Assembly (NCBI GenBank): GCA_965205015.1
Contig: OZ242029.1
Span: 1,216,001 to 1,280,000, forward strand
Source of the DNA: Candidatus Poribacteria bacterium
Lineage (GTDB): Bacteria > Poribacteria > WGA-4E > WGA-3G
Direction of reading: 5' to 3'
DNA: 64,000 nucleotides
Shown: positions 1 to 64,000 of the stretch, in pieces
Position numbering within the stretch: position 1 is the stretch's first letter
Layout of the letters: each line of letters opens with the position of its first letter
The notes under the pieces: model-generated
Databases searched by the model: none
Told to the model about the DNA's origin: nothing
The model's input: the letters and a program-made list of their open reading frames with translations, nothing else
Position numbers and translations under genes: made by a program

Positions 1-2358
1 GGTTTCACAGGCGACACGTTCGATATCATTGTCACATTGACTGAGCAGCCGAAAGAGAACAAGCTCACTGCCGCAGATCACTTCGATGTTGCTGAAGGAA
101 CTGCATCTGATGGTGTATATTTGGGTGAAATAGCGGCTCCTGCGGATGCCGCAACCGGCGATGATACGCCCCGATTAGCAAGTGGACGTAACGGTATGGA
201 TGAGCGATACCTCGTCACGCTTACACCGGCAGCTAAAGACGCCAACTTGGTTTTCAAGTTAAAAACTTTTGGAGACCAAGAGATTTATACGTACGATGAC
301 GACAAGAGCGACATAACAGGTAGAGGACCAAACGAATGGGATCCACCTGTCAGTGAACTTGATCGGAAAGAGGGTGAAGATAAAATAACGGTCAAGATCA
401 AGAAGCAAACAACCGGTCCAGCAAAAACCGCGGGTGTGAAGTTCGGTTTACCGAAAGAAAAATACATCCCTGCGGGTGGCTACTTAATCGTTGCAGAGGA
501 CATAACGGGCTCCGCTATCCACAAGACGCCTGGTGAAATTAAGGAAGCTCCGAAACCGCACGAACGGACACCTGCCGAGATGATGTATAACGTCATTGAC
601 GATGGCGATCTCCCGAACCTTGAGACCTTCCTCTCTAATGGCGGTGTAATTGGTGTGATGGGACCACAACCTTTGATGATTACCGAGATCATGTGGGGTT
701 CGGATGCAAGTTTGGACGATCCCGGCAAGAGCCAATGGATTGAGCTGTATAATCCCGGTGACGGGTATCAGACACAGGATGGCGATAACACCACGTATCT
801 GGTTTTCTACGGACCGGGTGAAACCCCCGCAACAGGGATTCATGACAGCGTTGGAACCCTCGATCCAGTAGCTGGCTATTGGTCGCTCGCAGGTAAAGGT
901 CAAAATGGTCGATCCGCTGAAAGGATCCTTGGGGAAGAAGCAGCGGTCGCAACCGCATCGATCGTCTCCATGTATCGTCTCATAGATGCGTCTGGGACAT
1001 TGGCAAATGGGCGCATGAAAGATTCCTGGATGCAGTCGAGTCCTCCGAGCATGAACTTTGAAGCGAATGCCCCGGGTGTTCACATAGGGACACCAGGCGC
1101 AATGACCGATATGACGGCGTTGCGAATGGCTGAAGCAGCCAAAGCCAAAGAGCAAGCCGATGCTGAAGCCAAAATGAAAGCCGATGCTGAAGCCAAAGCC
1201 GCAGCGACGGGCACTGTCCCACAGGCGGGTGCTATCTACGTCAGTGAGATTATGGTTGACAGGGGCAACGGATTGCCACAATGGCTTGAAATCTCTAACG
1301 GTTCCCGCACCGAGGATGTAAACTTGAGTGGATGGACGTTGACGGTGAATAACGCCGCAGCGGATGCCGATGTATCCGTCGGTGGCTCTATCACGTTCAC
1401 AATCCCCGATGGGACGATGCTCACGCGGAGTGGACAGAACACGATACCCTCGACCTTGTTAGTCGTCACCGAAGCCGGACGCAACGATCTCGGTGGACTC
1501 TCAGCCGATCATGTGCTCAACCTCTGGGAATCGGGTCAGACGGAATTGATCCTCGCAGGTGTGACGAAGCGTCGGTATTCGCTGTTGAGTGAGATGGCGT
1601 TTGAAGTTGTGCTGGCACCGCCAGCCCCGACAGCAATGAAGGTCGCTGCCACCGCAACGGCAAAGGAAAAAGCGGATGCCAAAGCCGCTGACCTGAAAGC
1701 CAAGGCCGCACACGCAGCCGCTACCGATATGGCGGGCAACCTCGGTGCCGATGGCGCAGCCGCTTGGGCATTACCGATGGGCGAAGACGGCGCACCCCGT
1801 TCCTCTCTCATTCGTGCCCACGTTCAAGTCTCTGTGGGACCCGCAGAACCTGAAGACGGCAAGATGATGGACACCTGGAGACTCGCCTCTATGACGAGTT
1901 TCGCACACCCCACGCATATCCGTCGGGCGAACTACTACGGTGCGGCGAACGATGTCGGCACACCCGGCTACCGTGCTGGCGGCGCACTGCCTGTCGAACT
2001 CTCACACTTCCGTCCCGCACGCGATAAAGCAACGGGTCAAGTCGTGATTGCTTGGTCGACGCAATCCGAGCTGAATAACGCTGGATTCTTTATCAAGCGT
2101 TCACAGCAACGAAATGGCGAGTTCAAAGTCATCAACGCCACAATGGTTCCGGGCGCAGGTACTACCAGTGAGAAGCAGTTCTACACCTACACGGATACAA
2201 CTGCTCAACCTAACGTCGTATACTACTACCAAATTGAAGATGTATCACTTGACGGAAACCGTCAGACCCTGACACGCGGCATACGCCTCAAAGGGCATGT
2301 CGGCGCAGCGGGCAAAGCCACCACCCTCTGGGGTGAGTTGAAGGCATCTCATGAGTAG
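1..2358 (+). CDS. Large secreted/surface protein, 5'-truncated by the window edge; two lamin-tail-like (LTD) domains, Ala/Lys-rich linkers, C-terminal 'LPVELSHF' Ig-like domain and GKATTLWGELK tail
   Basis: Frame is open from base 1. LTD-type motifs ITEIMW..QWIELYN and VSEIMV..QWLEISN..VNLSGWTL are present. Confidence 0.75.
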   Translation, partial: GFTGDTFDIIVTLTEQPKENKLTAADHFDVAEGTASDGVYLGEIAAPADAATGDDTPRLASGRNGMDERYLVTLTPAAKDANLVFKLKTFGDQEIYTYDDDKSDITGRGPNEWDPPVSELDRKEGEDKITVKIKKQTTGPAKTAGVKFGLPKEKYIPAGGYLIVAEDITGSAIHKTPGEIKEAPKPHERTPAEMMYNVIDDGDLPNLETFLSNGGVIGVMGPQPLMITEIMWGSDASLDDPGKSQWIELYNPGDGYQTQDGDNTTYLVFYGPGETPATGIHDSVGTLDPVAGYWSLAGKGQNGRSAERILGEEAAVATASIVSMYRLIDASGTLANGRMKDSWMQSSPPSMNFEANAPGVHIGTPGAMTDMTALRMAEAAKAKEQADAEAKMKADAEAKAAATGTVPQAGAIYVSEIMVDRGNGLPQWLEISNGSRTEDVNLSGWTLTVNNAAADADVSVGGSITFTIPDGTMLTRSGQNTIPSTLLVVTEAGRNDLGGLSADHVLNLWESGQTELILAGVTKRRYSLLSEMAFEVVLAPPAPTAMKVAATATAKEKADAKAADLKAKAAHAAATDMAGNLGADGAAAWALPMGEDGAPRSSLIRAHVQVSVGPAEPEDGKMMDTWRLASMTSFAHPTHIRRANYYGAANDVGTPGYRAGGALPVELSHFRPARDKATGQVVIAWSTQSELNNAGFFIKRSQQRNGEFKVINATMVPGAGTTSEKQFYTYTDTTAQPNVVYYYQIEDVSLDGNRQTLTRGIRLKGHVGAAGKATTLWGELKASHE

Positions 2359-2411
2359 TAGCAACAAAAAGGTTATTTCAGGGATAAAATTTGTTTGAAC
2401 TAACCTTAACC

Positions 2412-2451
2412 ACAAAAAAGGGTGGGTACCTCGGTACCGACCCTTTTTTGT
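2412..2451. terminator. Bidirectional intrinsic terminator
   Basis: acaaaaaagggt-gggtacc-tc-ggtaccg-acccttttttgt inverted repeat with A/T tails, between convergent genes. Confidence 0.8.
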
Positions 2452-2555
2452 TTGCAGACCCCTTCCTGCCTGATTCACACAATCCCCCCGATGCCTCCTA
2501 CGCTGCCTCCGCTGGGTCCATCGATTCAGGCAAAAAGAAACGAAGGCGCGGTGAG

Positions 2556-2603
2556 TGGGCAGGTACAAGACCTAAGGAAACACCCCAGCAAAAACCCCCT
2601 ACA
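2556..2603. repeat. REP-like palindrome variant with internal insert (gggcagg.acaagacc...ggaaacacc.cagcaaaaaccccctac)
   Basis: Near-identical to 13842..13890; its ends match the tandem units at 29292..29374. Confidence 0.75.
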
Positions 2604-2614
2604 AGATGTCTATT

Positions 2615-2731
2615 TATAGTAAAGTTTAGAATTAATTAGACACTTTAAAGAGGCGAGGATACAATCCTCGCCAGCGGCGGAGAGGATTGTTTCGCTAAGC
2701 AACTGTCTACATATTTTTCGACTTTACTATA
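2615..2731. mobile_element. MITE-like element with 11-bp terminal inverted repeats enclosing a ggcgagg...cctcgcc hairpin
   Basis: tatagtaaagt (2615..2625) / actttactata (2721..2731); inner tagaca/tgtcta; central ggcgaggatacaatcctcgcc. Confidence 0.55.
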
Positions 2732-2762
2732 TTTTGCAGTATCTTTGAAAAGAAAGTCCTAC

Positions 2763-3833
2763 TCAAAGGACGTTCCCGGGGTCTGTCAGTGTTCGGGTGA
2801 ATGCGTCAAGACTTTGCGTCCGCATCGCTTCTCGAAGCAAGTGCTTGAGACGTTGTAAATCGTCAATCGCTTCAAGCGGCGGTTTGAGGGTTTCAGCGGT
2901 GTTTGCCTGAAACCGCATATCGAGAAATAGCAGGATGCTCTCGATAGTGGTTTCTTTCGCACCTTGTTCTATGCCTTGTTCTATGCCTTGTTCTATGCCT
3001 TGTTCTATGAGAGCTTCAGCAGCCGTCTGTGCCATGATGGCAACCTCCCTTTCATCTCGACTTTGCTCTTTGACGATGTCTACAAACGCATCCCGCTCAG
3101 CAGCGGAGCGGCGATGAAAAATCAAAAGGATTAAATAGTTGAGTGCCTCCCGCAACTGGGCATCTTGTGTCCCCGCCAAACGACTGATCTCGGAGACCGC
3201 CACTTCTAAGGCTTCACGGAAGGCGGTTTCATCCGCATGCTCCTCTTGAAGCACGCGCAGCAACCAACCGAAAGGATGTCCTGACTCGATCAGCGTCTCC
3301 GCCGTCATCCGTTTTACGTCTAAAAACAGTGTGTCAAACGTAGGGACAAACCGCGCCAGGGCTCTCGGGACATTGAGAATCTCTGTCAACGCCTTCGGCT
3401 CCGTCCACCGATCCGTCCCCGTGTAAAAGACGATCGGTAAGATCGGAGACCACTGCTGTTCACCCGCAGCCCGCGAGTCCAACTGCTGATATTCCGATTC
3501 CCAGATGCGCCCCATGTACATCAACATGCGCAGCCGCATCAACGCCTCCACACTCGATTGATGCTCTATCAGAATACAGATATGCACCGCTTCATCCGAT
3601 GCCGACGCCTGAAACGGAACACGCAGCAAGACATCCGCCTCACGCTCCCGCAACGCTGCCGACAGAAAACTTCGGTTCTGCTGAACACCTCTTTTGAAGT
3701 CAAGAAAACCCACCAACTCCGGGGCGAGAAGTTCTACTAAATATCTTACATAATCTGCATCTTGCAGCAACCGCCGCATACTCCGATCCGGAAAGTGGTA
3801 CACCTTCTCATCAGAACTCACGGGGTTTGACAT
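2763..3833 (-). CDS. Rpn/YhgA-like recombination-promoting nuclease / putative transposase (PD-(D/E)XK)
   Basis: EADVLL..ILIEHQS..MRLRMLMY..PIVFYTG motifs; C-terminal EQGI repeats. Confidence 0.85.
   Translation of the reverse strand: MSNPVSSDEKVYHFPDRSMRRLLQDADYVRYLVELLAPELVGFLDFKRGVQQNRSFLSAALREREADVLLRVPFQASASDEAVHICILIEHQSSVEALMRLRMLMYMGRIWESEYQQLDSRAAGEQQWSPILPIVFYTGTDRWTEPKALTEILNVPRALARFVPTFDTLFLDVKRMTAETLIESGHPFGWLLRVLQEEHADETAFREALEVAVSEISRLAGTQDAQLREALNYLILLIFHRRSAAERDAFVDIVKEQSRDEREVAIMAQTAAEALIEQGIEQGIEQGIEQGAKETTIESILLFLDMRFQANTAETLKPPLEAIDDLQRLKHLLREAMRTQSLDAFTRTLTDPGNVL
2962..3009. repeat. 4 x 12-bp tandem repeat ccttgttctatg (encodes IEQG in the Rpn protein)
   Basis: Read directly from sequence. 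Confidence 0.95.
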
Positions 3834-3949
3834 AGAGCCTTACACCTTTCAAAGAGACAGCAACAAACTTTTCTAAGAGTATACCCCAAAACCGAAAAAA
3901 AAACCAACCCCTTTTTACAGCAGGGACAGAGCGATTTAGTTTTAAGAAT

Positions 3950-4852
3950 TTATGGGGCGGCATCCATGGCGCACCGAAACCCGACAACATTCAGACTACT
4001 GTCGGGATAATCGCTGATGCGTTCGGCATTGCGAATCGTGTGCACAGCACGGTACCACGTTCCACCACGTAGGACGCGGCGTTCACCGGTGTCAGGTCCT
4101 TCCGGATTCCGGAGTGGGCTCTCTATATCTTGCCTGTCCCTGTAGTAGGTTGGACTGTACCAATCCGCACACCATTCCCAGACATTCCCCGCCATATCAT
4201 ACAAACCGTAACCGTTGGGCGGAAACGTTCCGACAGGTGCAGTAAAAAGGTACCCGTCGTTGACGTCGGCACTCCGCCACTCAAATTCCGTTTGGCTGTC
4301 AGCGAAGTTGGCACTCGTATGATTCGGTTCAGCATCGCCCCACGGGTAGCGCGCCCCTTCCAAGCCACCGCGTGCGGCTTTTTCCCATTCCGCCTCCGTC
4401 GGTAACCGTTTACCTGCCCATTCACAGTAGGCAGTCGCATCAAACCACGTTACGGTTGTGACGGGTTGATTTGGGTGATTGAAATCTGGGTCGTCCCACG
4501 GTTCGTAACTCTGTTTGAGAAGTTCATAAACAGCCGTATAGCCGATTCCGCGTGGATCAGGGTGTCCCGTCGCGCCGACAAACACCTGATATTCAGCGTT
4601 CGTCACTTCATGTTGATCCATGTAAAACGCATCAAGTTCCACCGTGTGGACGGGTGCTTCGTCCACATCTCCGGTGGTACTTCCCATCTGAAAGGCACCT
4701 GCCGGAATCAGCCCCATGCCTTCGGGCGGTTCTACCGCTTCCTCCTCGGAGCAGGCAAGCCACGCAAAAAAAAGGACGAAATGGAGCAGACACCACAGTT
4801 GCGCTCCATCACGCCCTTTTTTTGAATTAGAAATTGTTCTGACTACAACCAT
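3950..4852 (-). CDS. Formylglycine-generating enzyme (FGE-sulfatase/SUMF1) domain protein, probable lipoprotein
   Basis: F.MGS, EVTNAEY, RLPTEAEWEKAARGG, GLYDMAGNVWEW, RVLRGG, GFRC motifs; WLAC lipobox-like. The track start at 4918 lies in a repeat, so the start is uncertain. Confidence 0.85.
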   Translation of the reverse strand: MVVVRTISNSKKGRDGAQLWCLLHFVLFFAWLACSEEEAVEPPEGMGLIPAGAFQMGSTTGDVDEAPVHTVELDAFYMDQHEVTNAEYQVFVGATGHPDPRGIGYTAVYELLKQSYEPWDDPDFNHPNQPVTTVTWFDATAYCEWAGKRLPTEAEWEKAARGGLEGARYPWGDAEPNHTSANFADSQTEFEWRSADVNDGYLFTAPVGTFPPNGYGLYDMAGNVWEWCADWYSPTYYRDRQDIESPLRNPEGPDTGERRVLRGGTWYRAVHTIRNAERISDYPDSSLNVVGFRCAMDAAP

Positions 4853-4907
4853 ACAAGAAACACAGATCAAGGCGCAATGAATTGCGCTACTACAAACAGC
4901 CTCTAAT

Positions 4908-4971
4908 TTTGCCCACACGCCGCTGGCGAGGTTTCAAACCGCGCCAGCAGAGGATGCTGCGTAAGTTCTGC
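4908..4971. repeat. Palindromic repeat (gctggcgaggtttcaaaccgcgccagc family)
   Basis: Related copies at about 2652, 13560, 13761..13950 and 59851. Confidence 0.8.
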
Positions 4972-4984
4972 TTGAGAAGTCAGG

Positions 4985-5770
4985 CTACCGTCCCGCTTTT
5001 ACTTTTCCCCAGACGGTTGCGAGTTTGCCGCGCGCCTGAACATCAAGTGCCTCATCGATGTTGCCACTCGCCTCTTTGACCTGATCCTCATCTAAAGCCA
5101 CTGAAAACACTGCGACCTCATCGAGCAAACCGTTGTACCAGTGGCCGCTTCCACCGCGATGACCGAGCCGTAAATCCTGCTCTCCAGCAATCAATTTGCC
5201 GCCATGCGGTGCCGAATTTGCCAGATCACCGTCAATATAAATCTTGGCATCTTTGCCATCGTAAGTACAGACGCAATGCGTCCACTTCTCAGGCTCAGTC
5301 GTGCCGTTGCCAGAATTCATCACCTTATGGGCACCCTCGCCACCCACAGAGAGCGTAAAGTAGAAGTAGCGACTCCCACGATTGACAAAGAGTCCATAGT
5401 TCTCCCAGGGTCCACCCTGCATTCCGTTCGCCATGATACACAACCAACCGTTGCCAGGGGCATCGTTCCAATTCACCCAAGCAGAAATCGTGACCTCATC
5501 CTCAATCGAGAGCGAATCTGAACTCTTGATGAGGACATGATTATCTCCACCTTTGAATTCCATTGCGTTGCCGTATTTTCCCTCGCCCTTCGCAAGGGAC
5601 GCCTTCTCAATCGTTCCCTGATTTCCGTGTGCTGAACCGTCCATCACTTTGTTACCTTGAACGTCGTCAAAAGACATATAGAGCGCGAGATCGTCAAGGG
5701 GCAATTCCGCCCGCGTCGCTATCGGTAACAGGCAACAGAGCAGGACAGTTACGATGATCGTTAATCTCAT
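4985..5770 (-). CDS. Secreted LamG/concanavalin-like domain protein with C-terminal GKLATVWGKVK tail
   Basis: Signal peptide; TISAWV, WTHCVCTYDG, IYIDG, GLLDEVAVF LamG motifs. Confidence 0.85.
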   Translation of the reverse strand: MRLTIIVTVLLCCLLPIATRAELPLDDLALYMSFDDVQGNKVMDGSAHGNQGTIEKASLAKGEGKYGNAMEFKGGDNHVLIKSSDSLSIEDEVTISAWVNWNDAPGNGWLCIMANGMQGGPWENYGLFVNRGSRYFYFTLSVGGEGAHKVMNSGNGTTEPEKWTHCVCTYDGKDAKIYIDGDLANSAPHGGKLIAGEQDLRLGHRGGSGHWYNGLLDEVAVFSVALDEDQVKEASGNIDEALDVQARGKLATVWGKVKAGR

Positions 5771-5874
5771 TTGCCATGCCTCCTTGTGTTGCGTTAATTG
5801 ATATTAATTTTAGCAGACTCTTGGATAGATGTCAAATAGTTATCCGTAGGCGGTGTGTAAAGTTTTTGGCATTT

Positions 5875-5956
5875 CACAATCACATCAATCACAAAAATCA
5901 CAGTCCATATCTGCCGTCCTTCCTCAATCACAAAAATCACAGAAATCACAGTCCGT
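5875..5956. repeat. aatcacaaaaatcacag-type repeat
   Basis: Several aatcac units; same family as 24791..24888 and 42113..42190. Confidence 0.6.
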
Positions 5957-5961
5957 TTTTC

Positions 5962-6960
5962 TCACCTACCTCTATCAACAAGCCACAAATCGCCTTCACT
6001 GACAGCAGCGAGGCGTTTCAACATTACAGCCCCCGGGAAATTAGGTGCCATCCCGATGCCCATCGCGAAGATACGTCCGTTGCCTGCGGCGTGTTCACCC
6101 ACAAGCGTGAGATCCGGTCCCGAAATCGTGGTAGGAATGCCGTCGCTAAAGAGAACAACGAGGGTCGGCGCGGTTTTGGCGGTTTCGGTCAACGCCGATA
6201 GCATATCGTGGTCAGTGCCTTTTGTATGAATTTGGGAGTGGATCTCGGCGAGATAGTTTGACGCGGCGGCAACCGTCTGCTCTGTTACCGGAACAAAGCC
6301 GTCTTGGTAGACGATGAGTTCCGTGCTAAACGCCATGATGTTGAAACTATCGTGGGGTTCCAAGAAAGTCAGCGAATTCCGCATGAGATCGATAATCCGC
6401 TTGAGTTTGCGCGTCGGGAGATTCTGCATACTCGTAGACAGATCGACACAATAAACAATGCGCTGCGGTCCGTCCTGCGCCTCAATGAACCTCACCAATC
6501 GACTTTTGAAACGAGTTTTGGCTTTCTGCTCCTTTTTGAAAGGACGTTCGATAACCCTTTGCACACGTGGGGTATCGTCAAATTCGACACGGGTTGCAGT
6601 GGGTCCCACAGGCGCACCGACGTCCTCGGTATCAAAGGGTTGGAAAGGTGCGGGTTCCGCTGCAGAGACGACGCCTCGGGTGCTGGCGGGTTGATTGCTC
6701 GTGAGGATTTTCAGGCGGGGTTGACTGACATCCCGCGTTCTTCTGTGCCGGACCCGTGTGCGTTTCGGAGGTGTCACGCGTCTGACTTTCGGCTTTTCTT
6801 CAATAACAAATAGGGCGTTGATGGCATCAGCATTTCGCTGCGGATGGGTACTAAACCAGAAGAAAAATCCGAGCACCCCAACGCCGAGGTGCAGTAGGAC
6901 AGAGATGAGCAATGCTTTGCTGGATTTCGATTTCATTTTTTTGATTTTACCTTTTTTCAA
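5962..6960 (-). CDS. Membrane-anchored von Willebrand factor A domain protein
   Basis: N-terminal TM (SVLLHLGVGVL); MIDAS DLSTSM, GT, LFSDGIP. Confidence 0.8.
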   Translation of the reverse strand: MKKGKIKKMKSKSSKALLISVLLHLGVGVLGFFFWFSTHPQRNADAINALFVIEEKPKVRRVTPPKRTRVRHRRTRDVSQPRLKILTSNQPASTRGVVSAAEPAPFQPFDTEDVGAPVGPTATRVEFDDTPRVQRVIERPFKKEQKAKTRFKSRLVRFIEAQDGPQRIVYCVDLSTSMQNLPTRKLKRIIDLMRNSLTFLEPHDSFNIMAFSTELIVYQDGFVPVTEQTVAAASNYLAEIHSQIHTKGTDHDMLSALTETAKTAPTLVVLFSDGIPTTISGPDLTLVGEHAAGNGRIFAMGIGMAPNFPGAVMLKRLAAVSEGDLWLVDRGR

Positions 6961-7544
6961 TCGCTCAAATCAACACTATTGTAGATGTCGCGTAACTGTA
7001 ACTCACACGCAATTGAGGGAAGTGAGATGCTGTCTTCCAGTTTCCGAAATTCGGTACGCAGCCAATAAGCACCTTCGCGAAGATAGTGCTCAACGCAAAC
7101 CTGATCCTGAGAGACAAGGACGTATTCCCGTAAAGACACGAGTTGCTGATAATGCCAGAATTTCTCTCCTCGGTCGCGTGCCTCTGTTGACGGAGAAAGC
7201 ACCTCTATGATGACAATCGGATTGAGAAGCGTGTCGGATACGCTATCCTCTGCTTGGGGTTCACCACAAAAAACGACAACATCAGGGTAGAAATAAGACC
7301 CCGTCTTGCTGACCTTGACGCGCATATCACTCGCGGCAGCTTTACATCTCCCGCCCCTTAATTGCGCACGGAGTTCACCGAAGACATCTCCAGTGATGAA
7401 ATTATGGTCAAAACTCGCTCCGGACATCGCGACGATCTCTCCTGCAAGGTATTCGTGTTTAGTGGTCGCCTTGCGTTCAAACGCGAGGTATTCTTCAGGC
7501 GTAAGATACGTTCTGGCTGCAATAGATGACATGAGTTCCTCCAT
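6957..7544 (-). CDS. Uma2/DUF820 family endonuclease
   Basis: EYLAGEIVAMSG, YPDVVV, IIEVLSPST, DRGEK, EYVLV motifs. Confidence 0.9.
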   Translation of the reverse strand: MEELMSSIAARTYLTPEEYLAFERKATTKHEYLAGEIVAMSGASFDHNFITGDVFGELRAQLRGGRCKAAASDMRVKVSKTGSYFYPDVVVFCGEPQAEDSVSDTLLNPIVIIEVLSPSTEARDRGEKFWHYQQLVSLREYVLVSQDQVCVEHYLREGAYWLRTEFRKLEDSISLPSIACELQLRDIYNSVDLSD

Positions 7545-7545
7545 G

Positions 7546-10500
7546 TTAGCGCATCGACATCTGTCCTTGGGTCTCTAATTTCCGGCGTAGGACAACACCC
7601 CACTGCCCAACAACCCATAACGCCTTACCGTCCTTGGAACGGGTGATGACATAGAGATTGTTGTCGATATCGGTGTGCTCCTGCTCCCATGTCTCGCCAC
7701 CATCGGTCGAACGGATAATGATCCCCTCTTCGCCGACTGCATAGACTTCCTTTTCAGAAAGGGCAATGATACCGTGAAGCGTTTTGTGAACACCGGTCGA
7801 TTTCGGCGCCCAATTAAAACCGCCATCCGTCGTCTTCAGGACGATCCCCGCTTCACCCGCCGCCCATCCTGTCCGCTTCGCAGCAAATGAAACCGCATTG
7901 AGATCGTAATTAATCTTTGTTTCGTGCAGCCGCCAATACTCACCCCCGTTGATGGTGCGTTGGGTCACCCCACTTCGCCCGACAGCCCAACCGAGGGGTG
8001 CGAATTTCATATCCACATCCATGAGTGTGTCGTTTGCAGTGGTGCGTTGAGGTGTCCACGTGGGACCGCCATCCTTGTTATGGATGATGTATCCGAGTCT
8101 ACCGACAGCCCAGCCCTCAGAAAACTTGCCGAAATCAACATCGTTCAGCGAGAACGTCCCAGGCGAGTCGCCCTCCATGAAAGGCGGTTGCTCAGGCGTA
8201 TCCCCTGCCGTCCACGCTGCGCCATCTGTTGTATAGAGGACCGTTCCATCGCGCTGCATCGCCCACCCCCATTTTTCAGGTTCGAGACTCGCAAAGTGTA
8301 CACCGATGAGACGTTGACGCGTCCGACTTCGGAGGGTCTCCCAGGTCTGTCCACCATCTTGGGTTTCCAACAGCACGCCCCCGTCCCCTGCGATCCAACC
8401 GTTTTTCTCATCGTAGAAGAGGACCTCTCGGAAGTCATTGCGCTGCTGTTCACCGAGTTGACGTTCCCATGTTTCTCCACCGTCTGCGGTATGGTAGATA
8501 CTGCCGCCACTGCCAACCGCCCAAGCGTGTTCTGCATTCAAGAAGTATACGTTGGCGATGCGGCGGGCCCCGCGTCCACGGCGTCCTCGCGGCTCTGGTG
8601 GCGGTGGGGGGGGTTGCTGCTGCCGCTGCACTGTGGGTGGTGTCGCCTGTTCAGCGTTAGGCGGAAGTTCACCTTCAGGTGCGAAACGTCCTGGACGTTG
8701 CCACTGCGCCCGAAGCCGATTTTGGATTTCCTCCGGGGTCTCGTCGTAAGTTAACGTCGGTCCCTCTGCGCCCTCTGCCTCCGCTTCTTCTGTTTCCTCT
8801 ATCTCTATCTCGGATTCTCCGAGTAAAAACGGGTTGAATTCTTCGTTGGATGCTTCCATAGCGAACATATTATCGTCTGCATCCTCGCCTGTATCAACAG
8901 ACACAAGTTTCCAATTGACCCCTTGGTCTTCGGTGATATACACGCCACCTCCACCGAGTCCCCAAGCGTTGGTATGTGAGTGGAAGGTGATGCTTCGCAG
9001 GTTTCCGCGTGTGCTTCGGGTCGTGGTCTGCAATCTCCATGTTTCACCACCGTCCCCGGTCAACAAAGCGTTACCGTTGCCGAGAACGACCCACCCTCGG
9101 TTTTCGTCAGCAAAGTGGACTGCAACCCCTGCTTGATTTGTCTTCGCTTGTATTTTCCAGTAGTCGCCACCATCAACGGTATGGAGAATAAACCCGCCAT
9201 CTCGACGTTGCGGTGTGACTGCCCACCCTACCTGACTGTTGATAAAGTGTATATCGGTAATGTTTGCGAGTGTGGTTCCAGTCTTCTGGATTTTCCATGT
9301 TTTGCCGCCATCCGTGGTATGCACGAATTGCCCAATCGTTGCGCCGAGCCATCCCACTTCGGCATTCAGGAAATGCATTGTGCTAACGCGGGGTAGGTTC
9401 TGCTGGGTTGCCTGAAGAATCGGCTTCCACGTTTCACCCCCATTTTCGGTCTGAAGTAAGATACCAGCACCAAGGATTCGCCCGTGTTTTTCGTCAGAAA
9501 ATTCGACCTGGCGCAGATCTTCACTGACACCACTGTGTTGTGGCAGCCATGTCTTGCCGCCGTCTGTGGTATGTGCAATTGCGCCGCCAGAACCGACCGC
9601 CCATCCCTTCTGTGCATCCACAAAATACGTATCGGCAAAGTTCGTTCGCCAAGTTGCCTGACGCATAATGTCCCAATGATAGTCAACGGGTTCAACAGGG
9701 ATTTCCGCTTCAGCCGTAATAATCTCCGGTTCTTCGGCGACCGGCGGTAATTTTGCTGGCAATTCTGCCTCTTCAATAGAGTAGCGCATCGCAATTCCAC
9801 CCTTACCGACAGCAACAACGCCGTCGGGTGAGAGTGCCAGTCCGTAGAGGTCGTTATCGGTGCCACTTTCTTGAACTTCCCACTTTTTGCCACCGTTGAC
9901 GGTGGTGAGCATCACCCCATCATCACCGACGATCAACCCGTGTTGTGTACCCGCAAAATAGAGTTTATTTAGGTTCGCTTGCGTGCCGCTGCGTTGGAAA
10001 TTCCAACGCTCTCCGCCGTTTGTCGTGTGTAGGATTTCGCCAAACTGTCCGACAATCCAGCCAGTGTTTTCATCTGCGAAGTAAACGGCATACAGTTCAT
10101 TGAAGGTGCCGGTCGTTTGCTGGTTCCAGGTCAACCCCCCATCTTCCGTCGTGAGGCAAACCCCGGGCCATCCGATAGCCCACCCTTTCTTTTCATCGAG
10201 AAAAAATACACCCTTTAGCATCAGCGAGAGAAAATCGCCCGTGGCAGTTTGGGACAGCCACGTTTTGCCACCATCAATTGTGTGTATGATACTACCGAGG
10301 TCCCCGACAGCCCAACCGACTTGGGGACCAATGAAGTGGACAGAACGGAGTGTAAAGGCGGAAGGCCCGCGCTGGCGTTCCCAGTTTGTGCCGCCATCGT
10401 TTGTATGAACGATGAGTCCACGCTCACCGACAGCCCAGCCGTGTTTGTCAGTCGCGAAATAGATGTTCCAGATGCCGTCCCAGATATCAGTCTCAATTTC

Positions 10501-11685
10501 GTTCCAGGTCTGACCGCCATCCTCACTCATTGCCATAGTCCCGCGTCTACCGACTGCAATGGCGCGATTTGCATTCGTAAATTGGACGTTCTGCAAGTCA
10601 TTCGCAGTCGTTCCACTGGTCATCTGCCATGTCGCGCCGGCATCCATCGTGTGCAAAATAGTGCCGTACCACCCAATTGCCCATGCCTCTGTAGGTGTCG
10701 TAAACTGGATTCCTGTTAAATTATTTTCCGTTCCACTTTCCATCAACTGCCAGTTGTCGCCCCCGTCTTCGGTCCGCGTAATAAAACCGACATCTGCTAC
10801 GGCGACCCCGTAATTTTCATCTGTGAAATGGATACTGTTGATGGTATCCCGGACGTGTCCATTAATGAGTGGGATACGACTGTCTTGACGCTCCCAATTG
10901 ATACCGGCGTTCGTTGTGTGGAAAATAGAGCCGTCACTGCCGACAATCCAACCTTCATTATCGCTGACGAAGAAGACCTGTTTATTGTCATTGATCATCC
11001 GGTCGCGTTCCCCCGCAAAGCGATTGCTCTGCTCTCGCCACGATTCGCCGCCGGTCTTGGTATGAAGAATTCTATCGTGAGTTCCGACAACCCATCCCGT
11101 TGAATCGTTGACGAACCAGACGCCATTGAGCATAAACTCGCTGACGTACTCGTACCGTTTCCACTCTTTCCCGCCGTTCTTGGTGTAGAGGACATCCGAA
11201 TCTTCTCCAACAATCCATCCCTCTTTTGAATTGGCGAAAAAGACATCAAGGAGCATCGCGGAGGTGCCACTCCGTTGCAAGGTCCAGTGTCTACCACCGT
11301 CGTCGGTTGACGCAACCAACCCTTCATCACCGACTGCCCACCCATAGTCTGCGTTCGTAAAGTAAACGGCTTTGAAGTCTAAGGAGGCATCAGGAATACG
11401 AAAGCCTGGGCTTGTTGTATCGACCTCCTGTTGCTTCCACGTCTTTCCACCGTCTGCGGTATGGATAATTAACCCTTTCTCCCCGACAATCCATCCTTGT
11501 TTATGATTGACGAAGTAGAGATCGGTGAAGTGTGTCTCCCAATCCGCCTTTCGGGTCGCTTCCATCTTGACACAACCGTTAAAAAGGAACAAGATGCCAA
11601 ACAAAAGTGGCAGGATAAGGCTATTAACAGCGAGTTTTAATTGATACAACACGCCAAAACGGGTCAGACTCCGTATCAAACTCAT
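7546..11685 (-). CDS. YCF48/BNR (Asp-box) repeat multi-beta-propeller lipoprotein, 1379 aa
   Basis: Many GW.VG..G.I.HT.DGG.TW repeats; FNGC lipobox-like; internal acidic and Pro/Arg-rich linker. Confidence 0.85.
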   Translation of the reverse strand: MSLIRSLTRFGVLYQLKLAVNSLILPLLFGILFLFNGCVKMEATRKADWETHFTDLYFVNHKQGWIVGEKGLIIHTADGGKTWKQQEVDTTSPGFRIPDASLDFKAVYFTNADYGWAVGDEGLVASTDDGGRHWTLQRSGTSAMLLDVFFANSKEGWIVGEDSDVLYTKNGGKEWKRYEYVSEFMLNGVWFVNDSTGWVVGTHDRILHTKTGGESWREQSNRFAGERDRMINDNKQVFFVSDNEGWIVGSDGSIFHTTNAGINWERQDSRIPLINGHVRDTINSIHFTDENYGVAVADVGFITRTEDGGDNWQLMESGTENNLTGIQFTTPTEAWAIGWYGTILHTMDAGATWQMTSGTTANDLQNVQFTNANRAIAVGRRGTMAMSEDGGQTWNEIETDIWDGIWNIYFATDKHGWAVGERGLIVHTNDGGTNWERQRGPSAFTLRSVHFIGPQVGWAVGDLGSIIHTIDGGKTWLSQTATGDFLSLMLKGVFFLDEKKGWAIGWPGVCLTTEDGGLTWNQQTTGTFNELYAVYFADENTGWIVGQFGEILHTTNGGERWNFQRSGTQANLNKLYFAGTQHGLIVGDDGVMLTTVNGGKKWEVQESGTDNDLYGLALSPDGVVAVGKGGIAMRYSIEEAELPAKLPPVAEEPEIITAEAEIPVEPVDYHWDIMRQATWRTNFADTYFVDAQKGWAVGSGGAIAHTTDGGKTWLPQHSGVSEDLRQVEFSDEKHGRILGAGILLQTENGGETWKPILQATQQNLPRVSTMHFLNAEVGWLGATIGQFVHTTDGGKTWKIQKTGTTLANITDIHFINSQVGWAVTPQRRDGGFILHTVDGGDYWKIQAKTNQAGVAVHFADENRGWVVLGNGNALLTGDGGETWRLQTTTRSTRGNLRSITFHSHTNAWGLGGGGVYITEDQGVNWKLVSVDTGEDADDNMFAMEASNEEFNPFLLGESEIEIEETEEAEAEGAEGPTLTYDETPEEIQNRLRAQWQRPGRFAPEGELPPNAEQATPPTVQRQQQPPPPPPEPRGRRGRGARRIANVYFLNAEHAWAVGSGGSIYHTADGGETWERQLGEQQRNDFREVLFYDEKNGWIAGDGGVLLETQDGGQTWETLRSRTRQRLIGVHFASLEPEKWGWAMQRDGTVLYTTDGAAWTAGDTPEQPPFMEGDSPGTFSLNDVDFGKFSEGWAVGRLGYIIHNKDGGPTWTPQRTTANDTLMDVDMKFAPLGWAVGRSGVTQRTINGGEYWRLHETKINYDLNAVSFAAKRTGWAAGEAGIVLKTTDGGFNWAPKSTGVHKTLHGIIALSEKEVYAVGEEGIIIRSTDGGETWEQEHTDIDNNLYVITRSKDGKALWVVGQWGVVLRRKLETQGQMSMR

Positions 11686-11835
11686 TTTTACCTCCGATCA
11701 TTTGTTCTTGTGGGCAAGCCGAGGGAATAACTTGAATTTCTTCAGATATTTAGACAGACTTCTCCACGCTTTTGTTCACGTTTTAATTAAGCAAGTTTCA
11801 ATATTAAACTTCAAGTTTTGAATCCACAAGTGGGT

Positions 11836-11913
11836 TAGAAGATTGGAAGCATGGAAGGTTGGAAGATAGCGGACACAGTGTTCCTTCCAGTCTTCCTGTT
11901 CTTCTATCCTTCC
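11836..11913. repeat. Octamer-based inverted repeat (ggaag.. units followed by cttcc.. units)
   Basis: tagaagattggaagcatggaaggttggaag...ccttccagtcttcc...ctatccttcc; same family as 26673..26756. Confidence 0.7.
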
Positions 11914-11944
11914 TCAAAACCTGAAATTTGTTTCTTAATATTGC

Positions 11945-12847
11945 TTAATAACCACTGTCACCACCAAAAAGACCGGAGCGCGCGATCGCAATACCGATTG
12001 CGATAACAACGGGTAACGCAATCGCTGCTATCTGGACAAGTGTAGAACGCCGTGTCCCGAGCTCCTGAACTCCTTTTATGCGTTTGACATGTACAAAGCA
12101 CAGTGAAATTAACAACAGAATCACACTCACCGTCGGTACTTCTGCAAAAAAGTAACCGTTCATCCAGATACCGATAAGTAGAAGCGTCAGAATCGGCGAG
12201 GTACTGCCCGGAAAAACGAACCACTTCCTGTCTCGCTGTAGAACGAGCGTAATTATCCAACTTGCGACAAAAAGTGCCACTAAAATCCCCGCGTGCTGTG
12301 CTAACCGCAAACTGCCTGAAAGTGCCAGAATCAAGGCGGTCCCTCCAGAGAGTCCACAATAAACGAACGGACCAGGCGCACCAGCGGGTAAGGCACTAAA
12401 ACTGCCTTCTACGATATGCCAAAACATGAAGATGACAACAGCAAGACCCACCCACCAGATAATTCCCTCAATGGGTCCCCATGTGTACTTGAATGTTGAC
12501 GTTAGCAGCAGACGCGGTATAATTATAGAAATTGCTATCTGTGCTATCGGTCCCCACACCGCCAAATGCCAAAAACTCGCAACGATCAACCCGATAATAG
12601 CGAGATAACAGAGCCACTGTGTTCCCAGACGGGGCGGGAATACGGGCAACCCTTCTAAACCGAGATAGCCAATTATATAGCCAACCCCCAAGGCGGCAGC
12701 GATGAGCCACCCCGCAAATCCATCTTGCTCTTTCTCATTTCCAGCAGTTGCGTATTTTTTGGGAGCAAACGATCTCGCGAATATAAGAATCGCACTACCG
12801 ACGACGGTGGGTAGGAGTAAACCGAGAACAAGCTGCTTCATTAGCAT
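11945..12847 (-). CDS. Multi-pass membrane protein, function unknown
   Basis: About 9-10 hydrophobic segments; directly downstream of the YceI gene. Confidence 0.75.
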   Translation of the reverse strand: MLMKQLVLGLLLPTVVGSAILIFARSFAPKKYATAGNEKEQDGFAGWLIAAALGVGYIIGYLGLEGLPVFPPRLGTQWLCYLAIIGLIVASFWHLAVWGPIAQIAISIIIPRLLLTSTFKYTWGPIEGIIWWVGLAVVIFMFWHIVEGSFSALPAGAPGPFVYCGLSGGTALILALSGSLRLAQHAGILVALFVASWIITLVLQRDRKWFVFPGSTSPILTLLLIGIWMNGYFFAEVPTVSVILLLISLCFVHVKRIKGVQELGTRRSTLVQIAAIALPVVIAIGIAIARSGLFGGDSGY

Positions 12848-12873
12848 CGCGGATCTCCCTCCATCGGATATAT

Positions 12874-13491
12874 CTACTTCTGCTTGGCTTCAATCGTGAC
12901 GATAAGACGGACGTCGTCGCTGACAGCGCCGACACCGTAGGTCATGCCGAAATCGCTCCGCTTAATCGTGAAGACGGTTTCAAACCCGATCATAGATTCA
13001 CCGCGCTCGCCTGTCCCTTTACCGGTAATCGCGACATCCACGGTGATAGATTTCTTAACCCCGAGGAGCTCAAGATCCCCTGTGACTTCCAACACATCTT
13101 CTTTCCCTTCCTTCATATCCACTTGTGTGCTCTGGAAGGTTATCACAGGAAACTGCTTCGCGCTGAAGAAGTCTGGACTTCTGAGGTGCTGATCGCGCTT
13201 GTTGTTAGCAGTATCAATGCTCGCTGCTTTTACTTCAAATTGTACCGTGCTTTTGGACACATCGGTTTCGTCAATCATGAGATTGCCACCGAACTCATTG
13301 AATCTGCCGTAGTTGTAGCTAATACCCTTGTGTTTTGCACGAAAAATTATCATTGAATGCGAGGTATCAATTTCGTATGTAACGGCTGCCTCGGCGAAGG
13401 GTCCATTTCCAACGAAGCCGATGATGAGTAAGGCTAAAACAAGACCAGCAGTATAGGGAATTCGTTGGGTGCGTCCTAAGTAGGTTTTCAT
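12874..13491 (-). CDS. yceI: YceI family lipid/polyisoprenoid-binding periplasmic protein
   Basis: IDTSHS, GRF, SIDT..KRDQHLRSPDFF, IKRSDFG motifs; start moved to the ATG with SD aaggag. Confidence 0.9.
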   Translation of the reverse strand: MKTYLGRTQRIPYTAGLVLALLIIGFVGNGPFAEAAVTYEIDTSHSMIIFRAKHKGISYNYGRFNEFGGNLMIDETDVSKSTVQFEVKAASIDTANNKRDQHLRSPDFFSAKQFPVITFQSTQVDMKEGKEDVLEVTGDLELLGVKKSITVDVAITGKGTGERGESMIGFETVFTIKRSDFGMTYGVGAVSDDVRLIVTIEAKQK

Positions 13492-13514
13492 CGTGAAAAA
13501 TCTCCTTAATCTAT

Positions 13515-13603
13515 AGGACTTACGCAATTTTCATGAAGTGCCTCATATTGCGCCATTGACGAGGTGAGGAAACCTCGCCAGCAGGGCGGACTGCGTAGGT
13601 CCT
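13515..13603. mobile_element. MITE-like element with terminal inverted repeats aggacttacgca / tgcgtaggtcct
   Basis: Inverted ends plus an internal cgagg...cctcg hairpin; lies in the yceI leader. Confidence 0.55.
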
Positions 13604-13664
13604 GATCTATTTGATTTGATAGTTCAATTTTGTAAGTATCTTTTGCCTTGTATTCGGCAAAAGA

Positions 13665-13693
13665 AGTATACCGTATTTTCTGACAGATGTCAA
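13665..13693 (-). promoter_or_regulatory. Sigma70-type promoter for the yceI operon
   Basis: Minus strand TTGACA-17 bp-TATACT. Confidence 0.7.
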
Positions 13694-13719
13694 CATGAAA
13701 TGTTCGGCACAAAATTTTC

Positions 13720-13749
13720 TTGAATTTCATTACAAAATTGTGATATAAT
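13720..13749 (+). promoter_or_regulatory. Sigma70-type extended -10 promoter for the plus-strand cluster starting at 14065
   Basis: TTGAAT-18 bp-TATAAT with TG at the extended -10 position. Confidence 0.65.
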
Positions 13750-13760
13750 TATTAAATTAT

Positions 13761-13984
13761 ACAGAACTTGCGCAGCATCCTGTGCTGGCGAGGTTTATGA
13801 GGATTAACAATTTAATTCGGTAATGCGTGGGCAGGTAATGCGTGGGCAGGCACAAGACCCGGGGAAACACCCAAGCAAAAACCCCCTACAGTCGTTTTTT
13901 GGGATAGAATTACCGAAATATTTTCTTAAACCGCGCCAGCGGCGTGTGGGCCGTAGGTCTTCCATAGAAATTGCGTAAGTCCTA
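13761..13984. mobile_element. Nested composite repeat (element within element)
   Basis: Outer arms match the reverse complement of 4908..4971, but a 131-bp insert (13797..13927) splits the hairpin loop. Confidence 0.75.
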
Positions 13985-14064
13985 TTATCAAAGTTATGTC
14001 AACTGCGACATCTTGGGGGCAACTTACCGAAATCGTGTAATGAGAGGGAGGGTTTTCAACAAAA

Positions 14065-15663
14065 ATGAAAGTATCGCTATCAAAGTTTAAGATTTACTTA
14101 GGCGTGTATCTGTTCTGTTTTGTAGCGTTAAGCCCGCATGTAACGGCAGACCAGCACGCTACAGATTCAAAAATTAGTTTTCATTCCCAGATTGTCCCGC
14201 TCCTCAAACGGAGTTGCCAAGGATGCCATCATCCTGGGGATCCAAATGGCGATCTGATTGTGACAACCTACGCAGCACTCAAACAAGGTGGAATGGCGGG
14301 GGATGCCATTGTCCCTGGAAAACCGGATGAAAGTCTCCTCATTGAACTTATCTCCGGCGATGAACCCGCAATGCCACAAAACATGGAACCCCTCTCCGCT
14401 GAAGAGGTCGAACTGTTCCGACGCTGGATTCTCGAAGGTGCACACGACGACACACCCGCTGAAGTCGACGATATGGGCGACGGAAACTATCCGACCTACA
14501 CAGTGCCTCCCGTGGTCACGGCACTGGCATACTCGCCGGATGGTAGCACCCTCGCGGTGTCGGGATTCCGCGAAATTTTGTTGTATGACACAACGAACTT
14601 TGAACGCAAAGGGCGCTTGGTCGGTAAAGCACATCGCATAGAATCGCTGACGTATACGGCAGATGGAAAGATTTTAGGCATGGCAGGTGGCTCCCCTGCC
14701 CAATTCGGCGAAGTGCAGCTATGGGATACCGCAACGAACACACTCATCAAAGCGATGCGTTCCAGCTATGACACCGTGTACGGACTCTCGTTCTCACCAG
14801 ATGCAAGCCGGGTCGCCTTCGGATGTTCAGACCAGACGGTCCGCGTCCTGTCCGTTGAAGACGAGAAAGAACTGATTAAATTCGACAACCACAGCGACTG
14901 GGTCTTCGGTACGATTTTCTCTACCGATGGTTCCCACTTCGTGAGTTGCGGGCGCGATACTGCCCTCAAATTGGTTGAGGTAGATACAGGCTCTTTCGTT
15001 GACGACATCAATTCCAGCAACAAGGGGTATGGAGAAATTAACACGCTCGCGCGGCACCCGACGAAAGATCAGGTTTTGAGTGCTGGTGAAGATCGAATCC
15101 CGCGGCTCTACAAAATCTTTCGCGAAATACGCAGAGATGTCGGGAATACGGATTTCAATCTCATCCAAGCGTATGAAGCACAGTCGGGTACAATTGAAGG
15201 CGTCGCGTTCTCAGCAGACGGTAGCCGGTTCGCGACTGGCAGCGCAGGCGGTGAAGCCCGTATCTACAACGTGGAAGACGGAAAACGTTTAGCAAGCATG
15301 CAAGGCGATGCAGTGGGTGTTTTCGCAGTTTCGTTCCATCCAGATGGCACGCAGCTCGCTACAGGCGGTTTTGATGGAAAGATTCGGATATTTGATACCG
15401 CTACCGGCAAACTACTGGATGCCTTTATGTCTGTCCCGATTGAACCCGCCGGAAGCGAGGATGTCGCTTTAGTCGTGACAGGCATGACGTGAGGGGCGTG
15501 CGTTGCCAAAGTGCAGGATGCACTTACACAGCACCAAAATGTTATTAGTGTTGAAGTTTCCCTCCCCGATCAAGCCATTATTAAAGTTAGGAAGAACACC
15601 ACCACCGCGGACGCTCTTGCAGACATCGTGAAAGCGACAGGATTTAGTGCGAAGGTTAAATAA
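14065..15663 (+). CDS. Planctomycete-type cytochrome c (PSCyt1) + WD40 propeller + C-terminal HMA domain; probable selenoprotein (TGA 15490..15492 = Sec), 532 aa
   Basis: Signal peptide, CQGCH heme motif, WD40 repeats. Frame continues through TGA as GMT-U-GACVAKVQDAL...GFSAKVK to TAA at 15661..15663. Confidence 0.88.
15509..15525 (+). promoter_or_regulatory. Candidate bacterial SECIS apical hairpin
   Basis: aagtgca-gga-tgcactt perfect 7-bp stem, G-starting loop 23 nt after the TGA. Confidence 0.7.
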
Positions 15664-15689
15664 GGCGCGAAGGATACTGGGGGTTTCCT

Positions 15690-16034
15690 ATGACAATACA
15701 GGAACTACAAGAGATTATGTCTCAGCGGTTTGAAGCACAGGATAAGATGATCGTGCAGCGGTTTGAAGCACAGGATAAGATGATCGCGCAGCGGTTCGAG
15801 GGAATAGATCAGCGGTTTGAGGCGATAGATCAGCGATTTGGGGCATTAGAGAAACGCCAGGACCGCATTGAAACGCGTATGGATCGTATGGAAGGCAAAC
15901 TCGATAAAGTCGTGGAACTTGTCGCTATGTTACACGGGGAACGGGCATTTGCAGGCCGCTTTTGGAAGCATGCGGCGTGGATCACGCCAACCGTTATCGC
16001 CCTTGCTGCGCTCATCAAGAGTTTCTTTCTCTAG
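15690..16034 (+). CDS. Small coiled-coil protein with C-terminal TM helix
   Basis: QRFE.ID repeats; 33-bp-period direct repeat 15723..15786; hydrophobic C-terminus. Confidence 0.75.
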   Translation: MTIQELQEIMSQRFEAQDKMIVQRFEAQDKMIAQRFEGIDQRFEAIDQRFGALEKRQDRIETRMDRMEGKLDKVVELVAMLHGERAFAGRFWKHAAWITPTVIALAALIKSFFL

Positions 16035-16052
16035 ACATATAGAGGCTGACGT

Positions 16053-17504
16053 ATGGCTCTCAAGGCACCCAATATCCTCTGGGTTTGCACGGATCAACAG
16101 CGTTACGACACAATCGGCGCATTAGGGAATCCGTATGTGTCCACACCGAACATCGATAATTTAGTGGCGGAAGGGGTGGCGTTCACGCACGCCTATTGTC
16201 AAAGCCCTATCTGTACCCCGAGCCGAGCGAGCTTTCTCACGGGGATGTATCCAAACGCAACACACGCGATCCGCAACGGAAACGATTTTTTTCCAGATGC
16301 GTATCCGCTTGTAACGCGCACCCTCGCAGATATCGGTTATGATTGCGGGCTGATTGGCAAACTTCACCTTGCGAGTGCATACGGTCGGGTGGAACCCCGC
16401 GTAAACGACGGCTACCGTTATTGGCAATACAGCCATGCGCCACGCGACGACTGGGAACAGGGACACGACTACGCCGATTGGGTCCGCACGCAGGGATACA
16501 TTTTAGGCGAGTTGAACCAGAACCCGGAAGGTGTACCAGCGGAGTTGCATCAGACGACCTGGTGTGCGGAAAAGACGATTGCGTTTATTCGCGAAGACCG
16601 GGAGGATTCCCCGTGGCTCGCGAGTGTTAATATCTACGACCCACATCCGCCGTTCAATCCACCACAGACACACCGAGACCAATATAATCCGGCGGAAATG
16701 CCAGAGCCGATTTTCCGAAACAGTGATCTGGAACAGCAGACCCGGCTACAAGCCGTCGATTTTCAATCCAAAGTCCGTACACCTGATGAACTGGACATTC
16801 GGAGTCCAATCTTACCGCAGACCCCGCGTCAAGAAGCAGAGGCAGTCGGGGCGAGAGATGCCAAAACACTCATAGCTGCCTATTACGCCATGATCCAACT
16901 GATTGACGAGCAGTTCGGTAGGATCCTTGAAGCACTTGACGAAACAGGGCAACGGGAAAACACCGTCATCATCTTCACGAGTGACCATGGAGAGACACTC
17001 GGCGACCATGGACTCATCCAAAAGGGGTGTAGATTCTACGAAGGTTTGGTCAGGGTGCCTCTGATTTTTTCATGGCAGGGACAATTTGCGAGTGGACTCA
17101 AGAGTGACGCACTCGTTGAACTCGTTGACAAAGCCCCGACGCTCTTGGAATTGGCGGGTTTAGCAGTCCCGGAGGAGATGCACGGCAGATCACTTCTGCC
17201 GATCCTTCGAGGTGAAGCGGATCCGAACCATCACCGCGATTTCGTCCGATGTGAGTACTACGACGCTGTGGACCTGCCGGATCACACTTTCGCAACAATG
17301 TATCGAAATGAACGTTACAAATTAGTAGTGTATCACGGGCACGAAGCGGGTGAACTCTACGATTTAATTGAGGATCCGGACGAATTTGAGAATCTCTGGC
17401 ATGTCGGTGCGAAACAAGGGGTCAAATTTGAACTTCTAAAACAGAGTTTTGATGCCTCCATGCTCGCCATGGACAAAGGCTCCCGGCGCGTCGGACCGAT
17501 GTGA
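16053..17504 (+). CDS. Sulfatase (Cys-type, formylglycine-dependent), no signal peptide
   Basis: PNILW..DQQR, CTPSRAS..TG, GKLH, SDHG motifs. Confidence 0.92.
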   Translation: MALKAPNILWVCTDQQRYDTIGALGNPYVSTPNIDNLVAEGVAFTHAYCQSPICTPSRASFLTGMYPNATHAIRNGNDFFPDAYPLVTRTLADIGYDCGLIGKLHLASAYGRVEPRVNDGYRYWQYSHAPRDDWEQGHDYADWVRTQGYILGELNQNPEGVPAELHQTTWCAEKTIAFIREDREDSPWLASVNIYDPHPPFNPPQTHRDQYNPAEMPEPIFRNSDLEQQTRLQAVDFQSKVRTPDELDIRSPILPQTPRQEAEAVGARDAKTLIAAYYAMIQLIDEQFGRILEALDETGQRENTVIIFTSDHGETLGDHGLIQKGCRFYEGLVRVPLIFSWQGQFASGLKSDALVELVDKAPTLLELAGLAVPEEMHGRSLLPILRGEADPNHHRDFVRCEYYDAVDLPDHTFATMYRNERYKLVVYHGHEAGELYDLIEDPDEFENLWHVGAKQGVKFELLKQSFDASMLAMDKGSRRVGPM

Positions 17505-17513
17505 GGAATTGTG

Positions 17514-17606
17514 ATGGAATGGGTTGCAATTTCCGCGTTTGCAGTGTTTATCATTGGACTCGGGATAGTCGGTGGAAAGGCGATACACCACGCCTACAAA
17601 GATTAA
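17514..17606 (+). CDS. Putative 30-aa single-TM microprotein MEWVAISAFAVFIIGLGIVGGKAIHHAYKD
   Basis: Own translation; SD-like gagga at 17503..17507; fills the gap between the sulfatase and the methyltransferase. Confidence 0.55.
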   Translation: MEWVAISAFAVFIIGLGIVGGKAIHHAYKD

Positions 17607-17625
17607 ACTTTGATAAAACGAAATT

Positions 17626-18417
17626 ATGCTTGAACACAACACTATCCATTGCGGCGATACGTTTCATCTACTGAAAGCGGTAGAAGATGCCTCTGTGGAC
17701 CTGATTGTGTGCGATGGACCGTATGGCATAACAGGAAATTCGTGGGACGAGATTTCCTCAATTCAGGAATTTAATCTCACGCTTATCCAAAATTTCGCGC
17801 CGAAACTGAAGGATGGAGGCGCGCTCTATCTGTTCGGGAAACCGGACTGTATCGACTTCATTGACTATCGAGAATACTTAAATCTGCGTTCAAAGATCAT
17901 CTGGTATCAACCGAGTCGGCTCGCACAGGGACGTATCAGTTACACGAACAACTACGACATTATCTGCTACTTTATTAAGGGCAAAAAGCCGCGGTGCTAC
18001 AACTTGGACGCTATCAGAGTTTCGCAACTTGTTGAGTTAGCGCATCGGAGTCGGTGTGAAAATGTGCCATCGGTAACGAACGGCAAATTTGGCAAGACGA
18101 AATACAATCCGAAAGGAAAGAATCCCGGCGATGTCTGGGGCGATATAAAGCAATTAACCTATAAATCCAAGGAATTGGTGAGTCGAAAAGCCCTCAACAC
18201 GATCCAGAAACCGGAGAAGCTCATTGAGCGGATTGTATTGGCGAGTTCATTACCGGGAGATTTGGTTCTGGATCCTTTTGCTGGCGTCGGCACTTGCCCT
18301 GTTGTGTGTAAGCGACATCAACGGGAGTTTATCGGGTTTGAGATTGAACCGAGTTTTGTAAAAGCAGGGAATGAACGCCTTCGTGCGTGCTATAACGACT
18401 CAGCTTTGCCTTTATAG
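17626..18417 (+). CDS. Site-specific DNA methyltransferase (N4-C/N6-A, beta class), orphan
   Basis: N-terminal DGPY (DPPY-like) motif; QKP; C-terminal VLDPFAGVGT SAM motif. Confidence 0.88.
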   Translation: MLEHNTIHCGDTFHLLKAVEDASVDLIVCDGPYGITGNSWDEISSIQEFNLTLIQNFAPKLKDGGALYLFGKPDCIDFIDYREYLNLRSKIIWYQPSRLAQGRISYTNNYDIICYFIKGKKPRCYNLDAIRVSQLVELAHRSRCENVPSVTNGKFGKTKYNPKGKNPGDVWGDIKQLTYKSKELVSRKALNTIQKPEKLIERIVLASSLPGDLVLDPFAGVGTCPVVCKRHQREFIGFEIEPSFVKAGNERLRACYNDSALPL

Positions 18418-18448
18418 GGGCGATATCGGCGAATTCTACGCGAAAGAC

Positions 18449-18477
18449 TTGACAAAAACGTTAATTTATGATACTAT
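18449..18477 (+). promoter_or_regulatory. Sigma70-type promoter
   Basis: TTGACA-17 bp-TACTAT with extended TG. Confidence 0.75.
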
Positions 18478-18592
18478 TTATGGTAAATTAGCGGAAAAAG
18501 GAACCCGATACGAACATTAATGCCACTTATAGAGGATGCTATCAGTCGTAAGCATCTACGCACCACCTTGCGTAAAGATACAAGGAGCACCC

Positions 18593-19450
18593 ATGGAACG
18601 GACTTTCAAATGGCAAGATGTGGCTCACAAGTGTCGCCAAATGGTATTTTGCTTGACATTTCTTCTGCTTTATGGTATAAGTGTTAGCAACGCAGCCGTG
18701 GAAGTCGGATTTGTCTATCTCGGTGAGAAGGGACCCTTCACTGAGCCCGCGCTGAATTTTGCGGAAAAAGCATTCAAAACGCAGCAACTCGCAAAAGCAG
18801 ACTTGAAAAGCAACACATTCAAGGAGTTCGGCGTTATCTGGTGGCATGAAGGCGATACCGATCCAGGTGAATTGTCCAATGCCGAAATCGGGGCGTTCAT
18901 GGACTACGCCGAAAGTGGTGGGGCTGTCCTCTTAACAGGATGGGCAATCCGGCACGCAACCAACTTCGGACTCGAAAAAGCAGTGGCACGTCAGTTCGGC
19001 CCTGTCGCGGAAGACGGCATTGCGGTTGGTATTACCGTGCTAAAAGAGACGATTGAACGCGGTTTAGTGGAAGGTCTCGAAAATATCGACGGAAAAGCAC
19101 CGCAGGTAGACGATAGAATCCAAGTTAATTCCACAGGTTACCCAAAAAGTGGAGACTACTACGACAAGATTTGGACGGACTTTATTACGCTTGCCAACGC
19201 ATGGGGACCGCCTGCAAACGATTGGGGTGATCGGATTGCGGCGTTCGGCTATTGGGAGGCGGGTGCCGGAAAGGTATTCAATATGAACTGGCGACTCCCA
19301 AATTACCACAAAAATAACGAGGATATCGAGCAACTGGAGAAACTCACAGAAAACGTTATCAACTGGTTAGCAAGTGAATCGGAATTCGCGGAGGTTTCCG
19401 CTGGCGGTAAGCTGCCAATCGTGTGGAGCCGATTGAAGAATCAGCAGTAG
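18593..19450 (+). CDS. Secreted protein (possible class I glutamine amidotransferase-like fold) with C-terminal GKLPIVWSRLK tail
   Basis: ATG 18593 with SD aaggag; signal peptide; 'FMDYAESGGAVLLTG' segment. Confidence 0.65.
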   Translation: MERTFKWQDVAHKCRQMVFCLTFLLLYGISVSNAAVEVGFVYLGEKGPFTEPALNFAEKAFKTQQLAKADLKSNTFKEFGVIWWHEGDTDPGELSNAEIGAFMDYAESGGAVLLTGWAIRHATNFGLEKAVARQFGPVAEDGIAVGITVLKETIERGLVEGLENIDGKAPQVDDRIQVNSTGYPKSGDYYDKIWTDFITLANAWGPPANDWGDRIAAFGYWEAGAGKVFNMNWRLPNYHKNNEDIEQLEKLTENVINWLASESEFAEVSAGGKLPIVWSRLKNQQ

Positions 19451-19666
19451 CGCGAGATATTCGCTTGAGCGTCTAACAAACTACACCGGCGATAAAAAAA
19501 GCGAAAATAACGTCACATTTCACGTGTCACTTGACTTCTGCACGCCACAAACGTCACAATCGCACGAAGATAGAGCATATTTGATTAATATGTTCACTGA
19601 TTAACAACGTCTCAGTAATTGTAATATCTACGACGACAACAGCGATAATAACAAATTTTAGTTTGA

Positions 19667-20611
19667 TTGCCTAAAAAGGATACGCTACCATTGGATAATC
19701 TAAAAACTCAGACAGACGCACAATCGAATCTACCTGAAGGTGCTAAAGCACGCCTTGATCAAGGAAACTTAACCGGAGATATAGCATTTTCATTGGATGG
19801 CACACAACTCGCAGTCGCTTGTGACATCGGCGTTTGGATCTATGATGTGGAGAGCGGGCTCGGACTTAATCTCCTCGTTGAGCACAAGGAATACGTCAGA
19901 TGCGTCGCGTATTCTCCTGATGGGCGCGCGATTGCCAGTGGAAGTATAGACAACACGGTAGTTTTATGGGACGCAGTTGGCGGATCTGCGACTGCAACAC
20001 TGGTAGGACATACGGACGCTGTTCGGAGTGTTGCATATTCCGCGGATGGTGCCACCGTCGCAAGTGGAAGTCCTGATGGGACAGTGCGGTTATGGGATGC
20101 CAGCACAGGAGAAGCGAAAAATACACTCACGGGGTACGCAGACTCTATCAGATGTGTTAAATATTCCCCTGATGGGAGTACCCTCGCCGCTGGAACTGGG
20201 GACGACACAGTGGTATTGTGGGACGCTGCCACGGGAAGACACAAAGCAACACTAAAAGGACATACGCATATTGTCGATTCGATCGCCTATTCCTCCGATG
20301 GGGCAGTTCTTGCGAGCGGAAGTATTGACGGCACGGTTCGATTGTGGAATACAGATACAACGGAATTGATAACGACACTTACCGGACACGCCGGTTATGT
20401 CTGGAGCGTCGCTTACGCACCCGATGGCAAAACCGTCGCAAGCGGCGGGAATGACAACACCATTCGTTTATGGGATGTCGCAGGGGCAGCACTTAAAGAA
20501 ACATTCACAGGACACACAGGGAGCGTCAGGAATGTCGCGTATTCTCCTAACGGCAGTGTTCTCGCCAGTGGAAGCGATGACCATACCGTACTCATTTGGG
20601 ATCTCACGTAA
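19667..20611 (+). CDS. WD40 repeat protein
   Basis: About 7 GH...V.SVAYSPDG..ASGS.D.TVRLWD repeats; start uncertain. Confidence 0.9.
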   Translation: MPKKDTLPLDNLKTQTDAQSNLPEGAKARLDQGNLTGDIAFSLDGTQLAVACDIGVWIYDVESGLGLNLLVEHKEYVRCVAYSPDGRAIASGSIDNTVVLWDAVGGSATATLVGHTDAVRSVAYSADGATVASGSPDGTVRLWDASTGEAKNTLTGYADSIRCVKYSPDGSTLAAGTGDDTVVLWDAATGRHKATLKGHTHIVDSIAYSSDGAVLASGSIDGTVRLWNTDTTELITTLTGHAGYVWSVAYAPDGKTVASGGNDNTIRLWDVAGAALKETFTGHTGSVRNVAYSPNGSVLASGSDDHTVLIWDLT

Positions 20612-20625
20612 ATTATTAAGAAGCG

Positions 20626-20743
20626 TCATCAGTTAACAGTTTTCAGAAGTTAAGAGTCGCCAGTTATCAGTTATCAGTGGTCAGTTAAGGAGATGGGCTG
20701 CTAAACCAGAGGTTTTTTTAAGTATTAACTGAAAACCGATAAC
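20626..20743. repeat. Heptamer (cagttat-like) repeat element with inverted distal arm
   Basis: cagttatcagttatcagtggtcagttaa ... ttaactgaaaaccgataac; related tracts at about 26601, 29260, 39100 and 50355. Confidence 0.65.
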
Positions 20744-20805
20744 GAAAAAAAAGGAGGACGGCGTCTCCTCGGTCGATCATAGCCCGGGGGCTCACGCCGA
20801 GTTTT

Positions 20806-23295
20806 TTGATGAAACCCAGGTCTAACTTTGTAACAACATTCCTTGTTGCATTTTCTATCTGTCTCGCGTCGGGAATTGGAGTTCCCGCTTACGCGGCGAG
20901 CGAGATGGAGCAGCCTGCGAGTGCAGAAGTTCCGACGGTGCAAGCGTTAAAAGTTCACCCTGAGTCACTGACATTGGAGCATGCGCGCGACGGTAGACGG
21001 GTGCTTGTGTCAGGAAAAACGAAAAGTGGCACATGGGTAGACGTAACACCTGCTGCTGTACTGACACCCACTACCGCAGGAGTGAAGGTATATGAAGATG
21101 GTTATATCTTCCCAATGGCGGTGGGCACAACAAAAATTACGGTGACAGTCAAAGGTGTCAGCACCGAATTGCCCGTGACCGTTAAAAGTATGGAGGCACC
21201 CCCTGTCAGCTTCGTGAGAGATGTTATGCCGCTCCTGAGCCATGCTGGGTGTAATAACGGCACATGTCACGGTGCAGCAAAGGGCAAAAATGGGTTCAAA
21301 CTCTCACTCCGCGGCTACGACCCCGATTTCGATTATGAACTTTTAATCGAGGACATATCCGGACGGCGGTTTAACCGGGCATTTCCCGAACAGAGTCTGA
21401 TGTTGCTAAAACCGACATCAGAGGTGCCCCACAAAGGCGGACAGGTAATTGTCCCAGGGAATCGGGACTATGAAATCATCCGTCAATGGATAGCAGAAGG
21501 CGCCACTCCTGACGTTCACACCACACAACGCGTCGAAAGGTTGGAGGTCATACCAGATTCGGCTGAACTCGCAATGCCGGGTATGCAGCAACAACTTATA
21601 GTGATCGCACACTATCCCGATGGCACAACCCGGGATGTCACCCGTGAAGCGAAGTTCACAAGTAGCGTCAATGAGGTGGCAAAGGTGACGGACGACGGCG
21701 TGGTAACCGCAGAACGCCGCGGGGAAACGGGGATCCTCACTCGATACGAAGGGGCCTATAGCACAAACGGCATCATCGTTATGGGCGACAGGAGCGGTTA
21801 CAAGTGGGTCAAAACCCCTCAATACAACTACATTGACACGCACGTCCACAATAAACTGAAACGGATGAAAATCCTGCCTTCTGAACTCTGCACAGATGAA
21901 GAGTTTGTACGGCGAATCTATTTCGATCTGACAGGTCTCCCGCCGACGCCGGCGCAGGTGAGGCGCTTCTTGACCGATACGACCGCCTCTAAAGCCAAAC
22001 GCGAGAAACTCATCGATGCCCTCGCCGAGACCTCAGAGTTTGTTGACCACTGGACGCATAAATGGGGCGATCTGTTGCAGTCTAACCGTAAATTCCTCGG
22101 TGAGCGTGGGATATGGCTCTTCCAACAATGGATCCACCAAGCCATTTCCGAGAATCGCCCGTATGACAAGTTTGTGCGAGATCTGATTACCGCAACCGGT
22201 AGCACCTACACGAATCCCGCAGCGAACTATTTCCGTGTTTCGCGTGAATACACGGCTGCGGTGGAAAACACAACCCAACTTTTCTTGGGGGTTCGGTTCT
22301 CCTGCAACAAATGCCATGACCATCCGTTTGAAAAATGGACGCAAAACCAGTACTATGAATTCGGTGCGTTCTTCGCGGATGTCAAAGTCAAACCGGGGCA
22401 GCTCCCCGGCGATGAGGTTGTTTACGCCAATTATACCCCAGAGCCTGTGAAACACCCCCGGACGTTAGCCGTGGTTGAACCCTCAGTACCGTTCGGAGAA
22501 ATTTCAGAAGAAACCGACGACAAACGTGAAATGCTCGCAGAGTGGCTCACCTCTAAAGAGAATCCAATGTTTGCTCGGGCAGGTGTGAACCGCATCTGGA
22601 GTTACTTCATGGGACGTGGGATCATCGAACCTGTAGACGATATCCGAACAAGCAATCCACCCACTAACCCTGAATTGCTTGACGCGTTGACAAAGGACTT
22701 CGTGGACAGCGGATTTGACATGAAACATATCATGAAGACAATCACACGTTCCCGAACCTACCAACAGAGCATCACAACGAATCAGTGGAACAAGGCGGAT
22801 ACGATTAACTTTTCGCACGCAGTTGCCAGACGCTTGACGGCGGAACAGTTGTTAGATGCGATTGGGATCGCGACAGGCAGCCGGCCCCGGTTTGAAGAGA
22901 TGCCGAAAAACTTCCGTGCAGTGCAGTTGCCGGACAGCAAAGTTAAAGATGATGGATTCTTGAAGTTGTTTGGCAGACCTGAGCGCGAAACTTCGTGCGA
23001 ATGTGAACGTACCACGGAGGTCAGCCTCGCACACGCAATGAATCTTATTAATGGACCGACGGTTGCAGAGTCACTCATCGATCCAGAAGGACGTATTGCA
23101 CAACTCATTAAAACGAATCATGATGACCGAGTTCTCGTTGAGGAACTCTATCTCGCGACGCTTTCTCGGTTACCGGAGAAGAACGAATACGCAGTAGCGA
23201 TCAAACACCTTGCGAATGCTGAATCCAAGGAAGAAGGCGCGCAAGACTTGCTGTGGGCACTCATTAACAGTCCCGCCTTCTTATTCAATCGCTAA
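20806..23295 (+). CDS. DUF1549 (PSCyt2) / DUF1553 (PSD1) protein with Ig-like domains
   Basis: Signal peptide; GCNNGTCHG, FVRRIYFDLTGLPPT, CNKCHDHP, NRIWSYFMGRGI, CECER, WALINSPAFLFN motifs. Confidence 0.9.
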   Translation: MMKPRSNFVTTFLVAFSICLASGIGVPAYAASEMEQPASAEVPTVQALKVHPESLTLEHARDGRRVLVSGKTKSGTWVDVTPAAVLTPTTAGVKVYEDGYIFPMAVGTTKITVTVKGVSTELPVTVKSMEAPPVSFVRDVMPLLSHAGCNNGTCHGAAKGKNGFKLSLRGYDPDFDYELLIEDISGRRFNRAFPEQSLMLLKPTSEVPHKGGQVIVPGNRDYEIIRQWIAEGATPDVHTTQRVERLEVIPDSAELAMPGMQQQLIVIAHYPDGTTRDVTREAKFTSSVNEVAKVTDDGVVTAERRGETGILTRYEGAYSTNGIIVMGDRSGYKWVKTPQYNYIDTHVHNKLKRMKILPSELCTDEEFVRRIYFDLTGLPPTPAQVRRFLTDTTASKAKREKLIDALAETSEFVDHWTHKWGDLLQSNRKFLGERGIWLFQQWIHQAISENRPYDKFVRDLITATGSTYTNPAANYFRVSREYTAAVENTTQLFLGVRFSCNKCHDHPFEKWTQNQYYEFGAFFADVKVKPGQLPGDEVVYANYTPEPVKHPRTLAVVEPSVPFGEISEETDDKREMLAEWLTSKENPMFARAGVNRIWSYFMGRGIIEPVDDIRTSNPPTNPELLDALTKDFVDSGFDMKHIMKTITRSRTYQQSITTNQWNKADTINFSHAVARRLTAEQLLDAIGIATGSRPRFEEMPKNFRAVQLPDSKVKDDGFLKLFGRPERETSCECERTTEVSLAHAMNLINGPTVAESLIDPEGRIAQLIKTNHDDRVLVEELYLATLSRLPEKNEYAVAIKHLANAESKEEGAQDLLWALINSPAFLFNR

Positions 23296-23332
23296 TAGTT
23301 TTCAGTTAACCAACAGATGGAGGAAACAATAG

Positions 23333-24778
23333 ATGTTATCGTTACCACAACTCCCCGGACGTTTATGTGACGGGTTCTCACGTCGTGAATTTCTACGTGT
23401 CGGTGGTGCGGCGATGCTCGGCATCAGTTTGCCACAAGTATTGTCACTCCAAGCCAACGCGAATACAACAGTTGATCCCGCCAAGCCGCTCAACGGATGG
23501 GGAAAAGCCAACTCGGTCATCCTTCTTTTCTTACAAGGCGGTCCGAGCCACCTTGACATCTGGGACCCGAAACCGGAAGCGCCGTCGAACATTCGCGGTG
23601 AATTTAATCCGATCCCGACCAATGTGCCGGGAATCCAGTTGTCTGAGACGATGCCGCGTTTGGCACAACAGATGGACAAAGCGTGCCTTATCCGTTCGGT
23701 CAGTTACACACCGGCGGGACTTTTCAACCACACCGCTGCGATGTACCAAATGGTAACGGGTGAAACGCCAGACAAGGTCGCGCCCTCGGGACAGCTCGAT
23801 CCGCCGTCCCCTGCCGACCATCCGAATGCCGCATCGCATATCGCAAACTACCGTCCACCCGATGAACCGATGCTCGCGGCAGTGCAACTCCCGCGCCCGA
23901 TGCAAGAGAGTAATATCATCGGTAAAGGTGGAAACGCTGGTTTCCTTGGCAGAGCATACGATCCGTACTTCCTGTTCCAAGATCCGAATCAGGAGATTAA
24001 CCTCGACGATCTGAGTTTACGTCCAGAGGTACCGCCGGTGCGTCTGAAACGTCGGAAAAACCTCCTTGAGACGATTAACAAAGGGATGCCCGAAATTGAC
24101 AAGGTCGCAGATTCCTACGCTTTGAACGAGTATTACGAGAAGGCGTATAACCTCATCCTGTCGCAGCGGGCACGCAACGCATTCGATTTGTCGCAAGAAC
24201 CGGATGAGATGCGAGATAAGTACGGTAGACACACGTTTGGACAGAGCGCCCTCCTCGCTCGCCGTTTGGTGGAAGCAGGCACCCGTTTCGTGCAGGTGAA
24301 CTGGCCCTCCGTCGCTAACGGCGATCCGAATACTACGGCATGGGATACGCACGCAACCAACTTTGGTCCGTTGAAGAACCTTCACTGCCCGAAGTTAGAC
24401 AGTGCCGTCTCCTCACTGCTGGAAGACTTGGATCAACGCGGTATGTTGGACGATACCCTCGTCTTAGCGATCGGTGAATTCGGACGCTCGCCGCGGATGG
24501 GTATCAGCACCTCCGGTAATAGCAACGCGCCTGATGGACGCGATCACTGGCCCTATTGTTACACAGGTCTGATTGCAGGTGCTGGTGTTAAAGGTGGACA
24601 GGTCTACGGGAAGTCCGATGCAACAGGCTCAACGCCGCTTGAGAACCCGGTGCATCCGAGAGACATCCTCGCCACGGTCTATCATACACTCGGTATCGAT
24701 CCGCACACCATCGTGTACAACCACTTGGATCAGCCACGCGAGTTAGTGAAAGGCGAACCGATTGCCGGGATATTCTAA
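23333..24778 (+). CDS. DUF1501 family protein (Tat-exported)
   Basis: SRREFL Tat motif; GGPSHLDIWDPKP, ARRLVEAG, WDTH, GEFGRSP, GRDHW motifs. Confidence 0.92.
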   Translation: MLSLPQLPGRLCDGFSRREFLRVGGAAMLGISLPQVLSLQANANTTVDPAKPLNGWGKANSVILLFLQGGPSHLDIWDPKPEAPSNIRGEFNPIPTNVPGIQLSETMPRLAQQMDKACLIRSVSYTPAGLFNHTAAMYQMVTGETPDKVAPSGQLDPPSPADHPNAASHIANYRPPDEPMLAAVQLPRPMQESNIIGKGGNAGFLGRAYDPYFLFQDPNQEINLDDLSLRPEVPPVRLKRRKNLLETINKGMPEIDKVADSYALNEYYEKAYNLILSQRARNAFDLSQEPDEMRDKYGRHTFGQSALLARRLVEAGTRFVQVNWPSVANGDPNTTAWDTHATNFGPLKNLHCPKLDSAVSSLLEDLDQRGMLDDTLVLAIGEFGRSPRMGISTSGNSNAPDGRDHWPYCYTGLIAGAGVKGGQVYGKSDATGSTPLENPVHPRDILATVYHTLGIDPHTIVYNHLDQPRELVKGEPIAGIF

Positions 24779-24790
24779 ATGTTGGCAGAA

Positions 24791-24888
24791 GTCTGGACTG
24801 GGATTTTTGGGATTTTTGTGAGTTACCATGATGATGAGACCTCCGATACTCAGGGTAATCCTTTAATCCGTTAAATCACAGTTCAGAC
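24791..24888. repeat. MITE-like repeat with inverted ends gtctggactgggatt / aatcacagttcagac
   Basis: Shares ttaccatgatgatga and aatc arms with 42113..42190. Confidence 0.65.
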
Positions 24889-24955
24889 TTTTTCACGACC
24901 GTCGCTATCTCATAGATGCTCTGGAAACACAGATTTCTCAGAAGATTCCAACGTT

Positions 24956-26623
24956 ATGCGTTCAAACATCAACAGTAAAATCGCGCTTAATATTGATGGT
25001 GATGCCAAAGTCTCCATCAAAGGTTTCATTGCCCCGATTGAACACACCCTCAGTAACCACCACATAGAGTTCGAGTGGGATGGGTTGGTGAATCTCCGAG
25101 TCACCGCGCCAGAAAAGGAGTATTCGGCATCCGTCTTCCGCGCGTTTCTGCCAGACGCAGCGGTGTCTGTTGGAAGTCCTTGGCAGATTGAAAAAGCGGG
25201 TGTCCTTGAACTGCTGCGGCAACTTCACCCAAATCCAGATTTGGATATGCGCTATACGGAAGGCGAAAATGGGACCCCTGGGTTGTGGGCGTGCTTGCGT
25301 GCTTACACCGATGAATTCGCGGAGATTCTGTTTCGCATTCATGCAGAATTCAGGTTAGGTGATGGTTGGTTCACGCCTTCACAATTTACCGGACATCTCG
25401 TTATCAACCGTCGGGAAGAAAGCGTCTCGTTTTTTCAGATGCGCGTTCCAGAAGGACCCGTGAATTTTGAGGTCGCCTGGCAGGACGAAAGGAATAATTG
25501 GGATGACTCCAACTGGATCATGGATACCGGTTTTTGCTCGCAAATGGAACTCCGTGCTGGGACCGAAGCCGTTCTACGAGACATCACAACCCGTTTGGAA
25601 AGCGCAATGGGCGGTTCTACTACCATTACGCAGAGGGCAGCTGAGCGTGTGTTAAACTGCCAGTTTTACAAATCGGAACAAATCGATTGGGTCTCGATGG
25701 AGACGGCGCTGGAATTAGCACAAACACAACAGAAACCGATTCACGCTATTTCCATAGATGGACCCTTGGCAGACGAGAGTTGCTGAGGAAGTGGCAAAGG
25801 CCTGAGGGCAGGTGCTCTCTCCGACGAACAAAACATCAAATTCTTGAATGAACATTTCATCAATACATGGGTATCCAATGTCGCCTTCGGTCGCACACCG
25901 AATAAACGCGCCTATCTTGCCAAGAGAATCCAGCACGGTTTCAAGGGGGTTGACACAACACACCCATTGGCGCAAGCTATCATAAACGGGTGGCAGTTAC
26001 ACTTGCCAATAGATTCTCTGGTTATCTCGTCTGAACTTGAAGTCATGGGTAGGCAAGATGCCAATCGACTCCACGAAGATAGCAGGGATCGGGGACTCTC
26101 CGAAGCGGAGGGGTACCGCCTATTCTTATCGGAAGCCTTAGCAGGCAAACGCCCTGGGTTGGGTAGAATCGTCCTAACCCCTGAGTGTCCCTCAGTCGAG
26201 ATAATGGACACTTTTCAGACGCCGATGATCCCCCATCAAGACTACACCGTCGTAGAGATTGATACCACGGCGTTTGAAGACGGCGGCACGCTTACACTGG
26301 ATATCGGCGTCGGGAGAGGTAAGGCGGAAGGGGTTTTTTACCTATTTGATGACAACAAAGACCTCCCAACAGAAAAAGCACCTGAAGGCGTATCTACCTC
26401 TGTCTGGGAGCGTCAAGAAGGCGAGGTTTATCTGGCAGCTCTCGATGCCCTCGCCACAGAAGCGGTTTACCCTGAAAAAACCGAAAGAATCACCTACCCT
26501 TTTGACGAAGGTGAGTTGTTTCGCTTGTGTGTTACCGGGAGTCCGTACAGTGCGAAAGGGAGTCACAACGCTTTCAACCTCAAAATCTCCGTAGAAGAGA
26601 AACTGATAACTGATAACCACTAA
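24956..26623 (+). CDS. Selenoprotein N (SELENON)-like protein, probable Sec at TGA 25784..25786, 555 aa
   Basis: Track ORFs 24956..25786 and 25844..26623 are in one frame joined by GPLADESC-U-GSGKGLRAGALS...FLNEHFINTW. Upstream FRIHAEF, FTPSQFTGHL and QMEL match SELENON motifs as I recall them. Confidence 0.88.
25800..25813 (+). promoter_or_regulatory. Candidate bacterial SECIS apical hairpin
   Basis: gcctg-aggg-caggt stem-loop, loop 18 nt after the TGA; possible lower stem gga..ggca / tgc..tcc. Confidence 0.6.
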
Positions 26624-26637
26624 TGAGGTAATTAAAA

Positions 26638-29259
26638 ATGCCGAATACGCCATTTCGGAAATATAAAAGAAAAGAGTGGAAGAGTGGAAGAGTAGAAGAG
26701 TGGAAGAGGGGTGGGTGTCCATCCCTCCATCCTTCCATCCTTCCATCCAGTCTTCTCGTCATAGCGATCTTTCTCCTAACGATTGGTTTCGCATACGCCC
26801 AGGTGCAACCCACCCTGACGGCTGTCTTCCCACAAGGCGGTCAGCAGGGACGCAGCGTAGACGTCACACTCACAGGCACAAATCTCGGCACAGCAACAGC
26901 GGTGTGGTTCAGTGGGAAGGGTATCACCGCGGAAATTAAAGAAAAAACGGGGCAAGCTGCTGTCGTTTTCAACGGTGCTGGTGTTTCCGGAAGTATTCCG
27001 AGCGACACGCAGTTGGTCGCATCGCTAACGATTGCCAGCGACGCACCGTTAGGTATCCAACAGATACGCGCCGTTACCCCGTATGGTGTCTCCAATGCTG
27101 GCAGCTTCGTTGTTGGAAATCTACGAGAAATCATTGAAGAAGAGACAGAGGCATCGGCGTCGGAAACCTCGTCCACAATGGAAACCGACTGGCTGGCGCT
27201 GCCGGTTACCGTGAACGGCACAATCGCTTCAATTGACGATGAAGACAGTTTTACCTTTCAAGTGAAAAAGGATACGCGGCTTATCTGTGAAGTGGCAGCA
27301 CAGCAAATAGGTTCGCTGTTGGATTCCTACCTCGTTCTCCGCGATACCAATGGGACTGAGGTCGCCAACAGTGGTCTCGGTAACGCCTTTGACTCCGTTT
27401 TGGACTACACAGCACCTGAAACTGGGAAATACACGCTCCACATTCGCGATATTCGTTACAAAGGCGGAGATGGGTACGCCTATCGCTTGAGTATCGGTGA
27501 ATTACCCTATCTTGAGACGATCTTTCCCCTCGGTGGGCAACGCGGTACCGAGAATACAGTTACCGTCACTGGCGCGAACCTGGAGACGGTAGAATCCATA
27601 CAGGTTTCAATCGGTGCTGAAACACCGGCAGGCGAACAATCTTTGAGAGTCCAGACGCCTTCCGGGTTGGCAACCAATCCACATCCGTTCACTATCGGAA
27701 ATTGGACGGAAATGGTGGAGACCGAGCCGAATAACACAACTGGGAATGCGAATGCCGTAACGACACCGATAACGCTCAACGGAAAAATCGACACATCCGG
27801 CGATGTCGACTATTTTTCGTTTGAGATTAAAGAACCGCAACTCCTCGTTTTTGAGGTAGAGGCACTTAACCTGTCATCAAAACTTGATGCATTACTCACG
27901 CTCTACGGTCCAGGAAAACCGATGGAAGCCTCCGAAGAAATGGGAAATAAAGGGCAAGGTTGGGAAACCTCGCCAGCGGAACAGGTGCTGATGGTAAACG
28001 ACGATGCCACCAATGCCGATGCCCGTATTGACTGGAATTTTGAAGCAGCTGGAAAGTACTCTATCGCCATTCGGGATCTAAACAATCAAGGCGGTGAAAC
28101 TTATCCGTACCGATTAAACATCCGTCCGTTGGAACCCGACTGCCAACTCAGTGTAGTTGCCCTTGACATTCGGAATCGTCCGACCGCCATGGATAACCCG
28201 CGCGTTAGCAGAGGCAGCAGCGTTACATTGCAGATTAATGTTACGCGTCTCGACCAATTTGCGGGTCCAATTCGCTTACTTTGTCCAGACCTTCCGAGAA
28301 CATTCGATGTGAGTCCGACGATTGTCGGAGCAAACCAAAACCGGGCGATGCTTACGATAACGGCACCATCGGATGCACCACTCGGACTCATGCCGGTCTC
28401 CATCGTTGGGGTTTGTGCCGTCGGGGGTCGCCAGATAGAGCGCACTGCCACTCCGTCTCCGATCCTGCTGACCGTAATGGATGCGCCGGAATTCACACTG
28501 ACGCTCGCAGAGATCGGTTTAAGCACTGTGCACAACAAAACCGTTGACCTCCACGTGACAGCAACACGTCGCGATGACTTCGTCGGTCCGATCGCATTAT
28601 CGGTATCCGGACTTCCAAATCGTGTTTCAGCACTTCCTGACCCTGTTTCTAAAAAACCTGTCACGATTTCGGAAGGCGAAACAGAAGCGATGATTTTGGT
28701 TAAAGCTGGGACTTTTGAACGGAGAGAGGAATTTTCCGTCTTGCCGATACCCGGTACAAATTATATCTCGGTTACCGGAACGTCGACTGTCAATGGCGAG
28801 ACGGTGAAACAATCGACTCCTGCCATCCCTTTGACGATCGTCGAGGCCCCCTTTATTGTAACGGTTGAACCCCTGCGCTTTAGCATTGTCTTCCCTGCAA
28901 CGGCACCCCCAGGGTCTGAAGTCGAGACAGTCGCACTTACGGAAACCAATCCAGCGACGGACACCGAAACAGCAAAAGCCGAAGATCCGCGAACAAAGGA
29001 AGCGATATTGACGTTAACGATCGTCCGGCAAGGCGGCTTCACAGATGAAATCACGTTGACGCCGATCGATGTCCCAGAAGGCTTTACCACAGAGGCGGTT
29101 ACCATCCCAGCAAACGAGACGGAGGCAAAAGTCCCACTAAAAGCACTCAGCTCTTTAACGCCGGAGACATACGAGTTTAAATTCCGAGGCGCTGTGACGA
29201 TTAACGATACACCCTTTGAACAGGATAGTCCTATCGTCAAGGTAAAGATTATCCATTAA
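26638..29259 (+). CDS. Planctomycete-type PPC (pre-peptidase C-terminal) domain / Ig-like secreted protein
   Basis: VFPQGGQQG, LPVTVNG.I..DED, ETEPNN, D.DYF.F, LD..L.L motifs; no catalytic protease motif seen. Confidence 0.85.
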   Translation: MPNTPFRKYKRKEWKSGRVEEWKRGGCPSLHPSILPSSLLVIAIFLLTIGFAYAQVQPTLTAVFPQGGQQGRSVDVTLTGTNLGTATAVWFSGKGITAEIKEKTGQAAVVFNGAGVSGSIPSDTQLVASLTIASDAPLGIQQIRAVTPYGVSNAGSFVVGNLREIIEEETEASASETSSTMETDWLALPVTVNGTIASIDDEDSFTFQVKKDTRLICEVAAQQIGSLLDSYLVLRDTNGTEVANSGLGNAFDSVLDYTAPETGKYTLHIRDIRYKGGDGYAYRLSIGELPYLETIFPLGGQRGTENTVTVTGANLETVESIQVSIGAETPAGEQSLRVQTPSGLATNPHPFTIGNWTEMVETEPNNTTGNANAVTTPITLNGKIDTSGDVDYFSFEIKEPQLLVFEVEALNLSSKLDALLTLYGPGKPMEASEEMGNKGQGWETSPAEQVLMVNDDATNADARIDWNFEAAGKYSIAIRDLNNQGGETYPYRLNIRPLEPDCQLSVVALDIRNRPTAMDNPRVSRGSSVTLQINVTRLDQFAGPIRLLCPDLPRTFDVSPTIVGANQNRAMLTITAPSDAPLGLMPVSIVGVCAVGGRQIERTATPSPILLTVMDAPEFTLTLAEIGLSTVHNKTVDLHVTATRRDDFVGPIALSVSGLPNRVSALPDPVSKKPVTISEGETEAMILVKAGTFERREEFSVLPIPGTNYISVTGTSTVNGETVKQSTPAIPLTIVEAPFIVTVEPLRFSIVFPATAPPGSEVETVALTETNPATDTETAKAEDPRTKEAILTLTIVRQGGFTDEITLTPIDVPEGFTTEAVTIPANETEAKVPLKALSSLTPETYEFKFRGAVTINDTPFEQDSPIVKVKIIH

Positions 29260-29291
29260 TTGGTTATCAGTTATCGGTTATCGGTCATCAG

Positions 29292-29374
29292 GGGGCAGGC
29301 ACGAGACCTGCCCCTACATTCGGGCAGGCATAAGACCCTACATTCGGGCAGGCACAAGACCTGCCCCTACATTC
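29292..29374. repeat. Three tandem GTAG-type REP-like units (gggcaggcacaagacctgcccctacattc)
   Basis: Units at 29292, 29322 (internally deleted) and 29346. Confidence 0.85.
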
Positions 29375-29382
29375 ATATCTGA

Positions 29383-30552
<1,170 letters not shown>

Positions 30553-30630
30553 CCAGGCAGCGCTCCGCATCTTTTGAGACATAGGCAAGATGCATTAGAC
30601 ATAAAACAGCGGAAGAAGCTTGTGCGAACG

Positions 30631-31395
30631 TTAAAACTCTCCAACCACCTCCGCATTTTCGGTACTGACTCGCAAAAAGTTCGCATCAATATTTGTTATT
30701 CTGACTTCAGATAAGGTAAGTGCCGAAGTTTTGACCTCTATCACTTCAAACGTGACGGTTGCCAAAGTGCCATCCCCCTGGCTCCCGCCATCCAGAGAGG
30801 TCGCCGCAAGCGTGACTTGATTCTCACTAACCAGCGGCGGAATGACAAAAGTGCCTGGTGGCAGATAGTCAGCATTGCCGCCAGAGACATAACGGAGGGC
30901 AGTCGCATCGAACTGGAGCGTCAGCTGATAACCTGCGGTGTCCTCGCCCCCGGTAATGTTGATGTCAAGAACGAGTTGCTCACCCGGTGGGGGCGATTTC
31001 ACCGAAGCGGGGAAGATGCTCACCGTCACGCTTGAAAAGGACTCAAGTGCCGGAGGCGTAACGGTGTAATTAAGCGTCTGAGTCCCATCAGTCCACGTGA
31101 TAGTGATAGGAAGTGCTCCGGGTGCGAAGGGACCATTGATAGTAACCGTTTTACCAGCAATGATAATTTTTCCGGTCTTAGCAAAACCGGTATCCACTTT
31201 TACATCCTCAGGGATATTGTCAAACGTCACCGTGATAATGCTGTTTGGTTCAATGTCGCCGTCGGATGGATTTGCGCTAACGAATGCTGCGGTCGGAATC
31301 TCTTGAACTTCCTCTTTATCCTCGCCACATCCACCCACGTAAACTGTGAGCAGGACAGCCATTATTAGCCTGAGTCTTCTGAAAAAAAGGTCCAT
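30631..31395 (-). CDS. Lipoprotein with Ig-like domain and C-terminal cohesin-like domain
   Basis: VGGC lipobox; AGYQLTLQFDATALRY..GDGTLATVTFEV cohesin-type motif. Confidence 0.75.
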   Translation of the reverse strand: MDLFFRRLRLIMAVLLTVYVGGCGEDKEEVQEIPTAAFVSANPSDGDIEPNSIITVTFDNIPEDVKVDTGFAKTGKIIIAGKTVTINGPFAPGALPITITWTDGTQTLNYTVTPPALESFSSVTVSIFPASVKSPPPGEQLVLDINITGGEDTAGYQLTLQFDATALRYVSGGNADYLPPGTFVIPPLVSENQVTLAATSLDGGSQGDGTLATVTFEVIEVKTSALTLSEVRITNIDANFLRVSTENAEVVGEF

Positions 31396-31440
31396 AAGTA
31401 TTATAACTCCTCATGGTAACATCGAAAAATATTCAACAAC

Positions 31441-31830
31441 GGGAATACCAAATAGATTCACACAAATCATCTCATAACTGACGTAGCGTCATTCAGTTCT
31501 TTCGTATACACAAATTCTGACCGAAAATAACGCGTGCTGCTATGGGGCACACATCCTATTTTCGAATGAGCAGCTTCCGCGTGGCAGCGAAATCTTCTGC
31601 TGTGAGTGTGTAGAAATACACACCACTCGCAACAGACTCACCCAGTTGGTTTCTGCCGTCCCAATACGCTGCTCGACTCCGAGACTCATAGATACCCGCA
31701 GCCTGATGCCCTAATACCAGCGTCCGAACCAAACGACCATCAGCTGCATAGATCCGTACTGTTACATTCGCAGACGCTGACAAGTGATACGGAATCCACG
31801 TCTCCGGGTTGAACGGATTGGGATAGTTCG
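31441..31830. repeat. Duplicated block, copy A (intergenic region plus gene 3' end); copy B starts at 35533
   Basis: Near-identical sequence at an offset of 4092 bp. Confidence 0.9.
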
Positions 31831-34786
31831 GCAAGAGTACTGTCTCTGTCGGCGTTAGGATCGCAAGGAGCTGCTCGAGAACCAGGAACCCACGCTGATA
31901 TATTAGACCTGTGAGGTTTTGTTGCCGGGCAAGTTGAAGCCACTCGTGCACTTCTGCCGCAGTGAATAGATTAACAATGGCTTCCGAATGCAGTGACGGC
32001 GCAGCATTCCCCTGTTCGATCGCTGCCGCAATGAGCAGTAAATCCGCCGCATCTATTATACCATTGCCATTCATATCCGCTGTATTCTCGCCCGTCTGAC
32101 CCAGACGATCCGCAGCTGCAACCATATCTTCAAGATTCACAATACCATCTTCGTTGACATCTCCCGCAAGCCGGGCGGGTTCTACCTCTTCCGGGTTTTC
32201 AATCCGAACCTCTAAAAAGTCGGCATTGCTGTCAGCCAACTTCGCAGCTGATAACCGCGGTAGTGAAGGGTTAGCGGCGATCACTTCAAATGTGACAGTC
32301 GCAAGCGTCCCACTCCCTTCACTACCACCGCTCAGAGATGTCGCCGCAAGTGTCACGTGATTGCCACTCACCGATGCCGGAACAACAAAAGCCCCTCCAG
32401 GTAGATAATCGGCGTTCGCACTTGAGATATACCGTAGCGCGGAAACATCGAACTCAATTGTTATCTGATATCCCGCAATATCTACACCCCCTGCAATTGT
32501 GACTGGCAGCGTCAAACGATCCCCTATAGCTGCTGGCGGTATCGAAAGCGGGAGACTGACTGTCGCAACATCCTCTCTAACAGAAAATACATCTGGCACC
32601 TGCACTATGCTACCCGTCTCAACCCGGAACGTCTGTTTTGTGATGCTCCCATGCACATCAATTACCTGAAGCGTGACTTCCTGACCTACCTCCACTTGGG
32701 GTTCAACAAACTCAACGGTGATACTTGTTTTACCGTCTAACGCCTGACTCCCATGCAGTTTGAGACCGCCAACTGGTTCCCCAGTCGTCGTTGGAATCAG
32801 CAGCTGCGCTCGATGTAACCCATTCGCATCTGTTACCTTACACTTGAATCCAGACGCACTGGACGAGAACAACTCAAACGTTGTTTCTTGGTCGCGTTCA
32901 GTTTGAGACGGATTGAAATAAGGGTGGACTGACAACCACTCGGCGGCATCCTGTGACAGCCGGACTTGGCTGCCATACGCCATGAGGTAATTATCGTCCC
33001 GGAAATCGTGTTCTAAGCTGAACGTGTGACCGAGTTCATGCGCCGTCACATACAAGTTAAAGCATCTACCGGAGGCAGGAATCACAGCAAAGCCGCCCGA
33101 ATCTCGCCGCCACGTTTTGTTGTCCCGTGAGATCCAATTGCCGCCCCCTATACCGCAGACGTCATTTTGATTCCCGTCGTTCACGAATTCACTACTGACA
33201 TCTACCGCAGCAAGATAGATATGCTTCGAGATATCAAACTGTTCCTGGATCTCTCCTCGGACCCTGTTAAACGTGTGATCCTGATAGTAAGCATCGGTGT
33301 TCCGTCCATTTATGTGATGTACGACAGCCTTGCCAGCCCCATCAGTTTCAAAGGTAAAGGTTTTTTGCATCTGTGTGGCATAGAAGGACTGGACATCCCT
33401 TATTAGCGTATCCAATTGCGCGTTTATATCTTGTCGGCGTGGGCGGTCGCTGGGACGAAAGTAGACGAGCCGAATGTTATCTCGCTTAAGTTGCGCTGAT
33501 CCAAGAACCTCACCGTTTTCAGTACTCACCGATAAAAAGTCGGCATTAACATCTGTCAGTTTGACCTCAGATAAGGTCAGCATCGAGGATTTGACGCTAA
33601 TGACCTCAAACGTGACGGACGCTAATGTGCCATCTCCTTGGCTCCCACCATTCACAGATGTCGCTGCAAATGTCACCTGATTCCCCTTAACAACCGGTGG
33701 GACGACAAAGGCACCTGCTGGGAGATAACTCCCGTTCGTACTTGAGACATAGCGGAGCGCAGTGGTATCAAACCGCACCGTTGCCTGATAGCCTGCGACG
33801 CTTTCACCCCCGGTAATGTTGAGATTGAGGACGAGCTGCCCACCGAGTGCAGGAGACTGGATCGGAGAAGGGGAAACGCTTACGATAGCGGTGCCAGCCC
33901 TGTCGGGCTGAGTGTCCCTCGAGATTGTTGCAATCTCGCCGTTTCCACCCACTGGCGTTGTAAGACGCCCGTGCTCGGTTAGCCAATTGGCAATAAATTC
34001 AATGACCCCACTTGCGCGTGGATCCTCACCGTCCCAGTTGGGTTGCATTTTTTGCCACATCGCGGCGATAATTCCGCCGTGTGTTTTATTAACAGCGACA
34101 GCCGGATCAGCGGTGTGCGTCCCATCGTCTGAGACAGCGAAAGGGATAACTTCCCAATCTGTGCCGTTGAACTGCTCAAGATTCCACGGCCTATGGGATC
34201 CAAACGCCTTTAATGATGGCAGATATTTTTTCCCTATCTCCGTCGGGAACATGAATATCCCGGGACGATTCCCTGGCGGCCAGAAATGGAGCAGAGGGAT
34301 ATCAAAGACATTCGCAGCACCTGCTTCAAAATTATCAGCACTCCGCAAGCCGCCTTCATAGCTCATAAACAAGATATAGTCCGCGACGTTAATGAAAACG
34401 TTGCCATCTTCAATGAACTTTTCGATGTTGGAACCGTCCGGGTGGGCGTTCGGGAATTGATAAATCGCGCTCGGTGAGGTCCCGGACGCAGCAATAAAGA
34501 CATCCTGTTGTCCGTTTCCGGTATGCGCTTGCATCCATCTGCCCAACGCGGAATTGTAACCGACTTCATCGCCATCCCCATAGTTTTCAATGTTTTCAAA
34601 AATGGCTTTCATCCGAGCATCGTTCATGATTGCCTCAGCATTTGCGAGGGCAGCCTCTTGTGAAATCCAATCGGGATTCGTGGGCCCCGAATAGATAGCA
34701 AGGTCCGCGGCAGAGGCATTTGTCAAAGCAAGTGTCAAAAACGATAAACTGAGCACTGAGAGTAGAGAAAGCCGTTTCATGATCAT
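31556..34786 (-). CDS. Secreted multidomain protein: N-terminal domain, cohesin, metzincin-like Zn peptidase, cohesin, dockerin, FlgD/T9SS-CTD-like tail
   Basis: HELGHTFSLEH plus YLM Met-turn; two cohesin-like repeats; GDVNEDGIVN..DMNGNGIID dockerin; YPNPFNPETWIPY tail. Confidence 0.8.
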   Translation of the reverse strand: MIMKRLSLLSVLSLSFLTLALTNASAADLAIYSGPTNPDWISQEAALANAEAIMNDARMKAIFENIENYGDGDEVGYNSALGRWMQAHTGNGQQDVFIAASGTSPSAIYQFPNAHPDGSNIEKFIEDGNVFINVADYILFMSYEGGLRSADNFEAGAANVFDIPLLHFWPPGNRPGIFMFPTEIGKKYLPSLKAFGSHRPWNLEQFNGTDWEVIPFAVSDDGTHTADPAVAVNKTHGGIIAAMWQKMQPNWDGEDPRASGVIEFIANWLTEHGRLTTPVGGNGEIATISRDTQPDRAGTAIVSVSPSPIQSPALGGQLVLNLNITGGESVAGYQATVRFDTTALRYVSSTNGSYLPAGAFVVPPVVKGNQVTFAATSVNGGSQGDGTLASVTFEVISVKSSMLTLSEVKLTDVNADFLSVSTENGEVLGSAQLKRDNIRLVYFRPSDRPRRQDINAQLDTLIRDVQSFYATQMQKTFTFETDGAGKAVVHHINGRNTDAYYQDHTFNRVRGEIQEQFDISKHIYLAAVDVSSEFVNDGNQNDVCGIGGGNWISRDNKTWRRDSGGFAVIPASGRCFNLYVTAHELGHTFSLEHDFRDDNYLMAYGSQVRLSQDAAEWLSVHPYFNPSQTERDQETTFELFSSSASGFKCKVTDANGLHRAQLLIPTTTGEPVGGLKLHGSQALDGKTSITVEFVEPQVEVGQEVTLQVIDVHGSITKQTFRVETGSIVQVPDVFSVREDVATVSLPLSIPPAAIGDRLTLPVTIAGGVDIAGYQITIEFDVSALRYISSANADYLPGGAFVVPASVSGNHVTLAATSLSGGSEGSGTLATVTFEVIAANPSLPRLSAAKLADSNADFLEVRIENPEEVEPARLAGDVNEDGIVNLEDMVAAADRLGQTGENTADMNGNGIIDAADLLLIAAAIEQGNAAPSLHSEAIVNLFTAAEVHEWLQLARQQNLTGLIYQRGFLVLEQLLAILTPTETVLLPNYPNPFNPETWIPYHLSASANVTVRIYAADGRLVRTLVLGHQAAGIYESRSRAAYWDGRNQLGESVASGVYFYTLTAEDFAATRKLLIRK

Positions 34787-34833
34787 CGGGTATCCTTAAC
34801 GAGTTATAGACGTTCAAATAAACTTTACAACCT

Positions 34834-35508
34834 CTATCTTAGTATATCAAAGATTTGTCGGACAAAAGGGGCTTTATTCATTCCGCCGACGAACCGTCCA
34901 ATAATCTTTCCATTTCGGAACACGATGTAAGTGGGAATCGCCTCAATGCGATATTTTGCCGTCATTCGGGGATTAAAATCAACATCCAACACTGCAATAG
35001 TGAAGGTATCCTTGTTTTCCTTGGCAACTTCCTTGATGATAGGCTTCATAAACTTACACGGGGGACACCAATCTGCCGTAAAGTAGGCCATGACGGGTAG
35101 CGCGGAACCTTGCACGGTGCTCTCGAACGTCGCATCAGTTACATCGATCGGTCCATCAAGTGGAGCTGTCGAGGGCGCGACGGTTTGACCGAAGTATTTA
35201 GCGACTAACGTCAAATCTCGGATATTCACCTGTCCGTCTCTGTCAACATCGGGATTCGGAACCCCTTGATTCGGGCGTATGGTTTCATTAAAGTGCTTCC
35301 CAACAAGGGTCAAGTCTCGAATATCTATCTCGCCACTTCCGTCAACATCCGCGGCGGCTTTGAGGTCTTCTGCCGCATAAACCAAACGGCTGTTGTCCAA
35401 ACCGGTCCAAAGAATCAGTGATACACCGACGAGTAGCAGCCCACAAACAACTCTTGTGCGATAGGTTAAAACCGTGTGTCGCGTGGATATAGTGCTCAGG
35501 ATTTCCAT
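34834..35508 (-). CDS. Exported dockerin-thioredoxin fusion
   Basis: Signal/TM; DVDGSGEIDIRDL..DVDRDGQVNIRDL; WCPPC active site and IPT cis-Pro; start moved to the ATG with SD aaggag. Confidence 0.85.
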   Translation of the reverse strand: MEILSTISTRHTVLTYRTRVVCGLLLVGVSLILWTGLDNSRLVYAAEDLKAAADVDGSGEIDIRDLTLVGKHFNETIRPNQGVPNPDVDRDGQVNIRDLTLVAKYFGQTVAPSTAPLDGPIDVTDATFESTVQGSALPVMAYFTADWCPPCKFMKPIIKEVAKENKDTFTIAVLDVDFNPRMTAKYRIEAIPTYIVFRNGKIIGRFVGGMNKAPFVRQIFDILR

Positions 35509-35532
35509 AATTAATTCTCCTTTTGCAACAAT

Positions 35533-35922
35533 GGGAATACCAAATAGATTTACACAAATCATCTCATAACCAACGTAGCGTCATTCAGTTCTTTCGTATA
35601 CACAAATTCTGACCGAAAATAGCGCGTGCTGCTATGGGGCGAACATCCTACTTTCGAATGAGCAGCTTCCGCGTGGCAGCGAAATCACCTGCCGTGAGTG
35701 TGTAGAAGTAGATGCCACTGGCAACAGGTTCACCCAAACCGTTCCTGCCGTCCCAGTACGCCGCACGGCTCCGAGATTCATAGATACCCGCAGCTTGATG
35801 TCCTAACCATAACTTCCGAACTAATTTCCCATCTGCAGCATAAATGGAAATATGGACTGCCGCAGCGTGCGATAAATGATACGGGATCCACGTTTCCGGG
35901 TTGAACGGATTCGGATAGTTGG
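35533..35922. repeat. Duplicated block, copy B
   Basis: Matches 31441..31830. Confidence 0.9.
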
Positions 35923-37885
35923 GCAGAACGGTTGTCTCCTTCGGTGTGAGTATCAACAAGATATGTTTCAGAAGTATCACGCCACGCTGATACTTCGCAC
36001 CTGTCAAACCGTGTTGATGCGCAAACTGAAGCCACTGCCGAACCTCCGTTGCCGTGAACATCTCAGCAATCGATTTTGGATACAGCGACGGCGCAGCATT
36101 CCCTTGTTCTACTGCCGCCGCAATGAGCAGTAAATCCTCCGCATCTACCACACCATCATTATTGACATCTGCCGTATTCTCACCCTTCTGATTCAGACGC
36201 GATGCAGCTAAATCCATATCCTCAAGATTCACAACACCATCACCATTGACATCTGCCGGGATTCGGACGGGTTCTACTACCTCGCCGTTTTCAGAACTCA
36301 CCGGTAAAACGTTGGCATCGCTATCTGTGAGGCTCACTTCAGAGAAACGCAGTGCTGAGGGTTTGACGGCGACCACTTCAAACGTAAGGGTTGCGAGCGT
36401 ACCTTCCCCTTGGCTCCCGCCATTCAGAGAGACCGCCGCAAGCGTGACCTGATTCTCATTGATGCGTGGCGGAATGACAAAAGCTCCCGTTAGCAGATAG
36501 TCAGCATTGCCGCTGGAGATGTAGCGGAGGGCTGTCGTATCGAACACCAGTTTGAACGCATATCCTGCGACGTTTTTTCCATTCACAATAGAGACGTTAA
36601 AGGTGAGTTGTTCTCCCAAAGCAGGAGACGCTACAGCGGAAGGGGTCAGGCTCACAACCATCTCCGTATCAGGCGTTTCGGTAGGTGTACCCGACCCAAC
36701 CACCTCGCCATTTTCAGAACTCACTGATAGAAAATCCGCATTCATATCTGTCAACTCGACCCCAGATAAAGTCAGTACTGACGGTTTAGCCTCAATCACT
36801 TCAAATGTGATGGTTGCTAAGGTGCCATCCCCTTGACTCCCACCCCTCAAAGACGTGGCTGCGAGCGTTACCCGGTTCCCAGCGGCAACAGGTGGTATGA
36901 AGAACGCTCCTGCCGGTAGATAACTCCCGTTCGCACTTGAGACATAGCGGAGCGCAGTGGTATCAAACTGCACGGTTGCTTGATAGCCTGCGACGTTTTC
37001 GCCCCCGGTAATGTTGAGGTTAAGGACGAGCTGCTCACCGGGTGCGGGGGACTGAATTGGAGATGGAAAAATGCTCACGGTTACCGACGTAGTAGACTCC
37101 GGAACGACCTCTGTGCCATCTGTTCCAACACCAATTCCTTTGTTAGCAGGTTCAACGGCGAGTGCTTGGGCATTGAGGAGTTTAGCATCACCAATTGCGG
37201 AGTGATCACAGCCGATTCCATCGCCGGCATCCCCCATGATAATTTCAAGTTCTCTCGCGTTGACAGGAATGTCAATTTCCACTTTGACGGCTTCAACGTT
37301 CCGCCCACCATCGGTACCTAAGAGTCTTCCAGATTCGAAAACCTCGTTTCCATCAATATTAAAGACGAAATGACCACTGCCACCGTGCCCACACTCACCT
37401 GGGTCCTTTTCATCTGACATGCCGATATAACCTTCAAATTTGAGGTAATCATCTCCACTTAAATCGTAGACGATGGTTGCGACCGCATGTGAGCCGATAC
37501 CCCGCTCAAAATAGACACCCCCGATGACGATTTCATTGCGGGTGCCTGCCCCTTCACCGATAGTGGCATTGTCTGTATCGAGCGGACCACCCCATCCCGT
37601 CCACTCAGCTCGCGAATTTTTGGGGTTAAGCCCGCACCTATTCGGTCTCGGTGTGCTACCGCCAATGAAGGTGAGATAGGTGACACCCGTTCGGTTATCT
37701 TCTCTAACAATCTCATCATAGTCGTTCTGGATGCCAACTTCTTCCCAACCAACCTCCCTGACAGGTTTCGCACCCCTACCATTTAAATTTGTGCAGTCGG
37801 CTTTACCGGCGTAGACGCTGAAAGCGAGTCCAACAGTAAGCATAACAAGGAGAACACAGAAATTAAGAGTTTTCAATTTTTTCAC
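35648..37885 (-). CDS. Secreted protein: NPCBM/NEW2 carbohydrate-binding domain, two cohesins, dockerin, FlgD/T9SS-CTD-like tail
   Basis: YFERGIGSHA..YDL..F.G.IG..DGIGCDH NPCBM motif; two cohesin repeats; ADVNGDGVVN dockerin; YPNPFNPETWIPY tail. Confidence 0.8.
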   Translation of the reverse strand: MKKLKTLNFCVLLVMLTVGLAFSVYAGKADCTNLNGRGAKPVREVGWEEVGIQNDYDEIVREDNRTGVTYLTFIGGSTPRPNRCGLNPKNSRAEWTGWGGPLDTDNATIGEGAGTRNEIVIGGVYFERGIGSHAVATIVYDLSGDDYLKFEGYIGMSDEKDPGECGHGGSGHFVFNIDGNEVFESGRLLGTDGGRNVEAVKVEIDIPVNARELEIIMGDAGDGIGCDHSAIGDAKLLNAQALAVEPANKGIGVGTDGTEVVPESTTSVTVSIFPSPIQSPAPGEQLVLNLNITGGENVAGYQATVQFDTTALRYVSSANGSYLPAGAFFIPPVAAGNRVTLAATSLRGGSQGDGTLATITFEVIEAKPSVLTLSGVELTDMNADFLSVSSENGEVVGSGTPTETPDTEMVVSLTPSAVASPALGEQLTFNVSIVNGKNVAGYAFKLVFDTTALRYISSGNADYLLTGAFVIPPRINENQVTLAAVSLNGGSQGEGTLATLTFEVVAVKPSALRFSEVSLTDSDANVLPVSSENGEVVEPVRIPADVNGDGVVNLEDMDLAASRLNQKGENTADVNNDGVVDAEDLLLIAAAVEQGNAAPSLYPKSIAEMFTATEVRQWLQFAHQHGLTGAKYQRGVILLKHILLILTPKETTVLPNYPNPFNPETWIPYHLSHAAAVHISIYAADGKLVRKLWLGHQAAGIYESRSRAAYWDGRNGLGEPVASGIYFYTLTAGDFAATRKLLIRK

Positions 37886-38018
37886 CTCTATCTGCTTTCC
37901 GTATCATCTTATGACTAAAGCAGAACTATACCACATTTTCCAAAAGAGGCAAAGAAAAAAATTTACTTCGGCTTAGGCGCATTATAAGGAAAAAACGAGA
38001 CCGTGCTGGTCGTTCGGA

Positions 38019-39023
38019 TCAACCCACCAAGTATTTAAACACAGAGGAAAGGTTATCATCAGGCGAATAGAGTTGAGAGATACTCAATTCGTTTTCGATG
38101 AGAAGTTCAGGGAGCCGCGCGTAGAATGCATCAGGTTTGGCGGTTTCTATGATAATGTCGCCTGATTCTTTTTTTTCGGTAGGCACAAGACCTCCCCCTA
38201 CATTCGGAATATTATCGCCATCAACAAAGGTAACGCTCAAAATATCCTCAAAAGGGAGACAGACCTGCGCCAAACGACGCGGTTCATCTGTGCTCAAATA
38301 GACTTTGTGTGGGTGTTCGTCAATCAATTCTCGGATATCGGAGATGGTGCCTTCAGCGAGAATACGTCCTTGATGGATGAGCAGTATCGTCTCTGTCAAC
38401 GCCTCAATCTCATAGAGGATATGACTCGAAACGATGATGCTAATATCCTGCGCAGCAAGTTCTTGTAGCAGCGTAAGGACATGCCGTCTCCCATTCGGAT
38501 CTAAACCGGTAAGAGGTTCATCAAGGAAGAGAAGTTCCGGTTCATGTATCAAGGCCTGTGCGAGTTTGATACGCTGCCGCATTCCCTTACTATAAGAGGC
38601 GATAGGACGATCCTTTGCCGGTAGCATATCCACTGTTTCAAGAACGCGTAGACTCCGAGATTCAACTTCCAATTTATCGTATCCGCTCAACGTGGCGAAA
38701 AAAGTGATAAACTCAAAGCCGGTCATGAATTGATACGCCACCTCTATATCCGGGCAGTAGCCGACCCGTCTCGTGAGTTCTGGATTATTCCATACCGGCT
38801 GGCTCAACACTTTGATCTCGCCTTGGTTGGGTTTGAGTTGCCCCGTCATGAGTTTAATTAAACTCGTCTTTCCCGCACCGTTCGGACCCAGCAAGCCTGT
38901 TATTCCTGGATGAATTGTGAGGGTTACATCGTTGACCCCCATCACTTCGCCATACCATTTGGATAAATTTTCTGTTTCAACGATTTTTAATTTTTCCTTG
39001 CGGCGTAATTCAGTGGGTTTCAT
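38019..39023 (-). CDS. ABC-2 type exporter ATP-binding protein
   Basis: GPNGAGKT, YSKGMRQR, LDEP, SSH motifs; start uncertain. Confidence 0.9.
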   Translation of the reverse strand: MKPTELRRKEKLKIVETENLSKWYGEVMGVNDVTLTIHPGITGLLGPNGAGKTSLIKLMTGQLKPNQGEIKVLSQPVWNNPELTRRVGYCPDIEVAYQFMTGFEFITFFATLSGYDKLEVESRSLRVLETVDMLPAKDRPIASYSKGMRQRIKLAQALIHEPELLFLDEPLTGLDPNGRRHVLTLLQELAAQDISIIVSSHILYEIEALTETILLIHQGRILAEGTISDIRELIDEHPHKVYLSTDEPRRLAQVCLPFEDILSVTFVDGDNIPNVGGGLVPTEKKESGDIIIETAKPDAFYARLPELLIENELSISQLYSPDDNLSSVFKYLVG

Positions 39024-39121
39024 ACTGAGAGTGCCTTCCACCTATCCGTCCTCCATTACATTACGGACTGCGGTTACGAAAATTAGATTAAGACAGCTAA
39101 TTGCTGACCGCCGACTGCCGA

Positions 39122-40048
39122 TTACTGACGGCTAATTTTCAGCGTCTCTTCAAGATTTTGGATGCCAGCAGTTGTACCGATGGCAGTAACACAGGCAGCC
39201 CCGGTTGCGGAAGCCAATTCCGCCGTTGCCTTTAGGTCCCAACCCATGATCGTCCCCGCAAGGAAACCGGCGACGTAGGCATCGCCAGCTCCGGTCGCAT
39301 CAACGGCATTCACAGGATATGCTGGTGCTATGTATTCCGCCTCTGGTGTAGAGGCGTAACTACCGTTTTCACCCATCTTTATGACGATGGTGTGGATACC
39401 ATAGTTACGCCTCAAAAATTGGACGATTTCTCGGTACCCAGATAGACCGGTGAGATGTTGTGCTTCGACGATGCTTGGCATAAACATGTCTACGTAAGGC
39501 AGGCAGGGTTCGAGGGTCTCCATCCACCTTCCTGTAGCATCATACGCTGTGTCGAGTGAGGTGGTTATCCCTAAAGTTTTTGCTTCTCTGAGGACATTCG
39601 CCATTGGTGCCCCATCAAAACGTGGCATGACAAGTGCCCCAGCGATGTGCAAAATTTTGACACTTTTGATGACGTCCCAATTCAGGTCTGCCTCACAGAG
39701 TTCGCCGTTCGCGCCGATGTAGTGATAGAAAGTTCGTTCGCCATCGGAGGCGACAGCGACGAAGGTAAAGGAAGTGCTGGCGCTTGCATCTTGGTGCATG
39801 CCGGCGGTGTCAATACCGTTATCCACAAGTCCCTGCAGGATTAGGTCGCCAAAAGCATCAGTGCCAACCTTCCCCATCGCACCAGCAGAGACACCTAAGC
39901 GCGTGAGGGCAATAGCCGTGTTGTTCGCACAGCCTCCCGTATGGATTTCGAGCTCATCAAAGAGGGCTAATTTTCCCTTTTCGGGGAACTGATCTATAGG
40001 TCGTCCCAACACATCAACGACATAAATGCCAAGCGATAGCACATCCAT
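39122..40048 (-). CDS. PfkB family carbohydrate kinase
   Basis: GGCANN, VGTDAFG, DATGAGDAY motifs. Confidence 0.93.
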   Translation of the reverse strand: MDVLSLGIYVVDVLGRPIDQFPEKGKLALFDELEIHTGGCANNTAIALTRLGVSAGAMGKVGTDAFGDLILQGLVDNGIDTAGMHQDASASTSFTFVAVASDGERTFYHYIGANGELCEADLNWDVIKSVKILHIAGALVMPRFDGAPMANVLREAKTLGITTSLDTAYDATGRWMETLEPCLPYVDMFMPSIVEAQHLTGLSGYREIVQFLRRNYGIHTIVIKMGENGSYASTPEAEYIAPAYPVNAVDATGAGDAYVAGFLAGTIMGWDLKATAELASATGAACVTAIGTTAGIQNLEETLKISRQ

Positions 40049-40116
40049 TTTTTTAACTATGGCCTCCGCTGAAAACTAATGACTATTCCCTTCGTCATCT
40101 GTACCACAACTTTCCC

Positions 40117-42084
40117 TCAACGCCCAGCATCAAGACGAAAAATTACTAAAGTTTCATGGTTTGTGTCAATATTCTCATCTGCTATCGTACCCGTAAAATC
40201 CTGAGAAACCCATCCGATGAAATAGGGTGAAGGATTCAGGTTCGCCTCTGTCGCGAGATACCGTAGCACGTAATCTCGCTGTAGGATTTGCGCAAACGCC
40301 TTTCGGACCCCCTTCAATTCCGCATCAGGCGGCATTTTCGGTGTCATGCGCAATCGAAGCCGCGTCATTGAAGGCTCGAATGTAGGCGGGGTTTCCACCC
40401 CCAATGCTTCTCTTAACGCGATATTCCCTAAGTAAACTATCTCTTTTCCCGCAACGCGCCACGTGTTTTCAAGGGTGTTTGGTAGGGGCGCGGTAACCTC
40501 GCCCCTACGATCCAACGCCAAGAATCTTTCCTCTACATACGTCGTTGGATGCCACGGGTCCATCGATAAATCTCGCAGTCGAACGCGTGAATCTTGAACC
40601 AAGGTCCCAATCTTTTGAAGGCGTTCCCCTTTTGATGCCTCAACCTCCCGATGACGAACGAACGTCCCCTTTGCCAAGTCAACAGATGTTTCGACACGCG
40701 ACACCGCTCTGAGGGAAACATAACTCAATAAGTGGGTGCGCTGCCGTTCAGGATAAACCGATAAAATTGACAATCTATCTGCTTTGACGGTGTTCGGAAA
40801 CCAGACTGTTTGCGCTGCTGCAATTGTAATCACCGAAAGGAGTACGAAGAGACATCCGCCTATCCAATAGGTGCGTGATTTTTGCCCCGACTTCCCGAAA
40901 TAGAACAAGAAACTCCCAAAACCCAGCAGGTATATTGGTAGAAGTATCATCAACAGTTTAATGAGCGGTACCCGGGTAGGCATCTCCGATAGAAAATGCT
41001 TATGAATTTTCTTCTCATGTTGGAGTGCAAGTGCGTATCGGTCGGCGAGGTGGCGCGGAGATTTACCGTGCTTACCCAGCAATCCGTGCCAGAACGTTTC
41101 AGCGAGCGCATCATCAGCATTGGAAACCCCTCCTACACTGTTTTTGGAGTGGACCCCAAAGGGAGGGACATTGTAGTCAAACGCGAAACAGAGAATCTGT
41201 CCATCGCCAAAGTTCCGTTTTGCGACATAAATCTGTTCCGCTGTGCCAATCAATACCTCACACCCTGCTTTCGGCGCAAATTGGATATGCTCAAAATGGC
41301 TGTCGGCGGAATAGTTATCAGTTTTCTTCACACCCCTTAATTCAACAGGAAGAAAGGGTTCTATAAAACTGCCTTGCAGGTAGTTAAAACTGCTACCGCC
41401 GGAGACAATAAGCGTTCCACCACGTTGTATCCAATCCAGCATCGCCGTCTGTTGTGCTTTAAGGATACGCCGTTCGGTTAAACGGACCTCACGCACAACG
41501 AGTATATCAACGGCATTGTAGCCTATCCAGTCGCGCGGCAAAGCCCTCGAATTTGGAAGGTACTTGACATGTACCTGCGCGTCTCCAGGAACCGCCAACT
41601 GTTTCTTGTCAATAAATTGTTTCAACTTGTCGCCGCTCGGAGCTAATACCAACACGAAGTAATCCTTGCGTGCAACGGGTGTTGGAAGCAGTATATCTTT
41701 TACCCGCACCGACGCTGTACTGCCTAACCCTATCGTCTGTGATGGTGTAAAGGGTACAAGTCGGATGACAAGCTGCGTAGCGTTTTTTGGGCAATAAACA
41801 TAGAAATTTTTCTGTTGTATCTCAAGCCCAATAAGGTGCAGTGACGTAGCGTAACGCTCAATAGGGATGTCCGAAGCAAAGTTCCGTACCTCCACAACCA
41901 ACTCACCCCTAAACACAGTGCCCTCATTGTGATTTTGTACAGTTACAGTTAAGGGTGCCCATGTGCCTACCCTGTAACCATCGCTGAATCCGAATGTCAC
42001 ATCTTCAATCTCTACGGCACCAACAGCAGCAGATACCGCAAAAAAAGTCAGAATCAGGATTTTTATGATATGTTTGATTCCCAT
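40117..42084 (-). CDS. Exported/membrane protein with GATase-like domain and two TM helices (possible ABC-associated component)
   Basis: Signal peptide; GYRVGTWAPLTV; DWIQRGGTLIVSGG; the track start at 42141 lies inside a repeat. Confidence 0.6.
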   Translation of the reverse strand: MGIKHIIKILILTFFAVSAAVGAVEIEDVTFGFSDGYRVGTWAPLTVTVQNHNEGTVFRGELVVEVRNFASDIPIERYATSLHLIGLEIQQKNFYVYCPKNATQLVIRLVPFTPSQTIGLGSTASVRVKDILLPTPVARKDYFVLVLAPSGDKLKQFIDKKQLAVPGDAQVHVKYLPNSRALPRDWIGYNAVDILVVREVRLTERRILKAQQTAMLDWIQRGGTLIVSGGSSFNYLQGSFIEPFLPVELRGVKKTDNYSADSHFEHIQFAPKAGCEVLIGTAEQIYVAKRNFGDGQILCFAFDYNVPPFGVHSKNSVGGVSNADDALAETFWHGLLGKHGKSPRHLADRYALALQHEKKIHKHFLSEMPTRVPLIKLLMILLPIYLLGFGSFLFYFGKSGQKSRTYWIGGCLFVLLSVITIAAAQTVWFPNTVKADRLSILSVYPERQRTHLLSYVSLRAVSRVETSVDLAKGTFVRHREVEASKGERLQKIGTLVQDSRVRLRDLSMDPWHPTTYVEERFLALDRRGEVTAPLPNTLENTWRVAGKEIVYLGNIALREALGVETPPTFEPSMTRLRLRMTPKMPPDAELKGVRKAFAQILQRDYVLRYLATEANLNPSPYFIGWVSQDFTGTIADENIDTNHETLVIFRLDAGR

Positions 42085-42194
42085 GATAAGACCGCCAATA
42101 ATCAAGGGAAAGCCAGAACTGTGATTTATGTGATTTACCATGATGATGAATTCTCCGCTAATCAGGATGAATCCTAAAAATCATAGGTCAGTCC

Positions 42195-43115
42195 TTATAC
42201 GAGCCGCGCTGGATTATGAACAAGCCTCGTTTCCACTGCATCCTCAAATGGATGCGTGCTGAAAACGCCGTTTCCTAACATAATCATGGAAGCGACACCG
42301 CCCTCCGCCTCAATTTGTTCGATTGTCTCTATGACGCGGGTATCACTGAGCAAGCCGCTCTCCACCGAAAACCGTTTTGATACCCTAAAACAGGTTTTTA
42401 ATTTATGTCCTCCTGACCTGCCTTCCATTTCATTTCGGACAGGCTTTTGGTTAATTCGTGCTTGGTTTTGAGGATTTGTGCCGAGTTCTTCTGTTTCACC
42501 GATAAGCGTTTGTAAAACGCCTAATGCAGCATCGGCGGCACGATTGATACGGATCGTCTGCTCTCTGTTTCCGAGGACCTCGCTGGTCTGAATCGGTCCG
42601 AAGTAGCGGTAATAGATAGGCTGTTCTGCTATCGGTAACCTATCGGCAACCAATGGCGCGCCTTCTCTCAACTTGACGAGCCACCCCCCGTGATATTGTG
42701 AACAGACATCACCCAATCCAGTACGATTTTCAACCTCTGCGACGTGCGCTATCATCGCCAGCGTCTCCACATCTTTACCCAGATGGAGCAGTCCATTGAG
42801 TGCGTATGCCGTCGCGAGTGACGCGGCCCCGCTAAGACCAAAGCCGCAACCGAGGGGTAATGGAGTCGTCAAGTCTACCTTCACACCTGCCACGCCTGCG
42901 TCTTGGGTGAGCCGATCCGTAACAGCCCGGACCGTCGGAAAATCTATGATCTGTCCGTTAAACAGCACGCTTGTTTCACGGTGCTCAGAGACGGTGACTT
43001 CTACACCCTCTTTAAGGGTAAACCCCATGCCGAGCGAGTGCATACGGGTTGCATCGGCGTGCGGAATAACTTTGAAAACACACGAAATGTTGCCAGGGGC
43101 AAAGGCTTTCACCAT
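42195..43115 (-). CDS. Archaeal-type pantoate kinase (GHMP superfamily, PoK/COG1829-like)
   Basis: AFAPGNIS..F, SLGMG, PLGCGFGLSGA, AHVAEVENRTGLGDV, SMIMLG motifs; start set at the MVKAF ATG just after the sulfatase stop. Confidence 0.8.
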   Translation of the reverse strand: MVKAFAPGNISCVFKVIPHADATRMHSLGMGFTLKEGVEVTVSEHRETSVLFNGQIIDFPTVRAVTDRLTQDAGVAGVKVDLTTPLPLGCGFGLSGAASLATAYALNGLLHLGKDVETLAMIAHVAEVENRTGLGDVCSQYHGGWLVKLREGAPLVADRLPIAEQPIYYRYFGPIQTSEVLGNREQTIRINRAADAALGVLQTLIGETEELGTNPQNQARINQKPVRNEMEGRSGGHKLKTCFRVSKRFSVESGLLSDTRVIETIEQIEAEGGVASMIMLGNGVFSTHPFEDAVETRLVHNPARLV

Positions 43116-43116
43116 T

Positions 43117-44520
43117 CTATACATCCCGTCGAGGTGAAGCATATCTCGGGTGGAAAGCACCTTCACCACATTGTCCTGCCTCAATCTTTGCCGCCTGTCC
43201 GCCACCGGTAACGGAACACCTTGCTCCATCTAACTCCGGTAAGACGTACCGCTGAAACCACGCCCCCATCTGCTGTTTCATGTCAGTTATACGGGCGTTC
43301 TGAGACTTGTCATCTATCAGATTTTTCCGTTCATCCGGGTCGTTTACCAAGTCGTACAACTCATGTGGACCATAAGGATACCTATGGACATACTTCCACT
43401 CCTGTGTTCGGATCATGCGGACGGGTCCGTATTCATCGAAGATAACGATCTCGTCTTTCGCGTCGTTTGTTTCCCCAGAAAGCGCGGGCACAAAACTCCT
43501 GCCGGGTGACATATCATCATTCGGATCGGGACATCCAAGATAATCGAGGAGTGTCGGCATGAAATCGTATTGGCTCACCATCGCTTCGCTGACACGACCT
43601 TCAGGAATACTGCCGGGTTGACTGACAATGAAGGGCACTTTGACGGAGTTTTCATACATATTCAGTGGGAATGTTCCGTTCCCTTTATGCCAAAATCCGT
43701 GATGTCCACACGAATAACCGTTGTCACTACTGAAGACAATGAGCGTATTCTCACGGATCCCTAACTCGGCAAGCCGTTCTAAAATGCGTCCGACGTTCAA
43801 ATCAAGTGCGGTAATCGCCGCGAAATAGCCTTTCAACGATTCACGATTGCCCATGTGCACAGCGGCACCTTGCACAGCCCACGGGTGCAATGCCTCCTGC
43901 GGACATGTTTTGAAGGGACAATCGTCATAGGAGTCAACAATGTCTTGAGGGTGTCCCGTAAAAGGTGTATGCGGCGCGTTATAGTTGACGCTGAGATAGA
44001 ACGGTCCCTCCCGATTCGCTGAGATAAAGTCCAACGCATCATCGGTGATGACATCGGTAAGATAGCCGGGTTGCATTTCAACTTGTCCGTCCCGGATCAT
44101 ATCTGCATCGTTGTATTGACTCCCGCCTGTAAGCAAAGTGAACCAGTGAGTGAACCCGTGTTGGGGTGTTAAACTATCGCCAAGGTGCCACTTACCACTC
44201 AGTCCGACAGTATAGTTATTATCAGCTAAAACATCGGTATAACATGTCAACCCATCAAGGTATTGGGCGGGGTCTGGCGGCATATTTCCGTCCCGGATCC
44301 AGTCGTGTACGCCGTGCGCTGAAGGGATACGCCCGGTCATGAGACTTGCGCGCGCCGGTGAACAAACCGGGCTTGTACAGAAGAAGTTGGGGAAGCGGGT
44401 CCCCTCCGAGGCTAACTGATCAAGATAGGGTGTTCGGACTTCATCGTTGCCGCAACAGCCTGCTGCCCACGGTCCTTGGTCGTCCGTTAAAATAAAGATG
44501 ACATTCGGTTTGTTTTCCAT
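43117..44520 (-). CDS. Sulfatase (Cys-type), no signal peptide
   Basis: PNVIFILTDD, CSPARAS..TG, GKWHLG, SDNG motifs. Confidence 0.92.
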   Translation of the reverse strand: MENKPNVIFILTDDQGPWAAGCCGNDEVRTPYLDQLASEGTRFPNFFCTSPVCSPARASLMTGRIPSAHGVHDWIRDGNMPPDPAQYLDGLTCYTDVLADNNYTVGLSGKWHLGDSLTPQHGFTHWFTLLTGGSQYNDADMIRDGQVEMQPGYLTDVITDDALDFISANREGPFYLSVNYNAPHTPFTGHPQDIVDSYDDCPFKTCPQEALHPWAVQGAAVHMGNRESLKGYFAAITALDLNVGRILERLAELGIRENTLIVFSSDNGYSCGHHGFWHKGNGTFPLNMYENSVKVPFIVSQPGSIPEGRVSEAMVSQYDFMPTLLDYLGCPDPNDDMSPGRSFVPALSGETNDAKDEIVIFDEYGPVRMIRTQEWKYVHRYPYGPHELYDLVNDPDERKNLIDDKSQNARITDMKQQMGAWFQRYVLPELDGARCSVTGGGQAAKIEAGQCGEGAFHPRYASPRRDV

Positions 44521-44556
44521 ATAGCATCCTCCAGTTTACTAATAAAGTGGGAGCGA

Positions 44557-45165
44557 TCAATTATTAGTTTCCTTTCGTAATTCCTCCAAGAGGCGGACAA
44601 TGTCCCGATAGCATTTATCAAATGAGTCGGCTTGACGGGCTTGTTCTATATCAAAGAGTGCTGCGAGTGCAGGTTGGTCGCGCTTTGGATGATACGTTCT
44701 GCCACTCTGCATTCGCTGGTTCAACCACTCCTTTGCCCCACGAATTGCCTCAGGGTTATTCGGAGGGTTAATATCGTTTTTTAACCCTCTTTGCCCGCGC
44801 AGCGACTCGGCTGCGGCAAGAAACCACGCCTCAAATTCATGTGCGGCAAGAACAACGGCAATAGGTACATCACGAAAAACTTGTGAGACTCGATAAAGCA
44901 ATGCGGGCCCTAATTCTGCTGGACAGTCATCATCGCTGTCAAGAATGATAAATACAGCACCTTGTCTCCCGATACTCCGAACTGCTAATCCGACTGCCCG
45001 CTCAAGTTCATCTGCCTTAAAGACCTTATTTCTGGGAATACGGATAGGGGTTGGAATGACAGTTATCAATTCAGGATAATGGCGTGCTGCCAAGCGTCGA
45101 ATCAAAATTGGTACGGCTTCCACTTCGCCGTGTCCTTCAACAATACATCCAATTTTGACCATCAT
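44557..45165 (-). CDS. DUF4276 family (TOPRIM-like) protein
   Basis: IVEGHGE, ILDSD, EFEAWFLA motifs; 4-bp overlap with the upstream ATPase. Confidence 0.8.
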   Translation of the reverse strand: MMVKIGCIVEGHGEVEAVPILIRRLAARHYPELITVIPTPIRIPRNKVFKADELERAVGLAVRSIGRQGAVFIILDSDDDCPAELGPALLYRVSQVFRDVPIAVVLAAHEFEAWFLAAAESLRGQRGLKNDINPPNNPEAIRGAKEWLNQRMQSGRTYHPKRDQPALAALFDIEQARQADSFDKCYRDIVRLLEELRKETNN

Positions 45166-46418
45166 TCACGTTTTCCTTTTTTCTTTTTTTGTTCAGTATC
45201 TTTTTTGTTGGAATGAAAAAGATCAAGCTGCTGAACTTTCGGGCGGTTAGTTAAAGATGTCTGATGTAGATCTGGTTGCAATTGATCAACACGTAGAAGT
45301 TCGCCGACTGTAAACAACCGATCTCGAACGACAGACTTGCCAACTTCATTGACTGGCGCGATGATCGTATTTCCATCACACATTTCGACCGCGAGAATTG
45401 AATCCACATCCAAATGTTTGTCCTCAAGAAGATCCGGACTGTGGCTGGTAACGATGACCTGTCTTCTGTGGGCAGCATCCCGAAGCCCGTCCAGCAACAC
45501 CCCCACTGCTGCTGGATGAAGTGCTATTTCTGGTTCTTCAATTCCAATGAGTGGTACGCGTTTCTGTCCCTCATGATTTTCTTGGAGCAGTGCCACCAGA
45601 ATGCCCAACGCGCGGAGGGTACCATCAGACATATTATTTGCAAAAAATCGTCCTCGGTAACTGTCCTCTGTGACTTTCTGTCTGAACACTAACGTCTGCT
45701 TGGGACCAAACGTTTTGACATTCACCTCACGAACACTAGGATCAACTAACGCTAAACATTCCTCAATGTCTTGCTTTACAATGGGTGATAACTGATTGAG
45801 AACACTGGTAAGGTTACTCCCATCACGCAGAAGCATATCTCCAAGATCCGGGTCTTGGAGGTCTCGGATTCTATCCAAATTGAGGTTATAAAATTCCATT
45901 CGAGAAAATGCTTCATAAACACGGCGAAATTCAGGCAGCCCAGACGCATTTACCAAATAGAGTCGATCCGTTGCAGCCGTCGGTGCGACTTCCACACTTG
46001 TGTCGGTTACAGTCCCATTCTTAACACGAAAGTATTTTTCTGACGTGCAGCCCAGCTCGTTTTGAACGCTACATTCTTCCGTCTGAACCTCGCACCCTCC
46101 TGGAGAACGCTTCCTAATTTGGAAAGCATAGTGTCCCGTTAAACCTTCAGGTAAAACGAATTCAAGGCGAATACTGAAATGGTTCGGGTACCTCCGAGAT
46201 CGATGGCAGACATTATTGATTCCACCTCGATCGCGTATGGCGTGATCCAGCGACATATTTAACGCATCGGCAACGAATCGGAGGGCATCCAAAAAATTGC
46301 TCTTGCCCGCGCCGTTGCGCCCCACAAGGAAGATCAAGGGTCCCAACCGGACATCACAGACGGCGATACTCTTATAGTTTTTCAGAACCACTCTTGTAAT
46401 AAACGTCGGATCTTTCAT
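45162..46418 (-). CDS. AAA_21/AbiEii-like ABC-family ATPase
   Basis: NYKSI, GRNGAGKSN, MSDGT, IEEPE..LHP, TSHSP motifs. Confidence 0.88.
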   Translation of the reverse strand: MKDPTFITRVVLKNYKSIAVCDVRLGPLIFLVGRNGAGKSNFLDALRFVADALNMSLDHAIRDRGGINNVCHRSRRYPNHFSIRLEFVLPEGLTGHYAFQIRKRSPGGCEVQTEECSVQNELGCTSEKYFRVKNGTVTDTSVEVAPTAATDRLYLVNASGLPEFRRVYEAFSRMEFYNLNLDRIRDLQDPDLGDMLLRDGSNLTSVLNQLSPIVKQDIEECLALVDPSVREVNVKTFGPKQTLVFRQKVTEDSYRGRFFANNMSDGTLRALGILVALLQENHEGQKRVPLIGIEEPEIALHPAAVGVLLDGLRDAAHRRQVIVTSHSPDLLEDKHLDVDSILAVEMCDGNTIIAPVNEVGKSVVRDRLFTVGELLRVDQLQPDLHQTSLTNRPKVQQLDLFHSNKKDTEQKKKKGKRE

Positions 46419-46469
46419 GTTATTAAACCTCACCTTGGTGCCTCGCTGGAGTAAGGATGCCATGTGCAG

Positions 46470-47321
46470 CTACGCTACTGGGAATCCGTCACCGACAAGC
46501 CGTTCACCATCGGCGACCTCGATGGTTGGCACGAGGACGTGGTTCGGGGATTGCGCGTTGTTATAACAGACATCTTGCGCCATGAAAATCATGACAAAGG
46601 CGCGGCGTTGACGCTCCGTGACATTCGGCGGCGTGCCGTGCCAGTTCAGGCAGTGATGAAACATGCATTCGCCGGCTTTCAGTTCCACCGGAATGCCGTG
46701 ATTGATGCTCAATTCCCGTCTTTCTGCCCACTGGTCAGGCGGCGGTTCTCGCCCTGCCTCGCGCGCCTTCGCCGCTGCTGCATTTGCTGCAGCCCTCGCG
46801 GCGACGGAAAAACGTTCGTCTTTGTGGCTCTTCGGCATAACGTGCATGCACCCGCTCTCCACCGTGGCATCGTCCAACGCGAGCCAGCAGCTCACAATAT
46901 TCGGTGGACTGAGGGGCCAAAAGAAAAAATCGTGATGGAATGCGAAATGCCCGTTATCCTCTGGAGGTTTGGAAATCACCTGATCGTGCCAGAGACGGAC
47001 CTCAGGTGTATCCAGCAGGGCGCGTGCTGTCCCAGCGATGAGTGGGTGATGAATGGCTGCCTCATAATGTGGCTCCCGCTTCCACATGTTAACGTACTGA
47101 TGAATCGCGCGCGGGTGCCCACTGCCCCGATTGAGTCGGTTCTCGCGTCGGTCGTGTCCGTATTTGAACTCCGGCGAGGAATCGTCGCCCTCGTTAAGTT
47201 CCAATTCAATCACTGCATCTAACCCCGCGCGCATGGCTGCAACGCCATCGCTATCTAAAACGCTCCCAAACTTGAGATAGCCGTTTTCCTGAAAAAAATC
47301 AACCTGTTCTTGTGTTACCAT
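46470..47321 (-). CDS. Phytanoyl-CoA dioxygenase (PhyH) family Fe(II)/2OG oxygenase
   Basis: FFQENGY, H.D motif (FHHD), WLALDDAT..SGC, distal WHG. Confidence 0.9.
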   Translation of the reverse strand: MVTQEQVDFFQENGYLKFGSVLDSDGVAAMRAGLDAVIELELNEGDDSSPEFKYGHDRRENRLNRGSGHPRAIHQYVNMWKREPHYEAAIHHPLIAGTARALLDTPEVRLWHDQVISKPPEDNGHFAFHHDFFFWPLSPPNIVSCWLALDDATVESGCMHVMPKSHKDERFSVAARAAANAAAAKAREAGREPPPDQWAERRELSINHGIPVELKAGECMFHHCLNWHGTPPNVTERQRRAFVMIFMAQDVCYNNAQSPNHVLVPTIEVADGERLVGDGFPVA

Positions 47322-47382
47322 TTCGTTCCTCCATGTGTCAATTGTCCTACGCCTGAATTGGGGGTCTCCTTCTACTAACCCA

Positions 47383-48141
47383 TCAGATCGGAAATTGATG
47401 ATTGCCCGCCGTCAACCCACCATCAATGACGAAGATTGCCCCTGTTGCAAAACTGGCTTCATCGGAGGCGAGGAAGAGCGCGGCATTCGCGATGTCAATC
47501 GGTTGCCCAATCCGTCCTAACGGATACCAGGGCGTGATTTCGTCGAGAATCTGTGGGTTACGCTCCATCATCGGCTCCCAAACTTCGGTTTGAATCGTTC
47601 CGGGACAGATACAGTTGATACGGATGTTGTCTTTACCGTGTGCGACTGCCATTGAGCGGGTCAAAGCAATAACGCCACCTTTCGCAGCAGAATACGCATG
47701 GATCGCCTGTAACCCGATGAGACCATTGACAGAAGCGATATTGACGATACTACCGCCGCCAGCCGCTTGCATCACGGGGATAACGGCGTTGGAACAGTGG
47801 CTGGTGCCTTGGAGCGCGACCGCTAAGTTTGCTTCCCAGTTGTTGTTCAGCACATCGGCAGTGGAACAGATAGCGTTGTTCACCAAAATATCAACCGTGC
47901 CGTAGGCATCAACAGTTCTCCCAATCAGACCTTCTGCATCGGCAGTATCAGAGACATCGGCATTGACGAAGAGTGCTTCGCCTCCGGCATCGGTTATAGC
48001 AGCGACGGTTGCTGTGCCGAGGGCATCATTCACGTCATCAACGACAACTTTCGCTCCTTCTTCGGCGAACCGAAGGGCAACTGCCCTGCCGATACCGCGT
48101 CCAGCTCCTGTGACAATGGCTATTTTATTATCCAACCGCAT
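47383..48141 (-). CDS. Short-chain dehydrogenase/reductase
   Basis: TGAGRGIG, NNA, YSAAK motifs. Confidence 0.95.
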   Translation of the reverse strand: MRLDNKIAIVTGAGRGIGRAVALRFAEEGAKVVVDDVNDALGTATVAAITDAGGEALFVNADVSDTADAEGLIGRTVDAYGTVDILVNNAICSTADVLNNNWEANLAVALQGTSHCSNAVIPVMQAAGGGSIVNIASVNGLIGLQAIHAYSAAKGGVIALTRSMAVAHGKDNIRINCICPGTIQTEVWEPMMERNPQILDEITPWYPLGRIGQPIDIANAALFLASDEASFATGAIFVIDGGLTAGNHQFPI

Positions 48142-48299
48142 TTTTTGTCCTATCTCTTTTTTGTGAGAATTGAGGATATTAAAGACGGCTTTTGAATTAT
48201 AGAATCTGCCGCGTTCACCCTCTGAAAAATCATATTTTGTATGGTATAATGAAGAGTGAATGAATATGCTGCGGAAGTATTCTATTCCGCGAGATTTAC

Positions 48300-49061
48300 C
48301 TAATGTTGTAGCGTCTGCGAGATGAAAAGTTTCGTGCGTTCGTGCTGTGGGTTGTCAAAGAAATCTGCGGGTGCTGCGTCCTCGACAATCGCCCCCTCAT
48401 CAAAGAAAAGGATCCGATCGGCGACCTCGCGTGCAAATCCCATTTCATGCGTCACGACAAGCATCGTCATGCCAGAGCGCGCAAGTTCACGCATCACGTC
48501 CAACACTTCCGTAATCATCTCCGGGTCCAGGGCACTCGTCGGTTCATCGAAAAGCATAATCTTCGGTTCCATTGCCAGTGCCCTTGCGATTGCGACTCGC
48601 TGCTGTTGACCCCCCGAAATTTCTGAGGGATACTTGTACGCCTGATCTGCGATATCCACCCGTTCTAAAAGCGATAAAGCGATCTCTTCGGCTTCACTTT
48701 TCGTCATCTTCCTGACCCGGATGGGACCTAAGGTGATATTCTGTAGGTTCGTCAGGTGGGGAAACAGATTGAACTGCTGGAACACCATACCGACTTCTTG
48801 ACGGATGAGATTGATATTTCGGAGATCATCGCTGAGCTCAACGCCATCAACGATAATTGTGCCACGCTGATGCTCCTCCAAACGGTTTAACGTTCGGATG
48901 AATGTAGACTTCCCGGAGCCAGAGGGACCGCATATCACCGCCCTTTCGCCTTTTTCAAATGAGGTCGTAATCCCTTTGAGGACGTGAAAATCGTCAAACC
49001 ATTTGTGTACATCCTCACAGACGATAATCGGATCGCTTGACGCGTTTTCAAGGTGTTCCAT
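48300..49061 (-). CDS. aapP: General L-amino acid ABC transporter ATP-binding subunit
   Basis: [26 protein letters not shown]; operon context. Confidence 0.88.
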
Positions 49062-49152
49062 TTTTTATTTTCCTTGTAGTGGCTGTGGACGTTATAGCCA
49101 TCAGCGATCAGGGATCAGCAGTGAGTCGGGATTGGAAATCCCGCCTACCGTG

Positions 49153-50334
49153 TTAGATTTCTCCGACGCCGAGGGCTGTTTCAATTTCCTGGCTGACATA
49201 GGACATCGAATAACTGAAAACGAAATAGATAATTGCAGCGAACAGATAGACCTCGGCTTGCAGTCCGAACCAATCTGGATTGGCGATAACACTTCTGGCG
49301 ACACCTAAGAGGTCGATAAGCCCGATGATAGCAACTAAGGATGTGTCCTTAAACAACGCGATGAATTGTCCAACAATCGCTGGAATGACCGCCCGGAGTG
49401 CTTGCGGTAAGACGATAAACAGCATTGTCTGCACGTAGTTAAGTCCTATCGCTTGTGCAGCCTCATGTTGTCCGCGCGGAATCCCTTGGAGTCCCCCACG
49501 AACGTTCTCTGCCATGTAGGCAGCAGAGAAGAAGGTGATTGCGAGCTCCATCCGTAAAACCTGGTTAATATCAAGCCCCGGCATGAAGATCGGTATCAAG
49601 ATATTCCCCATAAATAGGATTGTTATCAACGGCACACCGCGAACCATCTCAATATAAGCCGTCGAAACCCATCGGATAGCAGGAAGATCGCTCTGACGGC
49701 AGAGTGCTAAAAACACACCAAGCGGAAAAGAGACGACGATACCCACAACCGCTAAAATCAGGGTCAATAGCAGTCCACCCCAATTGCTTGTGAGAACACC
49801 ATTCTCCCCGAACCCGCGTAACACGATCATTATCAAGGGAAAGGAGAGCAACCACCCTCCCAAAATCCAAGGGCGTAACCCTGTTCTGCCACGCCCAAGC
49901 AAAAGCGCGGCTGTTGTTGTGACTACGGCACCTAAAAACCACCCTCGCGTCGAGAGTTCAAAGGGGAGCAGAGCCCCAATGAACCAAATACCGCCAAGCA
50001 CAACGGCAAATCGGAGAATCAAGCCACCCCACATTCCGGCACTCAAACCCACAAGCACGCACAAGATATAAATCACACTCCATACGCGCCATATCTGTTC
50101 CCGTGGATAAGACCCGACGCCAAAGAGCTGAAGGTTCGCCGGAATAACACCCCACTCTGCTTCTGTAAAAGCCCACGTCAAAAGTGCCTTAAAAATAAAA
50201 AAAAGGCATATAAGCGCCAAGCAACTTAAAAGCACGTTGTACCAAGTGTTAAATAAGTTGTCCTTCATCCATCGTACGGGACTTTTTGTATGGGCTGGGG
50301 GTTTAATTTCTTGCGTAAACTCTCGTTCTTCCAC
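49153..50334 (-). CDS. aapM: General L-amino acid ABC transporter permease
   Basis: NLFNTW, WGGLLLTL, RGVPLI, FKDTSL motifs. Confidence 0.85.
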   Translation of the reverse strand: MEEREFTQEIKPPAHTKSPVRWMKDNLFNTWYNVLLSCLALICLFFIFKALLTWAFTEAEWGVIPANLQLFGVGSYPREQIWRVWSVIYILCVLVGLSAGMWGGLILRFAVVLGGIWFIGALLPFELSTRGWFLGAVVTTTAALLLGRGRTGLRPWILGGWLLSFPLIMIVLRGFGENGVLTSNWGGLLLTLILAVVGIVVSFPLGVFLALCRQSDLPAIRWVSTAYIEMVRGVPLITILFMGNILIPIFMPGLDINQVLRMELAITFFSAAYMAENVRGGLQGIPRGQHEAAQAIGLNYVQTMLFIVLPQALRAVIPAIVGQFIALFKDTSLVAIIGLIDLLGVARSVIANPDWFGLQAEVYLFAAIIYFVFSYSMSYVSQEIETALGVGEI

Positions 50335-50423
50335 TGTGTGATGCGCCTTCCTTATTGGTTATCGGTTGTCAGTTATCAGTATGGGTCGGGAATCGGAGTT
50401 CCCTCCTACAAAGAGGTCGTTAG

Positions 50424-51608
50424 TTATCGTCCGATTCGGTTAATCCAACGGTTGTACCAATTCATGGCGGCTGATGTCGTCAAACTCATAACCAGATAAC
50501 TCGCCATAATCATCGCGAAAACCGGAATTGATTGTCCCGTCTGCGTCATCATTGTATTTCCGACGCTCACCAGATCGGGGAAACCGATTGCAATAGCCAA
50601 ACTTGAATTTTTCGTAAGGTTCAGGTACTGACTTGTCAGCGGTGGCACAATGATAGGGATAGACTGGGGTAGAACGATTAACCGTAATGTCTGCGATTCC
50701 TTCAAACCGACGGCTCTCGCGGCTTCCCGTTGACCCTTAACGACCGATTGTATACCGCTTCTCACGATTTCGGCAATAAAAGCCCCTGTATACACAGAAA
50801 GCGCAATTAAAAGGGCAGAAAACTCTGGTGAAAAGCGCATCCCCCCTTTGAAGTTAAAACCTTGTAACACCGGTAAATCCAGCGTAAACGGTCTGGTCGG
50901 TGCGAGAAACCATCCACAAAGTGCCACGATAAGGAAGGCAGGCAGTGCCCACTTGGCACGAAAACCGGGACGGTCCAACTGTTGGAGCTTCCGCCATCGC
51001 ACGACATAGAGAACCGCCGCCAGGAGTAAACCCGCGCCAAGAAAACCGAGCCAAATTCCCAGACCTGCGGTAGGTTCAGGCGACGGTAGGTATATCCCTC
51101 GGTTGTTAATGAACACGCCTCCGAACAGTGCTATACTCTCCCTAACTCTGGGGAGTTGACCGACTACGGCAGTGTACCAAAACAGAATCTGCAGCAGGAG
51201 GGGAATGTTCCGGAAACATTCAACATAAGCGGTCGCTATCGTTCGGATTAACCAGTTACTCGACAGTCGAGCGATGCCGAAAAGGAGTCCCAGCAACGTC
51301 GCACAGACGATCCCTATGATGCTGACTTTAAGGGTATTCAGGATCCCAACCCAGAACGCCTTGAGATACACATCCGAAGGTTCATACGGAATACCCTCCG
51401 AAATGTCAAACCCGGCTTCGTCCTGAAGAAAATCGAGGTTCAGTGTTAGTCCAAGCCCACGAAGCCCCTTGAGCATGTTCGTGTAAAGAATGACTAACAA
51501 CAGGATCACACCGAGCAAGAAAATAACCTGAAACAGGACCCGTAAAACTCGGATATCTCGCCAGAAGGGGATTTTTCCCGATACAACCTTAGGTGAATTA
51601 TTTTCCAT
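50424..51608 (-). CDS. aapQ: General L-amino acid ABC transporter permease
   Basis: ARLSSNW, FRNIPLLLQ, AEIVRSGI, YLNLTKNSSL motifs. Confidence 0.85.
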   Translation of the reverse strand: MENNSPKVVSGKIPFWRDIRVLRVLFQVIFLLGVILLLVILYTNMLKGLRGLGLTLNLDFLQDEAGFDISEGIPYEPSDVYLKAFWVGILNTLKVSIIGIVCATLLGLLFGIARLSSNWLIRTIATAYVECFRNIPLLLQILFWYTAVVGQLPRVRESIALFGGVFINNRGIYLPSPEPTAGLGIWLGFLGAGLLLAAVLYVVRWRKLQQLDRPGFRAKWALPAFLIVALCGWFLAPTRPFTLDLPVLQGFNFKGGMRFSPEFSALLIALSVYTGAFIAEIVRSGIQSVVKGQREAARAVGLKESQTLRLIVLPQSIPIIVPPLTSQYLNLTKNSSLAIAIGFPDLVSVGNTMMTQTGQSIPVFAMIMASYLVMSLTTSAAMNWYNRWINRIGR

Positions 51609-51610
51609 CT

Positions 51611-52642
51611 TTAACGGAACGGCATCGAGTAGAGTAAACCGCCTTGCGTCCACGGCTTATTGACGCCACGCGGCAGGCCCAGTGGCGTCAGATTACGGTC
51701 AAAAATCTCGCCATAGTTGCCAACAGCAGCGATAACTTGGCGCGCCCAATCTTTCGAGAGCCCGAGTTTTTCACCCATGCCCCCACTTTCATCTAAACCC
51801 AAGAACCGTTTGATTTCGGGATTCTCTGTATTCTCTGGTTTAAAGGTGCTGACGTTGGCTTGCGTAATGCCGTGCTCCTCGGCGGAGAACGTGGCATAAA
51901 CGACCCAACTCACGACATCATTCCATTTGTTATCTCCATGGACGGTGACAGGCCCCAAAGGTTCTTTTGAAATGGTCACGTCAAGGATAATATGGTCATC
52001 CGGGTTTTTTAAGGATTGACGCCGGGAGACTAATTGCGACTTGTCGCTTGTCACCGCATCGCAACGTCCCTGATCGTAACTCTGGTAAAGCGTCTCAGTC
52101 TCCTCAAAGACAACAGGTTCAACTTCGATCCCTAAGGCGCGTGTCGTATCGGCGAGGTTTAACTCAGTCGTACTGCCAGCAGTGACACCGATAGTCGCAC
52201 CCGCCAGTTCCTTGAGTGATGTTACCCCCAGCTCCTTAGGGAGCATGAACCCCTGGCCGTCGTAAAAGGTCGGTGGACAGAAGTCAGCCCCGAGATCCGT
52301 GTCGCGAGTCAGGGTCCAAGTGGTGTTTCGGATAAGCACATCTATTTCGCCTGTCTGGAGAGCGGGGAAACGTTCAGCAGCCTTTAAGGGACGGAACTCA
52401 ACCTTATTCGGGTCCCCCAGAACGGCAGCGGCGATCGCCCGACCGTAATCCACGTCAAATCCCTTCCATTCACCATCCTGACCGAGGAAACCGAAACCGG
52501 GTAATTCTTTGTTTACACCACATATCAGTCGACCTCTATTTTTAACTTTGTCCAGAATCCCTTCCTCACCTTCGGCGAGTAGTGGAACTACCAATGCAAT
52601 TGCTAAAACCAATGCGGAAACGCGAAACAAAAATTTACGCAC
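51611..52642 (-). CDS. aapJ: General L-amino acid ABC transporter substrate-binding protein
   Basis: RNTTWTLTRD, FYDGQGF, ISKEPLGP, VGNYGEIF motifs. Confidence 0.9.
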   Translation of the reverse strand: MRKFLFRVSALVLAIALVVPLLAEGEEGILDKVKNRGRLICGVNKELPGFGFLGQDGEWKGFDVDYGRAIAAAVLGDPNKVEFRPLKAAERFPALQTGEIDVLIRNTTWTLTRDTDLGADFCPPTFYDGQGFMLPKELGVTSLKELAGATIGVTAGSTTELNLADTTRALGIEVEPVVFEETETLYQSYDQGRCDAVTSDKSQLVSRRQSLKNPDDHIILDVTISKEPLGPVTVHGDNKWNDVVSWVVYATFSAEEHGITQANVSTFKPENTENPEIKRFLGLDESGGMGEKLGLSKDWARQVIAAVGNYGEIFDRNLTPLGLPRGVNKPWTQGGLLYSMPFR

Positions 52643-52796
52643 AGAAATCCTCTCTTTTTAGTGTGATCCCTACCATTGGGATCGTTTAACGAAGTACCTT
52701 GATTGATTAAAGTTTGTTATAATTTGCTAACAATTTCACCAAAATCTCTTTTACGCCTTTCCCTAAAAAAGAAAAGCGGTCGCCATACTTTTATAC

Positions 52797-52825
52797 ATTT
52801 TATCAAACCGCCCCTATGTTGTCAA
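52797..52825 (-). promoter_or_regulatory. Sigma70-type promoter for the aap operon
   Basis: Minus strand TTGACA-17 bp-TAAAAT with extended TG. Confidence 0.75.
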
Positions 52826-52993
52826 GAAAATTAAAGGTTTGTCAATTTGCCCCATTCCGTGCAACTAAACACAAAGTATGCCCTATATCGTGCAGTATTT
52901 TCTCGGGACTCGCCTAAAGATCACAGCAGTCGGTATGGCGCAGATCGGCACAAAATTTGCTACAGTAAAGATGGATTTTACTATAAACGATAC

Positions 52994-53022
52994 TTGACAT
53001 ATTTCGGAAACCTTGTTAGTAT
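52994..53022 (+). promoter_or_regulatory. Sigma70-type promoter for the TPR gene
   Basis: TTGACA-17 bp-TAGTAT with extended TG. Confidence 0.65.
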
Positions 53023-53055
53023 AGTTTGAACCAATACTTGTCAAGGAGAAAAAAG

Positions 53056-54294
53056 ATGAAGAAGTTTATAATCGCAGAAATTTGCGTTGTGCTCGCGCTC
53101 GCCATCGGGTTTTGGCTCGGCCGCATCACGGGCACCGACACGAGTTACGAAAACTACTACGACAACGCCGACAAAGCATGGACAGCAGCACAACACATCG
53201 ACAATCCGCCAATAACACTTGATGAACCCGACAAAAACCGTTTACGCACAGTTCGAGCTGCATATCGCGAAGTTTTTGACAAATATCCTGACAGTTTATG
53301 GGCAGATGATGCCATCTACCAACTTGCTTCACGGATCCCACGGACTGATGAAGAGGCTTTCGCACTCTTTCGTCGACTTATCAACAATTATCCAGATAGC
53401 GAGTGGGCAGACGATTCGATGTACGCCATCGCTTTCGCCTCTTATCAGATCGCCGAGCAGTTAAAAAAGACGGGTACGCTTGAATCCGTAGATGCTTACT
53501 ATGACCGTGCGCTCGCGCTTTATAACCAACTGACTGTAATATACCCGGGCAGTGAACTCTCAGATCAGGCGGAGTTTAATAAAGCGATGTGTTACTATGG
53601 AAAGGGTGAATTGAACCTCGCGCTTGCTCAGTTTGATGCGCTCAGAGAACCGTTTAGCGACAGCCCATTGCTCTACCAGATTCTATACGTCACCGGCGAA
53701 ATTTACATTAAGAAGCAGGACTATGAAAGCGCGCGAGTGGAATTTACAAACGTCGTTGATTCCGGAGATCCCGACCTTTCACCGCTTGCGAGTTTCGGCA
53801 TTCCACAAACTTACCTTGCGGAAGGGAAATACCAAGAAGCGATCGACGGCTACCAGAGAGTCATAGACCTCTATCCAGACGCCAAGGTGGGTCAGGATGC
53901 GTACTTCTATATGGGGTGGGCGTATGAACGGCTTGGCAAATATGACGAAGCCATCGCTCGACTTGAGGAAGCTATCGACCTGTATCCGCGTAATGAAAAT
54001 GCTGCCAACTCACAGATTTATATCGGGCAAATTGCCTACGCCAATAACGACATGGCGAGTGCCATTGACGCGTATCAGAAGGTCGCAGATAACAGTACTT
54101 ACGATTACGATAACCGGCGACAGGCACAGTACTGGGTAGGCAAAATCCATGAGGACGGTGGCGATACGGATTCAGCAGTAGACGCCTACCAGAAGTTGAT
54201 CACAGAATTCCCGGAACCGCACAAAGAGGCAACCCATCCATCGAATAATATCAATGAGAACTACATCCAAAATTTAAGGAGTGCAGGCCTCTAA
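53056..54294 (+). CDS. Membrane-anchored TPR protein (BamD/CpoB-like repeats)
   Basis: N-terminal TM; repeated YP.S..A..A.Y TPR units; ATG with SD aaggag; 21-bp convergent overlap with the next gene. Confidence 0.85.
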   Translation: MKKFIIAEICVVLALAIGFWLGRITGTDTSYENYYDNADKAWTAAQHIDNPPITLDEPDKNRLRTVRAAYREVFDKYPDSLWADDAIYQLASRIPRTDEEAFALFRRLINNYPDSEWADDSMYAIAFASYQIAEQLKKTGTLESVDAYYDRALALYNQLTVIYPGSELSDQAEFNKAMCYYGKGELNLALAQFDALREPFSDSPLLYQILYVTGEIYIKKQDYESARVEFTNVVDSGDPDLSPLASFGIPQTYLAEGKYQEAIDGYQRVIDLYPDAKVGQDAYFYMGWAYERLGKYDEAIARLEEAIDLYPRNENAANSQIYIGQIAYANNDMASAIDAYQKVADNSTYDYDNRRQAQYWVGKIHEDGGDTDSAVDAYQKLITEFPEPHKEATHPSNNINENYIQNLRSAGL

Positions 54295-55479
54295 CGCCTG
54301 TCCGAGGTCGGCGATAATATCTTCGGCATCTTCCAGCCCAACGGAAATCCTGACTAAGCCGTCCGTAATGCCGGTCCGCCGACGAATTTCTGCGGGAACA
54401 TGTGAATGCGTCGTTGACGCCGGATGGCAGATGAGGGTGCGTACGTCTCCCAAACTGACTGCCAACGAACAGAGCTGGAGGTGATCAACGAGGTGCTCGC
54501 CTGCGGTGCGTCCACCTTTCAACTCTAACGTTATCATGCCACCAAACGCATCCATCTGGCGTCTGGCGAGTTCATGTTGCGGGTGACTCGATAAACTGGG
54601 ATGCCGGACCCATGACACCGCCGGATGCGCCTCAAGAAACGCTGCGACACGTGTAGCGTTTTCACTGTGTCGCTCAAACCGTAGCGGTAGCGTAGCGAGA
54701 CCGTGAAGTGTTAACCATGCGTTGAACGGACTGATAACTGCTCCAAAATTTCGGAGTGCCCCCTCCTTGGCACGCACAACGAATTCTTTTTGCCCAATCA
54801 TCGCCCCCGCGATAACGGCACCAGAACCACTCATGTACTTCGTCATGCTGTGAACGACGACATCAATACCAAAGGTAATCGGTTGCTGACCGCATGGCGT
54901 GGCGAAGGTGTTGTCAATCATTGAGGTTACACCGTGCGCTTTTGCAATCTCGGCAGCTGCCTGTAAGTCAACCAGCTTTAGGAGTGGATTTGTTGGGCTT
55001 TCAAGGTAAAGGACTTTGGTGTCCGCTCGGATAGCGTGCGCAACTTGTGTAGCATCTGTGGCATCAACAAACGTCGTCTCAATCCCGAATCGTGGGAACT
55101 CCTCATTGAGGATTTGGAAAGTCGCAGAATAGAGGTTCTCCATGGCGACAACATGTCCACCCTCCGCCAAAGCCGTAAGGAGTGCCGTGCTGACGGCTCC
55201 CATCCCTGACGCGGTAGCGAGTGCGGCTTCACCGGCTTCTAGGACAGCGAGTTTCTGTTCTAACACCTCTTGTGTTGGATTCCCCCAGCGCGTATAGACA
55301 TAACCGCTCTCTTCATCTTGGAACGCCTCGGCGCATTCAGCGGCTGTTGCGAAACGGAACGTGCTGTTCTGATAGATAGGCGGTAACAAAGGAACCCCTG
55401 TTTTTTCGGTAGAGGATGCCCGCGTTTCGCCCGCATGGATGGCTTGGGTGGCTTTACCTAAATTTTTTTGAGATGCCAT
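54274..55479 (-). CDS. PLP-dependent trans-sulfuration enzyme (methionine gamma-lyase / cystathionine gamma-synthase family)
   Basis: YTRWGNPT, SGMGA, ESPTNP, DNTFATP, HSMTKY, AVSLG, RISVGLE motifs. Confidence 0.9.
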   Translation of the reverse strand: MASQKNLGKATQAIHAGETRASSTEKTGVPLLPPIYQNSTFRFATAAECAEAFQDEESGYVYTRWGNPTQEVLEQKLAVLEAGEAALATASGMGAVSTALLTALAEGGHVVAMENLYSATFQILNEEFPRFGIETTFVDATDATQVAHAIRADTKVLYLESPTNPLLKLVDLQAAAEIAKAHGVTSMIDNTFATPCGQQPITFGIDVVVHSMTKYMSGSGAVIAGAMIGQKEFVVRAKEGALRNFGAVISPFNAWLTLHGLATLPLRFERHSENATRVAAFLEAHPAVSWVRHPSLSSHPQHELARRQMDAFGGMITLELKGGRTAGEHLVDHLQLCSLAVSLGDVRTLICHPASTTHSHVPAEIRRRTGITDGLVRISVGLEDAEDIIADLGQALEACTP

Positions 55480-55511
55480 GAAACTCCTTGGAGGTTTTGT
55501 ACTGGAAGAAT

Positions 55512-55643
55512 TTGTGGGCACCCACAAGGGGTGCCCCTACAAGACGCATACATATTTTGATAAATCACCTTAATTGATCAATTGCGGGCATCCACAAGGG
55601 GTGCCCCTACAAGACGCATACATATTTTGATAAATCACCTTAA
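55512..55643. repeat. Tandem duplication (70-bp period) containing a REP-like gggcacccacaaggggtgcccctac hairpin
   Basis: Copies 55512..55573 and 55582..55643; related single copy at about 62014..62039. Confidence 0.9.
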
Positions 55644-56222
55644 GGACTCGATAGGATGACCTTCAAGTGCCAACAACTGACGTTTGCGTTCCAGACCGCC
55701 ACCGTAGCCACCTAACGCGCCATTACTCCTAACGACACGATGACACGGGTTGATAATAACCGCAGTGTTTGCCCCAACCGCGCCGCCGACAGCTCGAACT
55801 GCTTTCGGTTTTCCTACCTGTTCTGCAACCCATTTATAACTACGTACCTCTCCATAAGGAATCTGACGAATCGTCTCCCACACCCGGTTCTGAAAATCCG
55901 TCCCCCAGTTCACTCGGATCGGAACCGTGGAAAACTCCAGCGGCTGCCCAGCGAAATATTGGTCGAGCAGGTCCTGTGCATAAGTGAGTACAGGATATTG
56001 GCTTTGGATAGGTGATGGTTCACGGAACGGAAAATCATCGGTAAAGAAAACATGCGAAAGTCCCTCCGCATCCGCCGCAACTATGCCCATGCCCCCGAGC
56101 GGAGACTCGTAAGCAATCGTCCGAGAGGCAAAGTAATTTCGCGCATCTTCGTAAGCTTGCGCATCAAAAGGTATCTCCTTAGAGATTTCCTCACGAAACA
56201 GTTTGAATGGATTTATTTTCAT
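55635..56222 (-). CDS. ogt: Methylated-DNA--protein-cysteine S-methyltransferase
   Basis: GTDFQ..VW, IPYG, RAVG, PCHRV, GGYGGG motifs. Confidence 0.93.
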   Translation of the reverse strand: MKINPFKLFREEISKEIPFDAQAYEDARNYFASRTIAYESPLGGMGIVAADAEGLSHVFFTDDFPFREPSPIQSQYPVLTYAQDLLDQYFAGQPLEFSTVPIRVNWGTDFQNRVWETIRQIPYGEVRSYKWVAEQVGKPKAVRAVGGAVGANTAVIINPCHRVVRSNGALGGYGGGLERKRQLLALEGHPIESLR

Positions 56223-56229
56223 TTTTTAT

Positions 56230-56258
56230 TTGACTTCCAATTCCTTATACAGTATGCT
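56230..56258 (+). promoter_or_regulatory. Sigma70-type promoter immediately before the SCP2 gene
   Basis: TTGACT-17 bp-TATGCT, ending 12 nt before ATG 56271. Confidence 0.6.
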
Positions 56259-56270
56259 ATATCGCAAACT

Positions 56271-56669
56271 ATGGCTATATTTGAAACACCCGATCAACTC
56301 TATAGTTACATTAGTGAACTGTTTGAAGAAATCGCTATGCTACCGGAAGCGAAAGAGGCACTGAAGTCGGTGACGCTGAATGTTCAATTTAACTACAGCG
56401 CGCCCGATTGCCAGATGACCCTAACGGTAGCAAATGGTGAATATACGATTGCCCGCGGTACTTGTGACGATACCTCTCCAGATGTCGAACTCACTATGAC
56501 AGGTGACGTTGCCCACAAATTTTGGACAGGCGAACTCAACGTTATGGGAGCGATAACAACACGCGAGATCGGCATCATCGGTTCTCTTGGTAAGATGATG
56601 CGGCTCGCGCCGCTCATCAAGACAGTAGTCCGTTACAACCGCGAGCGAGAAATAGGTTTGAATTCCTAA
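56271..56669 (+). CDS. SCP2 sterol/lipid-binding domain protein
   Basis: PDVELTM..HKFWTGELN..A...I.I.G pattern; the track start at 56052 overlaps ogt and was rejected. Confidence 0.8.
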   Translation: MAIFETPDQLYSYISELFEEIAMLPEAKEALKSVTLNVQFNYSAPDCQMTLTVANGEYTIARGTCDDTSPDVELTMTGDVAHKFWTGELNVMGAITTREIGIIGSLGKMMRLAPLIKTVVRYNREREIGLNS

Positions 56670-56686
56670 GATTTAAGGAGGCGTCA

Positions 56687-57478
56687 ATGGAAACCGACAA
56701 TCTATTAGAAACGATCAAACCTCACGTTATACAACTACGGGAAGAGGGCTGGTGCGTCTTAGACAACGTTGTTCCCGCCGATGTGGTTGATGCGGTTCGT
56801 GAAGAGGTCGAAACCTCTGAAGCGGACTATAACGAGTTTAGAAAAGAGCACGGTGTATGGGGACGCAACGTCATCAGTTTCATGCCGAAATTCGCCGCAC
56901 ACCTTGCGAACGAGCGGCTCCTTACCACGATCCAGCAGTTACTCGGACCCCAAGTGCGTATTTCACAGACTGAGTATAAGATCCGACCTCCACATTACGA
57001 ATTGGTGCGTGCATACCACTCCGACTTTCCATACGATTTGAACCAGAAGTGGCATATCCCGCAGCCGTTTCCGACTGCTGTTATCGGTATCACGACCCTC
57101 TGGATGCTGTCCGAGTTCACAACAGAAAATGGAGGGACCTGGATTGTTCCCAAAACGCATGTGGACCTTCGAAATCCCAGAGGCAAAGCAGACAACATTG
57201 GTGACCGGAATCCGATTGATGGAGAAATGCAAGCCGTTGGCAGCGCCGGCAGTGTCCTCATCATGGACAGCCGGATTTGGCACTCCAACGCGGAAAACCC
57301 GAGTGCTGGCAAACGGACTGCGGTCGTCGTCAGATACGCGCCGTGGTGGTTGAATTTAGAACTTTTTGGTGCGAACACCGCCACGATTCCGGGCGAAACG
57401 TTCGATAAGTTACCGGATGATGTCAAATTGCTCTATGAGCATCGCGCAGAAAACCGGGAACCGACTGTCTGGATCTAA
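56687..57478 (+). CDS. Phytanoyl-CoA dioxygenase (PhyH) family protein
   Basis: YHSD, FTTENGGT..VP.TH, AGSV..DSRIWH motifs. Confidence 0.88.
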   Translation: METDNLLETIKPHVIQLREEGWCVLDNVVPADVVDAVREEVETSEADYNEFRKEHGVWGRNVISFMPKFAAHLANERLLTTIQQLLGPQVRISQTEYKIRPPHYELVRAYHSDFPYDLNQKWHIPQPFPTAVIGITTLWMLSEFTTENGGTWIVPKTHVDLRNPRGKADNIGDRNPIDGEMQAVGSAGSVLIMDSRIWHSNAENPSAGKRTAVVVRYAPWWLNLELFGANTATIPGETFDKLPDDVKLLYEHRAENREPTVWI

Positions 57479-57524
57479 AGTAGTAGGCATACGCCGTATG
57501 CCGTAATAAAAAAGGAGATATCCC

Positions 57525-57953
57525 ATGTCAACAACACTTGTACACATCGGTGTCCGTACAACCGATTTGGAAAAAAGCATCCGTTTCTGGCGCGATGCGC
57601 TCGGATTGCGGGTCTTCTCAACGATGAATGGATGTTATGACCTTACGGACGGTTATCACAACTTCCGCGTGTTTCAGCACCGAGGTCCCGATCGCCCGAA
57701 ACATGTCGGCGGGATGTTAGATTACCTCCACATCGGTGTTCGTGTTCCCAACCTACGAGAAGCAGCACAACGGTGTGAGGACCTCGGTTTCACAATCACC
57801 TGGGAAGGATTAGGGGGTGACAAACCTTACGACCCAAATTCGGATGCGTTGCCTTCAGAAGCCTTCAAGATAGAAGACCCGGACGGCATCGTCGTTGATA
57901 TTACCGAGCAAGACGACCAGTGGCCCGGTGTGGACATCGATAGCAAGAATTGA
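57525..57953 (+). CDS. VOC/glyoxalase family protein
   Basis: HIGVRTTDLEKSIRFWRDALG, HIGV, DPDG motifs. Confidence 0.88.
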   Translation: MSTTLVHIGVRTTDLEKSIRFWRDALGLRVFSTMNGCYDLTDGYHNFRVFQHRGPDRPKHVGGMLDYLHIGVRVPNLREAAQRCEDLGFTITWEGLGGDKPYDPNSDALPSEAFKIEDPDGIVVDITEQDDQWPGVDIDSKN

Positions 57954-57980
57954 AGACGACAATTCACGGCAACATCGATA

Positions 57981-58001
57981 GACGCGGTTTTACGCCGCGT
58001 C
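57981..58001. terminator. Hairpin between convergent genes, possible terminator
   Basis: gacgcgg-ttttacg-ccgcgtc. Confidence 0.45.
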
Positions 58002-58012
58002 CTTTCACATAA

Positions 58013-58708
58013 TTACTCGTCACCGCCACCCAACAGTCCCAATCGGAACAGGTAATAGAGCAGTGTCAGGAGGCTCGTCACTGCCGCCGCGAGATACGTC
58101 AAAAATGCGGCATTGAGCACCTTACTGGCGTGTTGATTCTCTTCTTGCGTGAGCATCCCTGCTTCCGCCATTGCGACTTTGGCGCGTTTGCTTGCATCCC
58201 ACTCAACGGGAAGCGTTATCAACGAAAAAACGACACTTACTGCGAAAAGTCCAACACCGAACAGCAGAAAGGGTTGAATAAAGAAACCGACCATTATCAG
58301 GATATAAGAGAACATCGAACTAAAGTTCGTCGCCGGAACGAGGGCAGTCCGTAGGTTCAGCATTGCATAGCCGTGTGCATCCTGCATCGCATGTCCGGCT
58401 TCATGGCAGGCAACCCCTATTGCGGAAAGCGATTGACTTGAATAGACGTCATCGGATAACCTGAGTGCCTTCTCGCCCGGATCATAATGGTCGCTTAACC
58501 ATCCACTTGAGCGTTCGATCCGTACGCCGCTCACACCGTGCCTTTTCAACATCAGATCGGCGGCTTGCGCGCCCGTCATTCCGCTACGCGACCCGACCTG
58601 TGAATATTTTGAGAACGTCGATTTTGTGCGAAACGTCGCGTAGAGGGACAGAGCAAGTCCCGGTGCGAGAAACACGAAATAGAGCGGATCAAAGAAACCC
58701 AAAAACAT
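58013..58708 (-). CDS. Membrane neutral zinc metallopeptidase (YugP / Zn_peptidase_2 family)
   Basis: LSDHYDP, HEAGHAMQ, TLPVEWDAS.RA, VL.AA.LTY motifs. Confidence 0.92.
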   Translation of the reverse strand: MFLGFFDPLYFVFLAPGLALSLYATFRTKSTFSKYSQVGSRSGMTGAQAADLMLKRHGVSGVRIERSSGWLSDHYDPGEKALRLSDDVYSSQSLSAIGVACHEAGHAMQDAHGYAMLNLRTALVPATNFSSMFSYILIMVGFFIQPFLLFGVGLFAVSVVFSLITLPVEWDASKRAKVAMAEAGMLTQEENQHASKVLNAAFLTYLAAAVTSLLTLLYYLFRLGLLGGGDE

Positions 58709-58947
58709 GATAGACACCTCCAAATTTTTAATTTTTAATTATACCTTGCGGAGAAATGACGTGCGTTTAGATTCTTACGGGCATCCCTTAAATCCGCACT
58801 CCATTCCATTACGTGCTAACGTTTTTGAAACCTTTTTAGACTAAAAACCTATCGTATCTTATGACTGTCGTTAAATGTGTGTCAGGTTAAGAAATTATAC
58901 AGGATATTTTGACGAAATTCAAATCATTTTTAGGCGAGGAACAATAG

Positions 58948-59796
58948 ATGCTTAGAATAATTGATACCCACCAACACCTCTGGGATACCTCTAATTTGGA
59001 ATATCCTTGGTTAGAGGGGTTCGACCTATTGGGAAAGCGATACACGGCAGAAGATTACCGCGAGGCGATTGGGGACCTTAATGTCGTCAGATCGGTGCAC
59101 GTTGAAGGCGACCCCGCTGAAACGGATGTTGTCAAGGAGGTCGAGTGGCTCACACATATATCCGAGACAGATGGGATGATAGGTGCGATAGCGGCAGCGG
59201 CACCGCTTGAAAAACCGAATGCCGAGGCGATTCTTGAGCAACTCACAGGATTCGGGCTTGTCGTCGGCGTGCGTCGGATGGCGTGGCATCATCCCGATCC
59301 GCAGTTTTACGCCACACCTGAACTGATTAACGGCGTGAAACTGCTGACGAAATTCGATCTCTCTTTCGAACTCTGTGCGAATCATGCGCAGCTGCCGGCG
59401 GCAATCGAACTCGTCAAGGCGACACCGGATGTTCGGCATGCCCTTAACCACTGCGGGGGACCCGACATAAAGGGCGGGCAATTCGAGCCGTGGGCAACGC
59501 ATATCAACGCACTCGCCGCCTTCGAGAACGTTCACTGCAAGGTATCGGGGATTGTGACGACTGCAAGTGAGAATTGGACGCGTGAGGAACTGAAACCGTA
59601 TATCCAGCATCTGATAGAGGCTTTCGGCTATGAACGGCTGATGTTTGGGAGTGATTGGCCCGTGTGTACCTTGGCGGCGACATATCAGGAATGGGTCGCG
59701 GCACTTTTAGGGACCGTTGCGGATGCGTCCGATGCCGAAAAGAATAGACTCTTTTATGAAAACGCTGCGGAATTTTATTCTATTTCGTTTGAATAA
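58948..59796 (+). CDS. Amidohydrolase_2 family protein (L-fucono-lactonase-like)
   Basis: IDTHQHLW, LNHCG.P, CKVSG, FGSDWPV motifs. Confidence 0.88.
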   Translation: MLRIIDTHQHLWDTSNLEYPWLEGFDLLGKRYTAEDYREAIGDLNVVRSVHVEGDPAETDVVKEVEWLTHISETDGMIGAIAAAAPLEKPNAEAILEQLTGFGLVVGVRRMAWHHPDPQFYATPELINGVKLLTKFDLSFELCANHAQLPAAIELVKATPDVRHALNHCGGPDIKGGQFEPWATHINALAAFENVHCKVSGIVTTASENWTREELKPYIQHLIEAFGYERLMFGSDWPVCTLAATYQEWVAALLGTVADASDAEKNRLFYENAAEFYSISFE

Positions 59797-59932
59797 TTGT
59801 TTTATCAAAATCTTCAGCGTCAAAACTCCATGCATTCCTTCAATGGGAAAGGGCGAGGTTAGAAACCTCGCCAGCACGGAAGAACCCCAGTAACGGAAAT
59901 TGACCGTTGACAACTGACTGCTGCCAGCCATG

Positions 59933-61879
59933 TCATTGGAGCATAATCAGTACCGGTTCGACTTCGAGGGTCTCTTGAATGCGTTGCTTCAACTCCATTG
60001 ATTCAGCCCGCGTGCCGAATTCACCGATCGTTACGCGGTGCACTGTTTTGCCATCAACAGTAGCGACACGGAGAGCGACTGTCTGATCTGGATTCTGCAA
60101 CTGTAATCTTTCTCCCATGGCTTCAGCGTAGGAGCGTTCCACAAATGAACCTACCATGAGTGTCAACTTGCTGGATACCGACGCGCTTTTTTGCTGATCC
60201 CTTATTCCAAACTGTAACGTCGCCTGTTCCGTGCTCCGATTGCCAGCAATGTCTTGAACGTGTAACTTGCCAGTGTAAACAGCATTCGGATCCACTTGGA
60301 CTTTGCTCAAAACGACCTCGGCAGGCGGCGAACCGTTTCCCTCTGCCTGCTCAATCAGCGCGTTTTTCGTGTCGAACAGCTCAAATTTCCACTGCGCAAG
60401 CGGATTGATGTCCCACACCTTCACACCAACAGTTGTGGGTGTTTTCGCGAAAAGTTCCAACGTCGTTGGAATGAGGTCTACGGTCACCTTCTCAGTATCT
60501 ACGAAGTGTCGTGTGCCTTGCGCGTCAAGAATGTGGAGTTGAACCTCGTAATTTCCATCAGGCACCAAGTTGCCGGTATCAGCGATACCATCCCAGACGA
60601 TACCTTCCGCTGGCACCCCCGTCCCAGACTTTCCCCAAATACTTTCGGTATATTCATCGAGGATGTTCAACTGCCACTGGAGGGGGGCGGTGCCGTTTTC
60701 TCCGAGGTGTAAACGAAATGTGGTGTTATCTGAAACACCATCACCATTCGGCGAAATTGCAGGTTCGGAGGGATTCAACTTTCCATCAATGGTTTCAGGA
60801 TCTATTTCGAGCGTTGTCGGCATTAAGATCGTGGGCATCTCATCGGCATCAGAGGCCTCGCTGGAGGTTGCCACCGATACGGGTGCTGTATCGTTCCCGC
60901 CCCAGCGTAACGTCGCCGAGATCCAATGCACACCTTGCTCCAATTCAGTGCCACTCACATAGGCATAATCGAGTTGTCCCGAGGAATTTCGGAAACTCAG
61001 TCCCCGTGCCAATTCACCACTCCAGAACCTTTCAGAAGCGGTCAAGGCGGTATAACCGAAGCGCAGCCCGATGTGCCCATCTATGAACCAATGCTCTGCC
61101 CCGAAGTGCAACCGGAGGCGCTCCCCCCAGTTCACGTCATTCTTACCCCGGACGGCGAGATCCGCTGAAAAGAGTGTATTCCCGGCTACCTCATAAGTCG
61201 TTCCGAAGCGTGCGGCTAAGGGTGCACTCTCAAGAAGTACGCCGTTCTCACGAATGCCACTGCTTAATTCGGAGAAGTTGACACCTAACTTTACCGAATC
61301 CCCCCATTTTTGCAACGGATAGGCGAACTGCATCCCTAAGTCCACACTCCACAGAAAATTGGTTCTGATGGGTGTGTTGTTCTGATAGTAGCGTAGGTTC
61401 GCACCTGCCGAGGCACGCTGTCCAAGCGCAAATCCGTATCCGAGAAGGACGATCTGTGTAGACTCCGTCGTGTTATTTTTCCACCCATCAAGCCATGTGG
61501 CAAAGGAAACATTCCCTAAATTCCTGCTCGTCACACCGAAGGTCTGTGGATTCGCGGCGACTGAAAACGCCTGATCGCGGCTTGAGAAATTTCCTGGAAA
61601 CGGCATCCCCCCCATGTTGACTTCCACACCATCCATAAATCCTAATGAAGACGGGTTCCATAGAAAACCGTTGGTCGCGGAAGGACCTGCGGTGAACGCA
61701 CTGCCCATCCCGACGGCGCGGGCACTTGCCCCCACAAAAATATCCCGTTGGCTTATGCTCGAAGTCCCGGCAGAAACGGATACGGCTGCCAACATCATCC
61801 CGACGATACTGATGTGTTGGACGATTCGCAGTAGGCATTGCCTACTCCCTCGAAAAAAATTGAACTGCATCGGATACAC
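59933..61879 (-). CDS. PorV/UPF0164-like outer-membrane beta-barrel + FlgD-like Ig domain + C-terminal SPOR domain
   Basis: GASARAVGMGSAF..WNPSSL; DYAY..H.IS barrel end; ISPNGDG, WDG..G.LVPDG.Y; VGSF..HRV.IG.F SPOR pattern. Confidence 0.7.
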   Translation of the reverse strand: MYPMQFNFFRGSRQCLLRIVQHISIVGMMLAAVSVSAGTSSISQRDIFVGASARAVGMGSAFTAGPSATNGFLWNPSSLGFMDGVEVNMGGMPFPGNFSSRDQAFSVAANPQTFGVTSRNLGNVSFATWLDGWKNNTTESTQIVLLGYGFALGQRASAGANLRYYQNNTPIRTNFLWSVDLGMQFAYPLQKWGDSVKLGVNFSELSSGIRENGVLLESAPLAARFGTTYEVAGNTLFSADLAVRGKNDVNWGERLRLHFGAEHWFIDGHIGLRFGYTALTASERFWSGELARGLSFRNSSGQLDYAYVSGTELEQGVHWISATLRWGGNDTAPVSVATSSEASDADEMPTILMPTTLEIDPETIDGKLNPSEPAISPNGDGVSDNTTFRLHLGENGTAPLQWQLNILDEYTESIWGKSGTGVPAEGIVWDGIADTGNLVPDGNYEVQLHILDAQGTRHFVDTEKVTVDLIPTTLELFAKTPTTVGVKVWDINPLAQWKFELFDTKNALIEQAEGNGSPPAEVVLSKVQVDPNAVYTGKLHVQDIAGNRSTEQATLQFGIRDQQKSASVSSKLTLMVGSFVERSYAEAMGERLQLQNPDQTVALRVATVDGKTVHRVTIGEFGTRAESMELKQRIQETLEVEPVLIMLQ

Positions 61880-62159
61880 CCCATTGCTGTTTTGAAGTTA
61901 GTGATATATTCATCTACAACGTTTAACGCTGAATCTATGAAAATGGGTACAGATAGGATGGTTTGGTTTTCTGTAGATAGGGAGATCCGACGAATGTAAA
62001 GAAAAAGCGTTTGCAGGCACCCACAAGGGACGCCCCTACGAGATGTAAACTGGGTAGATATTAGATAGCATTAATTAGACCTTCCCGAATGATCCCTCAT
62101 GTCGGTTAGCGTCCTTGGGACTGGTGCAGACTCACAGTCTACGCGACAAATAGGTCTAT

Positions 62160-63956
62160 TTATTTTTCGGTTCCACCAGAGTTCGTTGGTTGCGTGGCAT
62201 ATTTGAGAATCCCATCTGCGTCTGTGAACCGCAAATAGAGTCCCCACGACCAACCGAGATCGACTTTTTGGCACAGCACCGTGTTCCATCCTGCTTTCAG
62301 CTGGCACGGAACCGCATCCGCATCCGCCGTTGCGCCAGCGTCAATACTTTTCCGATGAATTTCAGTCCCGTTTAACCAAACGGCGATTTGGTCATCGCTT
62401 CCAATTAACATCACAGCATCGGTTGCTTTGGGCGCGTGGACGTACACCAACATGTATCCGACAGTCATTGGGGCAGGACTGAAGTCTTTGCGTAAATCAA
62501 GATAACCGTCCGCTCTTGCATTCGCCGCCTGCCAGCGGACAGGTTTTCCATCAATGCCTGTATAAGTTTTCTCCACGTCCAATCGACTGATAGACTGTAG
62601 CAGTTGGTCAATCGTAGCAACATCCGTTTTGGGAAACGGACCTAAAACCGCGTAGCGTTTCACATAAGGCGAGGCGTGTAACACTTGATAGGAATCGACA
62701 CCAATTTTATAGCCTGTGGCTTCGGCAGCCTTTCCAACAACACTGAACATAATCTGATTTTCACCGGCATTCAAGGGGGCAGTCCCGAATGAAACCAACG
62801 TCCCAGCTACCGGCTCAGCAGAATAGCAATCGTAAGGGACACCGACCGTTGTGCCGTCTACAGACAATTGGATGTGCGCATATTCGCGTCCACGCATTAA
62901 AATGGAACGAATTTCATAAACATCTCTATAGGGAACCTCAATTGGAATGGTCAGGGATCCCGTTTTCTCTACAGTTTCCGATGTGAGGGTAACATGGCTG
63001 CCCCCAATATCAATGCCTTCCGCTCGGTAACTTGCTACCTGGACTGTCGCGTTATGTGTTGTTGTCTTAGGTAATAGGTCGATTGCCGACTGGGTGCCCT
63101 TCGGTGGTAAGTTCCACTGCTTCTCATACCAAAATTGTGGGAGATAGAAGATGTCTCGCGCCTCGTTTGTTAAGACGAGATCGTAACCATCAAAACAGAC
63201 GGCTTCCCCATAAAAATTGTGAGGCAAGGTCCACGATGTCCCCTGAATCATTTGTGCTAAATTACCCGTTGTGCCGTGATATACCCAGAGCGCGTCGTAA
63301 GTACAGACAGCAAGACGCGTTCCGTCTTCAGACACTCCAGCACCCGTCACGAACTTCGCTCCCCTGAATTCGCCAACCTTTTCTAATACCTGCTTCGTAT
63401 CTGGCTTCAGCGTCGGAAATCGGTAAAGCACGGCGCGTTCTCGCTCTTTAGAGACGATATAGGGGATACCTTCAACAATAAAGAGTCCTTCAGCATCTAC
63501 ATTTTCATTGGGGTATCGATACGGGTAACTTGCGATAACCTCCGCCTCCGTTTCAACGAACGGGTCTGGCTCTGCGATGACAACGACCTTTAGATCGAAT
63601 CGCAACCTGCTGTTATTCCCGATCTCACCGATCCAGAGTTGATTTTTGTCATCAATCCCGAGTGCTTCCCAATCGAAGTTCCGGGAACCGTTGATTTCGA
63701 TCTTTTGGATTAATTCGCCGTTGTGTTTCGTGGCGTAGAGTGCCGCGGGGTTGCCTGAGTCGTTGAGGGTCCAATAAACGCCTTCAAACTGTCGACTTGC
63801 GACGATGCCGGAACTCTCTTGGATATCGGGATGTGTGTAGTGTCCTGTGGGTTGCCACGGGGGTGTGTCAATTGCGTCTTGGGGGGCTGCCGCTACAGCG
63901 GTGCAAAATCCGAGGGTTATCGCGAAAATCAGTAGAAGGGACGGTAATTTCATCAA
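62160..63956 (-). CDS. Secreted protein: N-terminal beta-propeller-like domain plus C-terminal carbohydrate-binding/PA14-like beta domains
   Basis: Signal peptide; ESSG, NDSG, DWEA, IGNN, DAEG motifs; GSDD..VWLNG..LKAGWN. Confidence 0.6.
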   Translation of the reverse strand: MMKLPSLLLIFAITLGFCTAVAAAPQDAIDTPPWQPTGHYTHPDIQESSGIVASRQFEGVYWTLNDSGNPAALYATKHNGELIQKIEINGSRNFDWEALGIDDKNQLWIGEIGNNSRLRFDLKVVVIAEPDPFVETEAEVIASYPYRYPNENVDAEGLFIVEGIPYIVSKERERAVLYRFPTLKPDTKQVLEKVGEFRGAKFVTGAGVSEDGTRLAVCTYDALWVYHGTTGNLAQMIQGTSWTLPHNFYGEAVCFDGYDLVLTNEARDIFYLPQFWYEKQWNLPPKGTQSAIDLLPKTTTHNATVQVASYRAEGIDIGGSHVTLTSETVEKTGSLTIPIEVPYRDVYEIRSILMRGREYAHIQLSVDGTTVGVPYDCYSAEPVAGTLVSFGTAPLNAGENQIMFSVVGKAAEATGYKIGVDSYQVLHASPYVKRYAVLGPFPKTDVATIDQLLQSISRLDVEKTYTGIDGKPVRWQAANARADGYLDLRKDFSPAPMTVGYMLVYVHAPKATDAVMLIGSDDQIAVWLNGTEIHRKSIDAGATADADAVPCQLKAGWNTVLCQKVDLGWSWGLYLRFTDADGILKYATQPTNSGGTEK

Positions 63957-64000
63957 AATGTTCTCCTTTGATATACATTTTATAGTTTTTGTGGTGAGAA

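Follow-up and report, generated by a model that had tools for sequence, protein, structure and literature searches.

Positions 14065-15663 (+ strand) of the window, the 64,000-nucleotide stretch of DNA from sponge-associated Poribacteria analysed here, very probably (at roughly 0.85) encode an exported selenoprotein of 532 residues with the domain order PSCyt1-WD40-SecHMA, in which a hairpin-recoded UGA supplies one ligand of a probable soft-metal site. Selenocysteine (Sec) at HMA (heavy-metal-associated) CxxC sites is itself already known; what appears to be new here is a Sec-HMA tail on an exported PSCyt1-WD40 haem protein. ATG 14065 opens an ORF of 475 codons on the + strand (14065-15492), which ends in ...VALVVTGMT followed by TGA 15490-15492. 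As the preliminary description had read it, the frame continues past VVTGMT-TGA and is open for 56 further codons (GACVAKVQDALTQHQNVISVEVSLPDQAIIKVRKNTTTADALADIVKATGFSAKVK), to the TAA that starts at 15661. The features of the gene are as follows.

14065..15663, + strand: whole selenoprotein gene, with 532 codons, one of them for Sec, and then TAA; tblastn recovers residues 1-532 in 80 loci
14065..14148, + strand: probable signal peptide, residues 1-28, cleavage after VTA, predicted from the hydrophobic N-terminus of the sequence
14215..14376, + strand: PSCyt1 cytochrome c domain, residues 51-104 (Pfam PF07635, 41.5 bits, cut-off 22)
14215-14229, + strand: haem motif C51-Q-G-C54-H55, the CxxCH of the PSCyt1 domain, with M103-P104 also conserved
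14512..15435, + strand: seven-bladed WD40 beta-propeller, about residues 150-457 (Pfam WD40, 107.9 bits, cut-off 27)
15454..15657, + strand: HMA domain, residues 464-531 (Pfam PF00403), spanning the TGA
15484..15545, + strand: possible, weakly supported outer stem enclosing the UGA and the hairpin, 15484-15490 with 15539-15545 (RNAalifold pairs 1-7 with 56-62)
15490..15492, + strand: TGA read as selenocysteine U476, putative first ligand of GMT-U-G-A-C; TGA in 82/82 copies
15499-15501, + strand: Cys479, partner of U476 and putative second ligand of the UxxC site
15509..15525, + strand: SECIS-type hairpin AAGUGCA-GGA-UGCACUU (RNAalifold consensus), loop GG at 15516-15517
15661..15663, + strand: true terminator TAA, end of the read-through frame

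We compared the gene with a close set of 81 sequences, namely the window and 80 loci from other Poribacteria species, which together hold 82 copies. The motif GMT-TGA-xx-C was present in the window and in all 80 related loci. The codon was TGA in 82 out of 82 copies, never TAA or TAG, and the second Cys codon was invariant, while the two residues between them varied (GA, PA, SA, GV, EA, VA, AA, QA, GT and GL). The tail was conserved in every orthologue examined and measured exactly 56 codons in 80 of the 82 copies, terminated by TAG (60), TAA (19) or TGA (3). Its variation was biased toward third positions, with an entropy per site of 0.38, 0.31 and 1.06 bits at codon positions 1, 2 and 3, and of the single-base codon differences in all pairwise comparisons of 79 tails, 48696 were synonymous and 20513 non-synonymous. 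Past the true stop, conservation collapses (1.65 bits). This recurrence of a TGA followed by an open tail far exceeds chance.

The survey was extended to 175 Poribacteria genomes, 114 of which carry the Sec form, nine a Cys form and nine a form without the HMA domain; in the other 43, nothing matched at E<=1e-60. The exchange of TGA with TGC or TGT among orthologues, proposed in the preliminary description as a mark of selenocysteine, is found in the nine more distant Cys forms, which read GM[TS]-TGT/TGC-xx-C at the aligned codon. These were retrieved only by six-frame genome search and not by word-indexed protein search. Their relationships were assessed in a tree of 59 rows (27 taken from the 81 close Sec sequences, five divergent Sec forms, six from the nine Cys forms, nine HMA-less Poribacteria and 12 outgroups), obtained by a quick search with the HMA columns removed and rooted on long-branched outgroups. 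In this tree, the nine Cys forms trace to about two lineages rather than to nine independent events. Judged from these sequence patterns, together with the hairpin and the Sec machinery described below, TGA 15490-15492 is almost certainly a selenocysteine codon. Reassignment of TGA to a sense meaning (code 4 or 25) was also considered and rejected, because TGA terminates 3 of the 82 tails and aligns with Cys, not with Trp or Gly.

Bacterial SECIS elements have a small apical loop containing G, at a consensus UGA-to-loop spacing of roughly 16-37 nt. The hairpin at 15509-15525 begins 16 nt past the UGA, with a UGA-to-loop spacing of 23 nt. Constraint at the RNA level is visible here: codons +6 to +9, which coincide with the hairpin, stand alone among 430 degenerate codon columns in lacking any synonymous variation, and of 238 windows of five codons the one from +6 to +10 is the most constrained (0.019 bits, versus a gene mean of 1.16). 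The four base pairs of the hairpin core are paired in 87 out of 87 Sec copies, and the loop GG is present in all 87 of these versus none of the nine Cys copies. Classical covariation is minimal, since the stem is almost invariant; changes on both sides occur only at pair 26:42, in 3 of 87 copies (AU 71, GU 5, GC 3, broken in 8). Hairpin conservation is in part a protein-level effect, because the same codons encode the conserved residues KVQxAL and the core 4 bp still pairs in six of the nine Cys forms. The folding energy of the single window sequence was no better than that of shuffles (z 0.12), and no Rfam family matched at gathering thresholds anywhere in the window. At the possible outer stem, pair 6:57 is GC in 58, GU in 15, AU in 4 and broken in 4 of 81 sequences.

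The machinery for Sec insertion was scored in five related genomes, the two closest of which have orthologues 93% identical. The genes for tRNA-Sec (78 bits, cut-off 47), selA (584-612 bits, cut-off 268), selB (340-362 bits, cut-off 242) and selD (355-365 bits, cut-off 125) were all above their cut-offs in five out of five, with selB adjoining tRNA-Sec. A tRNA scan of the window itself found zero tRNA genes. The selD gene of all five relatives contains one in-frame TGA, followed by a comparable hairpin with GG in its loop. RNA-library contigs from two studies cross the TGA of the HMA site, for example at 15312-15537 and 15384-15594, which weakly supports the selenoprotein reading; they come from relatives, may reflect DNA carry-over and represent small shares of sampled words (0.05-0.17), and are, therefore, silent on expression level and translation.

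The N-terminus forms a lone helix at residues 2-22 in the AF2 model, followed by a low-confidence linker (23-33). The PSCyt1 domain is predicted to be a mono-haem cytochrome c (CQGCH) with Met103 as the probable sixth ligand; all 49 aligned homologues (49/49) keep C51, C54, H55, M103 and P104. Covalent haem c attachment implies export, and we infer a periplasmic location. A search of the PDB with the sequence of the N-terminal 152 residues returned nothing meaningful (E 0.44). The propeller region was modelled mostly at pLDDT >90, and the top Foldseek matches were seven-bladed WD40 propellers (e.g. 7bie_A, E 8.3e-27, TM (target) 0.92). With the whole model as query, only WD40 propellers were retrieved, and no solved protein with the same domain combination was among the matches listed.

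The preliminary description had placed the TGA exactly at the first Cys of the HMA signature, and the Pfam HMA profile does have its consensus Cys at that position. With Cys at the TGA, the 72-residue stretch around it scores 34.7 bits with PF00403 (cut-off 24.8, E 2.3e-8), and AF2 modelled the HMA region of the read-through product as a confident beta-alpha-beta-beta-alpha-beta fold at a pLDDT of about 90 (strands 464-472, 493-499, 503-509 and 528-531; helices 477-488 and 515-524). The TGA falls inside this domain, with beta-1 and GMT upstream and xxC and the remainder downstream. A score above cut-off, a GMxCxxC-type site (as GMT-U-GA-C) and the fold thus occur together, and the best PDB sequence matches were metal-binding domains of Cu-ATPases, MerP and NmerA. 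The outcomes named in the preliminary description as grounds for rejection, a tail without an HMA score, a tail unconserved among orthologues and TAA or TAG at this codon, all failed to appear.

PSCyt1-WD40 proteins of about 450-510 residues are found in many bacteria (P0124, P0126, P0133, P0134 and others). Their haem c domain and propeller of seven blades are homologous to those described here, at 37-53% identity over residues about 30-460, but they stop a few residues past the propeller, where the Poribacteria protein adds the HMA domain. An exhaustive search of representatives, whose top ranks were dominated by large multi-WD40 proteins, found the motif G[MLIV][TSHD]CxxC in none of the best 150. 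The Sec- or Cys-HMA extension was found only in Poribacteria. According to the tree, the HMA domain was lost repeatedly inside the Poribacteria clade, and the haem-propeller core, therefore, works without it. Around the gene, strong conservation is confined to a sulfatase, which lies downstream in 74 of 81 loci and has no evident functional link. YceI accompanies the gene in 48 of the 81 and a DNA methylase does so in 52; mer and cop genes were not seen next to it.

The precedent for Sec in HMA-type sites that the preliminary description had invoked is real, as the NCBIfam families NF041115, a UxxU metal-binding (seleno)protein, and NF045683 and the table of a 2026 review (PMC13188914) attest; that table includes a P-type ATPase family with UxxC and NF041115 with UxxU. 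The Poribacteria protein shares with the P-type ATPase family the replacement of a Cys of an HMA-type CxxC by Sec, giving the same UxxC motif, but it is no ATPase, and its HMA domain is appended to the C-terminus of an exported protein made of haem c and WD40 parts. Standard bacterial UGA recoding is common to these two and to NF041115. From the latter it differs in having one Sec instead of two, the second position being Cys in all copies, and in its score (39.2 bits, cut-off 95). NF045683, the MerT/CopZ fusion-like heavy metal transport selenoprotein, likewise fuses a CopZ/HMA-like module to another module, but the fusion partner is different, the Poribacteria protein has no MerT membrane part and the score is 16.6 bits against a cut-off of 375.

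The fold and the GMTCxxC site are also those of MerP, a periplasmic Hg(II)-binding protein (TIGR02052; PDB 1afi, 1osd), and of CopZ-type Cu(I) chaperones, and the Poribacteria HMA domain is expected, like MerP, to lie outside the cytoplasm. It scores below the cut-offs of both families (33.9 bits versus 92.55 for TIGR02052; 41.8 bits versus 95 for the CopZ model NF033794) and differs from them in having Sec for the first Cys, in not being a stand-alone protein and in lacking adjoining mer or cop genes. The fusion of an HMA domain to PSCyt1 and WD40, which the preliminary description did not recognise, is likewise absent from the main texts of the literature searched: the combination of signal peptide, PSCyt1 haem c, seven-bladed WD40 and Sec-HMA was not found there. 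The main text of the 2026 review contains none of the terms WD40, propeller, PF07635, PF00403 and Poribacteria (PMC13188914).

These observations are best explained if UGA 15490-15492 is recoded by the standard bacterial route, in which the hairpin at 15509-15525 (loop GGN) would recruit SelB and Sec-tRNA(Sec). The C-terminal HMA site GMT-C-xx-C would then carry Sec in place of its first Cys, as U476 and C479. By analogy with MerP and CopZ-type domains, the selenolate/thiolate pair would bind a soft metal ion such as Cu(I) or Hg(II), and Sec may raise the affinity or reactivity of the site. The function is, thus, probably periplasmic soft-metal binding, as predicted from these relatives. The metal site is possibly linked to the haem, in that haem and propeller may connect it with electron transfer or with a protein partner. 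Under selenium shortage, translation that ends at the UGA would give a product of 475 residues, similar to the natural homologues without HMA.

It is very improbable that the TGA is instead a true stop, leaving a 475-residue PSCyt1-WD40 protein followed by a decaying HMA relic or a separate small ORF (e.g. from GTG 15511). Public protein predictions would favour it: the best 120 in the word-indexed search all stop at the TGA, covering <=89% of the query (120/120), and the 79 matches of a tail-region search cover only the 41% preceding it (79/79). Homologues without HMA that end right after the propeller do exist, and TGA is a genuine terminator of three tails. However, a relic would gather stops, frameshifts and position-independent change, whereas 80 of the 82 tails keep their length and the third-position bias. 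Moreover, neither half is a domain by itself, because the TGA cuts the HMA with beta-1 and GMT upstream. A stop that is always TGA and never TAA or TAG, that gives way to Cys codons in orthologues, and that is accompanied by a constrained hairpin and by Sec machinery also argues against plain termination. Since all gene calls examined stop at this TGA, a conserved Sec metal site is absent from annotation across a candidate phylum.

Among readings that accept Sec insertion, UxxC might serve mainly in redox chemistry, as a selenenylsulfide/selenol-thiol couple wired to haem c in a periplasmic oxidoreductase. According to two reviews, most prokaryotic UxxC/CxxU selenoproteins are presumed to be redox proteins (PMC9312934, PMC13188914). 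The same polypeptide holds a cytochrome c domain whose CxxCH and Met-Pro are invariant, and, to judge from the HMA-less homologues, the haem-propeller core is functional by itself. We nevertheless think this role unlikely: this is a typical HMA domain that carries the GMTCxxC signature, its closest solved relatives bind Cu(I) and Hg(II), and we know of no redox role for the HMA fold. Reduction of a selenenylsulfide is, as a rule, beyond a His/Met cytochrome c, which tends to be too oxidising for it; this also speaks against the redox role. A different proposal, made in the preliminary description, is compatible with the soft-metal selenoprotein and adds one claim to it, namely that the UGA is a regulated branch, giving the 532-residue form with selenium and the 475-residue, HMA-less form without it, both functional. 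At bacterial UGA-Sec codons, Sec insertion has to compete with termination, the short product would end 17 residues past the PVPI motif of the propeller, near the natural HMA-less ends, and both the existence of such homologues and the repeated loss of HMA within Poribacteria from a core that functions without it make a selenium-set choice between 475 and 532 residues more plausible. Against this, the truncated form would leave a dangling beta-1 strand (VALVVTGMT), and the nine Cys forms, from about two lineages, make the long form only, which suggests that the long form is the selected product. The regulated branch is, at present, a tentative idea with the odds against it. Combining all these elements into a phylum-wide, Se-dependent periplasmic module, whose UxxC takes up Cu(I) or Hg(II) and passes electrons to and from haem c while selenium switches between HMA-bearing and HMA-less forms, is speculative and improbable as a whole.

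With 114 Sec, nine Cys and nine domain-less forms in one phylum, and a loop GG that tracks the Sec state, this family is a clean case study. With it one can test why a metal site retains Sec, how SECIS elements decay once Cys has replaced Sec and whether selenium supply modulates domain composition. The uncharacterised PSCyt1-WD40 proteins gain a first functional handle from it, a predicted link to soft metals. Sec machinery is reported to be enriched in sponge symbionts (PMC5649159), and the Poribacteria gene would add to such reports. If the combined, phylum-wide reading is true, then, with the expanded CUGSG family of the window, it would point to a large Poribacteria selenoproteome wholly missed by present annotation. 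This second TGA-containing family, with the CUGSG motif, is located at 24956-26623 of the window.

The gene at 14065-15663 is strongly supported as a real selenoprotein gene that is shortened in public annotation. Its ORF opens at the ATG at 14065 on the forward strand and runs for 475 codons, ending in ...VALVVTGMT, to a TGA at 15490-15492. Past this codon, the frame stays open for 56 further codons and closes at the TAA at 15661-15663. The TGA occupies the exact position of the first Cys of a GMTCxxC metal site, so that the HMA domain is split, with beta-1 and GMT on the 5' side and the remainder on the 3' side. The preliminary description, which had reported the VVTGMT-TGA end, the 56-codon open frame and the TGA at the first Cys, was correct in every detail. 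Its proposal that the read-through tail belongs to an HMA domain also held, as the 72-residue stretch surrounding the TGA, translated with Cys at that codon, scored 34.7 bits against Pfam HMA (cut-off 24.8). Upstream of the TGA, Pfam identified PSCyt1, a cytochrome c domain scoring 41.5 bits (cut-off 22), together with WD40 repeats.

Searched by word index, a set of 5.8 billion predicted proteins gave 5202 matches. The best 120 of these were 439-494 residues long and none covered more than 89% of the read-through query; in 15 aligned predicted proteins, the last three residues, G-M-T, were invariant. Every gene caller chose the same end point, at the TGA. We scanned one genome per species at the DNA level and found 240 relatives, of which the best 80 were kept (78 labelled Poribacteria and 2 labelled 'uncultured bacterium'). 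In most of these 80, the tblastn alignment spans residues 1-532. GMT-TGA-xx-C is present in 80 out of 80 loci and in the window, giving 82 copies, as one locus is double; TAA or TAG, which would have spoken against recoding, occurs at this codon in none of them. The tail is likewise kept in orthologues, with 56 codons in 80 of the 82 copies (57 and 58 in the remaining two), terminated by TAG (60), TAA (19) or TGA (3). The middle pair of U-xx-C varies (GA, PA, SA, GV, EA, VA, AA, QA, GT, GL). Across 79 tails, per-site entropy at codon positions 1, 2 and 3 was 0.38, 0.31 and 1.06 bits, and single-base codon differences were synonymous in 48696 cases versus 20513 non-synonymous, while the 60 nt past the true stop were unconserved (1.65 bits). 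Judged from this codon-level variation, the tail is translated and under purifying selection. A genuine stop at the TGA followed by a relic tail is therefore a reading with almost nothing left to it, since the conservation pattern argues nearly decisively against a relic.

We searched 175 genomes of the phylum in all six frames; this set overlaps the 80 loci and is not independent of them. Matches at E<=1e-60 came from 132 genomes. Exactly one TGA lies within a match extending to about residue 530 in 112 genomes; the match is stop-free to residues 529-532 in 9, and stop-free with an end at about 460-474 in 11. The fetched regions of the 9 stop-free full-length genomes all carry GM[TS]-TGT/TGC-xx-C, which establishes the TGA/TGC/TGT exchange at the aligned codon that the preliminary description had raised as a check. 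Among the 11 shorter matches, two (genomes G063 and G067) proved to be Sec forms in which the linker is longer, and the other 9 end directly behind the propeller, without HMA. The census thus counts 114 genomes with Sec-HMA, 9 with Cys-HMA and 9 lacking HMA, alongside 43 unmatched with this query. Outside Poribacteria, an exhaustive search found an HMA-type CxxC motif in 0 of the 150 best representatives; there, the PSCyt1-WD40 homologues, about 450-510 residues long, stop within a few residues of the propeller. In a quick maximum-likelihood tree of 59 rows, restricted to the haem and propeller portions, the Poribacteria sequences form one clade (SH-aLRT 96), at least five changes among Sec, Cys and no-HMA states are required, and one Cys form has a Sec form as its sister. 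Since HMA-less clades are nested inside HMA-bearing ones, the domain was probably present early in the Poribacteria clade and lost more than once.

Two loci depart from the single-copy arrangement. L089 (genome G035) encodes two tandem HMA domains with GMT-TGA-GAC in each, the motifs about 220 nt apart, and has a separate GUGCAGGUCGCAC hairpin for each TGA. In L046 (genome G070), a partial second copy lies just behind the full gene, its motif some 1 kb further on than the first, and comprises the last propeller blades and the Sec-HMA domain (residues 340-532, 75% identical, one TGA); it could be a true partial duplication or an assembly artefact.

RNAalifold, applied to the 81 sequences, predicted two elements around the UGA:
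15509-15525, + strand, hairpin AAGUGCA-GGN-UGCACUU, beginning 16 nt past the UGA
15484-15490 with 15539-15545, + strand, weaker outer stem

Because the hairpin stem is nearly invariant, there is very little covariation; at pair 26:42, 71 copies have AU, 5 GU and 3 GC, and the pair is broken in 8 out of 87. The fold of the single window sequence was no better than shuffles. The decisive evidence for the hairpin comes from synonymous sites. Among 430 degenerate codon columns of the gene, synonymous variation is entirely absent from only 4, which follow one another as codons +6 to +9 (AAA GTG CAG GAT). The five-codon stretch +6 to +10, at 0.019 bits versus a gene mean of 1.16, ranks first of 238, and the next non-overlapping one has 0.65 bits. 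The element also follows the Sec state of the copies: the loop GG is found in 87/87 Sec copies versus 0/9 Cys copies, a fully paired 4-bp core in 87/87 versus 6/9, and a paired closing pair 32:36 in 84/87 versus 2/9, while pair 29:39 is U-A in 85 and U-G in 2 of the 87 Sec copies versus U-G in 9/9 Cys copies.

The Sec machinery was searched in five related genomes, in the two closest of which the orthologue is 93% identical. Each of the five carries tRNA-Sec (78 bits, cut-off 47), selB adjoining it (340-362 bits, cut-off 242), selA (584-612 bits, cut-off 268) and selD (355-365 bits, cut-off 125). As a within-phylum control, selD of these five relatives has one in-frame TGA each, which makes SelD a selenoprotein in the phylum. 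Some 17-19 nt past that UGA, each gene also has a short hairpin, rich in G+C, whose loop contains or adjoins GG. The TGA context in these SelD genes (genomes G001-G005, loci L103-L107) is KCAG-U-ASKL. Sec use in Poribacteria agrees with two published reports: SelA and SelB COGs co-occur in sponge-symbiont bins (PMC5649159), and Poribacteria is listed as one of the phyla whose group 4 hydrogenases contain Sec (PMC13582414). Taken together, a translated unit across a conserved UGA, Cys orthologues, a hairpin that tracks Sec and the machinery of the lineage lead us to infer that Sec enters at U476 by the standard SelB-dependent route, with a probability of about 0.9 or higher.

An AlphaFold2 model built on a 49-sequence alignment (mean pLDDT 87.6, pTM 0.77) has an N-terminal helix at 2-22 followed by a disordered stretch, a prediction that fits a signal peptide; by eye, cleavage may occur after VTA28. 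A small helical haem domain follows, with CQGCH and M103-P104 invariant in 49/49 sequences, and behind it a seven-bladed propeller whose top Foldseek matches are 7-bladed WD40 proteins (e.g. 7bie_A, E 8.3e-27). The model also bears out the HMA fold, with a confident beta-alpha-beta-beta-alpha-beta arrangement across residues 464-531. Covalently bound haem c implies that the protein is exported, and the Sec-HMA domain would accordingly be expected in the periplasm, like MerP.

In sequence, the nearest counterparts of the tail are metal-binding domains from Cu(I) P-type ATPases, with further matches to CopZ, to MerP and to mercuric reductase in its N-terminal domain. The U476/C479 pair seems rather likely to bind a soft metal ion; that the UxxC site is instead a redox site is improbable. 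Sec, being ionised and more nucleophilic, could allow tighter or faster metal binding in the oxidising periplasm, and the haem and propeller might transfer electrons to or from the bound metal or serve as a docking platform. As a putative addition to Sec insertion at U476, it is plausible that selenium supply toggles between the long and short products, and natural HMA-less homologues do exist.

Sec in HMA-type sites is already known by prediction. The precedent invoked in the preliminary description is found in predicted cases tabulated by a 2026 review (PMC13188914), namely P-type ATPases with UxxC and the UxxU family NF041115; a 2022 review (PMC9312934) gives a similar picture, and NCBIfam adds NF045683, a MerT/CopZ fusion selenoprotein. 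The gene product scores below the cut-off for NF041115 (39.2 versus 95 bits), NF045683 (16.6 versus 375), MerP (TIGR02052, 33.9 versus 92.55) and CopZ (NF033794, 41.8 versus 95), so the likeness is at the level of the site, without family membership. The terms WD40, propeller, PF07635, PF00403 and Poribacteria are absent from the text of the 2026 review. In full-text literature, supplements and subscription journals aside, we found neither selenocysteine with PSCyt1 nor a selenoprotein with an HMA domain, and hydrogenases were the only Poribacteria selenoproteins; the fusion of a Sec-HMA domain to PSCyt1 and WD40, described beforehand as unfamiliar, was not found there, though a supplementary table may already list it. 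The novelty is the domain architecture and the lineage, in a known kind of site, Sec in the HMA CxxC motif. For specialists in selenoproteomes and metal homeostasis, the gene's appeal lies mainly in a clean natural set in which Sec, Cys and domain-less forms stand side by side, together with its probable periplasmic haem-propeller setting.

A second candidate lies further downstream:
24956-26623, + strand, read-through ORF of 555 residues with one TGA at 25784-25786

The TGA context is ...PLADESC-U-GSGKGL. The ORF has no Pfam or NCBIfam match, and it is flanked by a DUF1501 gene (23333-24778) on one side and a PPC/TIG protein of 873 residues on the other. Paralogues reach up to 13 matches per genome in five Poribacteria genomes. 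Among 41 listed matches, 32 have at least one internal TGA and 28 exactly one, and the motif SIDGPLxDExC-U-GSGK is kept in 7/7 copies inspected. These sequence features suggest a selenoprotein family that has expanded and is missing from annotation.

The only well-conserved neighbour of the PSCyt1-WD40 selenoprotein gene is a downstream sulfatase on the same strand (16053-17504, +; PF00884, 165.5 bits), present in 74/81 loci. Its domain begins at residue 6, leaving no apparent signal peptide, and genomic context across the 81 loci gave no evident functional link between the two genes. Between them lies an ORF of 114 residues (15690-16034, +) with internal repeats (QRFEAQDKMI...). It occurs in only 31/81 loci, most relatives having the sulfatase directly behind the selenoprotein gene, and is probably a lineage-specific insertion; in two RNA-library runs, contigs pass straight from 15662 to 16041 and leave it out.

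Follow-up and report, generated by a model that had tools for sequence, protein, structure and literature searches.

A sponge-symbiont version of the four-gene DUF1501 cluster in Poribacteria, with a predicted selenocysteine-containing HMA subunit and a probably dispensable SelN-like neighbour

The window, meaning the whole stretch of 64,000 nucleotides of Poribacteria DNA that was analysed, carries on its plus strand the four genes of a PSCyt1-WD40, DUF1549/DUF1553, DUF1501, and PPC module, with ORF starts at 14065, 20806, 23333, and 26638. ORF and Pfam analyses confirmed these four genes, which had been proposed in a first-pass annotation of the locus. The features of the locus are listed below.

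14065..15663, plus strand: module gene 1, PSCyt1, WD40 propeller, and C-terminal HMA; predicted selenoprotein of 532 aa (Pfam, TGA read as U)
15490..15492, plus strand: in-frame TGA, very probably selenocysteine U476 in GMT-U-G-A-C (TGA in 31 tails, TGT/TGC in 5)
15509..15525, plus strand: SECIS-like hairpin AAGUGCA-GGA-UGCACUU, 17 nt past the UGA (alignment of Sec and Cys forms)
15690..20611, plus strand: five inserted non-module genes between module genes 1 and 2 (Pfam), namely the following
15690-16034, plus strand: coiled-coil ORF
16053-17504, plus strand: sulfatase (Pfam)
17626-18417, plus strand: N6/N4 DNA methylase (Pfam)
18536-19450, plus strand: unknown protein of 304 aa
19667-20611, plus strand: WD40 protein (Pfam)
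20806..23295, plus strand: module gene 2, Big-like, PSCyt2 (DUF1549), and PSD1 (DUF1553) (Pfam, motif scan)
23333..24778, plus strand: module gene 3, DUF1501 protein with the twin-arginine signal SRREFL (Pfam, motif scan)
24956..26623, plus strand: predicted selenoprotein N-like selenoprotein of 555 aa without a signal peptide; lineage-specific insertion (ORF join, BLASTP, synteny)
25784..25786, plus strand: in-frame TGA, very probably selenocysteine U277 in S-C-U-G (TGA in 171/171 family copies)
25804..25819, plus strand: SECIS-like hairpin GAGGGC-AGGU-GCUCUC, 17 nt past the UGA (150-sequence alignment)
26638..29259, plus strand: module gene 4, PPC/TIG protein of 873 aa (Pfam)

In Pfam searches, the first module protein matched PSCyt1 (PF07635, 41.5 bits against a cut-off of 22) and WD40 (PF00400, 108 bits), while the second matched PSCyt2/DUF1549 (162 bits) and PSD1/DUF1553 (166 bits), along with a Big-like domain. 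The third is a DUF1501 protein (PF07394, 355 bits), and the fourth contains PPC (PF04151, 38.4 bits against a cut-off of 25.9) and TIG. All four proteins are predicted from their sequences to be exported. The first-pass annotation had assigned both export signals and CxxCH-type motifs to every one of them, and the assignment stood only in part, with CxxCH detected by motif scan in two of the four: C51QGCH in the PSCyt1-WD40 protein and C500NKCH in the Big/PSCyt2/PSD1 protein. The latter has an additional C-x4-CH at residue 149 and gave no PSCyt1 match at E 0.01 in Pfam. The DUF1501 protein, in which the motif scan found no CxxCH, has its twin-arginine motif at residue 16, and the N-terminus of the PPC protein provides a hydrophobic segment and nothing further by way of an export signal.

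The recurrent cluster that had been named for these domains is real and published. Kamneva et al. (2012, PMC3542564) describe a four-gene cluster of DUF1501, PPC, PSCyt1-Big_2-PSCyt2-PSD1, and PSCyt1-WD40 in Planctomycetes, Verrucomicrobia, and Lentisphaerae, and the available text ventures no more than a guess of 'electron transport' as its function. Few unexplained gene families in Planctomycetes, Verrucomicrobia, and related groups are larger than the DUF1501/PSCyt clusters, and the module in the window is the sponge-symbiont version of this PVC cluster. As far as the available text of PMC3542564 describes them, the four domain architectures correspond, apart from the PSCyt1 part of the Big/PSCyt2/PSD1 protein, and the Tat signal on DUF1501, as well as the signal peptides and CxxCH motifs of the PSCyt proteins, are common to both. 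Compared with that description, however, the Big/PSCyt2/PSD1 protein of the window lacks a Pfam-detected PSCyt1, the window copy is broken by six other genes whereas the four published genes are adjacent, and the PSCyt1-WD40 subunit bears a predicted Sec-HMA C-terminal domain, which goes unmentioned in the available text. A set of 30 representative PSCyt1-WD40 proteins shorter than 800 aa, in which Sec forms would appear truncated, likewise showed no HMA tail.

In more distant Poribacteria, the PSCyt1-WD40, DUF1549-1553, DUF1501, and PPC genes form compact blocks of adjacent genes (L077, L078, L079, L082, and L083), and none of the five genes inserted at 15690..20611 occurs in these clusters. 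The Big/PSCyt2/PSD1 gene adjoins DUF1501 in all related loci examined, and DUF1501 identity is 78-99% over 16 Poribacteria loci. The PPC protein has matches in 104 of the 120 Poribacteria genomes sampled, and its gene directly follows DUF1501 in all 20 further close genomes. The module is ancestrally compact, and the version in the window has been split by insertions, the SelN-like gene among them.

When its TGA is read as U, module gene 1 extends to 15663, and the last 81 residues of its product score as HMA (PF00403, 34.2 bits against a cut-off of 24.8), which bears out the Sec-HMA tail proposed in the first-pass annotation. The GMxCxxC-type HMA motif reads GMT-U-GAC here. Orthologs with the tail were identified in 87 of the 120 genomes, 82 with TGA at GMT-U-xx-C and 5 with Cys, and the long tail ORFs contain one TGA in the former and none in the latter; the sporadic tail that had been named as refuting evidence was therefore not found, although cluster L077 carries no HMA tail. 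Among the tails examined, TGA is present in 31 of 36, and the frame remains open and conserved beyond it. All seven pairs of the downstream hairpin are kept in 30 of 31 Sec forms, with the synonymous sites G24, A33, and U36 invariant or nearly so, while the five Cys forms retain four to six of the seven pairs and their loop changes from GG to GA. These alignments indicate that an HMA metal-binding domain was joined in Poribacteria to the C-terminal end of the propeller subunit, that UGA encodes the first ligand position of this domain, predicted to be selenocysteine, and that the hairpin appears to be maintained with the UGA codon and weakened where Cys takes its place. The evidence fits the Sec-HMA PSCyt1-WD40 protein as one integral, predicted selenoprotein subunit of the module.

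HMA-type selenoproteins tabulated in the available parts of PMC2398784 and PMC9312934 include MerP, a cation-transporting ATPase E1-E2 (UxxC), and a putative mercuric reductase (UxxU). Like the window tail, these have Sec at the first ligand position of a GMxCxxC-type HMA motif; in the window, unlike in these tabulated cases, the HMA domain is attached to a propeller protein that bears a haem motif and belongs to a DUF1501 module. The tail gave weak matches to CopZ, MerP, and UxxU_metal_bind, all under their cut-offs; against NCBIfam families, including NF041115 (UxxU_metal_bind), it reached 33-36 bits against cut-offs of 85-95, and since these scores fall far short, it is not a member of the named families. 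Stand-alone Sec-HMA lipoprotein genes are also present in these Poribacteria genomes, with no metal-resistance neighbours there.

The four exported proteins would cooperate in the periplasm or on the cell surface, where the propeller, Ig-like, and PPC/TIG domains may hold a macromolecular substrate, DUF1501 would act as the catalytic subunit, and the CxxCH haem motifs would transfer electrons. Within this arrangement, the Sec-x-x-Cys HMA arm may bind a soft metal, for example Cu(I) or Hg(II), next to the haem domain, a role that we regard as plausible but somewhat short of an even chance. Alternatively, the tail could serve as a redox relay rather than a metal site, with a U476-x-x-C479 selenenyl-sulfide exchanging electrons with the PSCyt1 haem. 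Fusion to a haem-motif protein argues for such a relay, as does UxxC being the common motif of the redox selenoproteins tabulated in the parts of PMC9312934 and PMC2398784 available. However, the domain scores as HMA and CopZ/MerP-like rather than as a thioredoxin fold, and the HMA-type selenoproteins in those tables are metal handlers, which makes the relay rather unlikely.

Between DUF1501 and PPC, reading through the TGA at 25784-25786 connects the ORFs at 24956-25786 and 25844-26623 into a single protein, whose gene ends at 26623, 14 nt ahead of the PPC start, as had been proposed. Similarity to the selenoprotein N core domain reached E 2.9e-16 in a database search, and pairwise BLASTP against a fish SelN gave 99.8 bits, E 2e-26, and 26% identity, with the blocks FRAFLP, ACLRA..DIVFRIHAEF, and WFTPSQFTG common to the SELENON/SEPN1-type fish protein and the SelN-like one. 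Sec directly follows Cys in S-C-U-G, a motif likewise found in animal selenoprotein N; the fish models compared lack that segment. The bacterial proteins begin opposite fish SelN residue ~150, gave no Pfam matches, and differ from animal SelN in lacking the EF-hand and the transmembrane N-terminus, in possessing an additional C-terminal beta-sandwich domain of ~150 aa, and in being present at least a dozen times per genome. All 171 family copies, drawn from 67 loci and the window, keep TGA and a conserved frame beyond it, and none of them has Cys at the Sec position. The downstream hairpin, aligned over 150 sequences, has 93.7% of its cells paired, with 13 cells altered on both sides; this pairing was reached by none of 500 shuffles, and slid controls gave 45-84%. 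The gene thus appears, from its reading frame and alignment, to be a real selenoprotein gene. The SelN review PMC12839072 does not mention bacteria.

SelN orthologs are present in 17 of the 120 genomes, in every case between DUF1501 and PPC and directly upstream of PPC. The synteny survey across Poribacteria, which the first-pass annotation had named as a check, found the module core kept, the HMA tail widespread, and SelN patchy. The loss of linkage that it had named as refuting was indeed found, with SelN absent from 33 related module loci examined, including L072-L080 and L082-L084, and reduced to a decayed remnant in one of them, L085. Genomes without SelN include ones in which DUF1501 is 99% identical. 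Across the family, paralog arrays without DUF1501 or PPC make up 59 of the 67 SelN loci. The evidence fits a SelN-like gene that is probably a patchy later insertion, a facultative neighbour and not a core part of the module. Its product would be a cytoplasmic thiol/selenol oxidoreductase of a large Poribacteria family, and at most a dispensable accessory here.

Such an accessory might have been recruited recurrently to DUF1501/PSCyt modules, possibly as a cytoplasmic redox helper of DUF1501 before export. Three arrangements, with different SelN subtypes and DUF1501 paralogs, argue for this: the window type; a second SelN-like subtype immediately upstream of a different PSCyt/DUF1501 pair in L068 and in 9 of 12 additional genomes, a trio that spans both major PPC clades; and, in L069, a sigma-fused SelN-like gene separated by 2.5 kb from a DUF1501-like gene. 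The independent trio therefore makes an accessory link possible. In genome G004, 2 of 7 SelN loci lie within 5 kb of a DUF1501 gene against 0.095 expected, which makes some functional tie possible, although the estimate comes from a naive uniform model and the genomes are related to each other. Both linked subtypes lack signal peptides, and the Tat signal on DUF1501 implies cytoplasmic folding, because Tat substrates fold in the cytoplasm before export. On the other hand, members of the family usually lack a signal peptide (134 of 158 copies, judged by a crude test), most SelN loci are arrays away from any DUF1501 gene, and the window-type copy is frequently lost. Recurrent recruitment is accordingly doubtful.

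Less probable still is the original proposal that the four module proteins and SelN make up a single envelope redox system, dependent on selenium and linked to haem and metal, in which SelN takes a working part. It draws on the 14-nt spacing, the position of all 17 orthologs, the trio retained in 10 of 13 genomes surveyed, and the gene order around SelN, which all 8 orthologous loci share. However, the same close relatives also keep the order of plainly unrelated genes, such as a DNA methylase and tgt, so conserved order at this distance is weak evidence. The window SelN and its 8 orthologs lack a signal peptide, whereas the module proteins are predicted to be exported, and the 33 loci without SelN and the L085 remnant also stand against the proposal. 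Because SelN is often absent and has no signal peptide, the description as a single selenium-dependent system containing two selenoproteins goes too far, and the idea fails for SelN as a core part.

Taken as a whole, a known PVC module with a Sec-HMA subunit and a dispensable neighbouring SelN is probably the best explanation of the locus; of the first-pass interpretation, the four-gene cluster, both predicted Sec codons, and the conserved HMA tail stood, while SelN as a system component did not. A more speculative reading, which we consider unlikely, is that the Sec-HMA arm marks the DUF1501/PSCyt module as a metal-dependent envelope redox machine, with SelN-like proteins as recurrent, facultative partners of DUF1501 enzymes recruited at least twice independently. 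If true, this would give a common, testable biochemical context to the PVC module and to selenoprotein N, itself a poorly understood family.

Both TGAs are very probably selenocysteine codons. Genomes of close relatives contain SelA and a tRNA-Sec above the gathering score (5 of 5 for each), and both hairpins place a G in the apical loop shortly 3' of the UGA. The two hairpins matched no Rfam family, and since their stems fall within conserved coding sequence, they show modest covariation. That the TGAs are true stops, leaving the tail and the second SelN half as pseudogene remnants or separate genes, would agree with public annotation, which cuts the gene 1 protein at the TGA (439-494 aa in the 120 best homologs) and calls the SelN halves as two proteins, but it is extremely improbable given the frames conserved past TGA in 31 tails and 171 SelN copies, Cys in place of TGA in five genomes, the conserved hairpins, and the decoding genes of relatives. 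An annotation correction follows for the propeller subunit, whose 120 best public homologs end at or near the UGA, and the conserved, predicted Sec metal-binding domain hidden by that codon offers a concrete lead on the function of the module.

All four exported-protein genes assigned to the module by the first-pass annotation were found on the plus strand between 14065 and 29259, as open reading frames with Pfam support and export signals recognised by motif.

Module genes in the window
14065-15663, plus strand: PSCyt1 and WD40 domains (Pfam); CxxCH at residue 51
20806-23295, plus strand: PSCyt2/DUF1549, PSD1/DUF1553 and Big-like domains (Pfam); CxxCH at residue 500 and C-x4-CH at residue 149
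23333-24778, plus strand: DUF1501 (Pfam); twin-arginine motif SRREFL
26638-29259, plus strand: PPC and TIG domains (Pfam)

This set had been annotated as a recurrent cluster of unknown function, and the literature agrees. According to Kamneva et al. (2012; PMC3542564), "the most complex gene clusters" around DUF1501 consist of four genes. One encodes DUF1501 itself, at times with a Tat signal, another encodes a PPC protein that has a signal peptide, and the products of the other two have the architectures PSCyt1/Big_2/PSCyt2/PSD1 and PSCyt1/WD40. The same account calls the function of the cluster unknown and offers electron transport at the membrane as a guess, and the section of PMC5615132 on PSCyt genes likewise terms their function unknown. 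The C-x4-CH motif (CNNGTCH, 21250-21270) at residue 149 of the DUF1549/DUF1553 protein occupies the PSCyt1 position of the published architecture; Pfam reports no PSCyt1 domain around this residue. Compared with the module as described in 2012, the present one is a Poribacteria variant, whose useful new element is a selenocysteine-containing HMA tail hidden from gene calls.

The best homologs and 67 related loci derive from Candidatus Poribacteria MAGs or sponge-type bins, and the PPC protein was matched in 104 of the 120 Poribacteria genomes searched. Among 14 loci taken from more distant tiers of these matches, five (L077, L078, L079, L082 and L083) carry the PSCyt1-WD40, DUF1549/DUF1553, DUF1501 and PPC genes contiguously, with zero genes between them. 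The sole insertions within the module in L072-L074 are a sulfatase and a 304-aa gene, while L075, L076 and L080 hold just the last three module genes. In the window, a coiled-coil ORF, a sulfatase, an N6/N4 DNA methylase, a 304-aa protein and a WD40 protein (Pfam) separate the first two module genes. Because compact blocks occur in the more distant loci, the window arrangement is, judged from gene order, the compact module, taken as ancestral, broken up by insertions. The inserted sulfatase, which together with the methylase occupies 16053-18417 in an order retained in close relatives, is of the Cys type (CTPSR motif) and has no obvious signal peptide. DUF1501 is unusually conserved (78-99% identity across 16 loci, alignment A4), and in the same genomes identity of the neighbouring PPC protein drops to 36-41%. 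A paralogous cluster in genome G004 (L081:3562-9301, minus strand) comprises a Tat-DUF1501 protein, a 391-aa WD40-like protein and a 1035-aa PPC-like protein, without a DUF1549/DUF1553 gene, and adjoins Pup-ligase-like genes. An Rfam scan of 13500-31000 gave no family match, and a scan for promoter-like sites (12 versus 15.7 expected) and terminator-like sites (22 versus 16.8 expected) was not informative.

When its TGA is read as selenocysteine (Sec), the first module gene extends by 57 codons to 15663, and the resulting tail scores as HMA (34.2 bits, above the 24.8-bit cut-off) with the motif GMT-U-GAC. An 87-aa query covering the tail was searched against the same kind of 120-genome sample. 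Among the matches listed, the tail ends an open frame of 511-590 aa that contains a single TGA in at least 82 genomes and occurs without a stop in at least 5 (G056, G020, G089, G105 and G090); 33 further tail matches lie outside those listed. In 36 tails examined directly, the codon is TGA in 31 and TGT or TGC in 5; L130, one of 20 newly fetched stretches, had no match to the motif. A hairpin, AAGUGCA-GGR-UGCACUU, lies 17 nt past the UGA in the 31 Sec forms, which comprise 29 distinct sequences; all 7 pairs are complete in 30, and within the stem the Val, Ala and Leu codons show little or no variation at their synonymous third positions. The five Cys forms encode a near-identical peptide (VQNAL versus VQDAL), yet only 4-6 of their 7 pairs remain and the loop GG is gone; they probably form one clade and are therefore counted as a single event. 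In genomes of close relatives, SelA and a tRNA-Sec above the gathering score were each found in 5 of 5. The HMA score, the conserved TGA, the Cys alternates and the hairpin support the proposed Sec-HMA tail, and its distribution is far from sporadic, although the compact cluster of L077 lacks it. The HMA tail is an integral part of the module and, very probably, a selenoprotein feature. The best 120 public homologs of the PSCyt1-WD40 protein measure 439-494 aa with coverage of at most 89%, since gene callers end the protein at the UGA and so hide the tail in public data.

Outside Poribacteria, a phmmer search of the tail against 30 representative PSCyt1-WD40 proteins shorter than 800 aa from all public data, where giant WD40 proteins swamped the representative search, returned no match. 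Sec forms in such data would be cut, so this gives only a weak hint that the HMA fusion is a Poribacteria invention. A word-index search for Cys-form tails (residues 452-532) scored none of 119 candidates and, having missed even the known Poribacteria Cys forms, is uninformative. Sec in HMA-type proteins has precedents: among the selenoproteins tabulated in PMC2398784 and PMC9312934 are MerP, a UxxC cation-transporting ATPase and a putative UxxU mercuric reductase. Against the NCBIfam model UxxU_metal_bind, the tail scores 33.6 bits, well under the cut-off of 95. The literature search found no paper joining an HMA-type Sec domain to a DUF1501 module, and neither "Planctomycet" nor "Poribacteria" occurs in a 2026 review of prokaryotic selenoproteomes (PMC13188914). 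Small stand-alone Sec-HMA genes, with frames of 99-195 aa and one TGA, are present in many Poribacteria genomes, often as tandem pairs; the three that were read have a lipoprotein-like N-terminus.

Stand-alone Sec-HMA genes in three related loci
L086:6712-7107
L087:7026-7412, minus strand
L088:7035-7427, minus strand

Their neighbours, named from N-terminal sequences, are GIY-YIG, PhyH-like, glycosyltransferase, PRPP synthetase and phosphoglycerate mutase-like genes, and none of those near the three looks like a metal-resistance gene.

The four exported proteins may act jointly in the envelope, with DUF1501, which we take to lie within the alkaline-phosphatase/sulfatase superfamily, as the catalytic subunit. 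The propeller, Ig-like and PPC/TIG domains would bind the substrate, and haem would be carried on the CxxCH motifs. For the Sec-x-x-Cys arm, the most likely reading, itself tentative, is that it binds a soft metal beside the haem domain; that it serves instead as a selenenyl-sulfide relay is rather unlikely.

The selenoprotein N-like (SelN-like) gene between DUF1501 and PPC unites two ORFs (24956-25786 and 25844-26623) through one TGA into 555 aa with the motif S-C-U-G, and stops 14 nt short of the PPC start. Its assignment as a selenoprotein is well founded. Across the motif region, TGA is present in 171 of 171 copies (67 loci plus the window), and the family resembles fish selenoprotein N (E 2.9e-16 by database search, E 2e-26 pairwise), with long blocks in common. 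Pairing amounts to 93.7% across 150 sequences in a hairpin that lies 17 nt downstream and has the loop AGGU. In 13 cells both sides have changed, the observed value was not attained in any of 500 shuffles, and slid controls give 45-84%. Public full-length versions have G or W in place of Sec, which we take to be gene calls under another genetic code, and half-length ones stop at ...DE[AS]C. In the AlphaFold model (pLDDT 86), residues ~260-395 form a strand, the C-U pair and alternating helices and strands, followed by a C-terminal beta-sandwich; the order of secondary structure in that region fits a thioredoxin-like fold. Foldseek with this model returned only weak beta-sandwich matches (best E 5.5e-5, TMq 0.16), and a PDB sequence search gave no match. 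A contig of RNA library X1 covers 25330-25819, across the UGA.

The first-pass annotation had joined the SelN-like protein and the module into a single selenium-dependent, heme- and metal-linked envelope redox system. That proposal stands in part. An ortholog of the SelN-like gene, 77-85% identical across the N-half, occurs in 17 of 120 genomes, each time just upstream of the PPC ortholog. All 20 further genomes examined from the same close clade have PPC directly after DUF1501 (96-99% identical), across a gap of ~140-570 nt. The SelN-like gene is thus patchy in its presence and not core to the module. The full window order is retained at all 8 SelN-like ortholog loci, but tgt and the methylase are retained there as well, which makes gene order over such a distance poor evidence. 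At the remaining 59 of the 67 loci the copies are paralogs, most of them arrayed in tandem, and DUF1501 and PPC are absent nearby. In more distant loci the DUF1501-PPC gap acts as an insertion spot, holding a decayed SelN remnant (L085:14263-14803), a basic 266-aa transposase-like ORF (L084:4512-5312, minus strand) or other genes (L074 and L075). Because the window copy and its 8 orthologs lack a signal peptide, the SelN-like protein is probably cytoplasmic, judged by sequence, in contrast to the four exported proteins. In a crude hydrophobic-run test 134 of 158 copies lack a signal peptide, which makes its absence usual for the family, and the idea that its loss is special to the DUF1501-linked copy was dropped. 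When the two SelN halves were modelled in complex with residues 40-481 of DUF1501, the score was 0.02 without controls, which speaks neither for nor against binding. The RNA evidence consists of assembled contigs matching in small shares (0.05-0.16), mostly 90-95% alike, whose depth cannot rank genes and supports no co-transcription claim; joints and loose ends at 24775-24779 in these contigs probably come from relatives.

A looser link, in which SelN-like proteins are recurrent facultative partners of DUF1501/PSCyt modules, is doubtful but fares better. In G004, a second SelN-like subtype (C-U-A-N, ~33% identical to the window copy) sits directly upstream of genes for a 965-aa PSCyt/DUF1549/DUF1553 protein and a Tat-DUF1501 protein (L068:7720-13908, minus strand), and this trio recurs in 9 of 12 further genomes with the subtype (L110, L113-L115 and L117-L121; 10 of 13 genomes examined), spanning both major PPC clades; its partners are missing downstream in L111, L112 and L116. 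In G001, a SelN-like protein is fused to a sigma-factor N-terminus 2.5 kb from DUF1501-like and DUF1800-like genes.

SelN-like fusion and neighbours in L069
8654-10954, minus strand: ECF-sigma-like N-terminus fused to SelN-like, in-frame TGA (sequence)
12308-13447: DUF1501-like (named from N-terminal sequence)
13639-15114: DUF1800-like (named from N-terminal sequence)

For 6.66 Mb holding 7 SelN loci and 8 DUF1501 loci, a uniform model predicts 0.095 chance neighbours within 5 kb, and 2 were seen, the genomes not being independent. The second trio, the sigma fusion and this excess speak for the facultative partnership, which is nonetheless unlikely overall; the single system with SelN included is more improbable still. 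In L118, the PSCyt and DUF1501 genes of the trio look frameshifted.
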